Positions 1 to 64,000 of a stretch of DNA of 64,000 nucleotides are shown here, one piece after another; positions within the stretch are counted from its first letter, which is position 1, and each line of letters begins with the position of its first letter. The stretch is taken from positions 14,209 through 78,208 of the IMG/VR virus record IMGVR_UViG_3300024264_000019; one strand, 5' to 3'. Origin of the DNA: a virus. A program made the position numbers and the translations under genes. The notes beneath the pieces were generated by a model, which saw nothing but the letters and a program-made list of their open reading frames with translations, was not told the origin of the DNA and did not search any database.

Positions 1-69
1 GAGCAGCCGTTGAATTATCCTCTAAGTCTGTATCTTATTTTGGCAACTATCAAATATCTAAAAAAGATA

Positions 70-420
70 TTAGTCAATATATTTCCTGATTAAAAAATAT
101 ATTAATACTGGATAAGTAAAAAAAGCAAAAGGTATTACCATTAAATTAACATCAAGGTAAATAGCTATTACTCCAGAAAAAACTGCACCAACCCAATGGC
201 TAAAACATATAGGGCAAGTTATTAGTTCCCCAAGTATTCCCCAGTTTTTATAAACGTACTCATCAAAGTCAGTCGGAGTGTAAACCATTTTATTTATACG
301 CCTAAAGAAAAACCATACTTTTAAAAATTTAACTTTTAAAGTTGTTGTTTGCCATGTAAATATCCAATTTAATGCAGCTAGAAAACCCCAAACATAAACC
401 TCTATAATTTCTTGAACCAT
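70..420 (-). CDS. Small membrane protein, DUF1360-like
   Basis: Hydrophobic helices flanking GELITCPICFSHW (CxxCxxxW motif). Confidence 0.5.
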   Translation of the reverse strand: MVQEIIEVYVWGFLAALNWIFTWQTTTLKVKFLKVWFFFRRINKMVYTPTDFDEYVYKNWGILGELITCPICFSHWVGAVFSGVIAIYLDVNLMVIPFAFFTYPVLIYFLIRKYID

Positions 421-432
421 ATATTATATATA

Positions 433-1989
433 TTAATCATGAAAATGAATTATTCCACCAAATATATTGAAACCCTGAATCAAAGTTGTAAAATTTAAAT
501 TTTCTTGGTAAGAGTCGTAATTTTTTATAGGATTGTAAATCATTGGTCCAGATCCACCTAAAGCAAATTGTACAGAATCCGCAACAAATACATCCCCATT
601 CCCTACAGCTATTGGTCCAGCTGATATAGAATACTCTGGATTATAAGATGTTGGATCTTGATCGATACTGCTTCTTGAAAAATCAGCACAAGATGATGGA
701 GACTCAACCCACCCCTTTCTGGAAGATATTATATTCCCAGAGTGGTCTAAAAAATACACACCGTTTTGCCACATACTCAAAACTATATAATTCTCATCAA
801 CTCCTATCCCTGTTGGGAATGTTCCTATTTGCTCTGGGCTTTTTATATTCTCGACGCCTCCCGAACAAGTTGCTAGTAAAGACCTAGAATTTAAAATGTA
901 ACTATTTCGTTGGTTTAATATTATAGCGCCGTAAGACCCTTTGAAATCTTGTAAGGTGTTAAAGTCAAAACAGTTAATAAAATCATCAAGACACCAAGGG
1001 TTGTTTTTGTATTGATCATCCTTAAATAATAAATTCCCATTTTTATAAACACTTCCTTGTACCCGATCTGGAAAATTAGATACAGCTGTAAAGAAAACGT
1101 CATCCCCTATTGCGTCAACAGCTGTGACTTGCTCATTAAAACCTATAGGATCATACTCAACTCTCGGAATTTTAGTGTCTGGATTGATAGTCACCTTGGC
1201 TCCATAACACCCTCTCCGCGTACCAATAAAAACACGCTCAGATCCAGATTTCATATCTGTTACGTCTGAATTTAAATCTATTTTTTTAATAAAAGCTGAC
1301 CCCACCTTACCTTCTAATATTTTAGATATTTTGTATACATAAACTCCATGCGATTGTTTTTTAATACTTAAAAGACTTTGGGTGTAAGATCCGTACTCTG
1401 GATAATTATTTGGATTTGGCGGTGGGGTATAACCACAAGTCCCTACGTAGAGGTATCCATTCAAACATGCTACTTTATTGGCAATCGTTCCCGAAAAAGA
1501 TGCTACGTTTTTATATGTATTATTTTCTATATCGTAATACACAACATCCTGTCCTCTAGCTATAAATATAGATTTTGATGTGTAAAAATCAGCTCCATAA
1601 GATCCTGTAAAATTATCAAATCCATACCTTGTGCCTCTTCTATCACCACTCCAGTAATAATCACCAAACCTCCCCTGAAAAGATCTCGTATTTCCTCCGC
1701 TTCCATTAATATTTGTGTGAGCGGTTACACTTTTGTTTTTATACTTACTTATTATAACCCCAGCAGACCCGTGACAAGAAACTAAAAAATCATCACTAAC
1801 TCTTATATCGTAGGTGAAATTTGGATTCGCGCCACCCCCTAAACTTAGCACGTTCAGAGACTCAGTCCTAGAGGAAAAATATTCTGATTGTAAATACGGC
1901 TGTGAACTCGTGGAAGGATTTCCATAATATTTAATCCTACCATCAATAATCTCTCTTTCTTCAGGGCTGCAACAGTGGCCTACTCCCAT
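433..1989 (-). CDS. Putative virion/tail-associated beta-propeller-like protein
   Basis: Long ORF of repeated short beta-strand blades (YLYVGT, RVFIGT, DVFFTA, DVFVAD) at the end of the tail module. Start moved to ATG 1989 (MGVGHCC) to abut the upstream stop. Confidence 0.45.
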   Translation of the reverse strand: MGVGHCCSPEEREIIDGRIKYYGNPSTSSQPYLQSEYFSSRTESLNVLSLGGGANPNFTYDIRVSDDFLVSCHGSAGVIISKYKNKSVTAHTNINGSGGNTRSFQGRFGDYYWSGDRRGTRYGFDNFTGSYGADFYTSKSIFIARGQDVVYYDIENNTYKNVASFSGTIANKVACLNGYLYVGTCGYTPPPNPNNYPEYGSYTQSLLSIKKQSHGVYVYKISKILEGKVGSAFIKKIDLNSDVTDMKSGSERVFIGTRRGCYGAKVTINPDTKIPRVEYDPIGFNEQVTAVDAIGDDVFFTAVSNFPDRVQGSVYKNGNLLFKDDQYKNNPWCLDDFINCFDFNTLQDFKGSYGAIILNQRNSYILNSRSLLATCSGGVENIKSPEQIGTFPTGIGVDENYIVLSMWQNGVYFLDHSGNIISSRKGWVESPSSCADFSRSSIDQDPTSYNPEYSISAGPIAVGNGDVFVADSVQFALGGSGPMIYNPIKNYDSYQENLNFTTLIQGFNIFGGIIHFHD

Positions 1990-1990
1990 A

Positions 1991-2242
1991 TCATCCTTCT
2001 TTCCAAGCTTGAGTTCCAAGTACATACATCTTATACTTTTCTCCATCCTCCGAACAATAATCAATTTTCCTAAGTTTTAATTCTAGTAGTGATGGCTTGC
2101 TATCAACTGTTGGTAAGGGCTGAACTGATTCTCCAGAATCTATGTTAAACCTAAATTCACTGCCATCACTAGTTATTACTATATGAGACTCACCATTATC
2201 AACGTACATTTTTACTAATTTACTTGCTTTTATATTCCTCAT
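1991..2242 (-). CDS. Hypothetical protein
   Basis: 83-aa ORF translationally coupled to both neighbours. Confidence 0.6.
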   Translation of the reverse strand: MRNIKASKLVKMYVDNGESHIVITSDGSEFRFNIDSGESVQPLPTVDSKPSLLELKLRKIDYCSEDGEKYKMYVLGTQAWKEG

Positions 2243-4644
2243 TATCTTATCAGGTTTTGTAGTGATACTTTTGCAGCATCCATACCTCTAAAATCTGGAG
2301 TGCTTGATTTTTCAGAAAAAGAATATTTTGCATTCATTTTTCCATCGTTAATTGTTATAGATAGAGCTTCTAAAAATTTCATTTGATTTTCTGTTAACGA
2401 GTACAACTCATTAACCAAGGAAAAAGAAATAGTTTCTATAAACGGCACTGAACCAGGTTGACCACAACTAAAACTAAAGGGAGGTCTTTTTATGTAATTA
2501 ACATTATTCTCTCTCCATAAAACTTTTGCCGCTTGCTCTTGATTATACGCTATTCCTTCGTACCAGGATAAGTTATTAACTTTATGAAATTTATGTCTAT
2601 TTAATTTGTAAGCTTGACTATCAGGCGGATCAATAAAGTGGGATTTACATTTTTGTATATGCTCTCTCCTTGATACTGCAATTTTTTCATTTATTGTCTC
2701 TATCTGCTCTTGTTCCGTTAGAGAGTTTCTATTCTTTCTTAAATTATCCTCACCTAAAGCTGATTTATTTCCAGTATAAAAAGTGTCTGGGTCTCGAACG
2801 CCGCTCCAAAAAGCTCTTGCTCGCCCACCGTTTCTTTTTTCCCCATGTGTATTTATTGTATTAACTGCATTTTGATAAAGATTTTGAGCTCTCGTGTATA
2901 ACGTTCCATATTTTACAGCAGCCACTCCGCCAAATTGAGTTCCGCCCTTCGCAAGTGTTGATGCTGATATGTCTATGAAGTTTTCAACTCCATTTAGGTT
3001 AGCTTCCATTGGTATAGATGGGAATGGTATAGATCCATAATCCGCTAAAATAATTCCCTCATTTGGGTTGTCCGTGCCAACAAGAGAGGCTATTGAAGTG
3101 CTAGCTCCCTCCCCAGTGAACCCAAACTCTCTTGCCTGGGTCTGCCCTGGAACGAATGATAAACTCGCGGTTCCAGTTATAGTCCAAGTCCTTGACCCCA
3201 TCGGCTGAGGAGCTGTTCCGTAATTTTCAAAACCAAAAGTTTGGGGGAAATAATTATCTTTAGCATCGCCCTGTTGAGTTATTCCTTTGGTTCCTCCAGT
3301 ATATTCATCCGCTCTCTTTGCATACCAAAATCTTCCATCATTTTCCCAAGCTGTAACAGCTTCGTCAAAATCAACATCTTGCATACCTGAAGCAAATAAA
3401 GCTTGTTTTGCTAATTCGATAAAATCTTCGTTTCTTAAAGCGTATTCAGCGTTTTTATACCACGTGTAACCCGCTAGGTGTTCCATATCATATAATTCTG
3501 ATACTCCAGGATCAACTGGATCTCCGTATTGTGAAATAGCGTAAGCTGCTCCCAGCTCTGTAAAAATAGGGTGGTGTTTAACTATATTCCAAGCTAAAGC
3601 GCTAACATTATACAGATGACCGAATTGCAATTTGCTAGTTAATCTGACATCTCCTGAGTGAAACGTTCCAGAGTTATTTACGTAATAATTATTTGTTGTA
3701 TTGGTTGATGTGTCTTGGTGATCTCTCCTATATCTACCAGGAGTTCTTGATATTAATTGATACTCCGTTTCGTATCCAGCGCTATAATCCTTAGTTATAC
3801 TTGAGCTTGTTGCTGAATCTGGAACCGTAATACCATTAAGCGTTAACTTTTCCTTTGTTCCGTATCCTGAATCTATATTCAAGTACTTAATTCCATGTAT
3901 TGAATTCGCTACAAATAACTTTCCAAATCTACTACCAATTGATGATAAAACGTCAAAATACGTGCCTGAATCATTAAATACTCCATCTATCGGACTGGTG
4001 TTTTTCACTAGCGGGAAAAAATTAAATAGCTCATGAGCCATGTAATAATATTCTCCAAACTCTACCATCGGGTCAGGCAGACCTGGGCTGTGATTTTTAA
4101 CGAATTCTTCTGGCGTAACGTTAAGAACATTTTCTGGAAGTCCATCATTATTTATAAATAACTTACCAGAATTTAATTTACTATAATAAGCTCTTAGGTA
4201 ATTTCTATCAACTAGTATATTTTTAGGAACTCCATCGAATTTTGACATAGGTATTCCACTAATATTAAAAAACTCACGGCCTATAAAAGTATCATAAAAT
4301 CCATCTGCTGGTCCAGCTGCTATGAAACTTGTTGAATACTCCAACCAAATAGTATCAATTAATCTTACATTTGTGACTACCCCAGATGAAGATTTATCTA
4401 CTGAAACTGAAGCCACAGTCCAATTTGAGGGGTTCAATATTGGAATGCCCAACGTTTTAATATAATTTGTTATCTTAAACCCTAAGTCTTTATAGTCATC
4501 AATCTCTCCAATCAGGGAAGCGTCTATTGTTGGACCTGAAGCTGGAGATAAATTCATATTTAACGAAACGAATCTCGAGCAGAATGCTTCAATATTTTTC
4601 TTAGTGCAGAGCTGTGTTGGTGTTGGTGTTGGTGTTGTACTCAT
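2242..4644 (-). CDS. Putative tail tip/hub protein with N-terminal TPTPTPT tract
   Basis: 800-aa ORF; function inferred from position downstream of the TMP. Confidence 0.45.
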   Translation of the reverse strand: MSTTPTPTPTQLCTKKNIEAFCSRFVSLNMNLSPASGPTIDASLIGEIDDYKDLGFKITNYIKTLGIPILNPSNWTVASVSVDKSSSGVVTNVRLIDTIWLEYSTSFIAAGPADGFYDTFIGREFFNISGIPMSKFDGVPKNILVDRNYLRAYYSKLNSGKLFINNDGLPENVLNVTPEEFVKNHSPGLPDPMVEFGEYYYMAHELFNFFPLVKNTSPIDGVFNDSGTYFDVLSSIGSRFGKLFVANSIHGIKYLNIDSGYGTKEKLTLNGITVPDSATSSSITKDYSAGYETEYQLISRTPGRYRRDHQDTSTNTTNNYYVNNSGTFHSGDVRLTSKLQFGHLYNVSALAWNIVKHHPIFTELGAAYAISQYGDPVDPGVSELYDMEHLAGYTWYKNAEYALRNEDFIELAKQALFASGMQDVDFDEAVTAWENDGRFWYAKRADEYTGGTKGITQQGDAKDNYFPQTFGFENYGTAPQPMGSRTWTITGTASLSFVPGQTQAREFGFTGEGASTSIASLVGTDNPNEGIILADYGSIPFPSIPMEANLNGVENFIDISASTLAKGGTQFGGVAAVKYGTLYTRAQNLYQNAVNTINTHGEKRNGGRARAFWSGVRDPDTFYTGNKSALGEDNLRKNRNSLTEQEQIETINEKIAVSRREHIQKCKSHFIDPPDSQAYKLNRHKFHKVNNLSWYEGIAYNQEQAAKVLWRENNVNYIKRPPFSFSCGQPGSVPFIETISFSLVNELYSLTENQMKFLEALSITINDGKMNAKYSFSEKSSTPDFRGMDAAKVSLQNLIR

Positions 4645-4652
4645 TTTAAAAA

Positions 4653-6320
4653 TTACACAACAGAATCAAAATATTCCCTTGTTTCCGCTATGGACGCTTG
4701 GCTATTGTTTATATTATAACTTTTATTCTGCCCTATTTTTACTTTTTCTTCACTCGAGAAAAACTCTTGCTCCATGGTTAAGAAAATACTATTTATTTTC
4801 TCAGTTAATTTATTCAACGCATTATCTTTATCATTTTCTTCATTACCAGTTTTGTTTATGTATTCACCAGATGCGTTAATTGATACAGAGCCCTTAGTGA
4901 AACCAGACCTCGTAACAGTATATTGATTCATACCTCCTCCGAAATTCATATCAACTGAATATTTTGGAGATCTCATATTCACCGAGGATGAACATTGAAA
5001 ATTTTTAAAATCTTCAGGTTTATCTTTATTTGAAAAATTATAATTAAATTTTATTTCACCGCCTTTTTGATTTTCTTCAATACTACTACTTTCAGGTTCG
5101 CCAAGTAATGTCACATTTGTTAAAAATTGATTTATCTCTTGTTGAGCCTCTTGATGAGCCCAGCTTTCGTATAATACTGAATCGTAAGGTTTATTTATAA
5201 AATTTGAATGCACCAATCTCCATCTTTCCTCAATAGGCCCTTGTGCTAAAATTAATCCGTCTATTGATAAACTTACAACACTATCTTCCCCCACGCTTAT
5301 AGATGTATTTAATTGTGTAGAAACCCCGCACTCATTAAAACTATCATCATTATTAAAATTTAAAGAAAATGAAATTGTTCCAGCTCTCTCGTTTTCGTTA
5401 AAACTAATACTTCTTGGTATTCTATTGTACCCCTCATCCCCGTAAGCGTTAATTATTTCTTGATAGAAATCAATATCCTTAACTTGGTTCCTAACATCAT
5501 TAAAATTAGAATCAATTCCAGCTGTTATTTCTCCACTAATTTCTATTTGGTTTATTCCACCAAAAGTACTCGACTTATTAATTGCATATCGAACTACGCC
5601 AACATCATTCGAGGAGCCATTTTTATCTAATAAATAATTTTCTTGCACTTGTACAGAATTACTTATTCTGTCTATTTTTTCAGACTCAGAGGTTAATATT
5701 AGCGCAGCATTTTCAGATCCTAATGGTTTACTTGTGTTATTTCTTCCTCGAAAATTATCAACAAAATCAATGGCGTTTTGTAAAGCTGAGGATATTTCCG
5801 TGTCATTCAACCCATTCAATTCTCCATCTTGAGTGTTAATACCATTTGCTGATATCGATCTTTGTATTGAGTAAACATCGTCTTCCATCTTTTCAATCGA
5901 AGTTGAGTTCACGGGTTTATCTATGCCGTAAAATTCGTTATGAGTTAATTCATCGTAGCATTCTATTTTTATTGAATATTCTAGTGTTTTTTTATAGTCT
6001 TGCTCTGGAAAAGAAATCTCTGAAATTATACAGAAATCTTTTTGTAATATTATTTCTCCATCTTCTTTAATTTCAAGTTTTTTAAAATCTTCAGAAAAAG
6101 CTTGAACCAGTTCATCTCTTCTTTGTTTCAAGAAGTTGAAGTAATCGCAATTTGCAATTTCTTCACTAAAATAAATCTGTCCATTTAATTCTATTTTTTC
6201 TTTTACTCCCTTCTTGTCTCCAAAAAAAACATCTGATGTAGATCTTTTCACCTCGGGAGTTGGTAGATTTTTACTGGAAAAGAAGTCTGCGTTATTATAA
6301 AATATATTTACTTTTTTCAT
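4653..6320 (-). CDS. Putative distal tail protein
   Basis: Beta-rich ORF after the TMP; start moved to ATG 6320 (MKKVNIFY). Confidence 0.45.
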   Translation of the reverse strand: MKKVNIFYNNADFFSSKNLPTPEVKRSTSDVFFGDKKGVKEKIELNGQIYFSEEIANCDYFNFLKQRRDELVQAFSEDFKKLEIKEDGEIILQKDFCIISEISFPEQDYKKTLEYSIKIECYDELTHNEFYGIDKPVNSTSIEKMEDDVYSIQRSISANGINTQDGELNGLNDTEISSALQNAIDFVDNFRGRNNTSKPLGSENAALILTSESEKIDRISNSVQVQENYLLDKNGSSNDVGVVRYAINKSSTFGGINQIEISGEITAGIDSNFNDVRNQVKDIDFYQEIINAYGDEGYNRIPRSISFNENERAGTISFSLNFNNDDSFNECGVSTQLNTSISVGEDSVVSLSIDGLILAQGPIEERWRLVHSNFINKPYDSVLYESWAHQEAQQEINQFLTNVTLLGEPESSSIEENQKGGEIKFNYNFSNKDKPEDFKNFQCSSSVNMRSPKYSVDMNFGGGMNQYTVTRSGFTKGSVSINASGEYINKTGNEENDKDNALNKLTEKINSIFLTMEQEFFSSEEKVKIGQNKSYNINNSQASIAETREYFDSVV

Positions 6321-6324
6321 AAAA

Positions 6325-9300
6325 TTAACATGTTGAAAATACATCATTAATGCAAGGTAGCACTTGTCCAGCATCAGGCCCGTCAGTTAAATTCACAGAG
6401 CAAGAACAATCGCACTCAGTTTCACCACAATTAGTGAAATATCCAGCGCCACTAATATGCTGCGCTCCACAAAGGGAACAGTCTACGGTAGCTGGAGTTG
6501 GTGTGGTAGTGGTTGTTGAGGTTGGTGTGGTAGTGGTTGTTGAGGTTGGTGTGGTAGTGGTTGTTGAGGTTGGTGTGGTAGTAGTTGTTGAAGTTTGAGT
6601 TAAAGTAGTTGTTGAGGTTGTGGTGCTTGTCGGTGTTAAAGGAGTTTCATAATCGATTACGCAATTCACAGTTAAAGAACTTTCTGAGCAATCAACCTCT
6701 TTTACAATCACTGAATATATAAGTTCGTTGTTTGAAAACTCATTACAATTGTCATACACTTGGTTTTTATTTAAAACTCTCTGGCCTCTATTAAATTCTT
6801 GCGATAAGGAACAATTTTTATAACCAACAATCTCAAAGCATTTTCCCGAGCTCCAGTTTGATACCCCTGATATAATTTGTTCCGCTAGTGTTAATGAGGA
6901 TCCTGTTGGAATTATTATTTCTTGATTTATGTATCTCTGCTCAACGTTGGTAAACTCAGTTCTTTCGCTCCCACAAAGTTTAAAGACAACTGTGTTGTAA
7001 ACAACAACTCCATTATTAAAATACGGGTGAGACTGATTGTTCAAATTTGATTTTATTACTTTTGAGGCTGAATTAACACTACCATAAGAATACTCAAACG
7101 TTCCAGGGTTCACCATTGCTCCCGTGTAATTTTCGTCAGTTCCCATGCAGGAGCCATCGTTACTAGACCTTATTAAACAACTTATATCTTCTTCATAAAA
7201 CTCAGGGACGCTAACTTCAAAGAATTCGCAATCATCAGTATATGGAGGGGTAAAATTTGAACCGCCAGGAATATCAAATATAAAACTATACCATCTATCT
7301 CCAGACCCAGACCTTATACAGTCTTTGACGTTATTATTACTTGCGTATGAATTTGATATTAGTGTTTCGTTTAAAATTGACGCGGATCCACTATCATCGA
7401 AGCATTGTTTACCTTTGATTAAAACAGCTCCCTGTATATTGACTAGAGCATCTATATTATCGTTAAAATTTTCAGGTATAAACACTTCAACTCTTTCAGT
7501 AGTTTGCGTCGGGGTTGGGGTGGTATTTATGGGTGTTGGGAAAATAGTGGGAGTGGCGGTTTGAGTCGGGGTAGGTGTCTTAAAATAGAAATTAAAATCT
7601 GTTAACGTGGGTAATGGTGTCGGGGTTAGTTCGACAATTGGTGTTGAAAAATCATAACCATAATCGTTATAGTTCCACGCTTGAGTTGGTGGTGGCGTAA
7701 AACTGTATTGATAATCTATGGGGTTAAATACTTGATTTTCAAACATAGTGGGCGTTGGAACATTCCCCAAATCTACCCACCCATGTTTACTATCTCCATC
7801 GGTGGATGTCGGGCATTCGGATAGATCTATAACAGATCTATTGTATTGAATTTTATCCTCCTCTTGATTGTGAGAAAAATCTTCGTTTACTGTAAATTCT
7901 AATTTATTATATGTATCTTGTACATAACTTTTAGTTCCCTCCGACCCCAGTCCAAACATTAAATTTTTATGCAAAAGAATAGTTTTTGATGCGTTTAATA
8001 AATCCAGCACACCAACTCCTTTATTTCCAAAAACCGAAATAGATACATTTATACCCTTTGGTTGGAATAAATCTCCCATGAGCTGAGCTACCGCATTACA
8101 ATTAACAGCAAACTCATTAAATACCCCAACTCTTTCATCAATAGAAACTTCTATATCGTATTTTTTAACTAAATTTTTAACGGAATCTGGCATATCGCTA
8201 TAGGAAGGCTTATTGCTATATACCAACCCATAGCTTATTCTCCCAGAAACATCCTCAATGGATAAAGTTCTACCTATTTCTATAAAATCCCCAGATAAAC
8301 TATACGCTGTCTTTGCGTTATTTATAATCGTATTCTTATTAGAATCAAAATCTAACAAAGATTGCTTTGCGTTTAACTTTCTACTGTTGGAATTATCACC
8401 CTTGCCCTGCGCCGTTCCATTAAAAGATAATAATTGATACCCTTCCGAGTTTTCTATACTTAAAGAATCTTCAAGCTTATAATATTTACTTGTTGATTTT
8501 ACATTCCTAGTGTCATTTGTGTAAGTTATGCTCAGCTCTGATGTGCAACTTTTAAAATCAAATGAAACAGTTTTATTTTCTTCTATATCATAAATGTTAT
8601 TTTCATCAATAGTTTGAGTTCTAGTTGGCGTTGGGCATCCAAATTTATAGTAATCATTATAAGACGCTAAAGCGTTAACACATCTATCCCTCGATGCAGC
8701 TTCAACAATGTTTGTGTAATTTTTAATCTTAGCATCTGTTCTTTGTGATAAACATTTAATTTCATTTTTATCAGCGACCGTTATTATTCCCTCTTCTCCG
8801 ATCTCAATTGTTAAAGTGTTTTTGTTTGAATAATTTCCAGAATCATCGATTTCTGAATATTTTATTTTTTTTGATATTGAATAAGATAAATTAATTTCGT
8901 CAAAGCTTTCTACCGTCTCAAAATTATCAAAAAGTTTTTGCATTGAATATTTCTCAGAAATACTACTTGTTATTATTGGATACTCCGATGAAGATGATAA
9001 TAAAAAACTAGCAAATGCTCTTGATTTCTCTAGAGGTGTGTCTTCTTTTTTACATAAATAAAAATTATCAAAAAAAGTATCTCTACTTTGATTTGCATTC
9101 AAACTAAATAAAACAGAAGAATTTGATGAGACACTAAACTCAATTTTCTTTCTACCCGTTTTCTCTTCGAGGGATATTGTTTTATCTAAACAACTTAGGC
9201 TACAAACTCCCACTGAGCTTGAGTCTTGGCCTAGATAATCAAATTCTAGGATGTACGTACCAGCGTCAAGACTTACGCTTTGTGTTGAAGTCTCACCAGC

Positions 9301-9921
9301 TTGCACTTTAATTGAGCCCTTACCTTTGTTTCTTAAATTAGCTATTTTTTGATTCTGTAAAGATGCGTTTTGCCATAAGTTTTTCCTTTTTGGCATTATC
9401 GACGATCTTCTATCAAATGAGCAATCAATCGAGTGGTTAATATCTACATCGTCACCATTTTGTTTAAAGTCAAAGCTTTCACTAATTGATTTTAAATATT
9501 TAAAATCTTCTTCTGATATACTTGAATCACTAAAACTCAAATCGCTAACGCTATTCTGGCTTAATTTTAATTTGGTAATATCAGCTGATTCGTTAAATTC
9601 TATTTGAGCTACGTAACTAGCGTCTTGAATATGACTCCCCCTAACAGAGTAAGATATAATCAATCCCTCTCCGAAACTTACATCATTAATAAAAATTTCT
9701 TGTAAACCATGGCTAATAGATCCATCTTGAGAGTTTAAAGAATTTTCTACCTCAATTAAATCATTAGTTTCTTTTAATATTTGCTTGACCCCACTAGTGT
9801 TTGATAAACTTAGTAAGTTTCCAGATATGTTTATATTTTTTTTCTTTCTGAAAATTAAATCTGTACCAACCTTACCATTCTCAAACGATACTCCGAGTAT
9901 TTCTACGTTATTAAATTTCAT
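6325..9921 (-). CDS. Putative tail protein with Thr/Pro-rich stalks and Cys-rich C-terminal domains
   Basis: 1198 aa directly after the TMP; PTPTQT tracts, (TSTTTTTP)n and a Cys-rich tail. Confidence 0.5.
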   Translation of the reverse strand: MKFNNVEILGVSFENGKVGTDLIFRKKKNINISGNLLSLSNTSGVKQILKETNDLIEVENSLNSQDGSISHGLQEIFINDVSFGEGLIISYSVRGSHIQDASYVAQIEFNESADITKLKLSQNSVSDLSFSDSSISEEDFKYLKSISESFDFKQNGDDVDINHSIDCSFDRRSSIMPKRKNLWQNASLQNQKIANLRNKGKGSIKVQAGETSTQSVSLDAGTYILEFDYLGQDSSSVGVCSLSCLDKTISLEEKTGRKKIEFSVSSNSSVLFSLNANQSRDTFFDNFYLCKKEDTPLEKSRAFASFLLSSSSEYPIITSSISEKYSMQKLFDNFETVESFDEINLSYSISKKIKYSEIDDSGNYSNKNTLTIEIGEEGIITVADKNEIKCLSQRTDAKIKNYTNIVEAASRDRCVNALASYNDYYKFGCPTPTRTQTIDENNIYDIEENKTVSFDFKSCTSELSITYTNDTRNVKSTSKYYKLEDSLSIENSEGYQLLSFNGTAQGKGDNSNSRKLNAKQSLLDFDSNKNTIINNAKTAYSLSGDFIEIGRTLSIEDVSGRISYGLVYSNKPSYSDMPDSVKNLVKKYDIEVSIDERVGVFNEFAVNCNAVAQLMGDLFQPKGINVSISVFGNKGVGVLDLLNASKTILLHKNLMFGLGSEGTKSYVQDTYNKLEFTVNEDFSHNQEEDKIQYNRSVIDLSECPTSTDGDSKHGWVDLGNVPTPTMFENQVFNPIDYQYSFTPPPTQAWNYNDYGYDFSTPIVELTPTPLPTLTDFNFYFKTPTPTQTATPTIFPTPINTTPTPTQTTERVEVFIPENFNDNIDALVNIQGAVLIKGKQCFDDSGSASILNETLISNSYASNNNVKDCIRSGSGDRWYSFIFDIPGGSNFTPPYTDDCEFFEVSVPEFYEEDISCLIRSSNDGSCMGTDENYTGAMVNPGTFEYSYGSVNSASKVIKSNLNNQSHPYFNNGVVVYNTVVFKLCGSERTEFTNVEQRYINQEIIIPTGSSLTLAEQIISGVSNWSSGKCFEIVGYKNCSLSQEFNRGQRVLNKNQVYDNCNEFSNNELIYSVIVKEVDCSESSLTVNCVIDYETPLTPTSTTTSTTTLTQTSTTTTTPTSTTTTTPTSTTTTTPTSTTTTTPTPATVDCSLCGAQHISGAGYFTNCGETECDCSCSVNLTDGPDAGQVLPCINDVFSTC
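6495..6600. repeat. 24-bp tandem repeat encoding (TSTTTTTP)n
   Basis: About 4 copies of ggttgttgaggttggtgtggtagt. Confidence 0.9.
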
Positions 9922-9922
9922 T

Positions 9923-12900
9923 TTATCTTAAAACTCCTTGAGGATCAATTTTAGGAGCTAATGCTGTTGCTAAATAATCAAGTATGACACCCTCTTGTAA
10001 TATACTTCTTAATTGATCTCTCATCACTGGAGTTAATACGCCCTTAACCACTTCAGAATTAAAGTCGAAGGTTATTCCTCCTTTAACCTCATGATTAATA
10101 ACTAACCCACCTAACTGCTCAGATAACTGAGCGGGTAATTCTTGAATAACTTTTATCGCTGCAGAAAAATCTTGGCTACCCTCTGGCGGACTAGTTGTGG
10201 GCGGTTTTTCTCCATCTGAATTACCACCATTTGGAGGGGTTTCTACTGGAGGTTCACCCTCTTGACTTGTCAATCTATTAACAAGGTCTTGTAGTGGAGT
10301 TGTGATAGTGCTTAAATTAGTAACTGCTAATCCTTGTTTCCATAAATTACCAAGCTGCACTGTTAATCCCTTTATTGGATCTTTTACTAGATTTGGGTCT
10401 AAACCTTCTTTTCCAGCCACTTTTTTAAGTTCTTCAGCGACTCTTTCGCTATTTTTTAAATCTGCTTCTAAATTTGCTTTTATTTTTTCAAAAACAGGTC
10501 TTAATTCTGCGGCTTTTTCTGGGTCCATGTTTTGTAACTGTTCCATTATATCATTCACATTAGCTAGAGCAACGATGTAATTTTCTGTATCTGAATTCAA
10601 TCCAGTGAAAATCGTCGATGAAACCCCAAGTACATCAGCGAGTGTTCTAAACGCGTCTATACTATCAGCTACAGGTGCAGCTGAATCGTCAGTAGGTAGG
10701 CGACCAAGCGTCGGTATAATTGAGGAGTCAGAGTTTATAGCTGCGTCAACCCCCGTTTTAATATCACCATCATTCAACCTCCGACCTCCTTGGTTTTCTA
10801 GTCTTGAGGATGACGCATCACCTGATGCTATCAGTTGATTAATAGCCACTCTTTGTAGCTCCGCTATCATTTTTTGCGAGCTAGCAACTTCTAGATCTCT
10901 CGCATTCTGAGCTATTCTATTACCCTTTTGCCCCGTGCCCTTAATGGAGCCCAGAAAGCCCTTCATTTCCTTAAGTGTTACATTTCCATCCTTGTTGCCT
11001 GCAGCAAATTCTGCAAACTGCCTTGCTAGCATTTGATTTTGTTCGCTTTGTTGTCTCTGAACATCTTGTTCAAATTTACCTGTTCCACTAGTGGGTTTAG
11101 GTTCTTTTATATTCATCTCTCGTTTTTCAATTTCGCTGGGGTTAAACAAAGCAGACATATCAATATTGCTAGCTACTTCGTTCATTAATTCAGTAATTAA
11201 TCCGCTTTCGTTCCTACGCTTAATGTCATCATTCTCAATAGAAGCTTGCCTTCCTTGGAATCCCCTTGGGTCAATATAATTTCTAGATGATAAATATTCA
11301 TTAGCTGAAGATCTTGCCATCGTTTTTGTTTCACCTTGGTAATCTTTTAAACTTTGATTTGATTGAAACCTACTCATCATAGTATCAACGTTTTGTTGAG
11401 CTTGCAACATGTTCTGATACTCTGATAGTAGCTTCTCTTCAAGGTTAACTATTTTTGATTGAATTTCTACTGCTTTTTGGATTCCATCACCCATACTCTC
11501 CAAAGCTTCCTTTCCGTCAAGCGCTGACTGAGCGAATTCTTTTAAAACCGCTCCCCCAAAAGTAAGCATTGTACCATCTTCAGAGGTAGCTAATCTATCA
11601 AAATTCTCAAAGCTTTGCGCTCCGCCAGGCATTTCTTCTAATGATTTTCCCACTTTTGAAGTTGATAACTTTCCAGTTTTAGCGAAGTTGCTCATGGCTT
11701 CTTTAAATAAATCATTAAAAGCTCTAGCCTCTTCTTGTTGCATTCCCGCGTCTAACTTTAAATCTGTTTGTCTAGCTAAAGCAATTTCTTCCTGAGTTTT
11801 TCCTCGCAAGTCTTCACTACCACTAACAAAAGATGTTCCTTCGGATATTCTACTTGCTACCTGTTGCTGAGCTAGCATTCTCGCTTGAGTTTCGAAACTA
11901 TCATTTAAGTTTCTAGCCATATCTGTAGCTTCCCCAAGCTTACCTTGCATAGGATCCCTTCCTGACAAAGTTTCCTTGTTGTAATCATATGTATTACCTT
12001 CTCCAGTTAAAAAATCAAGACCTGTTTTCGCTCCTGCAACAGCTGTTTGCACTAAATCTCCAAACCAACTTTTTGCAACCGTTCCTGGCCCCATCTTATC
12101 ATCCTCATTAGCAGCTGTTCCAGCTTGAAGTAGTGCAGTTCTTGCTGCTGCTTGTGCCCCCATATTTTTAATAGCTTCTCCTAATAAAGCTAATTTTTGG
12201 GACGCGCTCATACCTGAGTTAGCTAATTGATTCATTCTTGATTGGACCTCTGGGTCTGAAATTTTATTTATAGATTCTCTTATTTGAGTATTTGCAGCTA
12301 TTATTCCCTTTGTATCTCCTGATTGAGAAGCTGCTTGTAGTTGCTGAACTCCCATAGCTAAATTCTGAATACTAGATGTATCCTTCATAACTTTATCCAA
12401 ATCCTTCTTGGCTTTACTTAAGGCTTTAAACGTGTCAGCTTGAGAGTCTCTATTGCTCATTTGATTCAGCCCACTACTTACTCCTTGAAAAGCTCCTAAT
12501 CCCATACCTATAGGCCCAAAAGCTGCACCCATAGCAGCAGAATTAAGTACATCCATACCTAATCTCCCGCTGCCGCCCACTGCTTCATCCTGTCTTCCAT
12601 CCCTTATCATTTCTGCGGCCATTGGTCCCATAAACATCGCCCCCATTGATGCGCCCCCCGCCATTGCATTCGCGTTAGACATTCTCTGCCTAGCTACAGG
12701 AGACAATCCATGTTTTCTAATTTTATTAAAACCTCTACTTCCCTGACTTCTTTGATTGTGCCTGTCTTGTTGTTGTTTTAATTCAAAACCTTTATCTGAG
12801 TCCATTCCAGCGTATGGGTTTAGGATTTTATCTCTACCTAATAATTTACTTTGTTTTCTTTCTTGCTCAAGTTTGAACAGCTCTTTCTCTTTTATTAATT

Positions 12901-15900
12901 TTTTTTCTTCTGGCGATATCGCAAATGAAGGTATTCCGTGAGTTTTTGGATTTAACCCTGTTTTATTAGCTCTGTTAATTCCTTGTTGTATACCCATTGG
13001 TTCATCAACCGTGTTTATCACAGCGAGTCCCTGTGGGTTCATAGGTCCCTTCAATAAAGAGCTTTTTTCAACTTTTATCTTGCTTGAAGATATCCCTCTT
13101 TGTTTCAGAGCTTCTGATTCCCTTGCTATCGCTTGATCCAACGCGAAATTTGGCAAAAACCCGTTTCCATAATTTGATATTTTCCCTTTAAAACTTGGGT
13201 TTGCTGAATGCCTTAGGTACTCAGGGTCCATATTTTTAAGAGATGATACGTTAGCTTTTTTATTATTATAAAAAAGGATTAATTTTTCTTGTAGCTCTTT
13301 TGGTAGATTTTTGAACTCGCTTGAATTTGTAAATCTTTTAATATTATCTAAATCTTGAATTCGATTTCGTTTGCTAATTTTAAATGGTTGTTTTCTATCT
13401 ATCGAAGTGACAGGTCGAGTCTTTAATTCTCCTTGTTTTGAACCTTGAATTCTGCGATTAAAATCAGCTACTCTCCCACTAAGATTAGAGAACTCTTGAC
13501 CACCTAAAGGTTTAGATGCTTGAATTTTTTTATTATGAGCAAGTATTAAATTTGCAAGTTTACTAAAGTTTGGAATATGACCTTTAGAAAATCCAAGAAT
13601 TTGAAATACATCATCAATTTTGTCAAGTCCAAATTTTTCATGTATTCTTTGGAACTTTCGAGCTCCCCCTGCGGCTTTTACATACGCATCAATTTTGTAT
13701 TGTTCATTCTTATTTTTTCCAATTTTTAATTCCTTAAGGTATTTATTTTTATTAAACTGCTTAAACCTTCTCGCTGGCCTAGCAAAATTCGGTATTCTCC
13801 CCTCAGAGAATCTATTACTTCTCGATCCAAATCTATACTCTGGTAAACCATCCCCACCAAGCCTCCTCGTTAATGAAGTAGGTCTTTTTTTTCCTGGTTT
13901 ACCTCTTTGTGTTTTCTTTGAGTATTTTTGGTAAAACTCATCAAGAGCTTCTTTTTGTATTTTAATTTTTTCTATCTGTTTTTCGATATTTCTTAACTCG
14001 TTAACATCTCCACCTGATCTTCCAGATAATAAATCCATTGCTTTTGATTGAGTTGATTTAAAATCATACTTTATATCTTCGTTTTTTCGTTTATAGCTTT
14101 CTGCGTCTTTTCTTTTTAAATAAAAAGTGTCTGAACCCATTTTTATAGGAACTCCCGAAACCGACTCTCTTAGACTTTTGGTTAATTTATTATTTTTTAA
14201 TTTGTCTCTGTATTTATACATCGCATATCCCGCCAGCCCAATTCCAGTCCCTACTCCCCCAGTAGTTAATAAATCTCCAACTACCGATCCTCCTACCCCT
14301 GCTCCTCCTGCTCCTCCTACCCCCAAAGCCAACTTTCCTGCGGCTACTGCCTTCCCTCCCAATCCAACTGTCTGCCCGACTGATGATAGTCCAGATAAAC
14401 CTTTAATTCCCAAACCTATCGCTCCAGCTCCAGCTCCTAAAGCGCCAGCAACCCCTAGGCGTTTTTTATTTTTATTAAGAAACTCTCTTGGTTTACTAAA
14501 TTTCTCTTTTCCGAATTTTTGTAAACCTATTAATTTATTTTGAATATTTAAAAACTGTTTCTGTCCAAATTCTTTCGTTTTAGACGCTCCTGTTCTAGCG
14601 TAATATGTTAATGGTGATATTAATTTTTCACCAAGAAAAGCCTTTCCGTCTTTAATTCTTGAACCTAACTGTTTATAGTTTACATTTGTTAATTGGTCAA
14701 AGCTTTTATTAAAAATACTAGGACCTTTGGCTTTCCCCGTTTTAGAAACTTCTTCATAATTCTCTAATACATACAATAGATCTCTAAAGGAATTAACCCC
14801 CTTACCCCAAGCTGAAGAAATACCTTTAAATATTTTTGATCTTTCGGTTTTGTTTTGAATAGATTTAGTTTTTTCAATAATTGATTTTTTAGTTTTCTCT
14901 TCTTTGCTTGACCCTGAACTCCAAGATCCTACTTCAGGGTTAAAAGAGTTTTTTCCAAAACTGTTAAAAAAATCATTCATCCATTTTTTTGAATCTTGAT
15001 ATTTGTCTCTTGTTTTTCTAATTTTCTTGTGGCCAAAAGCTAGAACGTTCCTACCCACACTTTTAGATCTTTCGTATTTTTCATTCAAACCTTCAATAAA
15101 TCCAGACATGGGCAAACTCATTTTCTTATCTTTAAAATTTTTCAATCCATTTACGACGCTAGAACCAACCCTACTCCCACCTTTCCCCACTAAGGATAAA
15201 GTTTCTGAAATTCCCCTAGTGGCATCAATTTGCCTAAAGGGTCCCGTTGCGGATGCGATTGATCTTACAGCTCCACTAGCAATTGCTTTAGGTAAATTAA
15301 TGGCAGTTGATTTCACGAAATTCCCAGCCTTATCCACAAAGTATGTTCCATATTGTTTAACATCCTGTTTCATTCCTTGGAGTTTTTCACGTCTAGCTGT
15401 TCTTTTTTCTATTTGAGCTTTAGCTTTGTTTTCGACCTCAAACAGTCTTTGCACTTTTTTTCCATTAGGGTCTTCGCTACCCTTAAAATCTACATTTTTT
15501 CCAGTCGACTTGGAATAATATCTTGTCGTTTGAGTTTGGTCATTTGATCCAACAAATTTTAAATCATTATACTTTATTCCATCTGGACCTGTAGCCCTAA
15601 ATGTAGCATTCCTAACTATATTTGATCTATTCTTTAAGCTATTTAATTTAGAACTCTCTAAAGCCTCTTTTGCTTCAACAGCTTTTTTAATAAATTTTTC
15701 TTTTTTCTCCAAAGCTTTCTTACTAGCTCTTTCCACAGGGCTCATTAAATTCATATTTCTTAAATCTATTATATTAGCAAGGTCCGAAGGTATTGCTCCA
15801 ACGGTATTCATGAATTTTCCTCCCATAGCTACAGCTTTATCTTTCACCGCAAGTCCTAATTGTTGAGCTTTTTCACTTACATATCCTGGGCTTAACATTG

Positions 15901-18900
15901 ACGTGTTTATTCCCCGACCCTTCTTCTTTTTATTTTTTTCTTGGAGTTGTCTTCGTTTTTCGGTTGAGGCTTGCGAGTGAATTACCGTTTGATTCAGGAA
16001 GTTATCGAGATCCAAACTTCTTCCTCCATTTTTTTGAATTAATGAACTTATACCTTCTCCACTCATTCCCCAATACCCCTTATCTTTAAAGAAATGTCTC
16101 TTGTCAATATCAACTGCAGATCTCATATCTTTTTGTCTTTTCTCTAAGGGTGTCGCTCCTGATCCAAGGAAAAAATTTAAATGTTCTGCTAGCCCTGATT
16201 TTTGTTGAAACTTCACAAGTCTACTGTTCACCTCTCCTTGAATCAGTTTTTTATTCTTAGGGTCTAGTATTATTCTTCTTAAATCTTTTGGCGATATTTC
16301 TTTACCATCAATTTTAATCTCTTGATTTTTCCTGTCTATTACTAAACTTCTGTTTCCAGCAACTTCTTTAGCTTCCTTTGTGAAATTCTTATCTCCACTT
16401 AACATCGACTCTTTAACTATAGACTCAATAAATCCAACGCTACCAGTATTCGGATCTAATTTTCTAATACTTTTATCTCTATCCCTTAATGCAAAATTAG
16501 GTATGTATCCGCTTGATAAATTCTGAACTCCAATTTGTTTTTCTATATTACCAACTCTTGAAACTAAACCTTGAACCGTATTCTGAATTTGAGAAACTGC
16601 ATTCATTGAAACCGCAGCTCCAACAGCACTAGTTTTGGCAATTCTTGAGCTCCTCTTGGTTTGCGAGCCAATACTAGCTTCCTGGTTACCAGGGAAAGCT
16701 CCATAGCCTTTTTGCTTCCCTAAGTATCTCACTCCTGTCATTTTACCGTACTCAACATCAAAACTTTTTTGCCTCAACCATTCTTTTTTTGATAGTTTTT
16801 TATCGATTAAATAATGGTGATCCATGTGATTATATTTCTTCGAAGCTTCTTTATGGTTTTTAGCGAAACCTGCTGTGACTAAATCTTGCTTTTGGTTTTT
16901 CCTTAGACCTGCAAAATTTGGTATATATCCAGTAGCAGCTTTAGTGAGGGGCCCATAGGACTTTCTGCTCGTCCTCGAAACTTCCATCTGTTTTTCTTTT
17001 TGCGCTTTAGATAGCTTCACTGTGTTTTGCGGTATCTTTAATACCTTTGAGCTAAAATCCCTCTTCGTATCCGCGTTAAGAGCTATTTTTGCATCAGCGA
17101 ATGGAGTGTAATATCCAAATAGCTTTTGAAGTTTTTCGTCAGGAGTACCATTGATATCAAAACTCGCATTGTTTTTTGTAAAAAGCCTGTTTTTTCCTAC
17201 AGCCTGCAAAGCTGTTTCAAAAATCGAGCCAGAAGCTGAGCCCACGCTTCCTGCGTTAGCCATTCTACTAATTCCAGGAATATTCATTCCGAAATTTCCA
17301 GCGCCAGCCATTTCTCTAGCTAATCTAGATGACTCCCCAAGCATTAAATCTTCTATTCTGCTTCTTATATTACCTTCTGTATTTTTTAAAGACTTTGGTT
17401 TTATTCCCTCAACTCTATATTTCATCCTCACATTACCCTTTTCCGTCTTGTAGGAAGTATCAACTCTTCTTCTTATATTGTTTGTAGCTACAAGCATTGT
17501 TGCTTGAGTAGAAGCGTCAATCGTTGGCATTTTATTTTTAATATCTCTAGAAGCTTGCTTTTTTGCCACTATATTTTCTTTAGAGTTTTGAGCTTTAAAA
17601 CCTTTTATTTTTTTCTGATCCTCAACGGAAAACATATTTAAATAAACCTTTTCACCCTGCGGGTCTTTAGAGAAATCTCCATCTTTCAACCTGTTAATTT
17701 TTTGAGTAGTAAAGAAACCTTTTTTAGTTTGAACTCCAGCTGCAAAATTTGGAGTCTTAGCTCTAGCTGATCCATATGTCCTGGGATCAACCCCTTCAGC
17801 TTTAGCTCTTTTTATTCCTTGAGAAATTCCCATTGGTTCGTCACGGGTATTGGTGACAGCTAAACCTATTGGGTTTTCTTTTGTAATTAAATCTGGACTT
17901 CTTTCAATTCTTATTTTTGATCTTGGTACTCCAGCTTCAGTTTCTCTCTGAAGTGCTTCTGATAAAGCGTTTCTCGCAAAATTAGGGATTAAATTTGAAT
18001 TTACTTCAGATGAGTTTGCGTAGTTTGGGATAAAACCTTTCCCCATAGTTTTTATATCAATTTTGCCACCTTTTTTGAAGTGTTTCCTTAGGGATAATAA
18101 TTTATCTGGATTATATCCCATCTTCATTAACATCTGAAAATCACCCTCTAAACCTTTTTTGAAATAAGATTCTAGCCAGAGTTTTTGAAACTCCCCACCC
18201 ATCCCCTTTTTCACGGTGCTCACGCTCTCTCTTTTGAATAGAGAAGATTTAAATTTTATATTTTTATTAGCTGGATCCTTTAATGTGTCTTGTATTTTTT
18301 GATATCTATTTCTTTTATCAATAAAATTTGGTATAAACCCACTTGAAGCTGACCTAACTCCTCCACTGGGAATTCTATGATTTGGATCTAAAAACAAACT
18401 TTGACTTTGGGAGGAATCTTTTCTTTTAATAAAATCTTCAATTGATTTTGGAATTGTTGCGTTTTTGTTTAAATTATTAGTTACGTATTTTTTGTAAAAT
18501 TCTAATTCTTTCTGATTATCAATAGACTTGATTCTTGTTGAGAAAATTTTCGATAATTTATCTTGGCTCGAGTATTTGTATATTGCTTGTTTATTTTTAA
18601 AATCAGGGTCGATCATGCTCCTTAAAACCCTGAAAGAATCTGTTTGTTTGAAACTTTCTTTATTTGCAGATATTACAGATTGGCTTAATTTAGTATCTGA
18701 GGGAGTTATCATGTTGATTCCTCCACCAAATAAAGCGTTACCAGAGGTTAAATTAATATTTTCTCTTTTATTATTTTTGTGCCCTATTGGTTTTTCACCC
18801 AGCCCTTTTTGTTTCGCAGCTACCATATTTAAATATTGGTCCGCAGCTTTCTTTAAAGCTACAACAACATTTTGCTTTTTAGTGGCTTTTGTTTCGAAAA

Positions 18901-21406
18901 GTCTATCTTTTTTTACTCCTTTTTTTCTAGCTGACAGATCAAAACTTGCTCCATCAGGAATATACTGAACATCAGAATAACCCTTTTTTTGTAAAAAAAC
19001 CTTGCTTTGATACTCCCCCTCTAAGCCTTTTATTTTCGATGATAAACCTTGAAACAAATCACCTAATTGCTTTGGTTGTTTTTCAGTTTTTGAGTAATTA
19101 TTAAATTTGCTATTTTGAATATTCTTAGCGGTTTCTAAAATTCCTTTATACGGTCCACTTTTTATTTGACTTCCGTATCTATTTCTAAAAGCCTTGACAG
19201 CTTTTTGATTTGTTTGATATTTTGTTAAACCTTTTTTCTCGGCTTCTGGACTTTTTTCTATCAATCCTGGCACCCCCTCACTCCCCCTAATTATTTTTGC
19301 AGCATTTTTACCAAAAAAATCGTTATTCAAATCCATTTTTTGAACTTTTACCCTACCTATGAACCTGTCTGTTAAATCTGACAATCTAGATATAGGCCCT
19401 TTACCAGCCGCTGACGCCCCTAGTTCTAGTGAGCTGTATGAATGTTTTTTATTTAATAATTTATTGAAATTAGGTATGAATCCATTTGCGGCTGTAATTT
19501 TTTTAGCGCCTTTTGGTAAGCCATACTGTTTAGCCATATCTCTATTGAAAATAGCCGTACCACCACCACCTCCAAAATTATTAACAGCCCATTCTCCAGT
19601 ATGAGCTACCACGTTTTCACTCCTCCCTCTTCCCATTTTATGGTTTTTTATTAAAACTGGCTTATCTGTTTTTCTAGCCCCACCAACTCCAGAGTTAATA
19701 TCTTGTTTTTCTTTATTTAAAGATGGGAGAAACCCATTAGACATCCTTAAAGTATTCCTCCCTTTTGTTTTTGAAGCTCCCTTTCCGACTGGCACGAATC
19801 CTTTCTCTGATGCCCCAACTCCAATTAATCTAGAGCTCGCTGCGATTCTTTTTATTAAAGCCTCTTGTTTTAATCTTTCAGCGGTTTCCTGTTTAATTAA
19901 ATTTAAAATTATTTGCTCTTGCTTTGCTGTACTACTTCCAGCTGCAAGAATTTTTTGGTATATTCCAGAATTAGTACTTAAGATTTGTCCTATAGCTGCT
20001 TGTAACCCCTGCTGTCTTTTTGATTCTCTATTTAAACCAAGAATGTCAGAAAAAGCTTCTTTGGCGAATTTTGTTACAAGCCCAAAAATCTTAAGAAAAG
20101 CAGCTCCTAATATTACCATTCCAGGCCCAGTTAAAAAACTTCCAATCCCTCTTATTAAATTTTTAGCTACATTACTACCTTCATTTTCTGAAAGTAGATC
20201 GTTTAATTTTTGAGCTAAGCTATTTAGGAATGTTAAAATTTCTTTAAAATTTCCTGAAAAAGCTAAGTTCCCTATTGATGAGGCTAATTCTTTTGCGCTA
20301 AGCTGAGTTTGAGTAAACATAGCTGACAAGGTGGTGTTTAAATCTTTATTTCTTTGTATAGCTTCGTTTGTCGTATTATTTGCAACCCCCAACGCTTTAT
20401 TGTAAATTGAGTACCCACTATTTAAGTCTTGAATTAACGCTTGGAGATTTTGTATTTGGTAAACTCCAGCCAACTGCTCCGCTGTGTAGGCTTTTTGACT
20501 ATCGCTTAATGTTTTATAGACTCCCGCATAATCTAGAATAACTGACATTGAATCTCTAAAACTTCCATCGTTATTTTTTGTAGTCACACCTATTTCTTCT
20601 AAGGCTTCTCTGACCCCACTCCTCTTAATCCTTGTAAAAATACTCTTAAATCCATTACCAATAACAGACCCACCTCTAGCGGTTCTTTGTTGAACCGCAG
20701 TTACCACAGCAGCTAACTCGTTAAAAGAAACCCCTGAAGACTGAGCTACAGCCCCAGCTCTTGACATAGCTTCAGCTAAATCTGCAGATGAAACAGCAAA
20801 AGCTGCGTCAACATTAGCCATTCTGTTAATTATTTGTGAATGAGTAATTCCTTCTTTATTAAAAGAGTTGATTGCAGCTGTTAAAGTTTCTGTCGACTTA
20901 ACAGCATCTAAGCCTGACAATCGACTTAAGATTAAAGCTGAATTCACCCGAGCTAAAGTTTCTTCTGCGCTTAATCCTTGTCTAGCAAGTTCCGTGGCTG
21001 ATTCCGCAACATCCTTAAAAGATGTTGCTGTATTTCTAGCAACATCAAAAAGTCCAGCTCCAAATTTTTGCATAGCTTGGTTTGAGGCTTCCATAACTAC
21101 CTGCACGTCTTTTAAAGATTTTTCGACTTCAGCGGTTGTTTGAATCATAGCTCTAAATGCGTCACTTACCCCATTAATTACTCCAACAGCAGCTCCAAAA
21201 GCAAAAACTCTAGCTGCAGAAGCATCCATGGATTTTTGAAACTCACTAGCTGAATTAGTTATTCTACCAAGGGGTTGAACGATACCATTGGCGTTTAGCG
21301 TAGGCGACATCTGCATTTTATTAACAGCTCTCTGCGCGCCCTGCGCATCTCTAATTATACTCTGCCTGTAACCAGTTGCAGCTGTAGGTATATTAACAAC
21401 ACTCAT
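9923..21406 (-). CDS. Tail tape measure protein (3827 aa) with inserted cargo domains
   Basis: N-terminal TP901/PhageMin_Tail-like core (GAGLFDVARNTATSFKDVAESATELARQGLSAEETL), Gly-rich transmembrane stretches, position after tail tube and chaperones, SD AAGGA. Confidence 0.9.
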   Translation of the reverse strand: MSVVNIPTAATGYRQSIIRDAQGAQRAVNKMQMSPTLNANGIVQPLGRITNSASEFQKSMDASAARVFAFGAAVGVINGVSDAFRAMIQTTAEVEKSLKDVQVVMEASNQAMQKFGAGLFDVARNTATSFKDVAESATELARQGLSAEETLARVNSALILSRLSGLDAVKSTETLTAAINSFNKEGITHSQIINRMANVDAAFAVSSADLAEAMSRAGAVAQSSGVSFNELAAVVTAVQQRTARGGSVIGNGFKSIFTRIKRSGVREALEEIGVTTKNNDGSFRDSMSVILDYAGVYKTLSDSQKAYTAEQLAGVYQIQNLQALIQDLNSGYSIYNKALGVANNTTNEAIQRNKDLNTTLSAMFTQTQLSAKELASSIGNLAFSGNFKEILTFLNSLAQKLNDLLSENEGSNVAKNLIRGIGSFLTGPGMVILGAAFLKIFGLVTKFAKEAFSDILGLNRESKRQQGLQAAIGQILSTNSGIYQKILAAGSSTAKQEQIILNLIKQETAERLKQEALIKRIAASSRLIGVGASEKGFVPVGKGASKTKGRNTLRMSNGFLPSLNKEKQDINSGVGGARKTDKPVLIKNHKMGRGRSENVVAHTGEWAVNNFGGGGGTAIFNRDMAKQYGLPKGAKKITAANGFIPNFNKLLNKKHSYSSLELGASAAGKGPISRLSDLTDRFIGRVKVQKMDLNNDFFGKNAAKIIRGSEGVPGLIEKSPEAEKKGLTKYQTNQKAVKAFRNRYGSQIKSGPYKGILETAKNIQNSKFNNYSKTEKQPKQLGDLFQGLSSKIKGLEGEYQSKVFLQKKGYSDVQYIPDGASFDLSARKKGVKKDRLFETKATKKQNVVVALKKAADQYLNMVAAKQKGLGEKPIGHKNNKRENINLTSGNALFGGGINMITPSDTKLSQSVISANKESFKQTDSFRVLRSMIDPDFKNKQAIYKYSSQDKLSKIFSTRIKSIDNQKELEFYKKYVTNNLNKNATIPKSIEDFIKRKDSSQSQSLFLDPNHRIPSGGVRSASSGFIPNFIDKRNRYQKIQDTLKDPANKNIKFKSSLFKRESVSTVKKGMGGEFQKLWLESYFKKGLEGDFQMLMKMGYNPDKLLSLRKHFKKGGKIDIKTMGKGFIPNYANSSEVNSNLIPNFARNALSEALQRETEAGVPRSKIRIERSPDLITKENPIGLAVTNTRDEPMGISQGIKRAKAEGVDPRTYGSARAKTPNFAAGVQTKKGFFTTQKINRLKDGDFSKDPQGEKVYLNMFSVEDQKKIKGFKAQNSKENIVAKKQASRDIKNKMPTIDASTQATMLVATNNIRRRVDTSYKTEKGNVRMKYRVEGIKPKSLKNTEGNIRSRIEDLMLGESSRLAREMAGAGNFGMNIPGISRMANAGSVGSASGSIFETALQAVGKNRLFTKNNASFDINGTPDEKLQKLFGYYTPFADAKIALNADTKRDFSSKVLKIPQNTVKLSKAQKEKQMEVSRTSRKSYGPLTKAATGYIPNFAGLRKNQKQDLVTAGFAKNHKEASKKYNHMDHHYLIDKKLSKKEWLRQKSFDVEYGKMTGVRYLGKQKGYGAFPGNQEASIGSQTKRSSRIAKTSAVGAAVSMNAVSQIQNTVQGLVSRVGNIEKQIGVQNLSSGYIPNFALRDRDKSIRKLDPNTGSVGFIESIVKESMLSGDKNFTKEAKEVAGNRSLVIDRKNQEIKIDGKEISPKDLRRIILDPKNKKLIQGEVNSRLVKFQQKSGLAEHLNFFLGSGATPLEKRQKDMRSAVDIDKRHFFKDKGYWGMSGEGISSLIQKNGGRSLDLDNFLNQTVIHSQASTEKRRQLQEKNKKKKGRGINTSMLSPGYVSEKAQQLGLAVKDKAVAMGGKFMNTVGAIPSDLANIIDLRNMNLMSPVERASKKALEKKEKFIKKAVEAKEALESSKLNSLKNRSNIVRNATFRATGPDGIKYNDLKFVGSNDQTQTTRYYSKSTGKNVDFKGSEDPNGKKVQRLFEVENKAKAQIEKRTARREKLQGMKQDVKQYGTYFVDKAGNFVKSTAINLPKAIASGAVRSIASATGPFRQIDATRGISETLSLVGKGGSRVGSSVVNGLKNFKDKKMSLPMSGFIEGLNEKYERSKSVGRNVLAFGHKKIRKTRDKYQDSKKWMNDFFNSFGKNSFNPEVGSWSSGSSKEEKTKKSIIEKTKSIQNKTERSKIFKGISSAWGKGVNSFRDLLYVLENYEEVSKTGKAKGPSIFNKSFDQLTNVNYKQLGSRIKDGKAFLGEKLISPLTYYARTGASKTKEFGQKQFLNIQNKLIGLQKFGKEKFSKPREFLNKNKKRLGVAGALGAGAGAIGLGIKGLSGLSSVGQTVGLGGKAVAAGKLALGVGGAGGAGVGGSVVGDLLTTGGVGTGIGLAGYAMYKYRDKLKNNKLTKSLRESVSGVPIKMGSDTFYLKRKDAESYKRKNEDIKYDFKSTQSKAMDLLSGRSGGDVNELRNIEKQIEKIKIQKEALDEFYQKYSKKTQRGKPGKKRPTSLTRRLGGDGLPEYRFGSRSNRFSEGRIPNFARPARRFKQFNKNKYLKELKIGKNKNEQYKIDAYVKAAGGARKFQRIHEKFGLDKIDDVFQILGFSKGHIPNFSKLANLILAHNKKIQASKPLGGQEFSNLSGRVADFNRRIQGSKQGELKTRPVTSIDRKQPFKISKRNRIQDLDNIKRFTNSSEFKNLPKELQEKLILFYNNKKANVSSLKNMDPEYLRHSANPSFKGKISNYGNGFLPNFALDQAIARESEALKQRGISSSKIKVEKSSLLKGPMNPQGLAVINTVDEPMGIQQGINRANKTGLNPKTHGIPSFAISPEEKKLIKEKELFKLEQERKQSKLLGRDKILNPYAGMDSDKGFELKQQQDRHNQRSQGSRGFNKIRKHGLSPVARQRMSNANAMAGGASMGAMFMGPMAAEMIRDGRQDEAVGGSGRLGMDVLNSAAMGAAFGPIGMGLGAFQGVSSGLNQMSNRDSQADTFKALSKAKKDLDKVMKDTSSIQNLAMGVQQLQAASQSGDTKGIIAANTQIRESINKISDPEVQSRMNQLANSGMSASQKLALLGEAIKNMGAQAAARTALLQAGTAANEDDKMGPGTVAKSWFGDLVQTAVAGAKTGLDFLTGEGNTYDYNKETLSGRDPMQGKLGEATDMARNLNDSFETQARMLAQQQVASRISEGTSFVSGSEDLRGKTQEEIALARQTDLKLDAGMQQEEARAFNDLFKEAMSNFAKTGKLSTSKVGKSLEEMPGGAQSFENFDRLATSEDGTMLTFGGAVLKEFAQSALDGKEALESMGDGIQKAVEIQSKIVNLEEKLLSEYQNMLQAQQNVDTMMSRFQSNQSLKDYQGETKTMARSSANEYLSSRNYIDPRGFQGRQASIENDDIKRRNESGLITELMNEVASNIDMSALFNPSEIEKREMNIKEPKPTSGTGKFEQDVQRQQSEQNQMLARQFAEFAAGNKDGNVTLKEMKGFLGSIKGTGQKGNRIAQNARDLEVASSQKMIAELQRVAINQLIASGDASSSRLENQGGRRLNDGDIKTGVDAAINSDSSIIPTLGRLPTDDSAAPVADSIDAFRTLADVLGVSSTIFTGLNSDTENYIVALANVNDIMEQLQNMDPEKAAELRPVFEKIKANLEADLKNSERVAEELKKVAGKEGLDPNLVKDPIKGLTVQLGNLWKQGLAVTNLSTITTPLQDLVNRLTSQEGEPPVETPPNGGNSDGEKPPTTSPPEGSQDFSAAIKVIQELPAQLSEQLGGLVINHEVKGGITFDFNSEVVKGVLTPVMRDQLRSILQEGVILDYLATALAPKIDPQGVLR

Positions 21407-21435
21407 AATTCCTTTTTCCTTACTTCTGTATACAC

Positions 21436-22425
21436 TTATTTTTTATGCATATTCATGAAATCTTCCATATTCAATTCTCCACCTTTTTCTTTTGCTATGT
21501 CGTGTATGCCTTTACCTCTCTGCTCTCGAACTCCCATTTTCTCTAAATCTTTCTTGCTCGCTCCAACATATGAAAATCCATCAGAGTTGTTTGATCTATC
21601 TAAGACTCTTTTAGCTTTTTCCTTTTTAACTTTTGACTCTTCTAAATATGCTAATATCTTACCTGCGTCTTTTGATATATCATCTGGTATTTCTTTGTTT
21701 TCAAATATAGATTTAAACATTTTTCCGTAATTTAATAAATTAATTTGATAATAACTTAAATCAAGAGGGTGTTTTTTAAAAAAACCAGAAAGATCTTTGT
21801 CGTAAAGATTTAATAAATTTTTAAACATACCCGATATTGATAACTGCTGTATATTTTTATCGCTAAATTTATCCATAACTTCATTGTACTCATTATATAA
21901 CTTTTGCAATGAGAAGACGTCTAGCTCATCAAACTCACTTTTTTTCCACCTCAACTCCTTACACTCCACATCTAAAAACAAAGTTTTTTGAAGAAACGTT
22001 TCATTACTTTTTTTATCTGCATAATTTTCAGCGCTAATCCTTGTTAATTCGTTTCTAATTTTTTTATTTTTTAAATGCTTAGTCTCAATCTCATCTATTC
22101 TTTGTTGTATTTTTTTCTTTTCTGAATCTTTAAATAAATTAATCAAAGTTTGTTTTAAATTTTTTAATTCAGTTGAATGTACCAGCAACTCTTCTTCGTC
22201 TTTCTTTGTCCACTGCTCTGTCTCATCTAAGGTTTTTAATAACTCTTCCTCTGTTGGTACGCCTTTTCCCTTCGCCTTTAACAATAAAGCCTCTCTATCC
22301 TCCTCCATAACCGCAATATCATCTACTCCAGGATGCTTAACATAAAAAAGGCTTCCCTGAAAAGTTAACTCAGAAAAGCCTTTTTTAATTTCTGTAAAAA
22401 TTTTATTTAATTTTTCTTCTTTCAT
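21436..22425 (-). CDS. Putative tail assembly chaperone
   Basis: Charged helical protein immediately upstream of the TMP; function by synteny. Confidence 0.5.
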   Translation of the reverse strand: MKEEKLNKIFTEIKKGFSELTFQGSLFYVKHPGVDDIAVMEEDREALLLKAKGKGVPTEEELLKTLDETEQWTKKDEEELLVHSTELKNLKQTLINLFKDSEKKKIQQRIDEIETKHLKNKKIRNELTRISAENYADKKSNETFLQKTLFLDVECKELRWKKSEFDELDVFSLQKLYNEYNEVMDKFSDKNIQQLSISGMFKNLLNLYDKDLSGFFKKHPLDLSYYQINLLNYGKMFKSIFENKEIPDDISKDAGKILAYLEESKVKKEKAKRVLDRSNNSDGFSYVGASKKDLEKMGVREQRGKGIHDIAKEKGGELNMEDFMNMHKK

Positions 22426-22435
22426 CCTGCATGAT

Positions 22436-23305
22436 TTAAGCAGGTTCTTTTTCTTCTTTTGTTGACTCAGTTAAATCTTCTTCCTCCTCCTCCTCTTCTT
22501 CATTCCTTTGATTAGTTTTCATTTCTTTGAAAATATCATCGAGACCTTCTTGTCCTTGAGTTCCACTTACGTACCATATTGTCACAATAGAAGAAATTTT
22601 ATCTATTATTTTTTCATACAACTCTTCCCCCTCTTCTTCAGCAAGTTCGTAAGCTTTATATTTTTCTTTAAAATCATCCCCCTCGAATAAATTTTCAAAA
22701 GGAGCGTCATCAGCTTCACCCTCTACAAAATAAGACAAATGAAGAATGTACCACATGATAGCTCTATTTCTAGCCTTAACATCAGCGGTGTGATCAAATA
22801 ATGAATTTTGAACCATTTCGTACTCAGTTAAGTCTTTCTTAATTTCAGACATTTCTTTTACAGCTTGCTCTAATTTAATTTTTTGCCGCTCTGATAATTT
22901 TCCATTCTCACTTAGGATTGAGAATTGTTGAACTTCTAGTTGCTTACTATGCATTTTATACAACAACGTGGAGTACAACTTTTGCTCTTTTTCTGACCAT
23001 ACCCCCCCTTGGTTACCATACTGCTTAGCTAGCATCGCTTTTGTCAACATGCCCATTTTTATGAATTTATTCAATTCTAAACTATAGAACATGTCACCTT
23101 CTTCAAGCTCGCTTCTGTTTGGTTTTTTAATAACCACTTTATATGGAACATCTTTCTTGACTGTAACTTTTTCTTTCGAAGTTACGACTTCCATCTTCCC
23201 TGTTTCTTTATTTTTTCGTTTTGATTTTTTTTCAACTTCTTCCTCGACTTCCTTATTTAAATCGACCGAGAAAGAGTAGAGCGTATTTTTTTCTGTAATA
23301 TTCAT
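22436..23305 (-). CDS. Putative tail assembly chaperone
   Basis: Charged helical protein between tail tube and TMP; function by synteny. Confidence 0.5.
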   Translation of the reverse strand: MNITEKNTLYSFSVDLNKEVEEEVEKKSKRKNKETGKMEVVTSKEKVTVKKDVPYKVVIKKPNRSELEEGDMFYSLELNKFIKMGMLTKAMLAKQYGNQGGVWSEKEQKLYSTLLYKMHSKQLEVQQFSILSENGKLSERQKIKLEQAVKEMSEIKKDLTEYEMVQNSLFDHTADVKARNRAIMWYILHLSYFVEGEADDAPFENLFEGDDFKEKYKAYELAEEEGEELYEKIIDKISSIVTIWYVSGTQGQEGLDDIFKEMKTNQRNEEEEEEEEDLTESTKEEKEPA

Positions 23306-23313
23306 ATTTCCTT

Positions 23314-24021
23314 TTACCTGTATTTGTAGTTAAATTTTTCGATATCTTTTTTGTATATTTCTGAAACCTTATTAGCTGTTTCATCAGTGTAATACTCCCA
23401 ATAAGGCTTCCTGCTTGATGAGTTTATTTTTCCTATCTCTGAATAGTTTAATTCAAAGTTTTTACATATTTCCTTTAAGTCGTCTTGTAAGTTTTCCACC
23501 CTGTAGACTTTATCCACCATTAAGTTTTCATTCTCATCGTAAAGGTGATCATATTGAGGTAATGTATGCCAAAATAAGTCGGTGTGATTTTTGGGGGCGG
23601 GTATAGCCTTTATAAAATCTTCAAATTTTTCAATGCTAGATCTATTTTTCCATGCGGAGACAACTCGATCCCAAGGATTCCTAACGAAAGCAAATTTGAA
23701 ATAGTTATTCCATGTACTTTGATTAATAAGTTTGTAACATTTTTTTTCATTATCATTAATGTTCTCAATGTATATTGCTTTATTATTTGTTAGATTAGCT
23801 ATTGTATTTTTTCTAGATATCAGATTAATATTATTTTTAATTCTTTGGCAGCAACCCTTTGAGTATTCGAAATCTGGAGCCACATCATCTCTTTTTCCAT
23901 TTATAGGTGAATATCTAATATTCTCCCAACCCTGGGAGTTTAAAAACACACTTAATGAAGTTCCAGCGTTTTTAGGGACGTGAAAAAAAAGAGCTTTTTT
24001 ATTGTGACTTATTTTTGCCAT
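23314..24021 (-). CDS. Sulfotransferase family 2 protein (carbohydrate sulfotransferase-like)
   Basis: PAPS-binding motifs FFHVPKNAGTS and FAFVRNPWDRVVSAW; C-terminal YKKDIEKFNY. Confidence 0.88.
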   Translation of the reverse strand: MAKISHNKKALFFHVPKNAGTSLSVFLNSQGWENIRYSPINGKRDDVAPDFEYSKGCCQRIKNNINLISRKNTIANLTNNKAIYIENINDNEKKCYKLINQSTWNNYFKFAFVRNPWDRVVSAWKNRSSIEKFEDFIKAIPAPKNHTDLFWHTLPQYDHLYDENENLMVDKVYRVENLQDDLKEICKNFELNYSEIGKINSSSRKPYWEYYTDETANKVSEIYKKDIEKFNYKYR

Positions 24022-24037
24022 ACATCTTATAGTAAAA

Positions 24038-24322
24038 TTATTTCTTGATTTTTATATCAAAATTTTCCATATAAGATATTAATTCTCTTCGAGCGTCGTT
24101 TCCAGAATCTAGGATTTTCTTCCTAAGGAAGTTTAATTGAGCTTCATCTAAATATTCAGCTTGGGTTAAAATCTTCTCTTCTTCGGGAATGGATTTTTTT
24201 AATTTATCAAATTGTACATCGTGATCTCTTTGAAGCTCTTGTATGAGCCCCAAGAAATGTTTGTACAAACTCGTGATTGATCTAACCACCTGAAACTCTA
24301 GTAGTTCTCGTTCGTTTTTCAT
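24038..24322 (-). CDS. Hypothetical protein
   Basis: ORF MKNERELLEFQV..., preceded by AAGG and a GTGTA motif. Confidence 0.65.
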   Translation of the reverse strand: MKNERELLEFQVVRSITSLYKHFLGLIQELQRDHDVQFDKLKKSIPEEEKILTQAEYLDEAQLNFLRKKILDSGNDARRELISYMENFDIKIKK

Positions 24323-24352
24323 ATATACCTTATACCTTATATGAGTATACAC

Positions 24353-24384
24353 AAAAAAACCTCGCCTGAGACGAGGTTTTTTTT
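24353..24384. terminator. Bidirectional intrinsic terminator after the tail tube gene
   Basis: A-tract, CCTCG stem, 7-nt loop, CGAGG stem, T-tract. Confidence 0.85.
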
Positions 24385-24402
24385 GCCTTTAAGTTTTAAA
24401 GA

Positions 24403-25686
24403 TTAAGGGAGGGTTGGAGTTGTAGTAGTCGTGGTCGTGGTCGTAACTGTAGGAGTTTGAACGGGTAGGCCACTATTAGCAGTTACTGAATTACCAGCTT
24501 CACTAATCAAGAAAATACCATTTTCAGAATCATTTGCTCCTCCAACTTGGGAGGAAAATGTGAGATCAACTGTTTTATTGTCTCCAATAGACGCTGAAAA
24601 AGATTGTGTGTCAAGAATAGCATTCTTCATTAAGTATACCAAAGCGTTGTTTTTTCCACATCTAGTATTCAATACAATAGCTATATCTCTCTTTTGCTCA
24701 GATCCGCAAAGCAATCCGTCAAGACTACCATCAGAAAATTCTGTCATTAAAGCTGATACGCTCAATGTCATATTCACAGGAAAATCAACTTTTCGCTTGA
24801 ATGGGTATAAGCTGCCTAATCGATTCAATGGACTTCTTCCAACAGGAACATCAAGTGAAATGTTTTGTACGTGAATCGCGCTTTGAGATTTAGTTTCATT
24901 TACACCTGGAAGAACTGCTCCTCCAACGCTTAATTTTCCAGCTTCATTTGTATTGAAATATCCCTTCGCATCAAAATCAATCGATATATCACCAGGACGA
25001 ATAGCAAAAAGCTCCTCACCACCTACAGAAATATCTCCATCGCTTGACGTTACATTGGTAAAGTTAACTTTATTAGGTAACCTAGCTCCAGTAGAAGAAT
25101 CAGTATCAATAGCAGGATTATCAAAAGCCGCATTTAGCCCGTTTTTAAACATGATATTAGAAGCTTCAACTGAGACACTTGCTGATGCAAGTTCTCCAAC
25201 CGCAGCGGTAATACCATAACTTGTAATAAATCCATTTCCAATTCCAATAACTCCATGATCTGCGGCAGATACTGGATTTTGTCCATGAACGTCTTCACCT
25301 TCTGGAACAGTTACTACATAATAATTAAGTTCATCAAAATCATTTGATCCATCAAGAAGTTGTTTGGTCATTGGTATTGCACCGCTTAATTGAAAATTAG
25401 AGCCACTATTAATATTAAAACCAAGATCTGCCTCTTGAGTACCATCTGTTAAATAGTAAGAAAAATCTAAACCTACTGTGGGAGGCTCTGTCACTTCTCT
25501 TGAAAGTGCGGCTAGTTGCCCAAATTCGTTAACATCAGTACGAGAAACCTCAAGGTTGTAGCTCATATCTTGTACTCTATTTATCTCTTTTAAGTCGCCA
25601 TCGTCAATTAAATCCGAGGCTCCTGTCCCTTTAAGTTTACTAGTGTAAAGAGATTCACTTTGGTATATTACTCTATCTGTTGCCAT
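24403..25686 (-). CDS. Major tail tube protein
   Basis: INRVQDMSYNLEVSRTDVNEFGQ...PPTVGLDFSYY beta pattern, synteny, strong downstream terminator, Thr-rich C-terminus. Confidence 0.7.
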   Translation of the reverse strand: MATDRVIYQSESLYTSKLKGTGASDLIDDGDLKEINRVQDMSYNLEVSRTDVNEFGQLAALSREVTEPPTVGLDFSYYLTDGTQEADLGFNINSGSNFQLSGAIPMTKQLLDGSNDFDELNYYVVTVPEGEDVHGQNPVSAADHGVIGIGNGFITSYGITAAVGELASASVSVEASNIMFKNGLNAAFDNPAIDTDSSTGARLPNKVNFTNVTSSDGDISVGGEELFAIRPGDISIDFDAKGYFNTNEAGKLSVGGAVLPGVNETKSQSAIHVQNISLDVPVGRSPLNRLGSLYPFKRKVDFPVNMTLSVSALMTEFSDGSLDGLLCGSEQKRDIAIVLNTRCGKNNALVYLMKNAILDTQSFSASIGDNKTVDLTFSSQVGGANDSENGIFLISEAGNSVTANSGLPVQTPTVTTTTTTTTTPTLP

Positions 25687-25746
25687 AATTTTTTAAAAGT
25701 TTTAAGTTATACATTTATATACATCAAAATTTAATAAATGTGAAAT

Positions 25747-26625
25747 TTATCTTTTGAAAATTTTCCTAGGGTTTCTTGGCTTGCATAAAGTAAAATCAAT
25801 AAAGCCTATCTTGTAGTCGCTTGATGATGTTATCTTCTCCCTAGATCTATCTGTTAATTTAGAAGATCTAACTTCTTCAACGAATACAAATTCAGATGAA
25901 TTATTAATCAAATTTCCATATTTATAAGGGTGCTGCTTAATGTGTGAAAACTCCCCAAATGGAAAATCTTCAAATTCAATCAATCCAAAATTAGTTCTTG
26001 CAGAGTCTCTGAATAAAGATAATACTCCATCTAATGTGTAATTAGAATCCGCAACTATTACAGCTCTCATATTTAAGACTGTGCTATCCATACCCCCCAT
26101 TGCGAATGGCACGTTTTCAGAATTCTCCAGTGTTATAAACATTGCAGGGACTGTATATATCTTATCGCTGAACCCTCCGTTTGTTTGTAAATAAGTTTGA
26201 TTAGCTGGAGAGATGATGAAATCACTATTTAAAATAACACTTTCTTCTGTTTCGTCTGTTATGTATATATTAACCGTCTTATACGCAAAATCCCCTGTTA
26301 TATTTAATGATTGACTCGATCCATGGCGACTCGTTGTATCAACTAACACTCTTCCATTATTGTAATCTATGTATATTCCATCTTTATCCTTGACCGTAGA
26401 TCCATCAATTACCACTTCGTCAGGAACCGCAATCTTATCGGATGACCACATAAATTGCCTATAGGGACTATAGAAAGCGTTATAATTCAAAGGAGTATCT
26501 ACTGTATCTACGTATACAAAAGTATGATTTATTGATGGCTGATAAGCTTGAGCGAAATATGATAATCTATCATCGCACCATAGATAAAAACTAGACAATA
26601 ATTTATGATCAAAACCCGCATTCAT
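25747..26625 (-). CDS. Putative tail terminator/neck protein
   Basis: Synteny between head-completion genes and tail tube. Confidence 0.45.
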   Translation of the reverse strand: MNAGFDHKLLSSFYLWCDDRLSYFAQAYQPSINHTFVYVDTVDTPLNYNAFYSPYRQFMWSSDKIAVPDEVVIDGSTVKDKDGIYIDYNNGRVLVDTTSRHGSSQSLNITGDFAYKTVNIYITDETEESVILNSDFIISPANQTYLQTNGGFSDKIYTVPAMFITLENSENVPFAMGGMDSTVLNMRAVIVADSNYTLDGVLSLFRDSARTNFGLIEFEDFPFGEFSHIKQHPYKYGNLINNSSEFVFVEEVRSSKLTDRSREKITSSSDYKIGFIDFTLCKPRNPRKIFKR

Positions 26626-27218
26626 TTTACTGATCTATTAATGTTAATTTTTAAATTATTTAAAATATTTGATAAATATTTAGTATTCCTAAATTGTCCT
26701 GATCTTACTTTATTTTTAGTTTGAATTCCTTGACCCGATCTACCAGATAGAGTCATCCTGTTTATGTAGTTACCCAAACCAGATATTCCTTTTTCAATAC
26801 CTTCAGCCCAACTTCTTCCGCTAACCCAAGGCATTGGGCTAGCTGAGAAAATCTCTTCCTTGGATGGAAGTTCAACTTGAAATTTTAAAATCATCGATCT
26901 TTGAGAGCTTGGTATTGATTTAATGTTTAAAGCTTTTTTTAATATTAATCTGATTGGAGTTATAGGATCCATTCCTTCCTCAAAACCAATATAGGAATAT
27001 AAATTCCCATATCCACCCAATGTACCGCTTTCATTCCAACCTTCTGGGCCAGATTCAATTTCTTTAGTAACTGGGTGAGATTCAAACTCTTTAATCATTT
27101 CTCTATGAGCTTGGTTTACTCCTTGAATGATTTTTTTCTCAATATGTTTTCCAACTATAGGTCCAACTTGACTATTTTCTATTCTTTTTAAAGCTCTCTC
27201 GTTGATTTTTATATTCAT
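26622..27218 (-). CDS. Putative neck/tail completion protein
   Basis: Synteny; basic, Gly-rich C-terminus. Confidence 0.45.
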   Translation of the reverse strand: MNIKINERALKRIENSQVGPIVGKHIEKKIIQGVNQAHREMIKEFESHPVTKEIESGPEGWNESGTLGGYGNLYSYIGFEEGMDPITPIRLILKKALNIKSIPSSQRSMILKFQVELPSKEEIFSASPMPWVSGRSWAEGIEKGISGLGNYINRMTLSGRSGQGIQTKNKVRSGQFRNTKYLSNILNNLKININRSVK

Positions 27219-27219
27219 A

Positions 27220-27666
27220 TCATCCCCTTCTTTTCAAGAGTATATTGTAATATTTAATTGAAAACATGCCAGATTTCGCCGCATCGGAAGAAATATTAAA
27301 AAGTTCACCATCAACTTCGATATCAGTAGCTTTTTTTAATAAGTTATACCCTTCTTCGTTGATTTTTATTCTTATGTGGTCGGAAGGTATATCTATACCT
27401 AATATTTCATTTTCACTGCTTTGCCTCAGAAATTCAAAATTTCCAGCATAAGCTATTCTCGCTTTTAATTTTAAAGTCTCAACGATTTTATCACTACCTT
27501 TTTGATTCTTAATTCTAGAATATAGAGCGTTATAAGTATTATTAGTAGCGACAAAAACTTTTTTTTCTTTTTTAAATATTGTAATCTCTCTAGCAAAAGT
27601 ATCATGAATATCATCAAATACTTTATCAAATCTACTTTTATCTGAACTTGATATTAAATCGCTCAT
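27220..27666 (-). CDS. Putative head-closure (stopper) protein
   Basis: Synteny; start moved to ATG 27666 (MSDLISS); DIEVDGELFNI beta motif. Confidence 0.5.
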   Translation of the reverse strand: MSDLISSSDKSRFDKVFDDIHDTFAREITIFKKEKKVFVATNNTYNALYSRIKNQKGSDKIVETLKLKARIAYAGNFEFLRQSSENEILGIDIPSDHIRIKINEEGYNLLKKATDIEVDGELFNISSDAAKSGMFSIKYYNILLKRRG

Positions 27667-27668
27667 TA

Positions 27669-30011
27669 CTATGGAGTTGGAGTTGGAGCTGTATTTATTA
27701 TAAAATTGCACACGCCGTTTGTTCCATTCCACTCAATTGTTGCGCTCACACAGGTTGTGTCATCATCACAATGACAGCATCCTGCACAAGATTCAAATAC
27801 ATGTGAGCCTGTTTGAGGCACTTTTTTAATCATCCAGCTATTATATTGACTAACGTCCTGAAACTTATTACCGCCCCCACCGCAACCAATATCATCACCC
27901 ACAAACGCGCTACAGTTACTAACTGGTACGGAATCATTTACTAAATTATAACACCTACTATCCGACATAAATGTATCTAGAGCTACATCGCCATCAGCAT
28001 ATCCTATAAATTGATTTTCAATACCAGATATATTTTCTGGACAAGTTAATAAGTCTATGCATCTAGTTGGATCTATCTGGGTAGGATTACAAGGCGCATA
28101 TTCAGCACAAAACCCAAAACCGCATGTGGTTTGCGGGCTCGGAGAATTATCTTTGAAAGATTGTAGGGATTTAAAAAATGAAGCTTTTGATTCAAGCGTA
28201 AAAGGCTGAGCGCTAAAAGTAAGAATGTCTGCAATTGATTTCGTTATATAAACCTTATTAGTTGTTAATACATTTGAAAAAGCGGTTATGTTTAAAGCTG
28301 TTACTCCATTAATCTGCAGCTCTATATTTGACTCTTTCTGACCCACTGGCGCTCCTAGGCATATCCTAGCACCAACCAAAGCGTCACTCGTATACGAAAG
28401 AGTAGAACCTTTTGTTCCATTTGTGGAATTCGCATAGAATATTTCTCCGCCTTCTATGCAGCACTCTAGGGGTGTTGGCGTACTAGTATGAGTGAGAGTA
28501 CTTGTTGAAGTGTGAGTGAGTGTTGGCGTACTAGTATGAGTGAGAGTATTTGTCGAAGTATGAGTGAGTGTTGTCGTACTAGTGTGAGTGAGTGTTGGCG
28601 TACTAGTATGAGTGAGAGTACTTGTCGAAGTATGAGTGAGTGTTGTCGTACTAGTGTGAGTGAGTGTTGGCGTACTAGTATGAGTGAGAGTACTTGTCGA
28701 AGTGTGAGTGAGTGTTGGCGTACTAGTATGAGTGAGAGTACTTGTCGAAGTATGAGTGAGTGTTGGCGTACTAGTATGAGTGAGAGTACTTGTCGAAGTA
28801 TGAGTGAGTGTTGGCGTACTAGTATGAGTGAGTGTTGACGTGCTAGTATGAGTAAGCGTTGTTGTCGAAGTGCTAGTAGCTGTTAGCGTTGAAGTTGGTG
28901 TTGGTGTTGGAACATCTGGCGTTTCGGTAGCTGTTGAGGTATGAGTAACTGTTGACGTACTAGTATGAGTGAGTGTTGGCGTACTAGTATGAGTAACTGT
29001 TGACGTACTAGTATGAGTAACTGTTGGCGTACTAGTATGAGTGAGAGTACTTGTTGAAGTGTGAGTGAGTGTTGACGTGCTAGTATGAGTAAGCGTTGTT
29101 GTCGAAGTGCTAGTAGCTGTTAGCGTTGAAGTTGGCGTTGGAACATCTGGCGTTTCAGTTGTTGTCGAAGTGCTAGTAGCTGTTAGCGTTGAAGTTGGCG
29201 TTGGAACATCTGGCGTTTCAGTTGTTGTCGAAGTGCTAGTAACTGTTGGCGTGCTAGTATGGGTGAGAGTAGACGTGGTGGTAGTCGTTTTTGTAATTGT
29301 AGGGGTTACTGTACTTGTTTGCGTCTCGGTCGCTGTAAGGGTGCTAGTTGGCTCATTACACGGCGGTGTAGGGGTCAATGTCGCAGCTTTTTCTGGACAG
29401 TCTACTAATTCTTCTTTACAATCTTTGGGTTTTTTATCACAAGATGTGGTTTTTATGCCCTGACTAACCACCTGTCTTGGTAACGAATTATAAAGATTAT
29501 AATATTGCACCATATCTTTAATTCTCAAGTCAGCTTCTTTTGATATAGACTTGTAAGTTTGAGCTGCCTGAATTTTTTGTTGAGGGGTGGTAATTAAAGA
29601 CTGCCTCTTGATAGAAGAATCCCCTTCTCTTAACTCTACCCAGTCAGTCATGGTTACAGAAGACTCCCCTGTTGTAGTGGTTGAACTACTAGAGGAAACT
29701 CCTTTTAATGCTAAGCGACTCTCTCTTTTGTAAAACTCCCTTAAGTATAATTGTATTAAGATAGATATTTCTTCGGGTCTTAACCTTGGACATATATCAT
29801 TCTTCTTAGTTATTCTATGGCTCGAATGTATTAATATATTTAATTGACCTATGTTCGTTTCTATCCAAGCTGAAATTCTAGCTTTGAAGGTCTTTATTTT
29901 GGGAACGTCTTCAGCAACGCCTGAATCAAAAAAGTCATAAAACTCTGATTCGTATATACTTTCAGCTATTTCATCAACTTGACTATATTCGCAATCACAG
30001 TCTTCTAACAT
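27669..30011 (-). CDS. Putative head-tail adaptor fused to a mucin-like Thr stalk and a Cys-rich domain
   Basis: N-terminal ~185-aa helical domain in the adaptor position, ~300-aa Thr/Ser/His repeat, Cys-rich C-terminus. Confidence 0.55.
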   Translation of the reverse strand: MLEDCDCEYSQVDEIAESIYESEFYDFFDSGVAEDVPKIKTFKARISAWIETNIGQLNILIHSSHRITKKNDICPRLRPEEISILIQLYLREFYKRESRLALKGVSSSSSTTTTGESSVTMTDWVELREGDSSIKRQSLITTPQQKIQAAQTYKSISKEADLRIKDMVQYYNLYNSLPRQVVSQGIKTTSCDKKPKDCKEELVDCPEKAATLTPTPPCNEPTSTLTATETQTSTVTPTITKTTTTTSTLTHTSTPTVTSTSTTTETPDVPTPTSTLTATSTSTTTETPDVPTPTSTLTATSTSTTTLTHTSTSTLTHTSTSTLTHTSTPTVTHTSTSTVTHTSTPTLTHTSTSTVTHTSTATETPDVPTPTPTSTLTATSTSTTTLTHTSTSTLTHTSTPTLTHTSTSTLTHTSTPTLTHTSTSTLTHTSTPTLTHTSTSTLTHTSTPTLTHTSTTTLTHTSTSTLTHTSTPTLTHTSTTTLTHTSTNTLTHTSTPTLTHTSTSTLTHTSTPTPLECCIEGGEIFYANSTNGTKGSTLSYTSDALVGARICLGAPVGQKESNIELQINGVTALNITAFSNVLTTNKVYITKSIADILTFSAQPFTLESKASFFKSLQSFKDNSPSPQTTCGFGFCAEYAPCNPTQIDPTRCIDLLTCPENISGIENQFIGYADGDVALDTFMSDSRCYNLVNDSVPVSNCSAFVGDDIGCGGGGNKFQDVSQYNSWMIKKVPQTGSHVFESCAGCCHCDDDTTCVSATIEWNGTNGVCNFIINTAPTPTP
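28470..29290. repeat. 24-bp tandem repeats encoding (TLTHTST[P/S/T])n plus TTTETPDVPTPT units
   Basis: More than 20 copies of gtactagtatgagtgagtgttggc-type units. Confidence 0.95.
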
Positions 30012-30117
30012 TACTAACCCTTTTGTTTTGCGCTGTTAACGCTGTTTTTATAAAAGAATTTATACTAATGTTTAAATACCCACTCGGGTGAATAGTAGTG
30101 AGTATCCTCATTTTGAA

Positions 30118-30501
30118 TCATGATAAATTAAACAACTTCTTTTGATCCTCTGTTAAATCTTCCGTGTTAATCATTGGTTTTGTGGACTGGAAAGATCTTC
30201 CTTTCCCACCAACAACAACCGCGTTAAATTCTTTCTTGAGTTTATTCTTTAAGGTTGTTTTATTTCCTGATGGAAAAACACCTGCACTCACAGCTAAAGA
30301 CTGCAAGTCGGTAAGATTCATGTTAGCCAAATTCTCTTCAAACTTGCTCTCGCTAGAGGTTTTAAAAGGGTTTGGAATACTAGGTCTTAGTAAATTTTCT
30401 AGATCTCTAATTTTTTCAACTTCAGATTGGTTACTTGACTTTCCATCTGTATATAAGGGAGTTTTCTTCGTTTTTATGTTTGTTTTTTTTATTGATGTCA
30501 T
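30118..30501 (-). CDS. Hypothetical protein (possible Rho-N/SAP-like small domain)
   Basis: LANMNLTDLQSLAVSAGV pattern; located after the major capsid gene. Confidence 0.55.
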   Translation of the reverse strand: MTSIKKTNIKTKKTPLYTDGKSSNQSEVEKIRDLENLLRPSIPNPFKTSSESKFEENLANMNLTDLQSLAVSAGVFPSGNKTTLKNKLKKEFNAVVVGGKGRSFQSTKPMINTEDLTEDQKKLFNLS

Positions 30502-30547
30502 AGCTGCTTGATATAATTTGATACACTTTTATGTTACCCCTGGGAAT

Positions 30548-30578
30548 AAAAAAATCCACCGAGTAGGTGGATTTCTTT
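30548..30578 (-). terminator. Intrinsic terminator after the major capsid gene
   Basis: aaatccacc-gagta-ggtggattt hairpin with a T-tract on the minus strand. Confidence 0.85.
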
Positions 30579-30604
30579 AAAGTTGATAAATTATCAGACT
30601 TCTC

Positions 30605-31837
30605 TTACATAACAATACCTGTAAGAGCTCGGCTGTCAACAACCATTCTACCTTCTTCAATCGAACCATAATATCCGATCTTCTGTTGGCGAACAGTGTA
30701 TTGATCATCAGCTGCTAAGTTTAACTCAGCACCTGTTTCCGAATCAGTAGCGATAGCTCTCATGAGAGACTCTCTAGAGCGATCAATACCGATAATCAAT
30801 TGATCTCCACCTGTAGCGTTACTAAACGTTGCTCCACCGTGTCCTTTATCTCCACTACCTGCAGCGTCAAGAGTTGCAAACACCTCGTTAAACTTTTGCT
30901 CTTGTCCAAGCTCATTAAGCTCAGTAAACGCAAGTCCATAAAGCTCAGCAGCTCCAGCGTTAGCATACAATGCATTACGCATTTGCTCGGTTGCAGGAAT
31001 AACACCAGCACCTTGGTTAACAACTGTTTGTCCGCTAACGGCTCCAGCTGTTACTGGCTCTGCAGCTCCGCCTCCTGTAACATTAGCAGTCTGTGAACTA
31101 ACTGTTGCTCCTGTTACATCAAGAGTTCTTTGCATACCACGAGTATTAATCGGGTTGTAAGCCATTGCTCGGATTTCACCCATAACTTCTGGAGAAATGA
31201 GCAAGTCAGTAACTCCACGGTTATTGGTGATAGGTGTTCCCTTATTCCAAGCGGTATTAATCCTCTTGGCGTGAGTGATAAGCTTATTAACATCAGCAAG
31301 CAAGAATTGTCCTGCGTTATGAGATGAAACAACATGATCTTTACTGTTTGTTGAAGCCTGAGCTAAAACTCCCAATACAAGATTAGCAGATGTAGCTTCT
31401 TGTTTAAGCATCAATTCTTGAGCCAAACGAGAAAACGTCTTGCTTATGACATCGAGCCTAGAACGAGCGGCGTACCTGCGATCAAAATCAATAGCTGTTT
31501 CAAGCCTGTAAGTAGTAAACTTAAGTTCACTATGCGAGGGCATGATAGAGTTAGATGGAAGACCTCCAGGGACATTCTGAGTATAAATACTAATGTAATC
31601 AGTATCAGTAATGTCATGGTACAGATCCAAAGGGATCGAGGGGTTATCATCTTCGTTAAATGAAAAGCTTGTAAACATATTGCTCAAAGTTGGAGCGTTG
31701 TTAATAACTTCAGCTAAAACTGGAGCGATAAATTCAGCAGCAGCAGCTTGCGCTTCATGTGCTACATTGCGATTCTTGGAAGCCATCGCTTTAATGAGCT
31801 CAACTTGTTCTTCTGTTCGTTTTAATGTAATATTCAT
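30605..31837 (-). CDS. Major capsid protein
   Basis: 410 aa; follows portal, protease and decoration genes; HK97-like C-terminal pattern (KIGYYGSIEEGRMVVD); strong terminator. Confidence 0.8.
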   Translation of the reverse strand: MNITLKRTEEQVELIKAMASKNRNVAHEAQAAAAEFIAPVLAEVINNAPTLSNMFTSFSFNEDDNPSIPLDLYHDITDTDYISIYTQNVPGGLPSNSIMPSHSELKFTTYRLETAIDFDRRYAARSRLDVISKTFSRLAQELMLKQEATSANLVLGVLAQASTNSKDHVVSSHNAGQFLLADVNKLITHAKRINTAWNKGTPITNNRGVTDLLISPEVMGEIRAMAYNPINTRGMQRTLDVTGATVSSQTANVTGGGAAEPVTAGAVSGQTVVNQGAGVIPATEQMRNALYANAGAAELYGLAFTELNELGQEQKFNEVFATLDAAGSGDKGHGGATFSNATGGDQLIIGIDRSRESLMRAIATDSETGAELNLAADDQYTVRQQKIGYYGSIEEGRMVVDSRALTGIVM

Positions 31838-31856
31838 AATATAAATTTTCCTTAAA

Positions 31857-32525
31857 TTATCCGAGTTGAATTAAAGCTACGTCGTAGCCAGCTCCTGCTC
31901 CAGTAGCAATAACTTTAGCAAAAGCAGTCTTGCCATCGTTAAGTGTAAGTTGTCCACTTCCACCAGATTTTAAAACAGATCCTGGAACAATTCCTCCAGA
32001 TCCAATTCCACTCGCATGAAAGATACCAGCTCCGCTAGCTATTAGTTTCGAAACTTTCACAGTAAAGAAACCTTTTGTTGCTACAGGCACCGCTTCTCCA
32101 GGAAGCACGGCTTGAAGCTCGTCTTTCTTAACATCATAGTTAAGTAACTTCATTAAGTTTTCATCCCATGCTAGTGTTGGGCGAAGTGTTAATCCAACTG
32201 CGCTTGTAGCATCAGCAGCTGTGACGCCAAAACTCATTTGAGTTGTTGGGTAAATACTTCCTTGTTTCATTGCGAATCCTTGATCTCCTGATCCAATTGC
32301 TCCAAGATAACTATCATGAGTTCTTGCAGGTTGATCAGCTCCAAGCTTATCATTAGTGGTTGCAGTATCAACCAATGTACCTGACCAATTGCCTCCATTG
32401 TTAAAAGCGGAGTCACCAGGTTTGAGATTTATATACTCACTTCCTGCGCCAGTGCTTACATCAAGAGAAAAGAGGTTGATAACATCCTTCTCGTCGTATT
32501 GTCTAAATGGTAATAGTTTATGCAT
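31857..32525 (-). CDS. Putative capsid decoration/cement protein
   Basis: Gly-rich; lies between protease and major capsid gene; PGEAVPVATKG. Confidence 0.6.
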   Translation of the reverse strand: MHKLLPFRQYDEKDVINLFSLDVSTGAGSEYINLKPGDSAFNNGGNWSGTLVDTATTNDKLGADQPARTHDSYLGAIGSGDQGFAMKQGSIYPTTQMSFGVTAADATSAVGLTLRPTLAWDENLMKLLNYDVKKDELQAVLPGEAVPVATKGFFTVKVSKLIASGAGIFHASGIGSGGIVPGSVLKSGGSGQLTLNDGKTAFAKVIATGAGAGYDVALIQLG

Positions 32526-32537
32526 TTTTTTTATAGG

Positions 32538-34109
32538 TTAAAATTTTACAGATATATTCTCTCTAGCAAAAGCCATAGAGAATTTTTCTTTTAGTGTTGG
32601 TTCTTCAGTTGCGCTTTCCAAATTATTATTTGTTGCGATTTCAGAAGCTTCTTCAGTTACTCCTGCGAGAACTTCTTCTACTTCCACCACTTCTTCTGTT
32701 GCTTCAATTTTTTCAGTGAGTGTAGAATCTTCTCCAGAAATTCTTTTTTGAACTTCAGCTTCAACTTTTTGTGCAAAGATTTTTTCTTGTTCTTCTAGAT
32801 ACTTTTTATTTTTATGGGCCCACATTACTTGGAGTTTTGACGCGTACTCTTCAAAAGATTTTTCATCTAAACTAAGTTCTTGAACCTCTTTAGCTAAAAG
32901 CTTCTTATCTTGATCGTTAATTTCGTAGCTAGCTTCAATAGTTTCCATTCGAGCGTTAAAAGCTTCTTCTTTTTGGCTTTCTAAAATTTCGCCATTCAAA
33001 GATTCAACTTCAGTCTTAGACTGAGTTAGCTCAGTCCTTAAAGATTCAATTTCCTCTTTTAAATTAGCTTCTACTTTTTGAAGCTCTTCTTTTTGAGCGT
33101 CGATAGCGGAAAGTTCTTTTTCATATTCGTCGCTTTTGGATTTAATTGCATCTCCAATTACGCGACTAATATTAGCTACAGCTTCTTGAGTGAAATTATG
33201 CTCGGGCATTTTTTCGTCTAGAAGCACTTTAAATTCTTCGATGAGTTCTTGTTTTTGCATATTAGAAATTTGGTTAATATCATTATTTACATCAATTTTT
33301 TCTTTTTGTGAAGTTTTTTTTTGATTTTTATTTGCTAGATCTTCTTCTTCAAACTCTTCAGCCTCAATCTTCTCTTTTTTTTTGTGCACCAAAACACCTT
33401 TAACATCCGCAGCTGGATTACCAGTAAAGCCTATTCCTAATGGGTAAACTTCTCCAGCTACAACTCTATATATTGGCGTACCATCTTTCAACTCACCTTC
33501 TCCATCAAAACTCCTTAGGTATTCAGATAATTCTTTTACTTGTTTTTCATCAGTTACGATTTCAGCTTCATTTAAATCTTTACTACCAAGTGCTATATTG
33601 TATTCATTAAACCCAAGTTCCCAGCTCGCTGAAACAGACTCGTACAATTCATCTTCTTCATCACTTGACTTTAATACCAATTTACTAAATTCAGGAAAAG
33701 AGTGAGAGTAAACAACTGCCCCAAGTGCTATATTAAATTTCCCAGAAAATTCGTCGGGAATATCTTCAATTAAATTACCAGAGCTGAAATCTGAAAATCC
33801 TGTTGATACAATATGACCAACGACTTTCTTTTTATTGTGTTCTATATTAGTTGGTTTATTTAAAAAGTATTTTCTTATTTTCTTTGCTGTAATAGTATCA
33901 ATGCCATCATCGTTCTTATTAATTGTATTTACTACTGCAGCATTAAATGCAACTCCAAGAATATCAATATTTTGATCAAAATCAATATCTTGAGGAATTA
34001 ATTCATTTAAATCACTCTTTGAAGCTTGACTAGTATAAGAATTAGCTATAGATATTAACTGGTCAACTTTTAAGTTATTTGAGAAATTAGTTTTGTATTT
34101 AAAGTTCAT
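32538..34109 (-). CDS. Prohead protease fused to a coiled-coil scaffold
   Basis: NKNDDG...NIEH...VVGHI...SASWELGF N-terminal domain, acidic coiled-coil C-terminus, synteny. Confidence 0.7.
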   Translation of the reverse strand: MNFKYKTNFSNNLKVDQLISIANSYTSQASKSDLNELIPQDIDFDQNIDILGVAFNAAVVNTINKNDDGIDTITAKKIRKYFLNKPTNIEHNKKKVVGHIVSTGFSDFSSGNLIEDIPDEFSGKFNIALGAVVYSHSFPEFSKLVLKSSDEEDELYESVSASWELGFNEYNIALGSKDLNEAEIVTDEKQVKELSEYLRSFDGEGELKDGTPIYRVVAGEVYPLGIGFTGNPAADVKGVLVHKKKEKIEAEEFEEEDLANKNQKKTSQKEKIDVNNDINQISNMQKQELIEEFKVLLDEKMPEHNFTQEAVANISRVIGDAIKSKSDEYEKELSAIDAQKEELQKVEANLKEEIESLRTELTQSKTEVESLNGEILESQKEEAFNARMETIEASYEINDQDKKLLAKEVQELSLDEKSFEEYASKLQVMWAHKNKKYLEEQEKIFAQKVEAEVQKRISGEDSTLTEKIEATEEVVEVEEVLAGVTEEASEIATNNNLESATEEPTLKEKFSMAFARENISVKF

Positions 34110-34236
34110 AAATTATTTTTTCTTCAGCCCAAGCTTCTTGGGAGATTTCTTTACCTTCTTCATGTTCGCAGTCACAAAATAAATCATGCTGTCTAATCCT
34201 TGCGGATAAATCTATTGAGATTTTCTGTATTGGCAT
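34099..34236 (-). CDS. 45-aa ORF not in the track (MPIQKISIDLSARIRQHDLFCDCEHEEGKEISQEAWAEEKIIYEL)
   Basis: Translated by hand; ATG lies 9 nt after a GTGTA motif. Confidence 0.55.
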   Translation of the reverse strand: MPIQKISIDLSARIRQHDLFCDCEHEEGKEISQEAWAEEKIIYEL

Positions 34237-34282
34237 ACGTTATTGTACACCTAAAAATTAATAGTGTTAATAAAAAATAAAA

Positions 34283-36361
34283 TTATTTACTATGCCAAAG
34301 TATCGCTGCTGGATAATCAGTTAACTGGTGATTTGATGATACTTCTAATATTTCTGGCAGAATAATTTGTTTTTCAATTTCCTCAGGGTTTTTTATGCAA
34401 GCTTCTATTCTTGATTCCCAGGAATCTTTCTTTCCCGAAACGACAACTGTTTCGATAAGACTATCTACAGTTTCGTTTTGCTGTTTATTCAACCTCTTTA
34501 CTTTGTATTTCTCCTTTACCCTGCTTGATGCGAAAGATCTCAACTTCTCAATATCGTAAATTACCGATTGTAAGTTTTTTCTCGAATATAAATCTTTCGC
34601 AGTCGCTCCTGTCGGTCTTCCAGCTTCTTTTGGCGGGGTTTTTTTTAAAACTTGTTGTTGATTTTGAGCTGGGCTTTGAGTTGAATTTTTCTTAATCTGT
34701 TGCTCTTTTAAACCTCTTTCTTCTTCTGCCCCTGGAGGCTCAACTAGCGGAACTCCTCCAATAAGAGGGTTATACATACCCTTCTCTCTGTCTTCTACAT
34801 ATTTTTCTTGAGCTGGTTGCAAGGTGTCTGCATTTGGGAATAAACCAGTTCTTATTGATTGCATTCCTTGCTCTGGAGATATTACTCCAATTTCGAGCAA
34901 TCTAGTTATAACTCTCTGAAACTGAACTTCGTCTTTTATATCAACTTCTTGAAATTTAACCGTTGGGTACTTTCTGAATCCCATATTCTTGCAAAGCATT
35001 TTTACTTGAGGCATTATAAAATCATTTACAAATGCGTTTCGAGCTTCTTTTAATCTTTCTAAAAATATTTGAGCTTTTATTTGAGTGCTTGAGTAATTTT
35101 CTTTACCAACTATAATGTTCTGCAAGCCTTCTCTAATATCTTGGTTTACGATCTCGTATTTTTGCGGACCTAATATTTTATTCACGTCAGGAATAACAAA
35201 GTCAGCTTTAGTGGTGTAGTCACTAACTAGCACTCTACCTACGCTTTCATTTTGAAACAAACATTGCATCGCGCTCATGCTGTGCGGGTTAATACCCCCT
35301 TTATCTGGCTCAGCCCCCATGGTGATCAATAGAACAACGTTTTCAATAGTTCTACTAATTGCTTGATCGATTTTTTTCAATTCAATTTTCCAGTTTAAAT
35401 CATCTAAAACAGGGAATCCAAAAGGAATAGCAAAAGGTTCGTAATCTTGTTTTTTATAAAAAGAATATATTATTTTTTCAGGGTTTAAAGGTATAAGTAC
35501 TCCTGATCTATGATAGCTATTTTTTGTAATCTTTTCTTGAACTTCTTTTGGTAATGAATCGAAAATATCTTGATCCTCTTGAGTAGATGGGTTTTTGAGT
35601 TTTTCAAGCTCATACTCTGATAATACTTTTTTGTACACCCCTTGGCTAAAAGAACTCGTTCTTGATGCAACTATATCGTATGGATTTAATAATATATATC
35701 TGACGGGTATTTTCTCAGGATCTAAATATTTGTGACTAGCGCTTCCATATATTTTATTCAATTTTAAAACATCTTCTTTTGAAAACTCTCCATCTATTCT
35801 ATAAAAAAATATATTACCACTTCTATAATACTCTCTAAAATATTGATCTTTTAACTTCCATAAGTTGATTTTTTCGAACCATTTATATATAAAACTTTTT
35901 GCGTTTTCAGATCCTCCCTCTAGATATATTTCAGAGTTTGAGAATTCAGACATCACATCAATAGCATTTCTAAATATAGGGATATTAGCATATGCTTTTT
36001 GGCAAAGTTCTATAGATTCTCTGACGTCAACACCATCAACGTTAACGTTGTATGGCAATAACCCCTCCGCTATGTTTTTGTATTTTTCAGATTTAGGCTT
36101 GGAGCCGAATCTCCCCCTCATTCCAGAAGTGGATTTGTCCGCCCCCCTTAATGCGTCTGTTACTGTATTGCAAGAGCTCTTAGATTGAAAAAGTTGGGGT
36201 TTCTGACCTAGATTACTAGCGTTGCTAGTGTAATAATTATCTCCGCACAAAACTGGTTCTACAGGGTCAATTCCAACTGGCTCGTTAAACTGATTAGTTT
36301 TGTCAAACTTTTTCCAGTAGTTTGATTTTTTTTTATATTTTCTTTTCTTTGAGTCGCTCAT
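34283..36361 (-). CDS. Portal protein
   Basis: Directly after TerL; AYANIPIFRNAIDVMSEF and YFREYYRSGN portal-like motifs; start moved to ATG 36361. Confidence 0.8.
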   Translation of the reverse strand: MSDSKKRKYKKKSNYWKKFDKTNQFNEPVGIDPVEPVLCGDNYYTSNASNLGQKPQLFQSKSSCNTVTDALRGADKSTSGMRGRFGSKPKSEKYKNIAEGLLPYNVNVDGVDVRESIELCQKAYANIPIFRNAIDVMSEFSNSEIYLEGGSENAKSFIYKWFEKINLWKLKDQYFREYYRSGNIFFYRIDGEFSKEDVLKLNKIYGSASHKYLDPEKIPVRYILLNPYDIVASRTSSFSQGVYKKVLSEYELEKLKNPSTQEDQDIFDSLPKEVQEKITKNSYHRSGVLIPLNPEKIIYSFYKKQDYEPFAIPFGFPVLDDLNWKIELKKIDQAISRTIENVVLLITMGAEPDKGGINPHSMSAMQCLFQNESVGRVLVSDYTTKADFVIPDVNKILGPQKYEIVNQDIREGLQNIIVGKENYSSTQIKAQIFLERLKEARNAFVNDFIMPQVKMLCKNMGFRKYPTVKFQEVDIKDEVQFQRVITRLLEIGVISPEQGMQSIRTGLFPNADTLQPAQEKYVEDREKGMYNPLIGGVPLVEPPGAEEERGLKEQQIKKNSTQSPAQNQQQVLKKTPPKEAGRPTGATAKDLYSRKNLQSVIYDIEKLRSFASSRVKEKYKVKRLNKQQNETVDSLIETVVVSGKKDSWESRIEACIKNPEEIEKQIILPEILEVSSNHQLTDYPAAILWHSK

Positions 36362-36403
36362 TTCTACATGATACACTCAAAAGTATCAAAGTCAACTTAA
36401 AAG

Positions 36404-38263
36404 TTACTTTATAAACATTGGTGTAAATGTATTTAAAGCTTCTTCTTTATGATGAGTTATGTCTGTGTATATTTTTATCATCCAACTTCCAAGAATTAAA
36501 GCTGAGTAGCAATCTTTCCTAGCTTTACTTGGGCCAGTTGTTCTTTTTAATGTTAAAGGGAGGTCGAAAGTTTGATTCCCCTGGGGGGAGGATTTCACTT
36601 CGATTAAGGCGCACTGACCCTTTGTGTAGGACATCATATCGTGTTGATGTTCAATTAGGTCTATCATTTTAGCTCCATCGCTCTGCTTCTCTTCCTCCTC
36701 CGCAAAATTCATAAATTTTAAATTTTTTATGGGAATTTTTTTTCTCCTCTGTGATTGAAAGTGCTCGTCAGTAGCTTGAGATGCGAACCATATTCTCTTG
36801 TGGTCAAAATTAGCTTGCAGTAATTCATTAGCTCTGCGAATCCAATCTGAAGTTGGTTTTCTGAGTATGCATGGTATTCCTTCTTTTGAAAATTCTCTCT
36901 TGGCGTCTCTTAATGATTTTTGATAATTCTCTACATCATCAAATTCAGTTTCTATGTTGTTAATCTTAATACCAAAAGATTTAAATAAAGAACTTTCTTT
37001 TACCGCGCTCATGAATTGCACTCCTCCATTGTAATCACCTACAATAGCTATAATATTAAAATTATTTAATAAATAAGAAAAGTAATTAATATGATTTTTT
37101 AAAGTCTCCCCTGCCATTGCGTAAACATGAACCAGGGTCCCGATTCCCGTCTTTTTATCAAGTTTAAAGACTTGCATTGCAAAATCATCAGAGCTTTCTG
37201 ATTCAGCCCAACTTGGATCGAATGACAGAATATACTGATCCTCAAGTGACCCCTTTACTTCAACGCTGGGTGAAGACCCCTCCTCTATTGTACAATCTTG
37301 CATTTTAGAAATCTTAAAATAGCCAGAGCTATCATCAGTGAAGATCGCTCCAAACTCTCGGTCGTACTGACTTTGGCTCATTGTTGATTTTGCTTGTTCA
37401 ACAAGATTTTGATCATATAATTGTTTAGGTGCGCAATCGTATGAAAAGTGCATAATAGACCTACTGGCATTACTGTTATTTTCATTTAAGATTAATTGTT
37501 CAAAATTTTCATACAATTTGTATAAATATTCAAATTTATAACTAGCCGAGGAAAGCATTATTAATTTATTGTTAGGCCAGACGTATCGCTCCTCCTCCTT
37601 CATCTTTCCTTCTTTTATTAATTTTGTTTCAAGGTTGTGCATGTCCTCTCTTTCTTTTGGGTTTTGAACAACCGAAAGGAATGGCACAATAACTTCGTTG
37701 TAAATCCTTTCAGGCATCAATAGCATTTCATCGATAATTATCCTGTGAAATCTAAAACCTCTTAGCTTTGATCCGTCACCAAGCGGCAAAGCTCGTATGG
37801 AGCTGCTCCCTATCTCCATTACCCATTCGTCGTTTTGCTTTGATACTCTTGTGATGCAATTTGATAAATATTTTGCTTCTGGCTTTGCAGCAATATCTTC
37901 AATTTTTTTAAAAATCATCTTAGCCTGTCTGAAGGATTTTGATAATATACCTATATCTACTCCCTGATGCATTATAGCGTCCATAAAGGCGAAAATTCCA
38001 GTCGTCCAAGACTTAGACATACCTCTAGACCAGATACCTAAAAAATAGTCAGAATTGAACATAGCTTTTATAGCCATGTGCTGAAAAGGGAACAGGTCAA
38101 CTCCAGCTATTAAATTTGCAGAAAACGTAGTGTTCTCCCTCAAGAATTTGTAAAGTAATACTTTAGCTTCTTGCTCGTTTAAAAAACCTTCTTTTGATTT
38201 TATTTCTTTATTAATATCTTTCGTCAAGATGCTTCTGTTTTGATCGCCTGTTTCCCAAGTCAT
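36404..38263 (-). CDS. terL: Terminase large subunit
   Basis: Q-motif LFPFQ, Walker A SRGMSKS, LRGFR, Walker B IIIDE, RNase H-like SFDPS...DD, C-terminal KDCYSAL. Confidence 0.92.
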   Translation of the reverse strand: MTWETGDQNRSILTKDINKEIKSKEGFLNEQEAKVLLYKFLRENTTFSANLIAGVDLFPFQHMAIKAMFNSDYFLGIWSRGMSKSWTTGIFAFMDAIMHQGVDIGILSKSFRQAKMIFKKIEDIAAKPEAKYLSNCITRVSKQNDEWVMEIGSSSIRALPLGDGSKLRGFRFHRIIIDEMLLMPERIYNEVIVPFLSVVQNPKEREDMHNLETKLIKEGKMKEEERYVWPNNKLIMLSSASYKFEYLYKLYENFEQLILNENNSNASRSIMHFSYDCAPKQLYDQNLVEQAKSTMSQSQYDREFGAIFTDDSSGYFKISKMQDCTIEEGSSPSVEVKGSLEDQYILSFDPSWAESESSDDFAMQVFKLDKKTGIGTLVHVYAMAGETLKNHINYFSYLLNNFNIIAIVGDYNGGVQFMSAVKESSLFKSFGIKINNIETEFDDVENYQKSLRDAKREFSKEGIPCILRKPTSDWIRRANELLQANFDHKRIWFASQATDEHFQSQRRKKIPIKNLKFMNFAEEEEKQSDGAKMIDLIEHQHDMMSYTKGQCALIEVKSSPQGNQTFDLPLTLKRTTGPSKARKDCYSALILGSWMIKIYTDITHHKEEALNTFTPMFIK

Positions 38264-38276
38264 AATGTTTTATTTT

Positions 38277-39206
38277 TTATATTTTTAATGTTCTATTGTC
38301 TATATGATACTGAATATCTGACTTCCATATTTCTGGTCCAGCTTGCAAGAGTAATTTTATTAAATTTTCTGACCTCTTTCTTCCGCCTGAAAAAATAAAT
38401 TGACAATGATTTGCGAAGTTGTGAGATATTAATCTCATTTGATGCCATACGAATGCTAAATTTGATTTATGAGCTCCGTGGTTATTGTTTCTAATTATTT
38501 TATCAATAGAGCTTTCTATAACAATGTACATAAACGAATCAAAACTTACACACCTATCCATTTCCTTACAGAATCTATCATAACCAACTGTCATTGTTGA
38601 CTTGAAATCTGTTTCGCTTTTTCTGTCAATATAAGTACTACTATACATTTCTCCTGACGCTGTATAATCTCCAAAGTCTAATTTCTGCAAAGTGCTATTT
38701 GAAAAATTAAGGGGTTGCTGCTCTCTAGTGTCAATTAGTATCTCAAAATTGTTTAAATTTTTACTTTCTTTTAAAAATTTACTTTTTATACTTTTATTTA
38801 ATAATGGCTCAACCTGAAGCCTGCGACAGGCTTCATTATATGAACCAAAAAACTCTTTATATATCTTTATCTCAGGTAGCTCAAGTAATTTTAATTCTAA
38901 ATGATTAGGCGCGTATTTTAAATTTTTACTAACTATTCTATTTTTTAACATTAATAATAATATTTGTTGCACGTGCTCATGGTCAGCTGTTGCTGCCCAC
39001 TTTTCTAATTCAACGCTATTAGAAAAAAAGGTATTAAAATATTGCTCTTTATTTTTAAAAGGAATCAATTCATTGGTATATAAATTATATCTAGGATAAT
39101 ATGTAATATAATATTCAGATAATAGTATGCCATGAGCCTTAATATGAGTATGTAAGGATCTTTCGGATTTAAACTCCGCTTCGCATATTTTACATTTTAC
39201 ACTCAA
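38277..39206 (-). CDS. C2H2 zinc finger plus ERCC4 (XPF/Mus81-type) nuclease domain protein
   Basis: CKIC...HTHIKAH; IDTREQ, LDFGDY and DRKS..DF motifs. Confidence 0.8.
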   Translation of the reverse strand: MSVKCKICEAEFKSERSLHTHIKAHGILLSEYYITYYPRYNLYTNELIPFKNKEQYFNTFFSNSVELEKWAATADHEHVQQILLLMLKNRIVSKNLKYAPNHLELKLLELPEIKIYKEFFGSYNEACRRLQVEPLLNKSIKSKFLKESKNLNNFEILIDTREQQPLNFSNSTLQKLDFGDYTASGEMYSSTYIDRKSETDFKSTMTVGYDRFCKEMDRCVSFDSFMYIVIESSIDKIIRNNNHGAHKSNLAFVWHQMRLISHNFANHCQFIFSGGRKRSENLIKLLLQAGPEIWKSDIQYHIDNRTLKI

Positions 39207-39306
39207 CGCAATTAAATTTGTTTGTTTTTAAAAAAGATAAATGACTCTCCAATTGCCTTTAATGGCAACAAGAGATTTAGATACCGCGAAAACTTCCTGT
39301 AGAAGG

Positions 39307-40356
39307 TCATACAACGTCTCCCTTCGATATCCCTAGTACTCTAGCCTTCCAAGAGTCCATACTCTCCAAATTGGTAGCTTCTTGATCGATTAGCATTTTT
39401 TGCTTCTCAGCCATGTCTACCATTCTTTCCCTGTCTGCTTCATTTTGAAAAGTTCTAACTAATGATAATATAGATGCATTATCTTTATGTTTATTTTTAA
39501 CTCTTTCTTTTCTATCTCCATTTAATCTCGCTATCAATGTCTCTTGTCTCTTTTCACATTGATTATACTCTTCACTTTTTGTTTTTAATAATTCTGCTAA
39601 TCTAACAGTCATATCTCTTTGATCCTCACACTCTTCAAACATTCTATTTAATTTATCTATAGCTTTACTTATATTTTTTAAATGTATATAATCCATACAA
39701 ACATTAATATATAAATTTAATTCATCACTAGTTAAGTCTGGTTTATCCCATACAGATCTTATATATTCAGCTTCGAATAAATGTCTATCATCCATAGCGC
39801 TATATGTGTTAACAACCTGAAGGAATCTAGGAGCTGACAAAAACTTAATGGTATTCTCTAAATGATCCAAGTCGTTTCTTGTCAACTCTTTTTCTGTTAA
39901 TTCTTCTTGGCAGTATTCGTTAACCTTTTTAATCACTCTTGAAATTGATTTTGGCGCGAAATACTGAGCGTTCATAGCGCTTTCGTCTGGATGTAAGAGC
40001 CTTTGATCAATATCTTCTATGAATTTAGCCACTTCCGTAACCTCTTTCGTTAAATTTGTTACGTTTATGTCTGGAAATAATATTTTAGATATCTCGTAAG
40101 AGCTCATTCCTTCTTTAGCGTACTGAACTATAAACTCTTTTTGCTCTTGATTAAATTCAACATCTTCTCTTTTTTCCTTCTCTGTAGTTTTGTAATTTAA
40201 CTTTTTATCCACTAAGAATTTCCTGACAGCTCTCCCCTCTTTAGTTCTTCCGTCTAAGCTTTCATCCTTAAAGGTTTGTCTAGTTAATTTTATTAAGTCG
40301 TTGATTTTATCAAAGTTATTAGTGATAAATTCTTTTTGTTCTTCTGATAATTTCAT
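39307..40356 (-). CDS. Hypothetical protein (possible terminase small subunit/HTH)
   Basis: HTH-like GMSSYEISKILF, C-terminal coiled coil, close to TerL. Confidence 0.4.
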   Translation of the reverse strand: MKLSEEQKEFITNNFDKINDLIKLTRQTFKDESLDGRTKEGRAVRKFLVDKKLNYKTTEKEKREDVEFNQEQKEFIVQYAKEGMSSYEISKILFPDINVTNLTKEVTEVAKFIEDIDQRLLHPDESAMNAQYFAPKSISRVIKKVNEYCQEELTEKELTRNDLDHLENTIKFLSAPRFLQVVNTYSAMDDRHLFEAEYIRSVWDKPDLTSDELNLYINVCMDYIHLKNISKAIDKLNRMFEECEDQRDMTVRLAELLKTKSEEYNQCEKRQETLIARLNGDRKERVKNKHKDNASILSLVRTFQNEADRERMVDMAEKQKMLIDQEATNLESMDSWKARVLGISKGDVV

Positions 40357-41084
40357 ATTATATCGTTTCTATTTATTAATTTTTTAGCTAAATTTTTAAA
40401 AGTTTTCTCAAAATTTTTAATCTGCTTGTATCCAGCGCTTCGACCTCTTTCACTAGTTTTGTATCCCAATTTTTCAGCAGCTTTATTTATGTCTAAATTT
40501 TTAATGTATAGCATTTCATATATAGTGTATTGTTTTTCATTTAAAGTTTGCTTCATTAATTTATGAAGTTTTTTACTAGCAATATCAATATCAAAAGAGT
40601 TGTTGCATTTTTGCTGAAAGTCTTCAGTATCTAAGCTAGATGCTGTGTTTATATGAAATGAATGTTTTTTTGTTTTATTCCATTTCTTGAATAAAGGGCA
40701 AGATGTATCTTGTTTTCCGCTTTTAGTCCAACTGCAAGTGTTATTCGATTCGTTAATGTTATCAATTGAACCCCCCGAATTAAATGGGCACCTTCCACAA
40801 GGTCTCAAGAAGTTACCGTAGGTATTTCTTAATAAATTTTTAATTTGGTTTGATATAATTCTATTAAGCCAAGGATCTAAGCTTCTACTTTGATCCCATA
40901 ATCCCCACTTAATGTAAACATGATTAGATATGATTTGCTTTACATCTTCCCAATCTATCCAGGGCGAACTACTTAAAAACCAACTTTTTTTCCGAGATTC
41001 AATTTTTTGAATTACGTGGTCGTATTTATCCTCGAAGGTTACTTTTTTAGGTTTAAGCTTCTTCTTCGGTTGATCTTTGCTCAT
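40353..41084 (-). CDS. ECF-type sigma-70 family-like factor with a Cys4 insertion
   Basis: Region 2-like DWEDVKQ...WDQSRSLDPWLNRIISNQIKN; region 4-like LNEKQYTIYEMLYIKNLDINKAAEKLG; CGRC..C..C insert; start moved to 41084. Confidence 0.7.
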   Translation of the reverse strand: MSKDQPKKKLKPKKVTFEDKYDHVIQKIESRKKSWFLSSSPWIDWEDVKQIISNHVYIKWGLWDQSRSLDPWLNRIISNQIKNLLRNTYGNFLRPCGRCPFNSGGSIDNINESNNTCSWTKSGKQDTSCPLFKKWNKTKKHSFHINTASSLDTEDFQQKCNNSFDIDIASKKLHKLMKQTLNEKQYTIYEMLYIKNLDINKAAEKLGYKTSERGRSAGYKQIKNFEKTFKNLAKKLINRNDII

Positions 41085-41358
41085 GTGGCAACTTGCCAGC
41101 AATCTCTTCAAAAGTAAAAGTTCTTTTTTCAGCTATATCTATATCATATTGAAGTCTACTGATGTTTGGCACGTAATCTATGTTTGTAGTATCATCGCTA
41201 TTTATAGCGTCAGATACGTTGTGTGAATTCGCAACGGAACCTTTTGTTATTTTTTTAACAAGTTTATTGAGAGGTTCCCCACAATGACTACAAAACTTTG
41301 GCTCAATGCCAATGTAACTATTTTTCGCTCCACATGATTTACAATATTTAACGCTCAT
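41053..41358 (-). CDS. Zinc-ribbon protein
   Basis: YCKSCG...KFCSHCGEPL. Confidence 0.75.
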   Translation of the reverse strand: MSVKYCKSCGAKNSYIGIEPKFCSHCGEPLNKLVKKITKGSVANSHNVSDAINSDDTTNIDYVPNISRLQYDIDIAEKRTFTFEEIAGKLPHEQRSTEEEA

Positions 41359-41588
41359 TCTATAATATATATTATTTTATTTTCACTAGCTTTAGAATAA
41401 AACCTAGGGTTATCACTATTATCTAATTTTTGACTATTTATAATAACAATGTTATTAGCGTTTACATTTAATTCTTTAACTAAATCACTAATTGTTTCTT
41501 GTTTCTTTTTTTTGATTCTAGAAGCGTTTAAACAAGCAACTGTAATAGCGGAAAGAGCTCCGATAAGAGAAGATATAATAATTTCCAT
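41355..41588 (-). CDS. Small protein with an N-terminal transmembrane helix
   Basis: IIISSLIGALSAITVACL followed by KKKK. Confidence 0.6.
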   Translation of the reverse strand: MEIIISSLIGALSAITVACLNASRIKKKKQETISDLVKELNVNANNIVIINSQKLDNSDNPRFYSKASENKIIYIIE

Positions 41589-41628
41589 ACGTTATATATA
41601 ATAAGCATTTATCATAGATAATTCAATT

Positions 41629-41820
41629 TTAAATTCTTTCAATAGTTTTAGCTTCAAGTTTAAGCGTTCCTTTTTTAAATAAACCTTCATTATTATCAAG
41701 CAAAATAATAACAAAAGTTTTCCCATGATCGTCAAACCCTATTTGTGTATAAATTTTAATTACTTTTCCCGACTTAATGTCATTATCATAATGAAATTTA
41801 ATATAATCCCCCTCTTTCAT
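41629..41820 (-). CDS. Small hypothetical protein (SH3/KOW-like)
   Basis: MKEGDYIKF...GKVIKI; ATGA overlap with the upstream stop. Confidence 0.55.
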   Translation of the reverse strand: MKEGDYIKFHYDNDIKSGKVIKIYTQIGFDDHGKTFVIILLDNNEGLFKKGTLKLEAKTIERI

Positions 41821-43022
41821 TTTTGTTCGTTTTGAAATTTTTTGTCCCAATCTACATTGCCATTCTCATCTATGTATGGTGGTTTAGGTACGTCCACTTG
41901 TTGACTGCATTGGTACAACCCAACAGCTCCAACGAATAGCGCAAACGCGCTCAAGACAATCCAGGCGATATATTTCTTAAACCAATCTTTAAATTTTAAT
42001 TCAGGCTTAGGCTCTGGTTCAGGCTTAGGCTTAGGCTCTGGTTCAGGCTTAGGCTTAGGCTCTGGTTCAGGCTTAGGCTCTGGTTTAGAATCTTCAATAA
42101 TCAAATCTTTAACATTTACGATTCCGTGCCCCCAGTAATTATCCTTACCTGAATCGCCTTTATCAATTGTATATTTCAATAAATGTTCTTTTATTTGATC
42201 TACGGTTTTGCAATCATTTTGCCCAGATTCCTTTTCTTGTTTTTTATGTTTTGATAGCATGAGAGCAACAATTCCAACCATAAAAGGACAAGCCATGGAA
42301 GTGCCGCTTAGTACTGCATATGAATTATTTAAAAACGTGCTGTACACATTAACCCCTGGGGCAGCCCAATCCACTTCTGGACCTTTAGATGAAAACGAAG
42401 CGATCCTGCCCATTTCATCATACGCGGCAACAGCAATTGTCTCCTCATAAGCTGCGGGCCAGTTAACTCCTGAGTGGCCACTGTTTCCCGCCGCGCAAAT
42501 TACAGGTATATTCATTTCATATAAAGTTTTAATTTTTTGCTCAATTAATGCGTGCGGACGAGATGACCCTAGGCTCATTGATACAATGTCAGGTTTTTCG
42601 TCGATAGCGTATTCCAAAGCTTTAACAAGACCATCAAATGTACCTGACCCGTTTTTATTTAAAGCTTTCACTGATACGCATGTTGACCTAGGCGCTACGC
42701 CAACCATTCCGAATTTATTATTTTTTGAACATATAATTCCAGTGCAATGACTTTGGTGCCCATTTAGATCTTCATGAGGCTCATTTAGTATAAAATTTTC
42801 ACCAATCTTTGCGTTATCACCTATATCTTCATGAACGGGGTGTCCAGTGTCAATAACAATTATTTTCACCCCTTCTCCTTTGGTAATCTTCCAAGTTTCT
42901 GGAATCTTAGACTGTTTAACTCCCCAATCAATAATTTGATTTTTACTCAAATCATTAATTTCTTCTATACATATTATTGGTAGAGAAGTCTTAATTTTGT
43001 TTAATTCTTTATAGTTATACAT
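41817..43022 (-). CDS. Subtilisin-like (S8) serine protease with a PEPK linker and C-terminal transmembrane anchor
   Basis: Catalytic motifs VIDTG, NGHQSHCTG and GTSMA; oxyanion AAGNSG. Confidence 0.93.
   Translation of the reverse strand: MYNYKELNKIKTSLPIICIEEINDLSKNQIIDWGVKQSKIPETWKITKGEGVKIIVIDTGHPVHEDIGDNAKIGENFILNEPHEDLNGHQSHCTGIICSKNNKFGMVGVAPRSTCVSVKALNKNGSGTFDGLVKALEYAIDEKPDIVSMSLGSSRPHALIEQKIKTLYEMNIPVICAAGNSGHSGVNWPAAYEETIAVAAYDEMGRIASFSSKGPEVDWAAPGVNVYSTFLNNSYAVLSGTSMACPFMVGIVALMLSKHKKQEKESGQNDCKTVDQIKEHLLKYTIDKGDSGKDNYWGHGIVNVKDLIIEDSKPEPKPEPEPKPKPEPEPKPKPEPEPKPELKFKDWFKKYIAWIVLSAFALFVGAVGLYQCSQQVDVPKPPYIDENGNVDWDKKFQNEQK
42001..42087. repeat. Tandem repeat encoding (PEPEPKPK)n
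   Basis: tcaggcttaggcttaggctctggt units. Confidence 0.9.
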
Positions 43023-43244
43023 ACATATACATACACAATATTACTGTATATATATTTATGGAATTTTTACAATTAAATATTAATCCCAATTACCTTTAGT
43101 GGGGTAATTTTTAAACTTGCCCCAATCAACGCTAAAAGCGAATTCTTCACTATCATCATTTATTTCAGTTTTGATTTCAGCTTTTTTCAGGTGAAAATAT
43201 TTTAGTAGAGTTTTTTTAAAGATTGTATATTGTACTTTATTTAT

Positions 43245-43970
43245 TTATAATTCTTCTAATTTTTTAACTATATATTTTAATATTTCGCTTCTCTTAATGT
43301 CTTTATGAGTGAAGTGAAAATTATATATTCCTTGATTAGCACTATCTTCATCATCAAAAGCGCTTGTTATAGACTGGAAGCCGCTTTTTCCGTTAATATC
43401 GCTTTGCATTGGATCTCCACAGATTAACATTTTCGTATTCTCTCCGATTCTTGTTAATAGCGTAATAAGTTCTTTGGTTGTGAAATTTTGAGATTCATCA
43501 GCTATTATGACTTGATCCTTGAAACTAGCTCCTCTGAGATAGTTTATTGGCATCGCAGATACAATATTCTTACTTAGCATCATTCTGGATTCTGAAGGGC
43601 TTGTAAGCTCATGTAGCTTGTCAGTTAAAGGCATCATGAATGGACAAAACTTTTCATCAATCGACCCAGGAAGAGCTCCCATTCCTCTATCTGCGCTTTC
43701 TATAATAGATCGAATATAACTAATGCCATAATCGTTGTTCATGTTAAACAAGTGTAACGCGGCGTAGATCGCCATAAAGGTCTTACTCGTTCCAGCGGGG
43801 CCAGATATGAATACTATTTTCGTTTTTTTATCAAAAATAATTTTCAGTAATTCATTTTGTTTTTCAGTAAATTCAATTTTTTTTGTTTTAATCTTGATTT
43901 TACCCATAGAATTAACTATTTCATTTATATCTTCATCATTAACAATTTCAGATTTTTTCTTTCTTGGCAT
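43245..43970 (-). CDS. phoH: PhoH family ATPase
   Basis: GPAGTSKT, MGALPG, YLRGASF, DESQN, TRIGE..K...GD..QSD. Confidence 0.92.
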   Translation of the reverse strand: MPRKKKSEIVNDEDINEIVNSMGKIKIKTKKIEFTEKQNELLKIIFDKKTKIVFISGPAGTSKTFMAIYAALHLFNMNNDYGISYIRSIIESADRGMGALPGSIDEKFCPFMMPLTDKLHELTSPSESRMMLSKNIVSAMPINYLRGASFKDQVIIADESQNFTTKELITLLTRIGENTKMLICGDPMQSDINGKSGFQSITSAFDDEDSANQGIYNFHFTHKDIKRSEILKYIVKKLEEL

Positions 43971-44237
43971 ATGTATTTATAGTATAGTGTTACCACATTT
44001 AAATTTCAATGGATATTTAAATGGTCTACATTTTATATGTACACGATTTTTTTTGAAAAAGCAATTGTAAACGTTAACTCTTGCGTGACTTTTTGAGAAA
44101 AACCACCCCCCTCGTTAAATAAGGGTGGCGGGGGGCTAAAAAATTCAAAAAACGGGGGTGGGATCGTGCAATAAAATAATTGAATCTTTTTTGCCTTTAT
44201 GCTTGCAATTCAATGGGCAAAGCCTTAGTTTATATAC

Positions 44238-44453
44238 ATGAACATTACTAAAGGATTAAAAGTCGGAAGCCTATATCATTCACGGGCAAATAATAAAGTC
44301 GTGCGTCTCGTTTCACTTGATCGCATTAAAGGTGGCTTGCAAGTTGCAACAATCAAGCATCACAAACAAGATCATTTGTTTGAATCGGAGGTTTACATCT
44401 CTGACTTAATCAAGGCAACTACTGAACAAGTCAAGGCTTACTTTAAAAGGTAA
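44238..44453 (+). CDS. Early hypothetical protein (leaderless)
   Basis: TTGCAA-17-TAGTTT-6-ATG. Confidence 0.75.
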   Translation: MNITKGLKVGSLYHSRANNKVVRLVSLDRIKGGLQVATIKHHKQDHLFESEVYISDLIKATTEQVKAYFKR

Positions 44454-44490
44454 GTCTTGACACGACAAACAATAAAAGCCATAATTAGGA

Positions 44491-44664
44491 ATGATTAAAA
44501 TAATAAGAAACCCAAACTTTGCCGAATGGCTCGACATTAAAGTATTCGACAAACTAATCGACAACGCCAAGACACAGGCGAAAGCTATGAAAATAGCCGA
44601 GCAAGTCAAAAGCAAAAACCCACATTTTCAAATTGTAACAATAGAGGAAAAGACAAATGCGTAA
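44491..44664 (+). CDS. 57-aa ORF not in the track (MIKIIRNPNFAEWLDIKVFDKLIDNAK...)
   Basis: TTGACA-17-CATAAT-5-ATG; similar to 57533..57727. Confidence 0.75.
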   Translation: MIKIIRNPNFAEWLDIKVFDKLIDNAKTQAKAMKIAEQVKSKNPHFQIVTIEEKTNA

Positions 44665-44962
44665 AGTAACAGAGCAAATAAAGCAAGCCTTCAATCAAGG
44701 CTTATCTAAAAAAGTCGGCAACACAAGAACAGACGGCAATAGCGTTTTCTTGCATGGTAACGAGATAATAAAGCGTGATGCAAGCGGGCTTGTAATGGCT
44801 ACCCTTGCAGGGTGGAATACTCCCACAACAAGAGAAAGGATCAATGGCATAACAGGATTAGGCATTTATCAAAAGAACTTCGTTCCTATGTTAAACGGGC
44901 AAGAAGTTGATTCATACGATTGGCTAGTTCATACGACCAATACAGAGGAGGGTACAATATGA
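44657..44962 (+). CDS. Conserved-looking small phage early protein
   Basis: LHGNEI...GWNTPTTRERINGI motif; coupled to the upstream ORF. Confidence 0.7.
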   Translation: MRKVTEQIKQAFNQGLSKKVGNTRTDGNSVFLHGNEIIKRDASGLVMATLAGWNTPTTRERINGITGLGIYQKNFVPMLNGQEVDSYDWLVHTTNTEEGTI

Positions 44963-45023
44963 CTTGCATAATCCTCTTATCAGTTGCACTATACCTCTAT
45001 TCACTTTAATTAAAACGCTCTCC

Positions 45024-45094
45024 TAAGTCGCTGATAGTCAGGCACTTAGGCGGGCGGCTGCCGCCCTCGTAAGTGATTGGTAAACAACGACTTG
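45024..45094. repeat. Dyad element R1
   Basis: TAAGTCGCTGATAGTCAGGCACTTA-ggcgggc-GGCTGCC-gccctcg-TAAGTGATTGGTAAACAACGACTTG. Confidence 0.95.
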
Positions 45095-45210
45095 CGAAAG
45101 CCTTGTTCATAAACCATGCCAATTCACGCAGTATAATAATGCAATAAAATAACTGCAATATAATTGCGAATAAATTTGACTTTAGTTAAAAAAAGCCTTA
45201 GTTTATATAT

Positions 45211-45561
45211 ATGAAATCATTATACAACACAGACACAGAAGAATTCACTTTTAGCTTTATCATGTGCATTGAGGGTAAATCCTACCGAGTCGAGGCAGTA
45301 GCTTGTCAAGACGACATCCTGTTGAGCGATCAATATCGCCCCGAATACATTGACGCATACATGGCTAAATTGACAAACGAAAAAACAAACGAATTGACAG
45401 AGTCAAATGTCTACAAAAATACAGATCTTTTAAAGGTTGTAAGCGACAAACTTACAGAAAGGCTAATTACGAACGCGAGCAAAACTTGGTTTGTTACTGA
45501 TGCCCCAAGGCTTTTCCTTGAGCAATTCGATACTCGCCTAGAAATAATGTTTAATAAATAA
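45211..45561 (+). CDS. Early hypothetical protein (leaderless)
   Basis: TTGACT-17-TAGTTT-6-ATG. Confidence 0.75.
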   Translation: MKSLYNTDTEEFTFSFIMCIEGKSYRVEAVACQDDILLSDQYRPEYIDAYMAKLTNEKTNELTESNVYKNTDLLKVVSDKLTERLITNASKTWFVTDAPRLFLEQFDTRLEIMFNK

Positions 45562-45608
45562 CCACAAATAAATTTGACTTTAGTTAAAAAATAAACGATA
45601 GTATAAGT

Positions 45609-45824
45609 ATGACAGAAAGAGAAATAAAATCAAAAATTAGAGACTTAAAGAATCGATTAGATGCCGACCATTATGAAAGAGGCGTCGGGTTTGTACCTGC
45701 TAAGGGTTCAACTCGCGAATGGATCTTATCTAGCTTAGAAACCTTCGAGAAGATGTTGCCAAGAGCAAAGCATGACGACCAAGTAGCTCTTTATGGTTGG
45801 AGATCAGTCGAAAGAAACGCTTAA
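45609..45824 (+). CDS. Early hypothetical protein
   Basis: TTGACT begins 35 nt before the ATG. Confidence 0.7.
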   Translation: MTEREIKSKIRDLKNRLDADHYERGVGFVPAKGSTREWILSSLETFEKMLPRAKHDDQVALYGWRSVERNA

Positions 45825-45843
45825 ACCACTTAAACCAAAAATC

Positions 45844-46044
45844 ATGACAGACACACTAAAGCAAGAAAAAAGAAGGCTTCAAGCCATCATTGACAACAAT
45901 AACAACGAAGCAGAAAATGGATCTGCTTCGGCTCAAATGCAAGTAATATCTGCACAGGCGGATCTTGACAGAATCGCACAGAGTGAGCTTGCTCAGTATA
46001 TAGCAAGCACGCCTTTACCTAAACCTTTAATCTTAGTAGACTAA
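45844..46044 (+). CDS. Early hypothetical protein
   Basis: Start moved to MTDTLKQEK. Confidence 0.6.
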   Translation: MTDTLKQEKRRLQAIIDNNNNEAENGSASAQMQVISAQADLDRIAQSELAQYIASTPLPKPLILVD

Positions 46045-46047
46045 GCC

Positions 46048-46221
46048 ATGCAGTACATAAAAGAAACAATCAACAAACTAAATCAACAAATTAAAGCTTT
46101 AAATCACGAAAGGGTTAAAGCTGTAAGATTGGGCAATAATAAGAAGGCTTCGGACATTGAAATCATACAAATAGAATTAGACAATAAAATAACACAATTA
46201 GAGGGTTTAGCACATCGATAA
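46048..46221 (+). CDS. 57-aa coiled-coil ORF not in the track (MQYIKETINKLNQQ...)
   Basis: Translated by hand; fills the gap before R2. Confidence 0.6.
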   Translation: MQYIKETINKLNQQIKALNHERVKAVRLGNNKKASDIEIIQIELDNKITQLEGLAHR

Positions 46222-46231
46222 AGCCCTTCCC

Positions 46232-46302
46232 TAAGTTACTGATAATCAGGCACTTACGGGATCGGCTGCCGCCCTCGTAAGTGCTTGGTAAACAACGACT
46301 TA
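46232..46302. repeat. Dyad element R2
   Basis: TAAGTTACTGATAATCAGGCACTTA-7-GGCTGCC-7-TAAGTGCTTGGTAAACAACGACTTA. Confidence 0.95.
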
Positions 46303-46443
46303 CGAAACACCTGTTCACATACCATGCCAATTACCACACCTAAAAAGATGACCTATCCTACTAGCAGAATAGGGCAAAAACATAGTTGAAAGGTAATTCG
46401 CTATTGATTTGACTTCAATAGGCTTAGCCTTTACATTGTATTT

Positions 46444-46599
46444 ATGGAAATTAAAATTAAATCTCTCTCTACTTGGGCTAATGTCGTTTTTGAATTATAT
46501 ATCGGAAACAATTATTCAGGATCATTTGATTCTTTCAAGGAAGCCCAAAGCTACGGGCTTAAACTGACAAACTCTTTTCTTTTACTAGAAAATAAGTAA
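46444..46599 (+). CDS. 51-aa ORF not in the track (MEIKIKSLSTWANVVFELY...)
   Basis: TTGACT-17-TACATT-6-ATG. Confidence 0.7.
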   Translation: MEIKIKSLSTWANVVFELYIGNNYSGSFDSFKEAQSYGLKLTNSFLLLENK

Positions 46600-46642
46600 A
46601 AAATAATTCGCAATTAATTAAAACATAGTTTACTTTATATAT

Positions 46643-46900
46643 ATGGAAGATAATAATCAAGATCGGATATCAATTGGTGATGTCATAGACAATAACGCAT
46701 ATAAGAATGAAAAAGCTTATAATTTGACAAGGGCTCTTCTAGATATTGCTATTCTTGCAAGAGCTGTAAAGCATACAGCAAGCGAAGATATTAGAGGGAA
46801 TGGAATGGTGGCAATTGACAATGTCAATGATTGGATGACCGAAATCAATAACATTGCAAATAAAGCCGTTAAAAAAGAAATGTTAACAGAAAAACTATAA
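46643..46900 (+). CDS. Early hypothetical protein
   Basis: TCGCAA-17-TACTTT-6-ATG. Confidence 0.7.
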   Translation: MEDNNQDRISIGDVIDNNAYKNEKAYNLTRALLDIAILARAVKHTASEDIRGNGMVAIDNVNDWMTEINNIANKAVKKEMLTEKL

Positions 46901-46912
46901 GGAAATATAATT

Positions 46913-47254
46913 ATGGAAAATTTAGATGCAGCTTTTGAACTTTACGAAATTGACGAAGAAACTTTGACTTGTTCTTACTCGGATGATGACGGATCTTATA
47001 TCGAGTTGACTTGCTCCTTATGGACTGATGAAATTGACAACCTTTGGGGTGATCAAGTTTCATCTGTTTCCTTAATTGGTTACTTTGACAAAGTTGAACA
47101 AGTTGAATCCTTTGATGTAAATGGTAAAAAAGTTGACTTTGTTAAGCTTGACGAAGTTGAAAGAGTCAAAAAAATACTCGAAAATGAAGAATTTGAACTT
47201 GAAGAAACCTCTTGCAAAGTTGACTATTCCCCTCGCTACTATGATCTAGTATAA
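46913..47254 (+). CDS. Highly acidic early protein (possible DNA mimic)
   Basis: SD AAGGA; very D/E-rich 113 aa; the mimic role is speculative. Confidence 0.6.
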   Translation: MENLDAAFELYEIDEETLTCSYSDDDGSYIELTCSLWTDEIDNLWGDQVSSVSLIGYFDKVEQVESFDVNGKKVDFVKLDEVERVKKILENEEFELEETSCKVDYSPRYYDLV

Positions 47255-47275
47255 TAGTAGAATAAGTCACCTTCC

Positions 47276-47346
47276 TAAGTTACTGATAGTCAGGCACTTA
47301 GCGAGGCGGCTGCCGCTTCTGTAAGTGCCTAACAGCCAACGACTTA
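47276..47346. repeat. Dyad element R3
   Basis: TAAGTTACTGATAGTCAGGCACTTA-7-GGCTGCC-7-TAAGTGCCTAACAGCCAACGACTTA. Confidence 0.95.
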
Positions 47347-47518
47347 CAGATCGATGGAATAAGTTAGGAAAAAAGTGTTATAATACGCGAAGCAAAAATC
47401 GTATTTTTATACTTTTTTATATGTATTTGTCTATTTACTATTTATACTATTTACTATTAAGTGAAAAAGTTTTTCAATTCTATTTGACTTCTATTAATAT
47501 ATGTATTAGTTTTATAAT

Positions 47519-47665
47519 ATGATAAATAAGAAAATTGAAAAATTCATTCAAGACAATGATCTTGTTCGTGTTCTAGCTAGTCCAATGTCCGAGACCTTTG
47601 ATCTCTGGGAATGCCCAGGCGGTCATGTTTGGACTTTTGAGATGATCGAGCAAGCAATAAAATAA
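47519..47665 (+). CDS. 48-aa ORF not in the track (MINKKIEKFIQDNDLVRV...WECPGGHVW)
   Basis: TTGACT-17-TAGTTT-6-ATG. Confidence 0.7.
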   Translation: MINKKIEKFIQDNDLVRVLASPMSETFDLWECPGGHVWTFEMIEQAIK

Positions 47666-47713
47666 TTGCGAATAAATTTGACGCAACTTAAAAAATAGAT
47701 TACCTTTATATAT

Positions 47714-47929
47714 ATGACAGAAAAAAATGATTCACTTACTCGCCTTGCTCACGCCACTGGAATGACCGACATAGAATTTGAGGAACGCTCTCGAATTCAA
47801 TCTGAACTTGCCCATCAACAAGTTGTCCGCCAGTGGGAGGAGGATCAGGAGGCTGACCGCCAAGCTCTAAAGGGGTTTTCGGAGAATGAGGATGTTGATT
47901 GGGGTTATCATGACCAACTAGAGTTTTAA
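47714..47929 (+). CDS. Acidic early hypothetical protein
   Basis: TTGACG-17-TACCTT-7-ATG. Confidence 0.7.
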   Translation: MTEKNDSLTRLAHATGMTDIEFEERSRIQSELAHQQVVRQWEEDQEADRQALKGFSENEDVDWGYHDQLEF

Positions 47930-47931
47930 TG

Positions 47932-48003
47932 TAAACTCTTTATAATCAGCCACTTAGGTGGTTGGCTGCCGCCCGCCCTAAGTGCTTGATACTCAAAGAC
48001 TTA
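47932..48003. repeat. Dyad element R4 (end of the plus-strand arm)
   Basis: TAAACTCTTTATAATCAGCCACTTA-7-GGCTGCC-8-TAAGTGCTTGATACTCAAAGACTTA. Confidence 0.93.
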
Positions 48004-48141
48004 AAGCGGGGGTTTTACCAATAACAACTACTTCACATAAAGATATAATAAAAAAGCCAAAAAGATTATTTCAATCATTCTTCTTTCAAATCCTCCCACA
48101 TTAAGTAAAAAACAAAAAGCCAAGGTGAAAACAATACTAAT

Positions 48142-48405
48142 TCAAGAATCATTATAAATGCCTTTCATTTGGTCAGAGATGCCCATGTCTTCATCTTCTT
48201 CGTCAATATCTTCTGCTGAATCAGTAAAGAGAAACTGAGATTCGTCAGCAAGATCTTCTTTTTGAGCATCTAGCAAACCATGCTCGGTTACTACTTGCTC
48301 TGTTTTAATCTCTGCAATAAATTCCTCTATGGGCTGAGATGGCGTTATGGATTTTGAGTTTTCGACTGCTTTAGCGATAACTGCGATTCTTTGTTCTTCT
48401 GTCAT
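48142..48405 (-). CDS. Acidic early hypothetical protein
   Basis: TTGACT-17-TATATT-6-ATG. Confidence 0.7.
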   Translation of the reverse strand: MTEEQRIAVIAKAVENSKSITPSQPIEEFIAEIKTEQVVTEHGLLDAQKEDLADESQFLFTDSAEDIDEEDEDMGISDQMKGIYNDS

Positions 48406-48429
48406 AATAGTAATATAGTTTAGTTGTGA

Positions 48430-48792
48430 TTAGTAGTCAAGTCCTAATTCTTTGTTGTGATCCGCTTGAGTCTTTCTTAATAAATCAACCCATGTAAATC
48501 CATTAAGTTGGGCATCTCTCATGTGTTTGCTAATTTGAACAGGAGATTGCCAACCAAGAACATCGCCACATACTGCAAGAGGAATATCCACATCTTTGAA
48601 AGTCATTAAAACTTCAAACTCCTTATCGTCAACATGACCATAAAGACCATGACCATCTCCTGAATTAGCGATCACAGAAATCATAAAGTCGCCAAACTTT
48701 AATTGAGCGATGACTTTCTCTGTGCCTGTTCCTTCGTACATTGTAATAAAAGCAAGGTTATCGAAGTCGAGTAATTGTTGTTTTGTTGTCAT
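48430..48792 (-). CDS. Early hypothetical protein
   Basis: TTGACA-17-TACATT-6-ATG. Confidence 0.75.
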   Translation of the reverse strand: MTTKQQLLDFDNLAFITMYEGTGTEKVIAQLKFGDFMISVIANSGDGHGLYGHVDDKEFEVLMTFKDVDIPLAVCGDVLGWQSPVQISKHMRDAQLNGFTWVDLLRKTQADHNKELGLDY

Positions 48793-48847
48793 AAGTATAA
48801 TGTAATCTAGTTTAATTGTCTTGTCAAATAAAAAGAATAAATTTTCA

Positions 48848-49054
48848 CTAGAATTTTAATGCTTGTAATCGAGTGTTTTTCTTTAACCATCTGCGCAACG
48901 GATGAAATGCTCTAGCACTAAGGTGGGCTAAATACTGCTGTCCATTCTTGGCAAGAATCATATGACCGCTTGCTGTCTCACGAACCTCTTGGATATCAGG
49001 ACATTTCCGTAATTGTTTTAACACTTTGCGAGTTCCACTTTCTGAATGTTTCAT
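48848..49054 (-). CDS. Basic early protein, weakly HicA-like
   Basis: TTGACA-18-TATATT-6-ATG; RETASGHMILAKNG motif. Confidence 0.6.
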   Translation of the reverse strand: MKHSESGTRKVLKQLRKCPDIQEVRETASGHMILAKNGQQYLAHLSARAFHPLRRWLKKNTRLQALKF

Positions 49055-49129
49055 AATACTAATATAATCTTGTTAGGTGGTGCTTGTCAAATAAAAAGAA
49101 TAAAAAAAGAAAGAATTAAAACGCTTACG

Positions 49130-49201
49130 CAAGTACGTGAATAACAACCACTTACATCGGCGGCAGCGGCGGCACCTAAGTGCCTGACAATCAAAGACTT
49201 A
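49130..49201. repeat. Dyad element R5
   Basis: CAAGTACGTGAATAACAACCACTTA-7-GGCAGCG-8-TAAGTGCCTGACAATCAAAGACTTA. Confidence 0.9.
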
Positions 49202-49405
49202 GTAGCCTAACCATTCAAGAACTTTTTGGGCTGAGTATCCGTCTTGATCGCCCATGTCCTCAAAAAATTTGCAAATTTCTTCGTTTGATGTGACCCCGTG
49301 TTGCTCTAACTCTTTCAATGCCCTATCTTGCGAAATATCAACGGCATAAGCTGAGTCAAAATAATCGTTTCCAATTTCTGTTCTAATTTCAATTTTTTCA
49401 CTCAT
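49199..49405 (-). CDS. Hypothetical protein
   Basis: Coupled to the upstream gene; its stop codon is the outer TAA of R5. Confidence 0.7.
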   Translation of the reverse strand: MSEKIEIRTEIGNDYFDSAYAVDISQDRALKELEQHGVTSNEEICKFFEDMGDQDGYSAQKVLEWLGY

Positions 49406-50139
49406 GAATTTTCTCCTTCTACTACAAACCCTGTTTCGTCTTTCTTGGCAAGACCTTTTTCGATAAGACCAACAACAACACCTTTCTTGTCAAGAAATCG
49501 CAAGTCAGTTTCATCACCATTGACGACCTCAAAACCTTTCCATGTTTTGGGTAATTGATTGCGAAATACAACGGCAACATTGCCACCCATTAAAAGAACC
49601 ATTTCGCACTTTTTATCGTTATTCTCTGAGCGAGAAAAAGTCAAATGATAATTAGAGGGAAACTTTGCCTCGCCCTTGATAAAAGGCTTGCCAAGGAAAG
49701 AACACATTCTCTTGAATGACTTGGTATAATCGTAAAATTGAGTGGATGAATGTTTTTCTAGAATGGTCACACCATCCTCATTGATCTCATTTTCCCACAT
49801 GATATCACTTGTAAGATTAGGGCGAAATACAGCTTGCATACTTTTCTTTTGTGCTGACTTAATTGAAGAAGTAATTTCTTTGGATAGTTTTTCAAAAAAC
49901 TCGATTTTCTTCTCGAAGAACAATTTTGTTTTGTTGATTCGTGAATCTTGAACAGATCCCATTTGCCCACGACCTGCCGTATTCAAGCAAGAAATAGTGC
50001 AACCTTTGGAACGCCATTGGCAAGTTTCGTAGCCCGAAAGATTTGCTGGGGCAAGGTGAATGCCTTTTGTGATGTAACCTAATTTCTCGCCTTTGAGAAT
50101 TTTTTGATTACCTGATGTGAGAAGTGTTGTTTTAATCAT
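49402..50139 (-). CDS. Gp88-family phage protein
   Basis: LAPA..SG..C....GC...CLNTAGRG, QFYDYTK, NYHLTFSRSE, GDETDLRFLD; start moved to 50139 by TTGCTA-17-TACTAT-6-ATG. Confidence 0.75.
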   Translation of the reverse strand: MIKTTLLTSGNQKILKGEKLGYITKGIHLAPANLSGYETCQWRSKGCTISCLNTAGRGQMGSVQDSRINKTKLFFEKKIEFFEKLSKEITSSIKSAQKKSMQAVFRPNLTSDIMWENEINEDGVTILEKHSSTQFYDYTKSFKRMCSFLGKPFIKGEAKFPSNYHLTFSRSENNDKKCEMVLLMGGNVAVVFRNQLPKTWKGFEVVNGDETDLRFLDKKGVVVGLIEKGLAKKDETGFVVEGENS

Positions 50140-50202
50140 AAGTACATAGTAAGCCACTTTTTTGATTATAGCAAGAAAAAAGTTTAATTAATTTTACATT
50201 TT

Positions 50203-50273
50203 TAAATCGTTGAAGATCAGTCACTTACGATTTCGGCTGCCACCTTCATAAGTCGTTAACTTACAAAGGTTTA
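50203..50273. repeat. Dyad element R6
   Basis: TAAATCGTTGAAGATCAGTCACTTA-7-GGCTGCC-7-TAAGTCGTTAACTTACAAAGGTTTA. Confidence 0.9.
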
Positions 50274-50277
50274 AGGT

Positions 50278-50505
50278 CTACTCTTCCATCATCCACTCTT
50301 CAAGAGCATGCACGTCAAGATCTTCGTCTTTATAGCTTGCCCCGTCAGGGGTAGCTGTAGCACCGCAAGCCTCTAACTCGTCCGCTAGGTCAGCGTACCT
50401 AGCAAACCTGCGAGCTATCTTATACAAGCCCTCATCGTTGCCTAACCATAGTGCGACATTCCAAGTCGCCCAATTCTTCCATCCGTTGTATGTTGTATCT
50501 GTCAT
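50278..50505 (-). CDS. Small phage protein with a YNGWxNxxTWNVALW motif
   Basis: Motif familiar from small phage early proteins; SD AAGGA. Confidence 0.75.
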   Translation of the reverse strand: MTDTTYNGWKNWATWNVALWLGNDEGLYKIARRFARYADLADELEACGATATPDGASYKDEDLDVHALEEWMMEE

Positions 50506-50509
50506 AGTC

Positions 50510-50704
50510 TTATCCTTGTGTTAATAATTGTTTGAATTGATCGTAAACTTTTTGTTTTCCGCCCTTGAGTCCGAATTGTTCTTTGATAAGCGAGTAACAG
50601 CTTCTGCCTCTGCAAAGTCTCATACCCCTAAGTTCTGCTTCTAATCCTTTAAGGAGGGTGCGTTGTCTGAATGCTTCGATTGATGTTGGTGTCGTTAGTA
50701 TCAT
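50510..50704 (-). CDS. Early hypothetical protein
   Basis: Start moved to 50704: TTGACA-17-TATATT-7-ATG. Confidence 0.7.
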   Translation of the reverse strand: MILTTPTSIEAFRQRTLLKGLEAELRGMRLCRGRSCYSLIKEQFGLKGGKQKVYDQFKQLLTQG

Positions 50705-50748
50705 AATATATAATATAGTTGAGTTGTTTTTGTTTGTCAATTAATTTC

Positions 50749-50949
50749 TTAACAAAGTCTAAAAATAAAATCTTCGAAGTAATCAGGTTCAAGAGCAAAC
50801 TCTTGAACAAAATCACTTTCCCAAGAAAAAGGATCTCCGCCTTCTTTTATATCTAATTGCATTGACTTAAAAAAATCGACAACTTGTTTGACCGCCTCGG
50901 TTTTACTTAAACCATCGCGGGACATTAAGACTTTTACTGTTTCGTTCAT
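50749..50949 (-). CDS. Early hypothetical protein
   Basis: TTGTGT-17-TAATGT-6-ATG. Confidence 0.7.
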   Translation of the reverse strand: MNETVKVLMSRDGLSKTEAVKQVVDFFKSMQLDIKEGGDPFSWESDFVQEFALEPDYFEDFIFRLC

Positions 50950-51011
50950 AAGTATACATTACTGCAAAAAACAAATAAACACAAGAAAAAAGTGAATTAA
51001 AATTACAATTT

Positions 51012-51083
51012 TAAACGCTTGATAATCAATGACTTAAGCTAATTGGCAGCCGCTTTCGCAAGTGCTTGATAATCAAAGTTTTG
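51012..51083. repeat. Dyad element R7 (all four half-sites match WATCARN4TTR)
   Basis: TAAACGCTTGATAATCAATGACTTA-8-GGCAGCC-7-CAAGTGCTTGATAATCAAAGTTTTG. Confidence 0.95.
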
Positions 51084-51102
51084 TGAATGACTAAATTAAA
51101 CC

Positions 51103-51130
51103 AAAAAAACTCCCCCCAATTGGGGGGAGC
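51103..51130 (-). terminator. Intrinsic terminator after the DUF932-like gene
   Basis: ctcccccc-aatt-ggggggag hairpin with a T-tract on the minus strand. Confidence 0.85.
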
Positions 51131-51152
51131 AAACTAAACAATAATCTAGTAT

Positions 51153-52025
51153 TTAAACCTCTACTAGTTCGCCTTCAACAACTTCCATGTCAAGAGTATT
51201 CTCTACATGATCTTCGATATTAAAATCAATCTCTGCATCAAGAACAGAATGAAGAGCGTCAGAACGATTTGGCAAGGCGATTAAATTACCTTTGTAAATT
51301 TCGGTGAAAGCGTTGTAAAGAGAATTCATATTGCGATCTTTAAATTCTACATGATCGCTTGATTCCCATTGGTTGACTACATCAATAATTTTTGACTTTG
51401 GTAAAGCACCTGCCTTGCAAGCCCTTATGACAAGATCATTGACTTGAGAGTTGCTAAGATCGAAATCTTTATAAGCGTTAACACGATTGTCTTGACCATG
51501 CCAAAACCCAAACAATTTGCCTAACGCACGACCAATCATAAAATCAAGATCGTTAAGAATATTGCGAGTGTGACGACGAGCGAGTTTAATCGTATTAGTG
51601 AAGATCAAATTATCGCAAACAAATGGAGCGTCACCTGCACAAAGTCCCGCAGGAAAGGTTTTGTCGTGAGAGTTACGAACCCCTACAACGCATCCGCGAT
51701 CAGTCGCAACACGATTTGGGTGATCCACGGCAAATAATCCAAAATAATGTTGATCACCTCTAGCGAGAGAATGAACCTCTTCTTGAATAGTAAAACCCTT
51801 TTGGGTTAATGAATCTCTAGTACGAACGATAAGTTCGTCATGACCAATAGGTTGATGAGAAACAGCTAACTCACCTGTTCTTTTGTTAGGCTTGCTACGC
51901 ATGGTTGCTAATGGAGTTGGTACGGCTTGCACTTTGTCAAATTTTACTAGAGTGCGATTACCTCCACAAATGTTTAAATTTACAGATTTGCGAGGAGCGT
52001 TGTTGTTGTTTTCTTCGTTGTTCAT
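51153..52025 (-). CDS. DUF932 family protein
   Basis: HQPIGH, GVRNSHDKT...FVCDNL, SLYNAFTE motifs. Confidence 0.75.
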   Translation of the reverse strand: MNNEENNNNAPRKSVNLNICGGNRTLVKFDKVQAVPTPLATMRSKPNKRTGELAVSHQPIGHDELIVRTRDSLTQKGFTIQEEVHSLARGDQHYFGLFAVDHPNRVATDRGCVVGVRNSHDKTFPAGLCAGDAPFVCDNLIFTNTIKLARRHTRNILNDLDFMIGRALGKLFGFWHGQDNRVNAYKDFDLSNSQVNDLVIRACKAGALPKSKIIDVVNQWESSDHVEFKDRNMNSLYNAFTEIYKGNLIALPNRSDALHSVLDAEIDFNIEDHVENTLDMEVVEGELVEV

Positions 52026-52063
52026 AATAGTAATAATATAGTTTTAATGGTTTTTGTCAATAG

Positions 52064-52303
52064 TTAATTTCTGATATATGGACTTTCTTTGTATTCTTCA
52101 GATTGAATTTTTTCATAAGCACCTGCTTGCTCAGCAATCATTTTGAAAGAAACCTCAATGATACTAATCAAGGCTAAATCTTCTTCGTCAAGTTTTCCTT
52201 TCATTGGGTCAATAAGTTTTTCAAAAATAAAATTCATACCTTCATTCATCACATTCTCAGGGCTTAAATCTTCGTTTTCTTGATAATTAGAGTTGATATT
52301 CAT
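52064..52303 (-). CDS. Hypothetical protein
   Basis: ORF track; fits the local operon. Confidence 0.65.
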   Translation of the reverse strand: MNINSNYQENEDLSPENVMNEGMNFIFEKLIDPMKGKLDEEDLALISIIEVSFKMIAEQAGAYEKIQSEEYKESPYIRN

Positions 52304-52412
52304 ATTTTTTTTTGTGTTTAAGTTTTCTGTCTAGAGTTTTGTTTTTCATTTTAAAAGGTCGAGCCTTGGTAAAAAGAACTTTGTGCCTCATCTTTATCTC
52401 TCTTGCTTTCAT
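52287..52412 (-). CDS. 41-aa basic ORF not in the track (MKAREIKMRHKVLFTKARPFKMKNKTLDRKLKHKKKYEYQL), ArfA-like motif
   Basis: TTGCTA-17-TACTAT-6-ATG; LF...RKxKH pattern. Confidence 0.65.
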   Translation of the reverse strand: MKAREIKMRHKVLFTKARPFKMKNKTLDRKLKHKKKYEYQL

Positions 52413-52474
52413 ATATACATAGTAAGCTAATTTTTAATTTATAGCAAGAAAAAAGTAAAATTAAATTCATTTCG

Positions 52475-52546
52475 TAAATTGTTGTCTATCAGGGACTTAA
52501 GTTGCGCGGCAGCCAACCACGCAAGTGGTTGACTATCAGTGGCTTA
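52475..52546. repeat. Dyad element R8
   Basis: TAAATTGTTGTCTATCAGGGACTTA-8-GGCAGCC-7-CAAGTGGTTGACTATCAGTGGCTTA. Confidence 0.93.
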
Positions 52547-52705
52547 CGACCTGTTGTATAATTTCCTCAACATAGACTCGTGTAGAGATTTTTTACTCAT
52601 ATAATCCTCCGAGGTGTCCCCTCTTGACTCTCTAGCAGCAAGCATGTGACCGAACCTTCTTAGACTTTCTTGGAGTGTTTGTTTGTTTTTAATTTTCTTT
52701 TTCAT
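52544..52705 (-). CDS. Basic hypothetical protein
   Basis: Start moved to MKKKIKNK; its stop codon is the outer TAA of R8. Confidence 0.65.
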   Translation of the reverse strand: MKKKIKNKQTLQESLRRFGHMLAARESRGDTSEDYMSKKSLHESMLRKLYNRS

Positions 52706-52707
52706 AA

Positions 52708-52941
52708 TTATACTCTGTTTAGGGATATGATTTGGTCGTATCTGAATGAGCGAATGCCAGACTTGTTGTGGCAAAAACTCCTAAATCCGACTACTGATTT
52801 ACCCTCTATCATATTTCCGAATTCATTTTCGTGTCGAGGTTTTGTGATTGTGTACATTTCTGTTCTACCATCTTTAGTCGTGTAGACGACTTGGTATAAC
52901 GGATTAAACCAATGGTAAATTTTCACTAATAGTTTCTTCAT
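52708..52941 (-). CDS. Small protein, possibly WYL/SH3-like
   Basis: VVYTTKDG...FCHNKSGIRSFRYDQI resembles the WYL R.FR.DRI motif. Confidence 0.5.
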   Translation of the reverse strand: MKKLLVKIYHWFNPLYQVVYTTKDGRTEMYTITKPRHENEFGNMIEGKSVVGFRSFCHNKSGIRSFRYDQIISLNRV

Positions 52942-53185
52942 TTTTAGTTTCCTCTGTTACAGGGTTTTGGTTGTAATAGTTATATAACTCGCAAGCTTCT
53001 TCTGCTGAGTCGCAACTATAAGAAATTAAATCGGGGAAATTAATATTCTCCCTAAAAGCTTCGTCGTATGGATGGTATGAAGTTTTGGACTCTTCAAACC
53101 ACAAGCTCCATTGTTCTAATTGTTCATTGTAGTCGGGTAAGTCTAGTGGTCTGCCAATGCAGGTTGCTTCTATGTAATTGTTCAT
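52904..53185 (-). CDS. Acidic hypothetical protein
   Basis: TTGACA begins 35 nt before the ATG. Confidence 0.65.
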   Translation of the reverse strand: MNNYIEATCIGRPLDLPDYNEQLEQWSLWFEESKTSYHPYDEAFRENINFPDLISYSCDSAEEACELYNYYNQNPVTEETKNEETISENLPLV

Positions 53186-53216
53186 GATTTTAATTATGTA
53201 GTGTTACGGTGTTATG

Positions 53217-53402
53217 TCAAGAAATAAAAACATAAATCGGATCTTTAAACTCTGAGTTGAACGCTCCAACCTCATCCCATCCGTAAAGAATAAGAGCTTG
53301 ATCATAGTCGTCTTTGTAGAAGTCGCTTCTCTCTATCACGGCAAGGTATTGTCCTTGAGGAATTATGTTTTCGTTTTTTAAATTTATCTCTGTCATTTTC
53401 AT
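53217..53402 (-). CDS. Hypothetical protein
   Basis: ORF track; packed in an operon. Confidence 0.55.
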   Translation of the reverse strand: MKMTEINLKNENIIPQGQYLAVIERSDFYKDDYDQALILYGWDEVGAFNSEFKDPIYVFIS

Positions 53403-53403
53403 C

Positions 53404-53625
53404 TTAGCAAGGGATTGGTGAGTCTTCGTCTGTATGAATAGTTACGCAAAAATGATTCGCAAGCTCCTTAATCATTACATCGTTATTGAAATAATTATAT
53501 GCGTGAGTTAAAAGTTGCTCTTGCTCTTCTCCAGTATGCCCATCTCTGAGCTCGTCATATATCTCGAAGATGTTCATGTTCCAGTTCCATCCTTCTACTC
53601 TTGATTCTATCTGTGATTTTGTCAT
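53404..53625 (-). CDS. Hypothetical protein
   Basis: SD AAGGA. Confidence 0.65.
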   Translation of the reverse strand: MTKSQIESRVEGWNWNMNIFEIYDELRDGHTGEEQEQLLTHAYNYFNNDVMIKELANHFCVTIHTDEDSPIPC

Positions 53626-53639
53626 GTTGTTCCTTGTGT

Positions 53640-53873
53640 TTATAGTTGTGCTGATTGAAAAGATGATTCTATTCTGAGCTCATTTTGCAATGAGGTCAAG
53701 CTTAAAACAATATCTTCTAAAACTTCTTCTGCGGACTGAAAAGTACTACCAAGTGGAAACTTTTCAGGGTGGCGTTCATGTTGCTCTAGGCATACTTTTG
53801 ACATTGGATCGGCATATGCCATTTCCCCTCTAACTATGTCTAGAATGGTTTCTCTTATCTTTGATTGTGTCAT
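53640..53873 (-). CDS. Early hypothetical protein
   Basis: Start moved to 53873: TTGCTA-17-TATTGT-6-ATG. Confidence 0.7.
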   Translation of the reverse strand: MTQSKIRETILDIVRGEMAYADPMSKVCLEQHERHPEKFPLGSTFQSAEEVLEDIVLSLTSLQNELRIESSFQSAQL

Positions 53874-53935
53874 ACTAATACAATACCCCAACCCTTTAAT
53901 TATAGCAAGAAAAAAGTTGAGTTTTTTTACATTCC

Positions 53936-54007
53936 TAAATCTTTGTTAATCAAAGACTTAAGTGTGGCGGCAGCCAGCCGCATAAGTGACTGGTATTCAA
54001 GGGTTTA
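53936..54007. repeat. Dyad element R9
   Basis: TAAATCTTTGTTAATCAAAGACTTA-8-GGCAGCC-7-TAAGTGACTGGTATTCAAGGGTTTA. Confidence 0.93.
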
Positions 54008-54181
54008 CTTTAATTGCTTTGTTCTTTCATTTTGGTCGTCTACGATCTTTGCAAGTTTTAGCAATTCACAGGTGGCATTTTGCTTATCCGCATTTCCAGC
54101 TTTTGGACTCTTCAACACTTCCGTTAATATTCTAACGACTGCTGACCATTTTGGTGTGATGTCTATTGTTTGTTCTTCCAT
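54005..54181 (-). CDS. 58-aa ORF not in the track (MEEQTIDITPKWSAVVRIL...)
   Basis: TTGACT-17-TAGTTT-6-ATG; its stop codon is the outer TAA of R9. Confidence 0.75.
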   Translation of the reverse strand: MEEQTIDITPKWSAVVRILTEVLKSPKAGNADKQNATCELLKLAKIVDDQNERTKQLK

Positions 54182-54212
54182 AATATAAAACTATACTAAA
54201 TTAATAATTGAG

Positions 54213-54386
54213 TCAAGACATTTCTTCTTCATCGAGAACTTTTTCTTGCAACTCTTGTAGTGATTGATATGTGATGTACCACGAATCTGTCGGATCCACC
54301 TCGCCCTCCATTTCGCTATACTGAATATAGTCGAGGACTTCTTGGATGCATTGTGATACGGGAACTTTAACTAACAATTGTTTCAT
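54213..54386 (-). CDS. 57-aa ORF not in the track (MKQLLVKVPVSQCIQEVLDY...)
   Basis: TTGACA-17-TAGTTT-6-ATG. Confidence 0.7.
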   Translation of the reverse strand: MKQLLVKVPVSQCIQEVLDYIQYSEMEGEVDPTDSWYITYQSLQELQEKVLDEEEMS

Positions 54387-54400
54387 AATATAAAACTAAA

Positions 54401-54604
54401 CTATCTTAGCGTGACTGTCAACTCATTTTGCATTTTTTTCTCTTTAACTAAATCCTCAAGAGCGAAAGTAATTGAGTGAAGGTTTTCGTTAATGTTCTTC
54501 ATTACCTTGACGAGATCCTCCATGTTTGCGTGTCTGCGGTGTTCTAGTATCTCATCGCTGAGTCCGTCAATGGCGGTTTTAATTGCATATAATTCTTCTT
54601 TCAT
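54401..54604 (-). CDS. Coiled-coil hypothetical protein
   Basis: ORF track; coupled to the upstream stop. Confidence 0.6.
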   Translation of the reverse strand: MKEELYAIKTAIDGLSDEILEHRRHANMEDLVKVMKNINENLHSITFALEDLVKEKKMQNELTVTLR

Positions 54605-54802
54605 TTAACTATACTTTACTCCTTCTAATTCTGATTCCAACCATAATATGGCTTTTTCTCTTATGTCGCTGTGCGAAACTTCTGTGAATACATTGTCATT
54701 GACTCGAAGATAAAGATCGTTTCCGTTCTTTTTCTCTGTCTCTAGGTCGTTTTCTTTATACCACTTTTGGGCATAATCTATCATTCTTTGTTCGTGGCTC
54801 AT
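54605..54802 (-). CDS. Hypothetical protein
   Basis: SD GAGG. Confidence 0.65.
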   Translation of the reverse strand: MSHEQRMIDYAQKWYKENDLETEKKNGNDLYLRVNDNVFTEVSHSDIREKAILWLESELEGVKYS

Positions 54803-54904
54803 TTTAATCCTCGCTGTTTATGTAAGCATTGTATAGTTTTAATAAATCTGCATCAGATCCATGTTCAATGATGCTCATTAGGTAGTCAACAATTTCTTCT
54901 TTGT

Positions 54905-55306
54905 TCATGGTATATAGGCGGTTACTTGGTTGTGTGATAATAAAACTTCATCTGCATAGTATACAAACTTCTCGGTGTTCTTGTCAACAAAAGTTTCATA
55001 CTTGTATGGATTATATGTTACCTCAGTTGCGGGTCTGTCGGTGTTGACATTCTCGGCATCCTGAAGATAACCCTTGACAAAAGCATGAACATTCTTCTTC
55101 TTGTCACGAAGAACTTTTTCTCTGAGCTTGATATTAACATGAAAGTAGCAATCCCACAAACCAATAGAATGATCCTTTGGAATGTGAGCCTTAACTAATC
55201 CGTGTTGCCTGACTGACCAGCAGTCCTTGTGAAGATTCTTGTATACATAGACAGGTCGATTAGACTTTATAATGTATCTTGGGTCTTGTTGGTTTCTCTT
55301 AATCAT
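54905..55306 (-). CDS. Conserved-looking phage protein (YKNLH...KNVHAFV...YNPYK family)
   Basis: TTGTGT-17-TAGTAT-6-ATG; motif familiar from phage hypothetical proteins. Confidence 0.75.
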   Translation of the reverse strand: MIKRNQQDPRYIIKSNRPVYVYKNLHKDCWSVRQHGLVKAHIPKDHSIGLWDCYFHVNIKLREKVLRDKKKNVHAFVKGYLQDAENVNTDRPATEVTYNPYKYETFVDKNTEKFVYYADEVLLSHNQVTAYIP

Positions 55307-55368
55307 ATATACATACTAAGACACTTTCTTAATTAACACAAGAAAAAAGTTAAATAATTTTAATTTTT

Positions 55369-55440
55369 TAAGTCATTGATGATTAACGACTTAAGTGTAG
55401 CGGCAGCCGACCCCGCAAGTGTTTGTTAATCAGTGACTTA
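55369..55440. repeat. Dyad element R10
   Basis: TAAGTCATTGATGATTAACGACTTA-8-GGCAGCC-7-CAAGTGTTTGTTAATCAGTGACTTA. Confidence 0.95.
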
Positions 55441-55479
55441 CGGCGGTAAGAGGATTGTGCAATAATTGAATTGTGCAAC

Positions 55480-55509
55480 AAAAAAACCCCACCTATTACG
55501 GGTGAGGCT
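55480..55509 (-). terminator. Probable intrinsic terminator
   Basis: ccccacc-tattacg-ggtgagg hairpin with a T-tract on the minus strand. Confidence 0.6.
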
Positions 55510-55657
55510 TAGATAATTACATTTTAAATTTATATTATTTATTTCATGTTATATTTATTTTATATTTATTCTCCTTCTATAAACATCTTTATTCCTAATG
55601 TAATAGCTAATATTATTATTAGTATTGGATCCATATATTATTTATACTTGTTTATTC

Positions 55658-55912
55658 TTACTCTGCAATTGCAAAAACCTCCTTAAGTTTTTTTACGGTC
55701 TCTGAACGAAGGAAGACACTGCGTACGTAATCAATGTCTCTATCCTCTACATGTTTAATGCGGTCAGCACAAAGGTGAGCGGCTATTGATTCTCTTGGCA
55801 AGCCTCCCCATTGGATCACCACTTGAGTATGCGGGAAGTGCTCTACGAGCTCTTTAATTTGATTTGAGTCTATGTACCCAAATTGCGATAGTATGTCTTT
55901 TATTGTTTTCAT
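55658..55912 (-). CDS. Early hypothetical protein
   Basis: TTGACT-17-TATGAT-6-ATG. Confidence 0.75.
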   Translation of the reverse strand: MKTIKDILSQFGYIDSNQIKELVEHFPHTQVVIQWGGLPRESIAAHLCADRIKHVEDRDIDYVRSVFLRSETVKKLKEVFAIAE

Positions 55913-56015
55913 GATGTTATCATAAGTTGTTTTTTGGGAGAAGTCAATAAAAAACCCCCTTACAAGGTAAGCGATTAATCGCAGTCTTGCAAGAGGGTTA
56001 GGGATGGGGAGAAAA

Positions 56016-56285
56016 TGGTGTGGGGAGGGATTACTGTATACCCTCGACTTTTCGGGATGAACATCAGTTCATGGTGTACCTACTTCGCACCACAAATTAG
56101 ACATGGTATTTGTCATCGGCTCATTCGATTGAACTCTACCGCCCCACCACAGGGAATTTGCGTACTTTAGCCCGCTCATCACAGGCTTACTCAGTCACCC
56201 ACAGGAAGGATTATAAGCCCTTCCAAATTGGAATGACCCCCACGAGTTCCACGATCAACAACAATCCACTCCACTCGCAGGGGTC
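56016..56285 (-). ncRNA. Candidate structured non-coding RNA with a tRNA-like CCA 3' end (family unknown)
   Basis: GC-rich island with at least 6 hairpins whose G-U pairs form only on the minus strand; ends GAGGG-N11-CCCUC-CCCACA-CCA; upstream sigma70 promoter has no ATG at +1. Confidence 0.6.
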
Positions 56286-56405
56286 AAAAATTAACTATTA
56301 AAGAACAAAAATTTTGGATTATTTTATTTATTTGAGTTTGATCCTTCTCAATTTTGATTATGTATATATAATACTACTTTATTTATTATATGTCAACTTT
56401 ATTTT

Positions 56406-56780
56406 TCAATTATCTAAAAAAGTTTTATATCTATATCTTACTTGATTACCTTTATATTCCCATACAAGATTAAACTTATCGGCAATTTCTTTTATTACAT
56501 CAATAAATTTTTTACTATTAGTTGTCCACCTCACTACCTTTGGTGAAGTTGAAGGTTTCTTATTAAGAGGAGCAACGAGGACTAATCCTGTCCCACCATT
56601 ATTTCCGTCCCATTGTTTTGATAAAATGGTCATTTGCTTGCAAGCCCAATTCACATCGGTTGCTTGGAAGAAGACTTGATATTTCATGTCTAAATTTATT
56701 GCTTTTATTTCTGCTATTTGCTTGAACGGATTAGCTAATAAAGAAATAGAAGAAAATAATAGTATAATTAAAAATTTCAT
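56406..56780 (-). CDS. Secreted hypothetical protein (signal peptide)
   Basis: MKFLIILLFSSISLLA-NP. Confidence 0.65.
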   Translation of the reverse strand: MKFLIILLFSSISLLANPFKQIAEIKAINLDMKYQVFFQATDVNWACKQMTILSKQWDGNNGGTGLVLVAPLNKKPSTSPKVVRWTTNSKKFIDVIKEIADKFNLVWEYKGNQVRYRYKTFLDN

Positions 56781-57035
56781 TATTTATTTAGCGTCACAGA
56801 GGAAGCAAGGTCCGTGCCCAGGCTTTGGGCAACTATGTGAGTATTCATCCACCTCAACTAAGCAATGTTTACAACTACTGATGAATAAAAATAAGCTAAT
56901 TAATATGTATTTAATCATGTTAGAATATAATTTTAAGGGTTAATGAAAATATGTCCCAATAACTTAAAGAATTAAAAAGAACAATTAAAGAAGTAGGAAA
57001 TATAATACAAGATATAATTAAAAATTTCATAATAA

Positions 57036-57275
57036 TTATTTATTTAATTGGCGAAGTTCTTTTAATAAGTCTTTTATTTTATTATAACTATCTTTGGGCG
57101 GAAACATATCATTTGTTTGTGGATATAGTATTGATCCGTATAAATCTTCTAGAAACTCTTCTGCTTTAACTAATTTAATTAAAGAAATTTCTTTTGGAGT
57201 TAATTGGTCGTATAACTCTTCGTTGGTTGCAAACATACTAACCTTGTCGTTAATTGGTTTAATTGAGGTACTCAT
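57036..57275 (-). CDS. Hypothetical protein
   Basis: Coupled to the upstream ORF. Confidence 0.6.
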   Translation of the reverse strand: MSTSIKPINDKVSMFATNEELYDQLTPKEISLIKLVKAEEFLEDLYGSILYPQTNDMFPPKDSYNKIKDLLKELRQLNK

Positions 57276-57472
57276 TACGCACCCACTTTCTTTAATCTTA
57301 ATAGTCTTTGAGCTTTAATCTCCATCAACCTACGATCTGCTTCTCGTTGTTGGGCTACAATACCCTCAGTAGCTTCGCTATACCCCTTAAACCTGTGGCT
57401 AAAGGCAAAAGGGTTGTTACCCCTTACTTTATTCATTACTTCTGTTGCTCGTGCGTCTCTCGCTATACTCAT
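57275..57472 (-). CDS. Basic hypothetical protein
   Basis: SD AAGGAG. Confidence 0.65.
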   Translation of the reverse strand: MSIARDARATEVMNKVRGNNPFAFSHRFKGYSEATEGIVAQQREADRRLMEIKAQRLLRLKKVGA

Positions 57473-57532
57473 AATTATTTTTCTCCTTGTTTTAGTGTTA
57501 TGATTGTAGACTAGCAGTTAACATTCTTGATG

Positions 57533-57727
57533 TCAAACCTTTTTTAATAAAATAGTTCTTTGCGTATTAATTTTCATAATTTCTATGTCGAATTGTTTTT
57601 GCGCTCTAGCGATTCGCGATGCTTTTCTTATTGCTAATGCCTCTCCTCGAAATTCGTCAACGAGTTTGCCGAAATTTAAAACTTGAAAAAATTCTTTAAA
57701 ATTACAATTTTGTTTTATTTGTATCAT
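57533..57727 (-). CDS. Hypothetical protein, probable paralog of 44491..44664
   Basis: Shared pattern MI.I..N.NF.E......F.KL.D.....A.A. Confidence 0.65.
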   Translation of the reverse strand: MIQIKQNCNFKEFFQVLNFGKLVDEFRGEALAIRKASRIARAQKQFDIEIMKINTQRTILLKKV

Positions 57728-57729
57728 AT

Positions 57730-58068
57730 TTAATTTAATTCTATATTATTTGGCTGATTATTATTTAGATTATTATTTATCTCCATATCAGCACATATCT
57801 TATCTTGTATTAAATCATTAATGTAAAATTCATTGTTAAAAATATTTTTTATATTTAATCCGTTATTTGTTATTTGATTTAATTCGCTTTTTACTTCATT
57901 TATTAAACCCTCTATAATCTCAAAGGCTTCTTCTTTATTTGTCTTCTCTCCTGTTTCTATATTATTAAGGACTTGATCATCGTCCAAATCGTGATCCATG
58001 CGTTGCATTTCACTACGGATAAAAAGTATTTGATCTAATTTTTCGTTTACTTGCTTTGCTATATTCAT
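57730..58068 (-). CDS. Hypothetical protein
   Basis: SD AAGGA. Confidence 0.6.
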   Translation of the reverse strand: MNIAKQVNEKLDQILFIRSEMQRMDHDLDDDQVLNNIETGEKTNKEEAFEIIEGLINEVKSELNQITNNGLNIKNIFNNEFYINDLIQDKICADMEINNNLNNNQPNNIELN

Positions 58069-58195
58069 GTATGTATTTATTCCTTTTGTTGTTTCAATAT
58101 AATCTAAATAATTTTTTACACAATGTCAAGTATTATTTTATGTGTGTTTTATTTTACTAAAATTTTTGTTCAATTATTTGGGTGTATATATCAGT

Positions 58196-58396
58196 ATGAA
58201 TATGGAGATATATGATTATATTGTAAAAGACTTATTAAGCTCTAATGCTTTTTATTGGGTGAACGGAACTCCCGCAAAAAGATTAATGAGAATAAAGGAA
58301 TATGCTTGGCACAAATACCACAACATGGATGATGCTGATTTTGAAAGATTATATAAAAAAATAGAAATTAACAAAAAAAAAGATAATTATAAATAA
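58196..58396 (+). CDS. Hypothetical protein behind a GTGTA motif
   Basis: Start moved to 58196: GTGTA-N9-ATG. Confidence 0.55.
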   Translation: MNMEIYDYIVKDLLSSNAFYWVNGTPAKRLMRIKEYAWHKYHNMDDADFERLYKKIEINKKKDNYK

Positions 58397-58487
58397 TATG
58401 AATTTTCTAGAATTATGGGATGCGTTTTTATTAACGATTTTATTTGTTTCAATTATAATTATATTTTGTAATAAATGATTATTTAAA

Positions 58488-58703
58488 TTAATCTTCTTTT
58501 GGTTTAAATATTGGAAAGAGGCATATCAAATTACTTTCTATTTTTTTTCCTTCAGTTATTTCGCCCATTATAGCTACTGCCCTAGCTCCACTCTCAACAT
58601 CAATCCAATACATTTCTTTAATCATTTGGCTTGACATTATATGACCGAAGCTCTCACTCATGTGGTTTTTTACGAAAATCACACTTTGGTCTTCGATGCT
58701 CAT
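58488..58703 (-). CDS. Hypothetical protein
   Basis: ORF track. Confidence 0.5.
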   Translation of the reverse strand: MSIEDQSVIFVKNHMSESFGHIMSSQMIKEMYWIDVESGARAVAIMGEITEGKKIESNLICLFPIFKPKED

Positions 58704-59441
58704 TTTATTTACAATAATTTATTATTTAATTAATTTATTTATTTAATTGTAAAATTTTTTAGTTTTGTTTATTTTTCTTTATTTTCAAGTGAAAAAAATC
58801 CATACTTATTTCGACTATATTTAAAATGTTTTTCTTTTGAATTATTTTGTTTTACTTTTTCTTTTTTATTTAATAAATAATTTTTTATAATTGTTAATGT
58901 TTTAATCATCATCTTATTTTTATATAATTAATTCGCGTACTCTTCATATATTATATTTATTACATTTTAAATTTCAATATATTTATTATTTCTTGTGTTA
59001 TTTATTATATTATATCTTATATTCTCTCTCTATATATATTGTATCATGTTATATATACTAATGAATATTGATAGTAGAAGCAAGCATAAAGTAAAAACTA
59101 TTTGAAATTATTGTTTTTCTGTGTGAATTGATAATTACAAGGTTTATTTGAAAAAGAAAGATTGATCACGCTTTTATGTGATTACGGATCGGGTGATGAA
59201 TTTTGACCAAGGAAAAGAGAACCTCGTCACAATACCACTATTGAGAGAAAATAATTATTTATTAGAAGAATTTTTGTCTTGAATATACTTTACCATATCT
59301 TGATACTCTTCTTCTGAAATGTCATCATCTCCTATTAATTCATTTAATTCGTCAATGTTTGTAATATCTTTTAATGTTTTGATTTTAGTTTTACTCATAT
59401 ATATATATTATATAATATAAGTAATGAAATTCTAAAAATCT

Positions 59442-60707
59442 TTAAATCGAAACAATTTGTTGACCAAGAGGTAATTCAGTTTCAGTATGCAAAAGAATAT
59501 AACCTAAACTTTTTACAATGCGTTTCACCCCTTCGTAACCGACATGATTAGACTTGCAAATCCTTAAATCAGCAATTTGCTTAATTGTAGGACTAACGAA
59601 ACTTTCGCCCGAATTTTTTATAATAGATTTGCTTTCAAGGTATTTTCTAACACTTTCCGCGACAGGATCAACCTCTAATGTTTCTTCGCCAACTTTTTCC
59701 CAATTATCAACATTAGTTCTGACTTTTTGTTGTATACCATGTTTTGCATATAAGTGAGGATTATTAGCTAATAAATCTTTTGGATTAGCTTCGTAATGAG
59801 ACTCGATCCTATCAGTATAATCTTCATCTTCGTAATTATCCTCTTCATCTACATAATCGTAGTCATCTTCATCTTCATCTTCAACATCGACATAATCATC
59901 AGAGTTTGATCCGTAAATAGGCTTATTAGCCTCGTAGACAGGTGTATCTAACTCTTTTCGAGTGTCAGTAATATCAGAGATCACCTTGTACTTGGAAACC
60001 CTTAATTTCTGAAAATCGCAATCGGTTGGAACACTTACCGCATCTTGAGGATCAAACTCCACAAGGAGCAAGCGTCCACTTTCTCCTGCCCAACCATCAG
60101 CATAGTCATAAGAACCCACATGAAGACCAAAAGAACAATGATTATCCTTGTTGTCATCAACGCATCTTCTAGCAACTTCGATTGTCGATCCAACCTTGTT
60201 GAGAATTTGATGTCGATCATTGGTTTCGCCTTGAACCACAATAGTGTCAGCATTACCTGTTGAACTCCAAAAGTCACCTTGAACACCCTTGTAACCTAAA
60301 ACCATACCTTCGGGAGTGGTTGCAAGAGACTTGTAACTCAAGAAGGAATACAATTCATTGACTGAATTGGCGCTTGGATTAGCTTGCAAGCGAGTAATGA
60401 AATTGGTAAGAGGAGCAGAATCCTTCATTCCTGCACGAAGCATTTCGAGCAATTTATCAACGACAACTCCATGAAGACGATGGTTTTTATAATAAACCAC
60501 TTCGTCACGAACCTCAATATCGCCTTCAACGAAGTTCTCAACGGCTTTAGCGATATCTAATAAATCCCCAAGATCATCATACCTAGCATCAAGAATTGCT
60601 TGCTTGGCAAGTTGGAAATTAGCGTGATCCTTGCGTAAAGTGTAAGGCTTGCCCTCCCAAAAGATTGTGACTGAATTTTCTGTTAATTGATATGGTACTT
60701 CTCTCAT
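59442..60707 (-). CDS. rIIB: rIIB-like protein
   Basis: NPS..SVNELYSFL, CSFGLHVGSYDYA, PQDAVSVPTD...KLRVSKY; follows the rIIA-like gene. Confidence 0.85.
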   Translation of the reverse strand: MREVPYQLTENSVTIFWEGKPYTLRKDHANFQLAKQAILDARYDDLGDLLDIAKAVENFVEGDIEVRDEVVYYKNHRLHGVVVDKLLEMLRAGMKDSAPLTNFITRLQANPSANSVNELYSFLSYKSLATTPEGMVLGYKGVQGDFWSSTGNADTIVVQGETNDRHQILNKVGSTIEVARRCVDDNKDNHCSFGLHVGSYDYADGWAGESGRLLLVEFDPQDAVSVPTDCDFQKLRVSKYKVISDITDTRKELDTPVYEANKPIYGSNSDDYVDVEDEDEDDYDYVDEEDNYEDEDYTDRIESHYEANPKDLLANNPHLYAKHGIQQKVRTNVDNWEKVGEETLEVDPVAESVRKYLESKSIIKNSGESFVSPTIKQIADLRICKSNHVGYEGVKRIVKSLGYILLHTETELPLGQQIVSI

Positions 60708-60804
60708 AATTTTTTTCTCCTATTTTGTTTAATATATATTATAGTAATAGTTTATCGTTGTAATGTCAAGGTTTTTTTTAAAAAAGATAGGGGAAGGGGC
60801 ATTT

Positions 60805-63093
60805 TTATGCCCCAACCCCATCACACAAGGAAATATAATCTAAGATCATTTGATTAGTAACCTTTGAATCTTTTGATTCAAGAGATACCCAATATTGAGA
60901 ACAATTTTCCGCAATAACTCTCATCAAAGGATAAGTAGAAATAACTGATTTCAAATTTTTATCGAATTGATCCGCTTTAATTTCATTAAAATTTTGCTTC
61001 AACCAATTTTCATCGTAATTACGAATATGATTTATTGCGTTTGCAACGCTTGCGTTTAATTCTTTACTATATGACTCCCAATCATTCTGCGCTAAAACCA
61101 TAGCGTGATCATCAGGCAACGAACTAAGATCAAGAGTTTTATTGGAAAATAATTTACCAAGATCATACTCGTATTCGTGAAAATTAAGATCGGAGTTTCT
61201 TAACTCTTGCTTTTTATAAGCTAATTTTGATTCTTTAAGGTTTTTCTTCGCCATTTTCTTACAAATATCAAGATAGAAGTCGAAGAATGAAACCCAAACA
61301 TCATTATCTAATTTTTTAACATCACCCTTGCGAACGCCAAATAAAGTGAAAGTTTTTTGATCTGTATTATCTTCAGCAAGTCTCCTAACTGCTTGGGACA
61401 TTTTGTAAACTCTATCAAGATCAAAGTCGTTACCTTCAATAGTGTACCTTGTAATTGGAACATAAATAATCTTTCCATTAATAGAACCTTCCACATCGTC
61501 CAACTCAAGAGAGTTAATCGGATCACTTACATTTTGCCAATAATCTGCATTTCTGTAAGCGTGACCTTTATCACTTTTCATTTTAAATAATGGAATAGAA
61601 GCGCGACTTTTATCCCCCGAAACTTTATTGCGAATAATTTTTTCTTTTTCTACTTGAGATGTATATCTTTTATGCTTTGCATCAACAAGATCAAATTGCC
61701 AATTATCGTAAACTTCTGATTTGGCACATTCAGAATTCATAAAATTAAGAATGCAAACGCTTTCTAAATTTGGATGGTCATTCATTAATGTACGAACTCT
61801 AAGATTGTTACCATGAGAAGACGCTAAATCTTGAATTAAAACAAGACAATTTTCTTGGCAATAAATGCGATTTGTTTTTTGAGTTTTTAACTTGAAACCA
61901 TTGCGAGAGTCTTTATCTTCAATTCTTTCATAATTAGTAAGAATAAGATCATCTTGCAATTGATAATCTCTTTGAAAAGTTGAGTCTAGAATTTTTATTC
62001 CATTCCACTCAAAAGCATTTTCAAAAATACTTCTAATTTGATATGGGAGAGCATTTACAACTTTAGCGTAATTTTTCTTGGCATCCCACAAATCTTCAGA
62101 ATCAGCAAGTTTTTCTTTAGCTATAACTTGAATATCTTTACTAACCTCAAAAAGAACTCGACAAATTTCTTTTTGCGTTTGCTTGTTATACTCTAATGAT
62201 TCACGACTATGGTGCAAACGAACAGAACCAAGAGGAACACGAACATAAAAATTACTTTGATCTAAAAGTTGTTCAATTATTCTGCGAGTCTTTTCGTCAG
62301 AAATGTGGTTTTCAACACTAATTGAGTGAGGGTCAAGATTATAAGCAACTCTACCCATGAGAATTTTTGAACGATAACTCGCTCTATTGTAACTCCTATT
62401 ACTTTCGTCAAGAAAAAACCAATCGTCAGTTTTACTCTCAAGTAATTTTTTAGGAGTAGGAATGAAATCATCCTCAACACCAATAAATTTAGGCATATCT
62501 CGATCAGAGAAAAACATAAAGAAAGTCTGACAAATTTCTTTAAACATATTAATATCACTATCTGCAACGGCAACTTCAATAGAAAGACCTGTTGGTTCAC
62601 TACTTAGTTCGGGATCACCTATCCTTGAAATCTTTGTGTCATCATCTTCATTAACAAAAACATTATAAGTTGTCTTTGTTCCACCATGATAAGATACGCA
62701 AGTAAAATTATCACCATAAGAAAGGGGGGCGAATTTACCAATACCAAAAGCGCCAATGTAATTGTTAGAATCTCTTTTGGTTGATTTTCCGTACTTTGAG
62801 TAAAGACCAAAAACATCTTCTTCACTTAACCCACCCCCAAAATCACGAACCGCAAAAGTCGGATTCATCGAACTTGGTATTTTCACTTCAATCTTTTCGC
62901 TAGAACCTGCTTCAGCATTTGCATCCAAGGCATTCGCACTAATTTCTCGTACAACTGCAAGTCTTGTGTTTGAATAATTATTACGAAGAAGGGATGCTAC
63001 ATAACGCATATCCTCCGCATCAATCGTACAATTAACTTCTTGAAAATTATGAGAACTAATTACTTCTTTAGATTTTTCTTGTGTGATTATCAT
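60805..63093 (-). CDS. rIIA: rIIA-like protein (N-terminal GHKL/Hsp90-type ATPase)
   Basis: YSN...AVVREISANALDA, VRDFGGGLS, YGKSTKRDSNNYIGAFGIG. Confidence 0.88.
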   Translation of the reverse strand: MIITQEKSKEVISSHNFQEVNCTIDAEDMRYVASLLRNNYSNTRLAVVREISANALDANAEAGSSEKIEVKIPSSMNPTFAVRDFGGGLSEEDVFGLYSKYGKSTKRDSNNYIGAFGIGKFAPLSYGDNFTCVSYHGGTKTTYNVFVNEDDDTKISRIGDPELSSEPTGLSIEVAVADSDINMFKEICQTFFMFFSDRDMPKFIGVEDDFIPTPKKLLESKTDDWFFLDESNRSYNRASYRSKILMGRVAYNLDPHSISVENHISDEKTRRIIEQLLDQSNFYVRVPLGSVRLHHSRESLEYNKQTQKEICRVLFEVSKDIQVIAKEKLADSEDLWDAKKNYAKVVNALPYQIRSIFENAFEWNGIKILDSTFQRDYQLQDDLILTNYERIEDKDSRNGFKLKTQKTNRIYCQENCLVLIQDLASSHGNNLRVRTLMNDHPNLESVCILNFMNSECAKSEVYDNWQFDLVDAKHKRYTSQVEKEKIIRNKVSGDKSRASIPLFKMKSDKGHAYRNADYWQNVSDPINSLELDDVEGSINGKIIYVPITRYTIEGNDFDLDRVYKMSQAVRRLAEDNTDQKTFTLFGVRKGDVKKLDNDVWVSFFDFYLDICKKMAKKNLKESKLAYKKQELRNSDLNFHEYEYDLGKLFSNKTLDLSSLPDDHAMVLAQNDWESYSKELNASVANAINHIRNYDENWLKQNFNEIKADQFDKNLKSVISTYPLMRVIAENCSQYWVSLESKDSKVTNQMILDYISLCDGVGA

Positions 63094-63433
63094 TTTTGTT
63101 TTCCTTGTTGTGTGTGTGTGAAATTTAAATTATGATGTTATACTAAAATACCCATGATGATATGTCAATACTTTTTTTTCTTTTTTATTCAGAAAGTTCA
63201 TTTGCTACCCTAAGTAACTGATTTAAACAACCAACTTCGAGAATATAAAACTGCTCTTCTTCTTGCGTTGTGATTGGATAATTTTTAATGTTTTCAATTT
63301 TTTCTTCAATTAATTGTATTACTTCTTTCATTTTTTGGAATGTTTTTTAATTTAATAATTTATTTAATAAAGTAATTTGAGTATTAAAATTTATTTTAAT
63401 CGAAAATTAGTTTAATCTTCTAAATATTTTTAT

Positions 63434-63649
63434 TTAATTATAATGTTTTTCGTGTTCTTCTATACCATTTAAAATATCTTCTAAGTAATCAGTCATTGTT
63501 TCACGATCATAAAGCCTTTTACCATCACCTGTCAAGTTAAAAAGAACAGGTAGCTCAATTTTGTCGTGATAATCGTATCCACTAACTTTATGACATTGTA
63601 TTTGACGAACAGGAGTATGACTCCATTCCACTTTATCTCTAGTATTCAT
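63434..63649 (-). CDS. Hypothetical protein
   Basis: SD GGAG. Confidence 0.6.
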   Translation of the reverse strand: MNTRDKVEWSHTPVRQIQCHKVSGYDYHDKIELPVLFNLTGDGKRLYDRETMTDYLEDILNGIEEHEKHYN

Positions 63650-63652
63650 TAT

Positions 63653-63880
63653 TTACTCCCCCCCATTTATATTTTCTAATTCGTTTTGTTTTTCTTGCCT
63701 TCTCATTGCATCAACAACTTCTTGGTCAACTAAATTATTAATTCTTTCTACATCTTCTACATGAGTATCAAAATAACAATCAATTAATTGTGCGATTTGA
63801 TCTACACATTCATTAAATCTATAATTATATCCACCATTTTGTGGGACATTGAAACTAATTTTTTGTGTTATGTAATTCAT
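63653..63880 (-). CDS. Hypothetical protein (leaderless)
   Basis: Start moved to 63880: TTGACA-17-TATTGT-6-ATG. Confidence 0.7.
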   Translation of the reverse strand: MNYITQKISFNVPQNGGYNYRFNECVDQIAQLIDCYFDTHVEDVERINNLVDQEVVDAMRRQEKQNELENINGGE

Positions 63881-64000
63881 ATCAGTACAATAAACGATCA
63901 AAAAGATTCTGTCAAGATTAAATCTCCACTTTCCCACATATCCCAATGAGATTCATAAGCATGATCCCAATTATCATACTCTCCATTTGCTACGGAAATT

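Follow-up and report, generated by a model that had tools for sequence, protein, structure and literature searches.

The Tape Measure Gene and Its Setting

The window analysed here, a stretch of 64,000 nucleotides from the IMG/VR virus record IMGVR_UViG_3300024264_000019, carries on its minus strand a single open reading frame (ORF) of 3827 aa, referred to below as P0001 (Table 1). Its match to PF10145 (PhageMin_Tail) reaches 105 bits against a gathering cut-off of 33.2, and tape measure protein (TMP) PHROGs match it down to an E-value of 2.6e-48. On these sequence matches, the ORF is assigned as a TP901-1-type TMP of an uncultured marine phage, and the PF10145 match locates in its N-terminal part the normal TMP core that had been foreseen in the original prediction. 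The gene is the longest one in the tail module, in which tube and chaperone-position genes are followed by the TMP and by distal tail genes. This order is kept in 56-72 of 79 related loci, the genes directly preceding the TMP gene, where chaperones are usually encoded, being kept in 69-72 of them. The neighbour genes of the TMP gave no match to any named family.

The middle part of the protein (aa ~556-2828) bears repeated copies of a short motif and is strongly basic, with a net charge of about +9.6 per 100 aa (+210 in total) between flanks that are near neutral; the segments between motif copies had earlier been described as Lys-rich. Two hydrophobic stretches are found in the protein, the first one Gly-rich (aa ~2290-2375) and located in a long motif-free segment, the second one rich in Gly, Ala and Met (aa ~2905-2975) and located in the C-terminal part. 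No peptidase family in Pfam was matched by the TMP at E-values up to 1, and none of its modules matched a Pfam family.

Table 1. Features of the tape measure gene and of its motif-bearing region (nucleotide positions refer to the window, residues to P0001).
Feature	Position	Strand	Residues (aa)	Basis or description
TMP gene P0001	9923..21406	minus	3827 in total	single ORF; PF10145 and TMP PHROGs matches
TP901-type TMP core	20465..21073	minus	112-314	PF10145, 105 bits
Entry domain (~90 aa)	19463..19741	minus	556-648	conservation; AF2 core pLDDT ~90
Motif copy 1	19718..19735	minus	558-563	GFLPSL
Motif copy 2	19466..19483	minus	642-647	GFIPNF
Module M4	18335..19465	minus	648-1024	module cluster; conserved GE...FDL...ETK; no Pfam match
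Motif copy 3	18323..18340	minus	1023-1028	GFIPNF
Module M6	18032..18322	minus	1029-1125	module clustering
Motif copy 4	18020..18037	minus	1124-1129	GFIPNY
Motif copy 5	17978..17995	minus	1138-1143	NLIPNF
Module M1, first copy (~75 aa)	17756..17977	minus	1144-1217	paralogue of aa 2755-2824
Motif copy 6	17744..17758	minus	1217-1221	KTPNF, degenerate
Module M3	16925..17740	minus	1223-1494	conserved FETA...FDI...ADAK; motif-to-motif alignment with homologues
Motif copy 7	16913..16930	minus	1493-1498	GYIPNF
Module M27	16505..16912	minus	1499-1634	module clustering
Motif copy 8	16493..16510	minus	1633-1638	GYIPNF
Long motif-free segment	13796..16492	minus	1639-2537	sequence; no Pfam match
In-frame indel polymorphism, 567 nt (189 aa)	15138..15706	minus		inside the long segment, away from motifs
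Motif copy 9	13784..13801	minus	2536-2541	GRIPNF
Module M10	13577..13783	minus	2542-2610	module clustering
Motif copy 10	13565..13582	minus	2609-2614	GHIPNF
Module M15	13157..13564	minus	2615-2750	module clustering
Motif copy 11	13145..13162	minus	2749-2754	GFLPNF
Module M1, second copy	12935..13144	minus	2755-2824	module clustering, alignment A5
Motif copy 12	12923..12940	minus	2823-2828	HGIPSF
C-terminal 999 aa	9926..12922	minus		motif-free, near-neutral; sequence, charge, motif count

The Junction Peptide

All 12 motif copies listed in the original prediction are present where it had placed them, and the segments that they delimit are 14 to 903 aa long, in line with the range of roughly 15-900 aa given at that time. 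The family consensus of this junction peptide is [NG]-A-[AS]-x-G-[FY]-[IV]-P-N-F-A. The strict pattern [ILVM]PN[FY] occurs nine times in the TMP against 0.09 expected (5000 shuffles, maximum 3), and a looser pattern 12 times against 0.63 expected from shuffles. In the six frames of the 64-kb window, the strict motif was found in no other ORF of at least 80 aa, head proteins included. A literature search with the motif strings gave no relevant match.

The information content of the logo is limited to positions -6 to +4, the upstream side being the stronger, as occurs at protease sites. While the amino acids of the junction peptide are nearly invariant over about 1000 distinct copies, the synonymous codons used in the 12 copies of P0001 vary like the gene background (GGA/GGG/GGT, TTT/TTC, ATA/ATC/ATT, CCA/CCT/CCG, AAT/AAC). 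Because these codons vary freely, selection acts on the peptide and not on the DNA, and therefore there is no conserved DNA joint beyond a few bases; the earlier suggestion of a recombination joint, at the DNA level, is not supported. The junction peptide is under protein-level selection and is confined to the middle part of the TMP.

Modules Between the Junctions

The entry domain, which has a motif copy at both ends and two motif-like strands inside, shows the highest conservation of any stretch in the family (638 cluster representatives), with E566, E605, N621 and M624 as invariant columns. Its inner segments, of consensus VVIPNF and YIVPNF, are predicted by AF2 with high confidence to be core beta-strands. 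A complex prediction with three copies of the domain gave a score of 0.00 against a mark of 0.42, which is evidence neither way. Module clustering indicates that the inter-motif modules are mutually unrelated and are not repeats, M1 being present twice. The M1 alignment (A5) retains an invariant R, E, NP, D-E and Q-G, and this module is the last of the array in nearly all family members. The impression, gained by eye, that the entry domain and M1 are paralogues was not supported, hhalign having aligned the motif alone (probability 64%).

The AF2 model of M3 is an alpha/beta domain with a pLDDT of 77-88 in its N-terminal part and below 50 at both motif flanks. To judge from the models, at least some inter-motif segments would be folded domains rather than plain helices, so that the earlier claim that the segments do not resemble tape-measure helices stands for M3 and the entry domain, both with predicted alpha/beta folds, and thus for at least some of them.

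Regarding function, conserved residue patterns resembling PD-(D/E)xK are present in M3 (FETA..FDI..ADAK) and M4 (GE..FDL..ETK), both without fold support; the part of the M3 model that contains the M3 pattern has a pLDDT of 38-54. M4 gave a weak lead to Tox-REase-7 in the ESM Atlas (score 0.81), where nothing was found for M3. Fold searches returned a best Foldseek E-value of 0.7 and a best VIA Z of 2.2 for the entry-domain model, and of 0.09 and 5.1 (the latter on a helical hairpin only) for M3, while PDB sequence profiles gave nothing significant for either one; these blank searches are evidence neither for a new fold nor against a nuclease fold. No recognised enzyme family was found in the modules of P0001. 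The homologue P0024 has a motif-bounded module (863..1057) that contains a staphylococcal-nuclease (SNase) domain (PF00565, aa 898-995).

The 189-aa stretch of the long segment is skipped by contigs of three other marine studies and is present in the contig of a fourth one; it is also missing from P0002 and P0003. Its origin as a duplication was rejected, since the stretch is not duplicated. Joints with short sides (20-23 letters) in the contigs were disregarded as unreliable. No RNA run was listed among the sequencing runs that contain the phage.

Module Exchange in a Family of Giant Tape Measure Proteins

Among giant TMPs of uncultured phages, 2-18 motif copies are present in about 640 protein clusters (638 representatives were found), always after the N-terminal core and before a motif-free C-terminal part of ~1000-1900 aa. 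The 73 long homologues all have 2-18 copies, and of 162 TMPs with a length of at least 2000 aa, 155 have two or more. Longer TMPs have more copies (r = 0.73), and the spacing between copies is irregular, from 8 to more than 900 aa. In 97% of 145 family members, the cassette region exceeds both flanks in basic character, and in none of 79 related loci is the motif-bearing region split into separate genes. Wall-hydrolase domains (VanY, GH19, SLT) are carried by family members in the C-terminal part. Searches with the cassette region and the entry domain (blastn, tblastn) found no homologue in 50,697 isolate-phage records, and a single MAG contig was the sole match in GTDB species genomes. Three short proteins (P0133, P0170 and P0179) end right after a motif, at what are gene ends or contig ends.

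Among relatives, module families are reordered, replaced, duplicated or lost. Thus, for instance, residues 1139-1642 of P0001 correspond to 1210-1712 of P0004, and 1218-1498 to 956-1240 of P0008, in both cases from motif to motif; M3 also aligns motif to motif with homologues in which the modules follow other orders, and P0004 has a different module at the position of M6. Seventy per cent of the homology breakpoints (HSP ends) lie no more than 10 aa from a motif, whereas 14% would do so at random, which is the outcome anticipated when a comparison of orthologs for motif-bounded domain swaps was suggested. The shuffling of module families between homologues likewise sustains the view that the motif delimits unrelated segments. 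The junction peptide marks the points of module gain, loss, replacement and reordering among related phages.

A Putative Processing Site

In the explanation preferred here, aa ~556-2828 of the TMP constitute an array of exchangeable basic modules, opened by the ~90-aa entry domain and closed by the ~75-aa M1, in which every module ends in the junction peptide. This peptide would be a proteolytic processing site of the T5 pb2 kind, where the cut occurs after ...[GS]-F-[IV]-P-R. The assembled tail would then contain several separate basic proteins, nuclease-like ones among them, which would exit at the tail tip before the DNA does and exert their action in the host cell.

The only TMP cleavage site that has been mapped is that of phage T5. 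Its TMP, pb2, is cut behind R1127, and the two fragments, pb2* and pb2C, remain in the tail (Linares et al. 2023, PMC10038345). The cut lies in a linker rich in Gly, Ser, Asn and Ala, between a hydrophobic stretch and an enzyme domain (PMC10038345). When pb2 was scanned with a matrix derived from 1018 motif copies, the cut window GNANSFVPR/A (the slash marks the cut) ranked first of 1205, with a score of 7.7 bits that the best window of shuffled pb2 reaches in 9.7% of cases. The homologous site in Klebsiella phage Kpn02, SANGFIPR/A, scores 17.7 bits, the median of true copies, and two other T5-like phages have SFTPR at the site, with a low score. Compared with the motif, the T5 site lacks N-F, and Arg replaces Asn. 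Being the best motif match in pb2, the T5 cut site lends indirect support to the interpretation of the junction peptide as a cleavage signal. In lambda gpH, the best motif-like window (GGMIPMF, aa 104-110) is far from the C-terminal cut of this protein.

With respect to the catalyst, two candidates had been put forward in the window. The S8 protease (41817..43022) is a real subtilase (PF00082, E-value 3e-42), for which no counterpart was found in any of five related virus records (a 206-kb genome, 100% complete, among them), and its candidacy is not supported. The supposed prohead protease (32538..34109) has no family support either: searches of its product against Pfam, PHROGs, NCBIfam and PDB sequences gave no match to a protease family, and head proteins are free of the motif. 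On these results, neither product qualifies as a protease that would co-occur with the motif across the family, and no conserved candidate protease is known. By analogy with T5, the catalyst could be a host enzyme or a tail component, rather than the S8 protease of the window.

Counted in favour of this explanation are the enrichment of the motif, its family-wide conservation, the shape of the logo, the shuffled module families and their breakpoints, the free codon variation, the T5 and Kpn02 sites, the disordered motif flanks beside the folded M3, the SNase module of P0024, the basic character of the cassette regions, and the precedent of enzyme cargo on the TMP of Thermus phage P23-45 (PMC10770324); counted against it are the differing residues of the T5 site, the shuffled pb2 result, the SFTPR sites, lambda gpH, the absence of a protease domain in the TMP, the unsplit region, the lack of a recognised enzyme family, and the indel away from motifs. 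Reasoning from T5, the junction peptide is most likely a proteolytic processing site, and the tail may carry ready-made proteins into the host. Taken as a whole, from exchangeable basic modules through processing at the junction peptide to tail-borne cargo, the proposal is tentative, a little short of an even chance. Its most far-reaching form is doubtful: the TMP would be a tail-borne polyprotein, cut at every G-[FY]-[IV]-P-N-F-A by the activity that matures T5 pb2, possibly a host enzyme, with about 10 free basic effectors, nucleases included, fired in ahead of the genome, and a payload that could be re-assorted among hundreds of marine and freshwater phage lineages.

Alternative Explanations

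The junction peptide could instead be an uncut docking or strand-addition element, a short beta-strand plus turn by which each copy either fastens the basic, non-coiled-coil middle region to a repeated partner (tube lumen or assembly chaperone) or zips TMP chains into register between modules, in which case the protein would work as an intact ruler and ejected channel-former with tethered domains. That the peptide can be structural is suggested by the core strands predicted in the entry domain, and uncut docking is also consistent with the unbroken region in 79 of 79 loci, with the retention of the chaperone-position genes, with a lambda motif-like window that is not at the gpH cut site, and with the report on Thermus phage P23-45, where a TMP has enzyme cargo and processing is not discussed (PMC10770324). 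However, the tube must also hold the C-terminal 1000-1900 aa, in which copies are absent. Moreover, the irregular spacing and the predicted disorder of the linker copies flanking M3 argue against docking, which also leaves unexplained why no other window of pb2 matches the motif as well as the T5 cut site. This explanation is considered unlikely.

It is more improbable that P0001 is an ordinary giant ruler, whose 3827 aa would set a tail of ~570 nm (1.5 angstrom per residue, as in P23-45 and P74-26), with the modules as length filler and the motif inherited as the tail of a unit that was ancestrally duplicated. TMPs of giant size with tails to match do exist (PMC10770324, PMC10034513), and the correlation between copy number and TMP length, as well as modules devoid of recognised enzyme families, speak in favour of a ruler. 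Nevertheless, the modules are mutually unrelated rather than repeated, M3 and the entry domain are predicted to fold as alpha/beta domains and not as coiled coil, P0024 has an SNase module, the charge of the cassette region is distinct from that of both flanks in nearly all members, and marine phages that are otherwise nearly identical differ here by 189 aa.

Finally, a mere recombination linker, functionless as a peptide and kept for module exchange by homologous recombination, would account for swaps, reorderings and duplications that break at the motif, but it is very improbable in view of the free codon variation beside nearly invariant amino acids, and selection for future exchange alone would be too weak to hold seven residues.

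Significance and Comparison with Known Systems

TMPs are regarded as rulers and channel formers with at most one wall-hydrolase motif. In the large clade of uncultured phages described here, the TMP serves as a holder of cassettes that share one standard joint. If this joint is a cut site, it would provide the first consensus for TMP maturation cleavage, a new delivery route for phage proteins before any gene expression, and a natural design rule by which proteins could be loaded into phage tails. Even if it is uncut, the motif is a clean domain-boundary marker for hundreds of fast-swapping module families, which probably act at the first moments of infection. TMP maturation cleavage has been known since the 1970s in lambda and T5, without a known catalyst (PMC12617516).

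T5 pb2 shares with the P0001 family the G-F-[IV]-P core and the lead-in of small residues at the site, although no sequence homology was found between them. It differs in having one site instead of 2-18, with Arg/Ala in place of Asn-Phe-Ala, and has neither a swappable module array nor an entry or M1 domain.

Polyvalent proteins are giant molecules in which unrelated conflict-related domains follow one another in a single chain; they are thought to reach the host together with the DNA, and in some cases proteolysis sets them free (Iyer et al. 2017, PMC5512222). They are defined by known enzyme domains, often together with an embedded zincin-like peptidase, whereas neither was found in P0001 with Pfam, an SNase module being present in the homologue P0024; embedded peptidases (zincin-like MPTase, assemblin-like, LonC) are frequent in them, not universal (PMC5512222). 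Tape measure proteins and a common junction peptide are not mentioned in that study (PMC5512222).

Like P0001, the Sle1-type reconfigurable effectors of actinobacterial contractile injection systems (CIS) are reported to be TMP-derived carriers whose functional module, loaded in a tail-like tube, can be exchanged; in contrast, their functional domain is single and C-terminal, they are part of a bacterial CIS and not of a phage, and no junction motif is reported for them (PMC13277306).

The TMP of P23-45, gp96, has 5002 aa, and its N-terminal part is the virion RNA polymerase (PMC10770324). As in the role proposed for P0001, a giant TMP delivers a functional enzyme when the tail contents enter the host, but here one enzyme is fixed at the N-terminus and a repeated junction peptide is missing; that work discusses neither the exchange of modules nor cleavage (PMC10770324).

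TP901-1-type TMPs (PF10145; e.g., that of mycobacteriophage TM4, PMC1796659) have in common with P0001 the core, the gene position behind conserved tail genes and the hydrophobic Gly-rich stretches. Their embedded motifs are single, fixed wall-hydrolase inserts, whereas the P0001 family has up to ~17 unrelated basic modules, joined by one junction peptide and shuffled.

Source Phage and Tape Measure Gene

By its sequence matches, the tape measure protein (TMP) of the window, P0001, is a member of the PF10145 family. The N-terminal TMP core of the original prediction corresponds to a TP901-type core (PF10145, aa 112-314, 105 bits), and TMP PHROGs also match the protein (best E 2.6e-48). The virus record containing the window has 78 kb, with an estimated completeness of 67%, and the window also encodes a large terminase and rIIA/rIIB, together with a block of structural genes without any named-family match. 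Taking into account that near-identical DNA is present in seawater and marine metagenomes from at least seven further studies, that the cassette region (the motif-bearing middle of the TMP, or array) has no homologue among the isolate phages searched, and that a single contig with such a homologue was found in binned MAGs, the source is an uncultured, probably virulent, marine phage.

This phage combines rIIA- and rIIB-like genes with structural proteins that mostly lack a family match. Most tail genes upstream of the TMP are kept in 56-72 of 79 related loci, and these conserved genes, which have no match in Pfam, PHROG or NCBIfam, mark out a coherent, unnamed tail module. Amid them lies a sulfotransferase-like gene with homologues at just 5 of the 79 loci, which suggests that it is an accessory gene inserted there.

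Features of the window considered in the text
Feature	Position	Strand	Details
TMP gene (P0001)	9923..21406	minus	3827 aa, 11,484-nt single ORF; holds motif region
Gly-rich hydrophobic TMP stretch	14136-14518		
In-frame presence/absence polymorphism	15138-15706		567 nt (189 aa, aa ~1901-2089), inside TMP
Genes upstream of TMP	21436-27732	minus	329, 289, 104, 427, 292, 198, 170 aa
Sulfotransferase-like gene	23314-24021	minus	235 aa; phrog_3347, E 1e-20
Product proposed as prohead protease	32538..34109		
S8 subtilase	41817..43022	minus	PF00082, E 3e-42
rIIA-like and rIIB-like genes	59442-63093	minus	phrog_612, E 2.9e-90; phrog_609, E 3.9e-57

A Repeated Junction Peptide in Giant TMPs

All twelve predicted motif copies were found in P0001 at their expected positions. 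The strict pattern [ILVM]PN[FY] occurs nine times, against 0.09 expected (5000 shuffles, none with more than three), and is absent from all other ORFs of at least 80 aa, in all frames, of the 64-kb window. The segments between copies measure 14-903 aa, in agreement with the roughly 15-900 aa anticipated. The motif-bearing span is strongly basic (net charge +210); the N-terminal core that precedes it is mildly basic, and the 999 C-terminal residues are slightly acidic.

A word-indexed search retrieved 73 TMPs of 2100-5756 aa, every one with 2-18 copies, and an exhaustive HMMER search (query aa 540-1700, E <1e-3) gave 638 cluster representatives, nearly all giant TMPs. The logo of 528 copies reads [NG]-A-[AS]-x-G-[FY]-[IV]-P-N-F-A, its information being restricted to positions -6..+4, with none downstream. 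Copies are confined to the span between the TMP core and a motif-free C-terminal part (the last copy lies at a median of 1425 aa from the C-terminus), their number increases with TMP length (r = 0.73), and the cassette region is more basic than either flank in 97% of 145 members. The array opens with an entry domain of about 90 aa (aa 556-648 of P0001), the best-conserved stretch of the family, in which E566, E605, N621 and M624 are invariant, and which has a motif copy at each end and two motif-like inner strands. In nearly all members it closes with a module of about 75 aa, M1, which P0001 holds twice.

Shuffling and Nature of the Modules

When 74 proteins were split at the motifs and the pieces clustered, the resulting module families were found to differ in order and number between phages. 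Thus, M12-M8 in one phage is reversed to M8-M12 in another, and M4-M3-M5-M11 contrasts with M4-M5-M28-M22-M11-M3. Pairwise homology blocks start and end at motifs: residues 1139-1642 of P0001 correspond to 1210-1712 of the homologous TMP P0004, while immediately upstream, between the preceding motifs, P0001 carries M6 and P0004 an unrelated module; residues 1218-1498 correspond to 956-1240 of P0008, at a different array position. In the M3 alignment, the homologous part is precisely delimited by the two motifs, and the sequences beyond them are unrelated. Within the arrays of 169 TMPs, HSP ends concentrate near motifs: 70% lie no more than 10 aa away, compared with 14% of random positions, although alignment of the motif itself accounts for part of this figure. 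The orthologues therefore do not show the collinearity, free of motif-bounded indels, that would have counted against the original idea, and the motif-bounded domain swaps that had been envisaged do occur, with modules replaced and reordered.

One population-level indel is an exception: it is not bounded by motifs but lies within the long motif-free segment. This 567-nt stretch is missing from contigs of three other studies (near-identical marine phages), and its sole relative is in P0006, a TMP of 5756 aa; a sequence check ruled out a duplication. Separately, summed contig depth over the Gly-rich stretch is very high in all four sequencing runs (up to 328), likely due to low-complexity matches from other organisms.

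No module of P0001 has a Pfam match, even at E = 1. The entry domain is modelled as a helix plus beta-meander (core pLDDT about 90) and M3 as a mixed alpha/beta domain (pLDDT 77-88 over the first 160 residues), in keeping, for these two segments, with the claim that they are unlike tape-measure helices; neither model has convincing structural neighbours. The pLDDT of M3 is poor where its conserved FETA..FDI..ADAK residues sit, and below 50 in the motifs on either side. M4 has the conserved pattern GE..FDL..ETK, and the Atlas points weakly to a toxin family with the restriction-endonuclease fold. The residue patterns of M3 and M4 are compatible with PD-(D/E)xK nucleases, as candidates only. The homologue P0024 has a staphylococcal-nuclease domain (PF00565, aa 898-995) in a module between motifs at 863 and 1057; in other members, wall-hydrolase domains (VanY, GH19) are located beyond the array, in the C-terminal part.

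Possible Function of the Junction Peptide

The best single reading, although a tentative one, is that the peptide could be a processing site, as suggested by its linker context, the upstream-weighted logo and a coincidence in phage T5. The T5 TMP, pb2, is cut after R1127, between a hydrophobic stretch and the muralytic domain, and the tail keeps both fragments (PMC10038345). The T5 record reads GNANSFVPR/AEGG at this cut (slash). When pb2 was scanned with a log-odds matrix built on 1018 distinct motif copies, the cut window ranked first of 1205 under any column choice; its score is 7.7 bits, which the best window of shuffled sequences reaches in 9.7% of cases. The site is conserved in Demerecviridae: that of Klebsiella phage Kpn02, SANGFIPR/AEGG, scores 17.7 bits over positions -6..+1 (median of true copies, 17.3), and two other T5 relatives have SFTPR, with a low score. 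However, the proline is followed by R/A in T5 and by N-F-A in the junction peptide.

The main rival, which we consider less likely, gives the peptide a structural role in docking or strand addition; in its favour, the motif-like segments within the entry domain form strands in the predicted model, and the array is split into separate genes in none of the 79 loci. In phage lambda gpH, cut C-terminally (PMC12617516), the best matrix window is GGMIPMF (aa 104-110, 10 bits over -6..+1), just ahead of residues 116-140, which are predicted to span the membrane, and distant from that cut; this match may be due to chance or hint at a non-cleavage role. A pure recombination joint, also put forward originally, is argued against by codon usage: synonymous codons vary among the twelve copies as freely as in the remainder of the gene, so the peptide, and not a DNA site, is the conserved object.

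As for the protease that a processing site would need, neither gene originally proposed is a good candidate. The S8 enzyme is a true subtilase, and its profile is like that of the mycosins (best NCBIfam likeness, type VII secretion mycosins), but it was found in none of five related virus records, one of them a 206-kb genome that is 100% complete and encodes a motif-bearing TMP. The S8 gene therefore looks like a lineage-specific accessory gene. Its product also carries a Pro-rich repeat (aa 311-341). The supposed prohead protease matches no protease family and no solved protein, and the motif occurs in no head protein.

Comparison with Known Systems

P0001 can be likened to the TMPs of TM4 and T5, with embedded enzymes, and to that of P23-45, fused to an RNA polymerase (PMC10770324). 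A further resemblance is to polyvalent proteins; however, these depend on embedded peptidases (PMC5512222), none of which was found in P0001, and their description never mentions tape measure proteins. In actinobacterial injection systems, a TMP-derived reconfigurable effector exists (PMC13277306). In none of these systems, the last as far as described, are the modules of a shuffled array separated by a repeated junction peptide, and our literature search for such a peptide around shuffled TMP modules found no description.

Follow-up and report, generated by a model that had tools for sequence, protein, structure and literature searches.

Among the described repeats that come closest to the elements reported here, the BIMEs (RIP-RIB) of Escherichia coli consist of REP palindromes flanking an IHF site. 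Promoter-early stem-loops (PeSLs) are known from T4-type phages (Arbiol et al. 2010, PMC2839356; Comeau et al. 2014, PMC4122927), and in cluster A mycobacteriophages stoperators occur genome-wide as single, asymmetric sites of 13 bp that the phage repressor binds (PMC9283540, PMC6550527).

The locus described here belongs to a marine uncultured phage in which ten modules of 71 to 72 bp lie among early genes, all in one cluster. The window, i.e., the whole stretch of 64,000 nucleotides that was analyzed, comprises bases 14209 to 78208 of a 78,208-bp contig. The phage is of the siphovirus type, with a 3827-aa tape measure protein and a terminase that is 22 to 26% identical to those of Bacillus siphophages; it has no sequence similarity to T4-type phages, and megablast against a phage collection returned no match.

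Anatomy and spread of the paired box

Each module is built from a 25-bp box, 7 to 8 nt, the core GGCWGCC, 7 to 8 nt, and a second 25-bp box. This geometry, the ten start positions, the deviating core GGCAGCG of R5, and the absence of copies beyond the cluster had been proposed in a sequence-only reading of this DNA, and all of them held, with a weight matrix of the box finding exactly 20 boxes in the 78,208-bp contig, every one within the ten elements. With up to three mismatches, the box pattern matches 15 times in the window, against 0.03 matches expected from 100 dinucleotide-preserving shuffles. The elements are not assigned to a strand. The 71-bp copies are R1 (45024 to 45094; box, 7 nt, GGCTGCC, 7 nt, box), which lies in the arm of plus-strand genes; R2 (46232 to 46302), which is about 84% identical to R1 over its right half and some 30 nt of downstream sequence; R3 (47276 to 47346); and R6 (50203 to 50273). 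Those of 72 bp are R4 (47932 to 48003), at the point where the plus and minus arms converge; R5 (49130 to 49201); R7 (51012 to 51083); R8 (52475 to 52546); R9 (53936 to 54007); and R10 (55369 to 55440), the outermost copy of the minus arm.

The box reads TAAGT-NN-YTGAT-W-ATCAR-NN-ACTTA, and A2, A3, T9, A17, T23, and T24 are essentially invariant (99 to 100% in this phage's family and invariant within rounding in 574 boxes of other contigs). The constancy of these six positions over more than 500 boxes, with the rest variable, points to a sequence-specific function rather than to recent copying. G4, T5, A21, and C22, which lie outside the IHF consensus, are also conserved. By our own estimate, fewer than one match to the exact pattern is expected by chance in IMG/VR, where at least 119 stretches match it. 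The box is found in more than 100 IMG/VR phage contigs, at loci with GC contents of 26 to 57%, and the elements of a 206-kb genome are likewise restricted to a single early cluster spanning about 10 kb. No description of the box was found in Rfam or in literature searches, and the elements match no curated covariance model in Rfam. Elsewhere in the window, Rfam places a manA RNA at 56015 to 56224 and one subthreshold match, both apart from the elements.

In the IMG/VR contigs the boxes are always paired, at a spacing that is constant within a contig and variable between contigs (41, 42, 46 to 50, 52, 53, or 58 bp from start to start across related contigs). The 21- to 22-bp gap between boxes had been taken to represent two helical turns, an interpretation that is not borne out by spacings of 41 to 58 bp with no shared helical phase. 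Because related contigs keep fixed but different spacings, the gap is lineage specific and not a universal phase. Between spacing classes the core sequence is completely different, and the boxes are kept.

Placement among early genes

Every copy is intergenic, and many begin in the interval between 2 nt ahead of the upstream stop codon and 12 nt past it. For example, R4 starts 3 nt past the stop codon of the open reading frame (ORF) at 47714 to 47929, R5 contains the stop codon of the minus-strand ORF at 49199 to 49405, and R8 and R9 provide those of the minus-strand ORFs at 52544 to 52774 and 54005 to 54181, respectively. Most often, 62 to 64 nt separate the end of the element from the next ATG, as in most minus-arm copies; in the plus arm the next gene lies at 118 to 173 nt, not 63. 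Of 45 codirectional cases, 38 (84%) have T as the central W when read on the sense strand, and R6 is the sole copy in this genome that has A there.

The module thus has a regular order, in which a stop codon, sometimes with a normal terminator, is followed by the element, an A/T-rich stretch, and a leaderless sigma-70-type promoter, with the element at least 25 bp upstream of the -35 element and without promoter overlap. On the minus strand at 55304 to 55368, the 63-nt promoter half comprises the upstream A/T-rich stretch and the TTGTGT-N17-TAGTAT-N6-ATG of an L5-gp82-like gene; its counterparts lie at 53871 to 53935, 52410 to 52474, 50947 to 51011, and 50140 to 50202. Canonical intrinsic terminators are present on the same strand at 51109 to 51130 (a 9-bp GC stem and then a T run, between a 290-aa gene and R7) and at 55484 to 55510, about 45 nt upstream of R10. 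A GC stem with a T run lies 25 to 50 nt upstream of 10 of 73 copies and downstream of none of the 73, and the sequences of these upstream stems differ between relatives while their pairing is kept.

The early region has about 19 leaderless promoters for its 10 elements, and 19 of 42 early ORFs have a promoter of their own. The proposal that the array partitions this region into gene cassettes is therefore only partly sustained: the elements do stand at the borders of early units, but with about 19 promoters to 10 elements a block does not correspond to a single promoter with its gene set. In more than 100 uncultured phage contigs, the borders of early genes are marked by one 25-bp word, six bases of which are essentially invariant. 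The element provides a simple sequence marker by which early (host-takeover) regions can be located in metagenomic phage contigs.

Double-stranded sites and candidate binders

Pairing was examined in 79 distinct copies. At every whole-element pair and every within-box pair, Watson-Crick combinations are as frequent as column composition predicts (mutual information below 0.25), and about one-third of arm positions are mismatched, which is the chance rate, with no compensatory changes. G-U-compatible mismatches are about equally common on the two strands (116 sense, 120 antisense), i.e., there is no G-U/A-C strand bias. The lack of both covariation and strand bias supports the suggestion of the sequence-only reading that selection acts on a protein site in double-stranded DNA, and the elements appear to behave as such sites rather than as hairpins.

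We consider it very improbable that the elements act as nucleic acid hairpins, be it as bidirectional terminators, RNase III-type processing sites, or extruded cruciforms. Such a role would fit their position at 3' gene ends and between convergent genes, the stem-loop that PeSLs carry (PMC4122927), and the near-palindromic form of the whole element, which folds at about -23 kcal/mol (-23.2 on the sense and -22.9 on the antisense strand), but the invariant bases are single positions and not pairs, Rfam has no match, and the mismatches show neither compensation nor strand asymmetry. A scan for intrinsic terminators (a GC stem with a direct U tract) found none spanning any element and, within the elements, a single weak match with a short stem (in R5); no T run follows the elements, and true hairpin-plus-T-run terminators adjoin some copies. 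The GC core folds 1 to 8 kcal/mol better than its own shuffles in all spacing classes, and because of this slight excess the core itself may have some hairpin role.

That the box is a doubled IHF consensus was confirmed as a match to the consensus: WATCAR-N4-TTR is exact at 15 of the 40 half-sites, including, as claimed, all four of R7. Exact half-site matches are about 62 times as dense in the elements as in the rest of the contig, and family-wide about 32% of half-sites match exactly and about 40% with one mismatch. Such a symmetric box is what one would expect of a site for a DNABII (IHF/HU-type) homodimer that bends DNA and is centered on W. With respect to the IHF-H' structure, T9 and A17 presumably adjoin the two expected proline kinks, 9 bp apart, of such a W-centered dimer. 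Against this reading, the host may lack IHF, the conservation of G4, T5, A21, and C22 goes beyond the IHF consensus, and the HU/IHF family PF00216 is absent from nine related phage records, including the 206-kb contig, which is rated complete.

On balance, we give about even weight to the explanation that the boundary modules are paired dyad sites for a DNA-bending dimer, possibly host IHF/HU, and double as PeSL-like homology joints. Each GC-rich core would hold two dyad-symmetric predicted protein sites at a fixed distance, with a binder that may come from the host or be an unrecognized phage protein. At the borders of early transcription units, the bound protein would bend the DNA and may thereby insulate or tune the neighboring early promoters. 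If it is a host bending protein that docks at the boxes, they may represent a common way in which large phages organize and time their first transcription.

A possible but less probable alternative is that a phage-encoded dimeric regulator uses the boxes as its operators. This protein would have a fold that Pfam does not recognize, would be conserved throughout the phage group, and would serve at the boundary modules as an on/off switch of early transcription or as an L5-stoperator-like block to read-through. The retention of the box at GC contents of 26 to 57% fits a factor carried by the phages themselves; the four conserved positions outside the IHF consensus also speak for a regulator, and element polarity follows transcription in 84% of cases, as that of stoperators does (PMC9283540). 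Many small basic early proteins without a known family occur in four or five of the relatives compared. However, no candidate was found: none of the 85 ORFs of this contig was identified by Pfam as a helix-turn-helix protein, none of the 25 commonest of the 54 families matched in a relative (G002, 100 ORFs) is a DNA-binding family, and profile searches with five conserved small proteins against PDB sequences returned nothing DNA binding. Moreover, phage-encoded operators usually drift with their repressor, yet this box barely changes across the group, and the site lies outside the promoter.

One small protein may bear on the IHF/HU reading. Just downstream of R7, a 66-aa acidic ORF (50749 to 50949, minus strand) weakly resembles the helical dimerization part of HU/IHF in its first ~40 residues and has no DNA-binding arms. 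If it keeps a dimerization module without the arms, its product could poison host DNABII dimers. Any link between this ORF and the elements is speculative, and we think it unlikely that the boxes dock a host IHF/HU-type protein at each early unit and that the 66-aa protein then switches the boundary off. If this were true, a host architectural protein would be hijacked and then disabled, which would be an undescribed temporal switch common to a large group of uncultured phages.

Block exchange and comparison with known systems

Comparison with relatives bears out the expectation that differences in gene content break at the elements. Of 152 junctions with an element, 83 show broken gene adjacency, compared with 41 of 236 element-free junctions (odds ratio of 5.7; five relatives, with genome pairs that are not independent). 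Blocks have been moved and reordered between relatives with breaks at elements, and some now lie among oppositely oriented blocks. In one relative (G003), exactly the 5-nt linker, the 72-nt element R9, and its 63-nt promoter are missing, and the flanking genes overlap there as ATGA. In contigs from other seawater samples, blocks are joined differently at element and promoter borders, and joints also occur at promoters and ATG codons that have no element. There is no correspondence between the two halves of an element and the gene families at its flanks, which lends no support to crossovers inside the element.

These breakpoints and the precise loss of an element plus its promoter sustain the PeSL-like part of the earlier cassette claim; the integron-like, site-specific part was not supported, as no integrase was found, 19 of 42 early ORFs carry their own promoter, and joints also fall at element-free promoters and ATGs. 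A dedicated integron-like or lox-like system with crossover at GGCWGCC would have to use a recombinase of an unrecognized family, and we see very little likelihood of it, even though inverted arms around a short core, a single asymmetric W that gives polarity, the reordered blocks, and the discrete gain or loss of one unit would all suit it. Neither the serine nor the tyrosine recombinase family (PF00239 and PF00589, respectively) is present in any of five relatives, one of which is rated complete, in agreement with the earlier statement that the window has no recombinase gene. Furthermore, the unit lost in G003 takes in the promoter, so that its boundaries are not those of the element, the core differs wholly between spacing classes that keep the boxes, and the element halves do not go with the flanking genes.

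The G003 difference also touches on the idea of a selfish, MITE-like miniature element with TAAGT...ACTTA termini that spreads into TAA/TTA at gene ends without benefit to the phage. The inverted-repeat ends, the TAA stop codon that the element often provides, and the absence of one copy between otherwise collinear genes are as such an element would have them. We nevertheless consider it extremely unlikely, given the confinement to one ~10-kb early cluster even in the 206-kb genome, the invariance of six positions in more than 500 boxes while others vary, the fixed register with the promoter, and the fact that no transposase was seen. Under the preferred reading of bound boundary modules that double as homology joints, about ten repeats of 70 to 140 bp of similar sequence (module plus promoter) could serve as joints for ordinary homologous recombination, by which gene blocks would be moved, added, or removed as with the PeSLs of T4.

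Among known systems, the sites bound by IHF (WATCAR-N4-TTR, e.g., H' of lambda attP) are matched by each half of the box, but the box is fully symmetric in contrast to the one-sided E. coli sites, with G4, T5, A21, and C22 conserved in addition. Like BIMEs, the elements are extragenic modules that recur where transcription units have their 3' ends and combine GC-rich palindromes with IHF-type sites; unlike BIMEs, they have the IHF-type sites outside the GC core, i.e., in inverted order, contain no REP sequence, and occur in one cluster in phages and not in chromosomes. They share with stoperators the many copies of one site (here predicted to bind a protein), which lie close to gene ends in short intergenic gaps, and an orientation that follows transcription, but they are paired, symmetric, and confined to one cluster, in a contig in which Pfam finds no helix-turn-helix protein. 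Integron attC sites are also imperfect inverted repeats at the 3' ends of arrayed gene cassettes. Here, however, an IntI-type tyrosine recombinase (PF00589) is absent from the five relatives, sequence rather than structure is conserved, and the cassettes carry promoters.

The PeSLs differ in that their counterpart here has, as its nonpromoter half, a rigid pair of 25-bp palindromes with a GC core and no pairing constraint (the covariation, strand bias, and T run of an RNA stem-loop or terminator half are all absent), in that the promoters yield leaderless mRNAs, and in that this siphovirus-type phage is unrelated to the T4 type. As with PeSLs, short composite modules, each with a 3'-end element and then an early promoter, lie between small early genes, relatives gain, lose, or swap blocks at these modules, and homologous recombination between the repeats would be the simplest mechanism of exchange. 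The elements may thus extend to an unrelated group of phages the PeSL idea that regulatory repeats are also the recombination joints through which accessory genes are shuffled.

The elements and their phage

The sequence-only reading described ten elements of 71 to 72 bp (R1 to R10, window positions 45024 to 55440), and all ten were recovered at the positions and with the layout proposed for them: a 25-bp box, 7 to 8 nt, the core GGCWGCC (GGCAGCG in R5), another 7 to 8 nt, and a second 25-bp box. The box is the dyad word TAAGT-NN-YTGAT-W-ATCAR-NN-ACTTA, centered on W. Scanning the whole 78,208-bp contig, of which the window makes up bases 14209 to 78208, with a weight matrix of the box yielded exactly 20 boxes, every one within the ten elements, and the box pattern with up to 3 mismatches matched 15 times in the window, compared with 0.03 times in shuffled sequences. 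Conservation falls on single positions, six in each box (A2, A3, T9, A17, T23, and T24) and two in the core (G34 and C38). Megablast and blastn searches of cultured phages gave no match to a known repeat, and an Rfam search assigned the elements to no RNA family. The core pattern also occurs in bacterial genomes; among the 120 matches listed, each was a single site and none had both boxes, and we therefore regard them as chance matches.

The source contig belongs to a tailed phage without a close cultured relative; megablast against cultured phages returned no match, and the terminase is 22 to 26% identical to those of Bacillus siphophages. The 3,827-aa ORF at 9923 to 21406 (minus strand) has PF10145 at residues 112 to 314 and encodes a tape measure protein, one of unusual length even among large siphovirus-type phages. 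N4-type hairpin promoters had been considered because this ORF was suspected of encoding a virion RNA polymerase, and they were rejected once it was recognized as the tape measure protein. Searches for host clues with the terminase, PhoH, and gp82-like proteins gave only distant, mixed matches, and searches for psbA and tRNA genes found none. Runs from 19 studies, mostly labeled as seawater or marine metagenomes, contain at least part of the window, and 17 runs contain at least a quarter of its sampled words. In the whole contig, CCGG is absent (~60 expected) and GGCC occurs 25 times (~89 expected), which suggests that particular restriction sites are avoided; GCGC, CGCG, and GCWGC are not depleted.

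The elements lie among small genes arranged in two arms, one on the plus strand (44.2 to 47.9 kb) and one on the minus strand (48.1 to 55.3 kb), which converge at R4 (47932 to 48003). The block includes homologues of mycobacteriophage L5 gp82 and of GP88, and the gp82 homologue of Bacillus phage phiNIT1 is located in that phage's terminal redundancy. In other seawater samples, contigs over the GP88-like (49142 to 50443) and L5-gp82-like (54350 to 55651) genes had 10 to 20 times the summed depth of their neighbors, and these two genes seem to occur in far more phages than the other parts of the region do. Beyond the elements, a full-length manA RNA motif (Rfam RF01745) is located at 56015 to 56224 on the minus strand (83.8 bits versus a gathering score of 55.2), and an RNA-library contig of depth 71 spans 56046 to 56171 inside it.

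Box conservation and spacing among related contigs

Scanning related IMG/VR contigs with an HMM built from the ten copies, as the sequence-only reading had suggested, returned ~100 further copies. Four related genomes studied in detail carry 9 to 11 copies each in one ~10-kb cluster, and a 206-kb contig rated complete has one cluster only, at 25 to 33 kb. The exact 25-bp box pattern matched at least 119 IMG/VR stretches, for which we estimate a chance expectation of <1, and the fetched loci range in GC content from 26% to 57%. The DNA of two other box-bearing loci matched only scraps of cultured phages.

Boxes are paired in these loci too, with a spacing that is constant within a contig and varies between contigs; the start-to-start distances are 41, 42, 46/47 (the source genome), 48, 49, 50 (the commonest), 52, 53, and 58 bp. 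With spacings differing between contigs across this range of 41 to 58 bp, the two helical turns originally proposed to separate the boxes do not hold as a general rule. Across 574 boxes from such loci, A2, A3, T9, A17, T23, and T24 are invariant to within rounding. The spacer is GC rich throughout, is distinct in sequence in each spacing class, and folds 1 to 8 kcal/mol better than shuffled sequences, without register-fixed covariation. In the 58-bp class (L227, L206, L238, and L244), the spacer contains a conserved GACCCC-NNN-GGGGTC hairpin with a variable loop, and between classes the module core is wholly different while the boxes are unchanged. It is in the breadth and strictness of this box conservation that the interest of the elements lies.

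Placement of the elements and their predicted binder

Every element copy is intergenic. Many copies start from -2 to +12 nt relative to the upstream stop codon, some supply the TAA stop codon of the upstream gene, and an element between convergent genes directly adjoins the stop codons of both. Elements most often end 62 to 64 nt before the next ATG (118 to 173 nt in the plus arm of the source genome), and 38 of 45 codirectional cases have T as the sense-strand base of the central W.

Between 44000 and 58800, 19 of 42 ORFs have a sigma-70-type promoter directly before the ATG, an arrangement that is much less common in the structural region (3 of 29 ORFs). The early form consists of a TTGACA-like -35, a 16- to 18-nt spacer, and a TANNNT -10 whose end lies 5 to 8 nt (mostly 6 nt) upstream of the ATG. 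The mRNAs of those 19 ORFs would therefore be leaderless, and early mRNAs in general should mostly be so. Shine-Dalgarno-like motifs are rare over the contig, and RNA contigs from two metatranscriptomes cover scraps of the region only. Promoters are about twice as numerous as elements. The commonest element-to--35 distances in three spacing classes are 6 to 7, 18 to 20, and 26 to 27 nt, values that are only suggestive given the few confident promoters. Of 73 copies, 10 are preceded at 25 to 50 nt by a GC stem with a T run and none is followed by one; these terminator stems differ in sequence among relatives while pairing is kept. Since terminators occur upstream only, the module order is stop codon, sometimes terminator, then element, then promoter.

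Among 79 distinct copies, the Watson-Crick fraction equaled that expected from column composition for all whole-element-hairpin and within-box pairs, no pair exceeded a mutual information of 0.25, and mismatches occupied roughly one-third of the arm positions. G-U-type mismatches were equally frequent on the two strands (116 sense versus 120 antisense), and folding energies were the same on both. On these covariation and strand tests, we rejected an RNase III site, a terminator, or a cruciform. Together with the conserved single positions, the tests support the original proposal of selection for protein binding, and the element is best described, from its sequence, as a putative site read on double-stranded DNA.

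The box can be written as two inverted WATCAR-N4-TTR words sharing W. Of the 40 half-sites in the source genome, 15 fit the IHF consensus exactly, a density 62 times that found elsewhere in the contig, and G4, T5, A21, and C22 are conserved in addition to the IHF consensus. Judging from the IHF-H' structure, a DNABII (IHF/HU-type) dimer centered on W would presumably kink the DNA beside the invariant T9 and A17. This likeness is a resemblance and not a test; a dimer that bends DNA is the most likely candidate for the binder, and it may be host IHF/HU.

No HU/IHF gene was present in nine related records. No DNA-binding candidate emerged when Pfam was run on 85 and on 100 ORFs (for the latter, among the 25 most frequent of the 54 families matched), when ten small proteins were scanned with Pfam at relaxed settings, or when five conserved small proteins served as queries in PDB profile searches; these last yielded one WYL-like match only. 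A conserved 77-aa early protein (52708 to 52941, minus strand) weakly resembles WYL domains in PDB profile searches (8bnv C terminus, E = 0.004; also PafBC). A 66-aa acidic protein (50749 to 50949, minus strand) shows weak similarity, over its first ~40 residues, to the helical N-terminal portion of HU/IHF: its homologue in the related genome G002 matches PF00216 at E = 0.002, a PDB profile search gave HU at E = 0.11, and Foldseek aligned 39 aa to HU/IHF chains (root mean square deviation, 1.8 to 2.2; 26 to 33% identity; not significant). This protein has no beta arms and is modeled by AF2 with four helices (pLDDT, 87), and homologues are present in several other box-bearing contigs.

Rearrangement of gene blocks at the elements

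The gene families of five genomes form the same blocks in differing orders; the gp82-like block, for example, heads the order in three genomes and lies within it in one. The sequence-only reading had suggested testing whether gene-content differences break at the elements, and breaks in gene order do fall there preferentially: shared-gene adjacency was broken at 83 of 152 element junctions versus 41 of 236 element-free ones (odds ratio, 5.7, from nonindependent genome pairs). The related genome G003 lacks R9 (53936 to 54007 in the window), with ~145 nt missing that correspond to a 5-nt linker, the element, and a 63-nt promoter, and the flanking genes overlap there as ATGA. In contigs from other seawater samples, blocks are joined differently, and the joints coincide with the ends of elements, with promoters, and with ATG codons.

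We propose that the elements are boundary modules of paired putative protein sites, which would double as recombination joints. No tyrosine or serine recombinase was found in five relatives, and comparing left and right element halves with upstream and downstream genes gave no usable tracking signal. The rearrangements are best explained by homologous recombination between the repeated module and promoter sequences, the mechanism proposed for the promoter-early stem-loops (PeSLs) of T4-type phages (PMC4122927).
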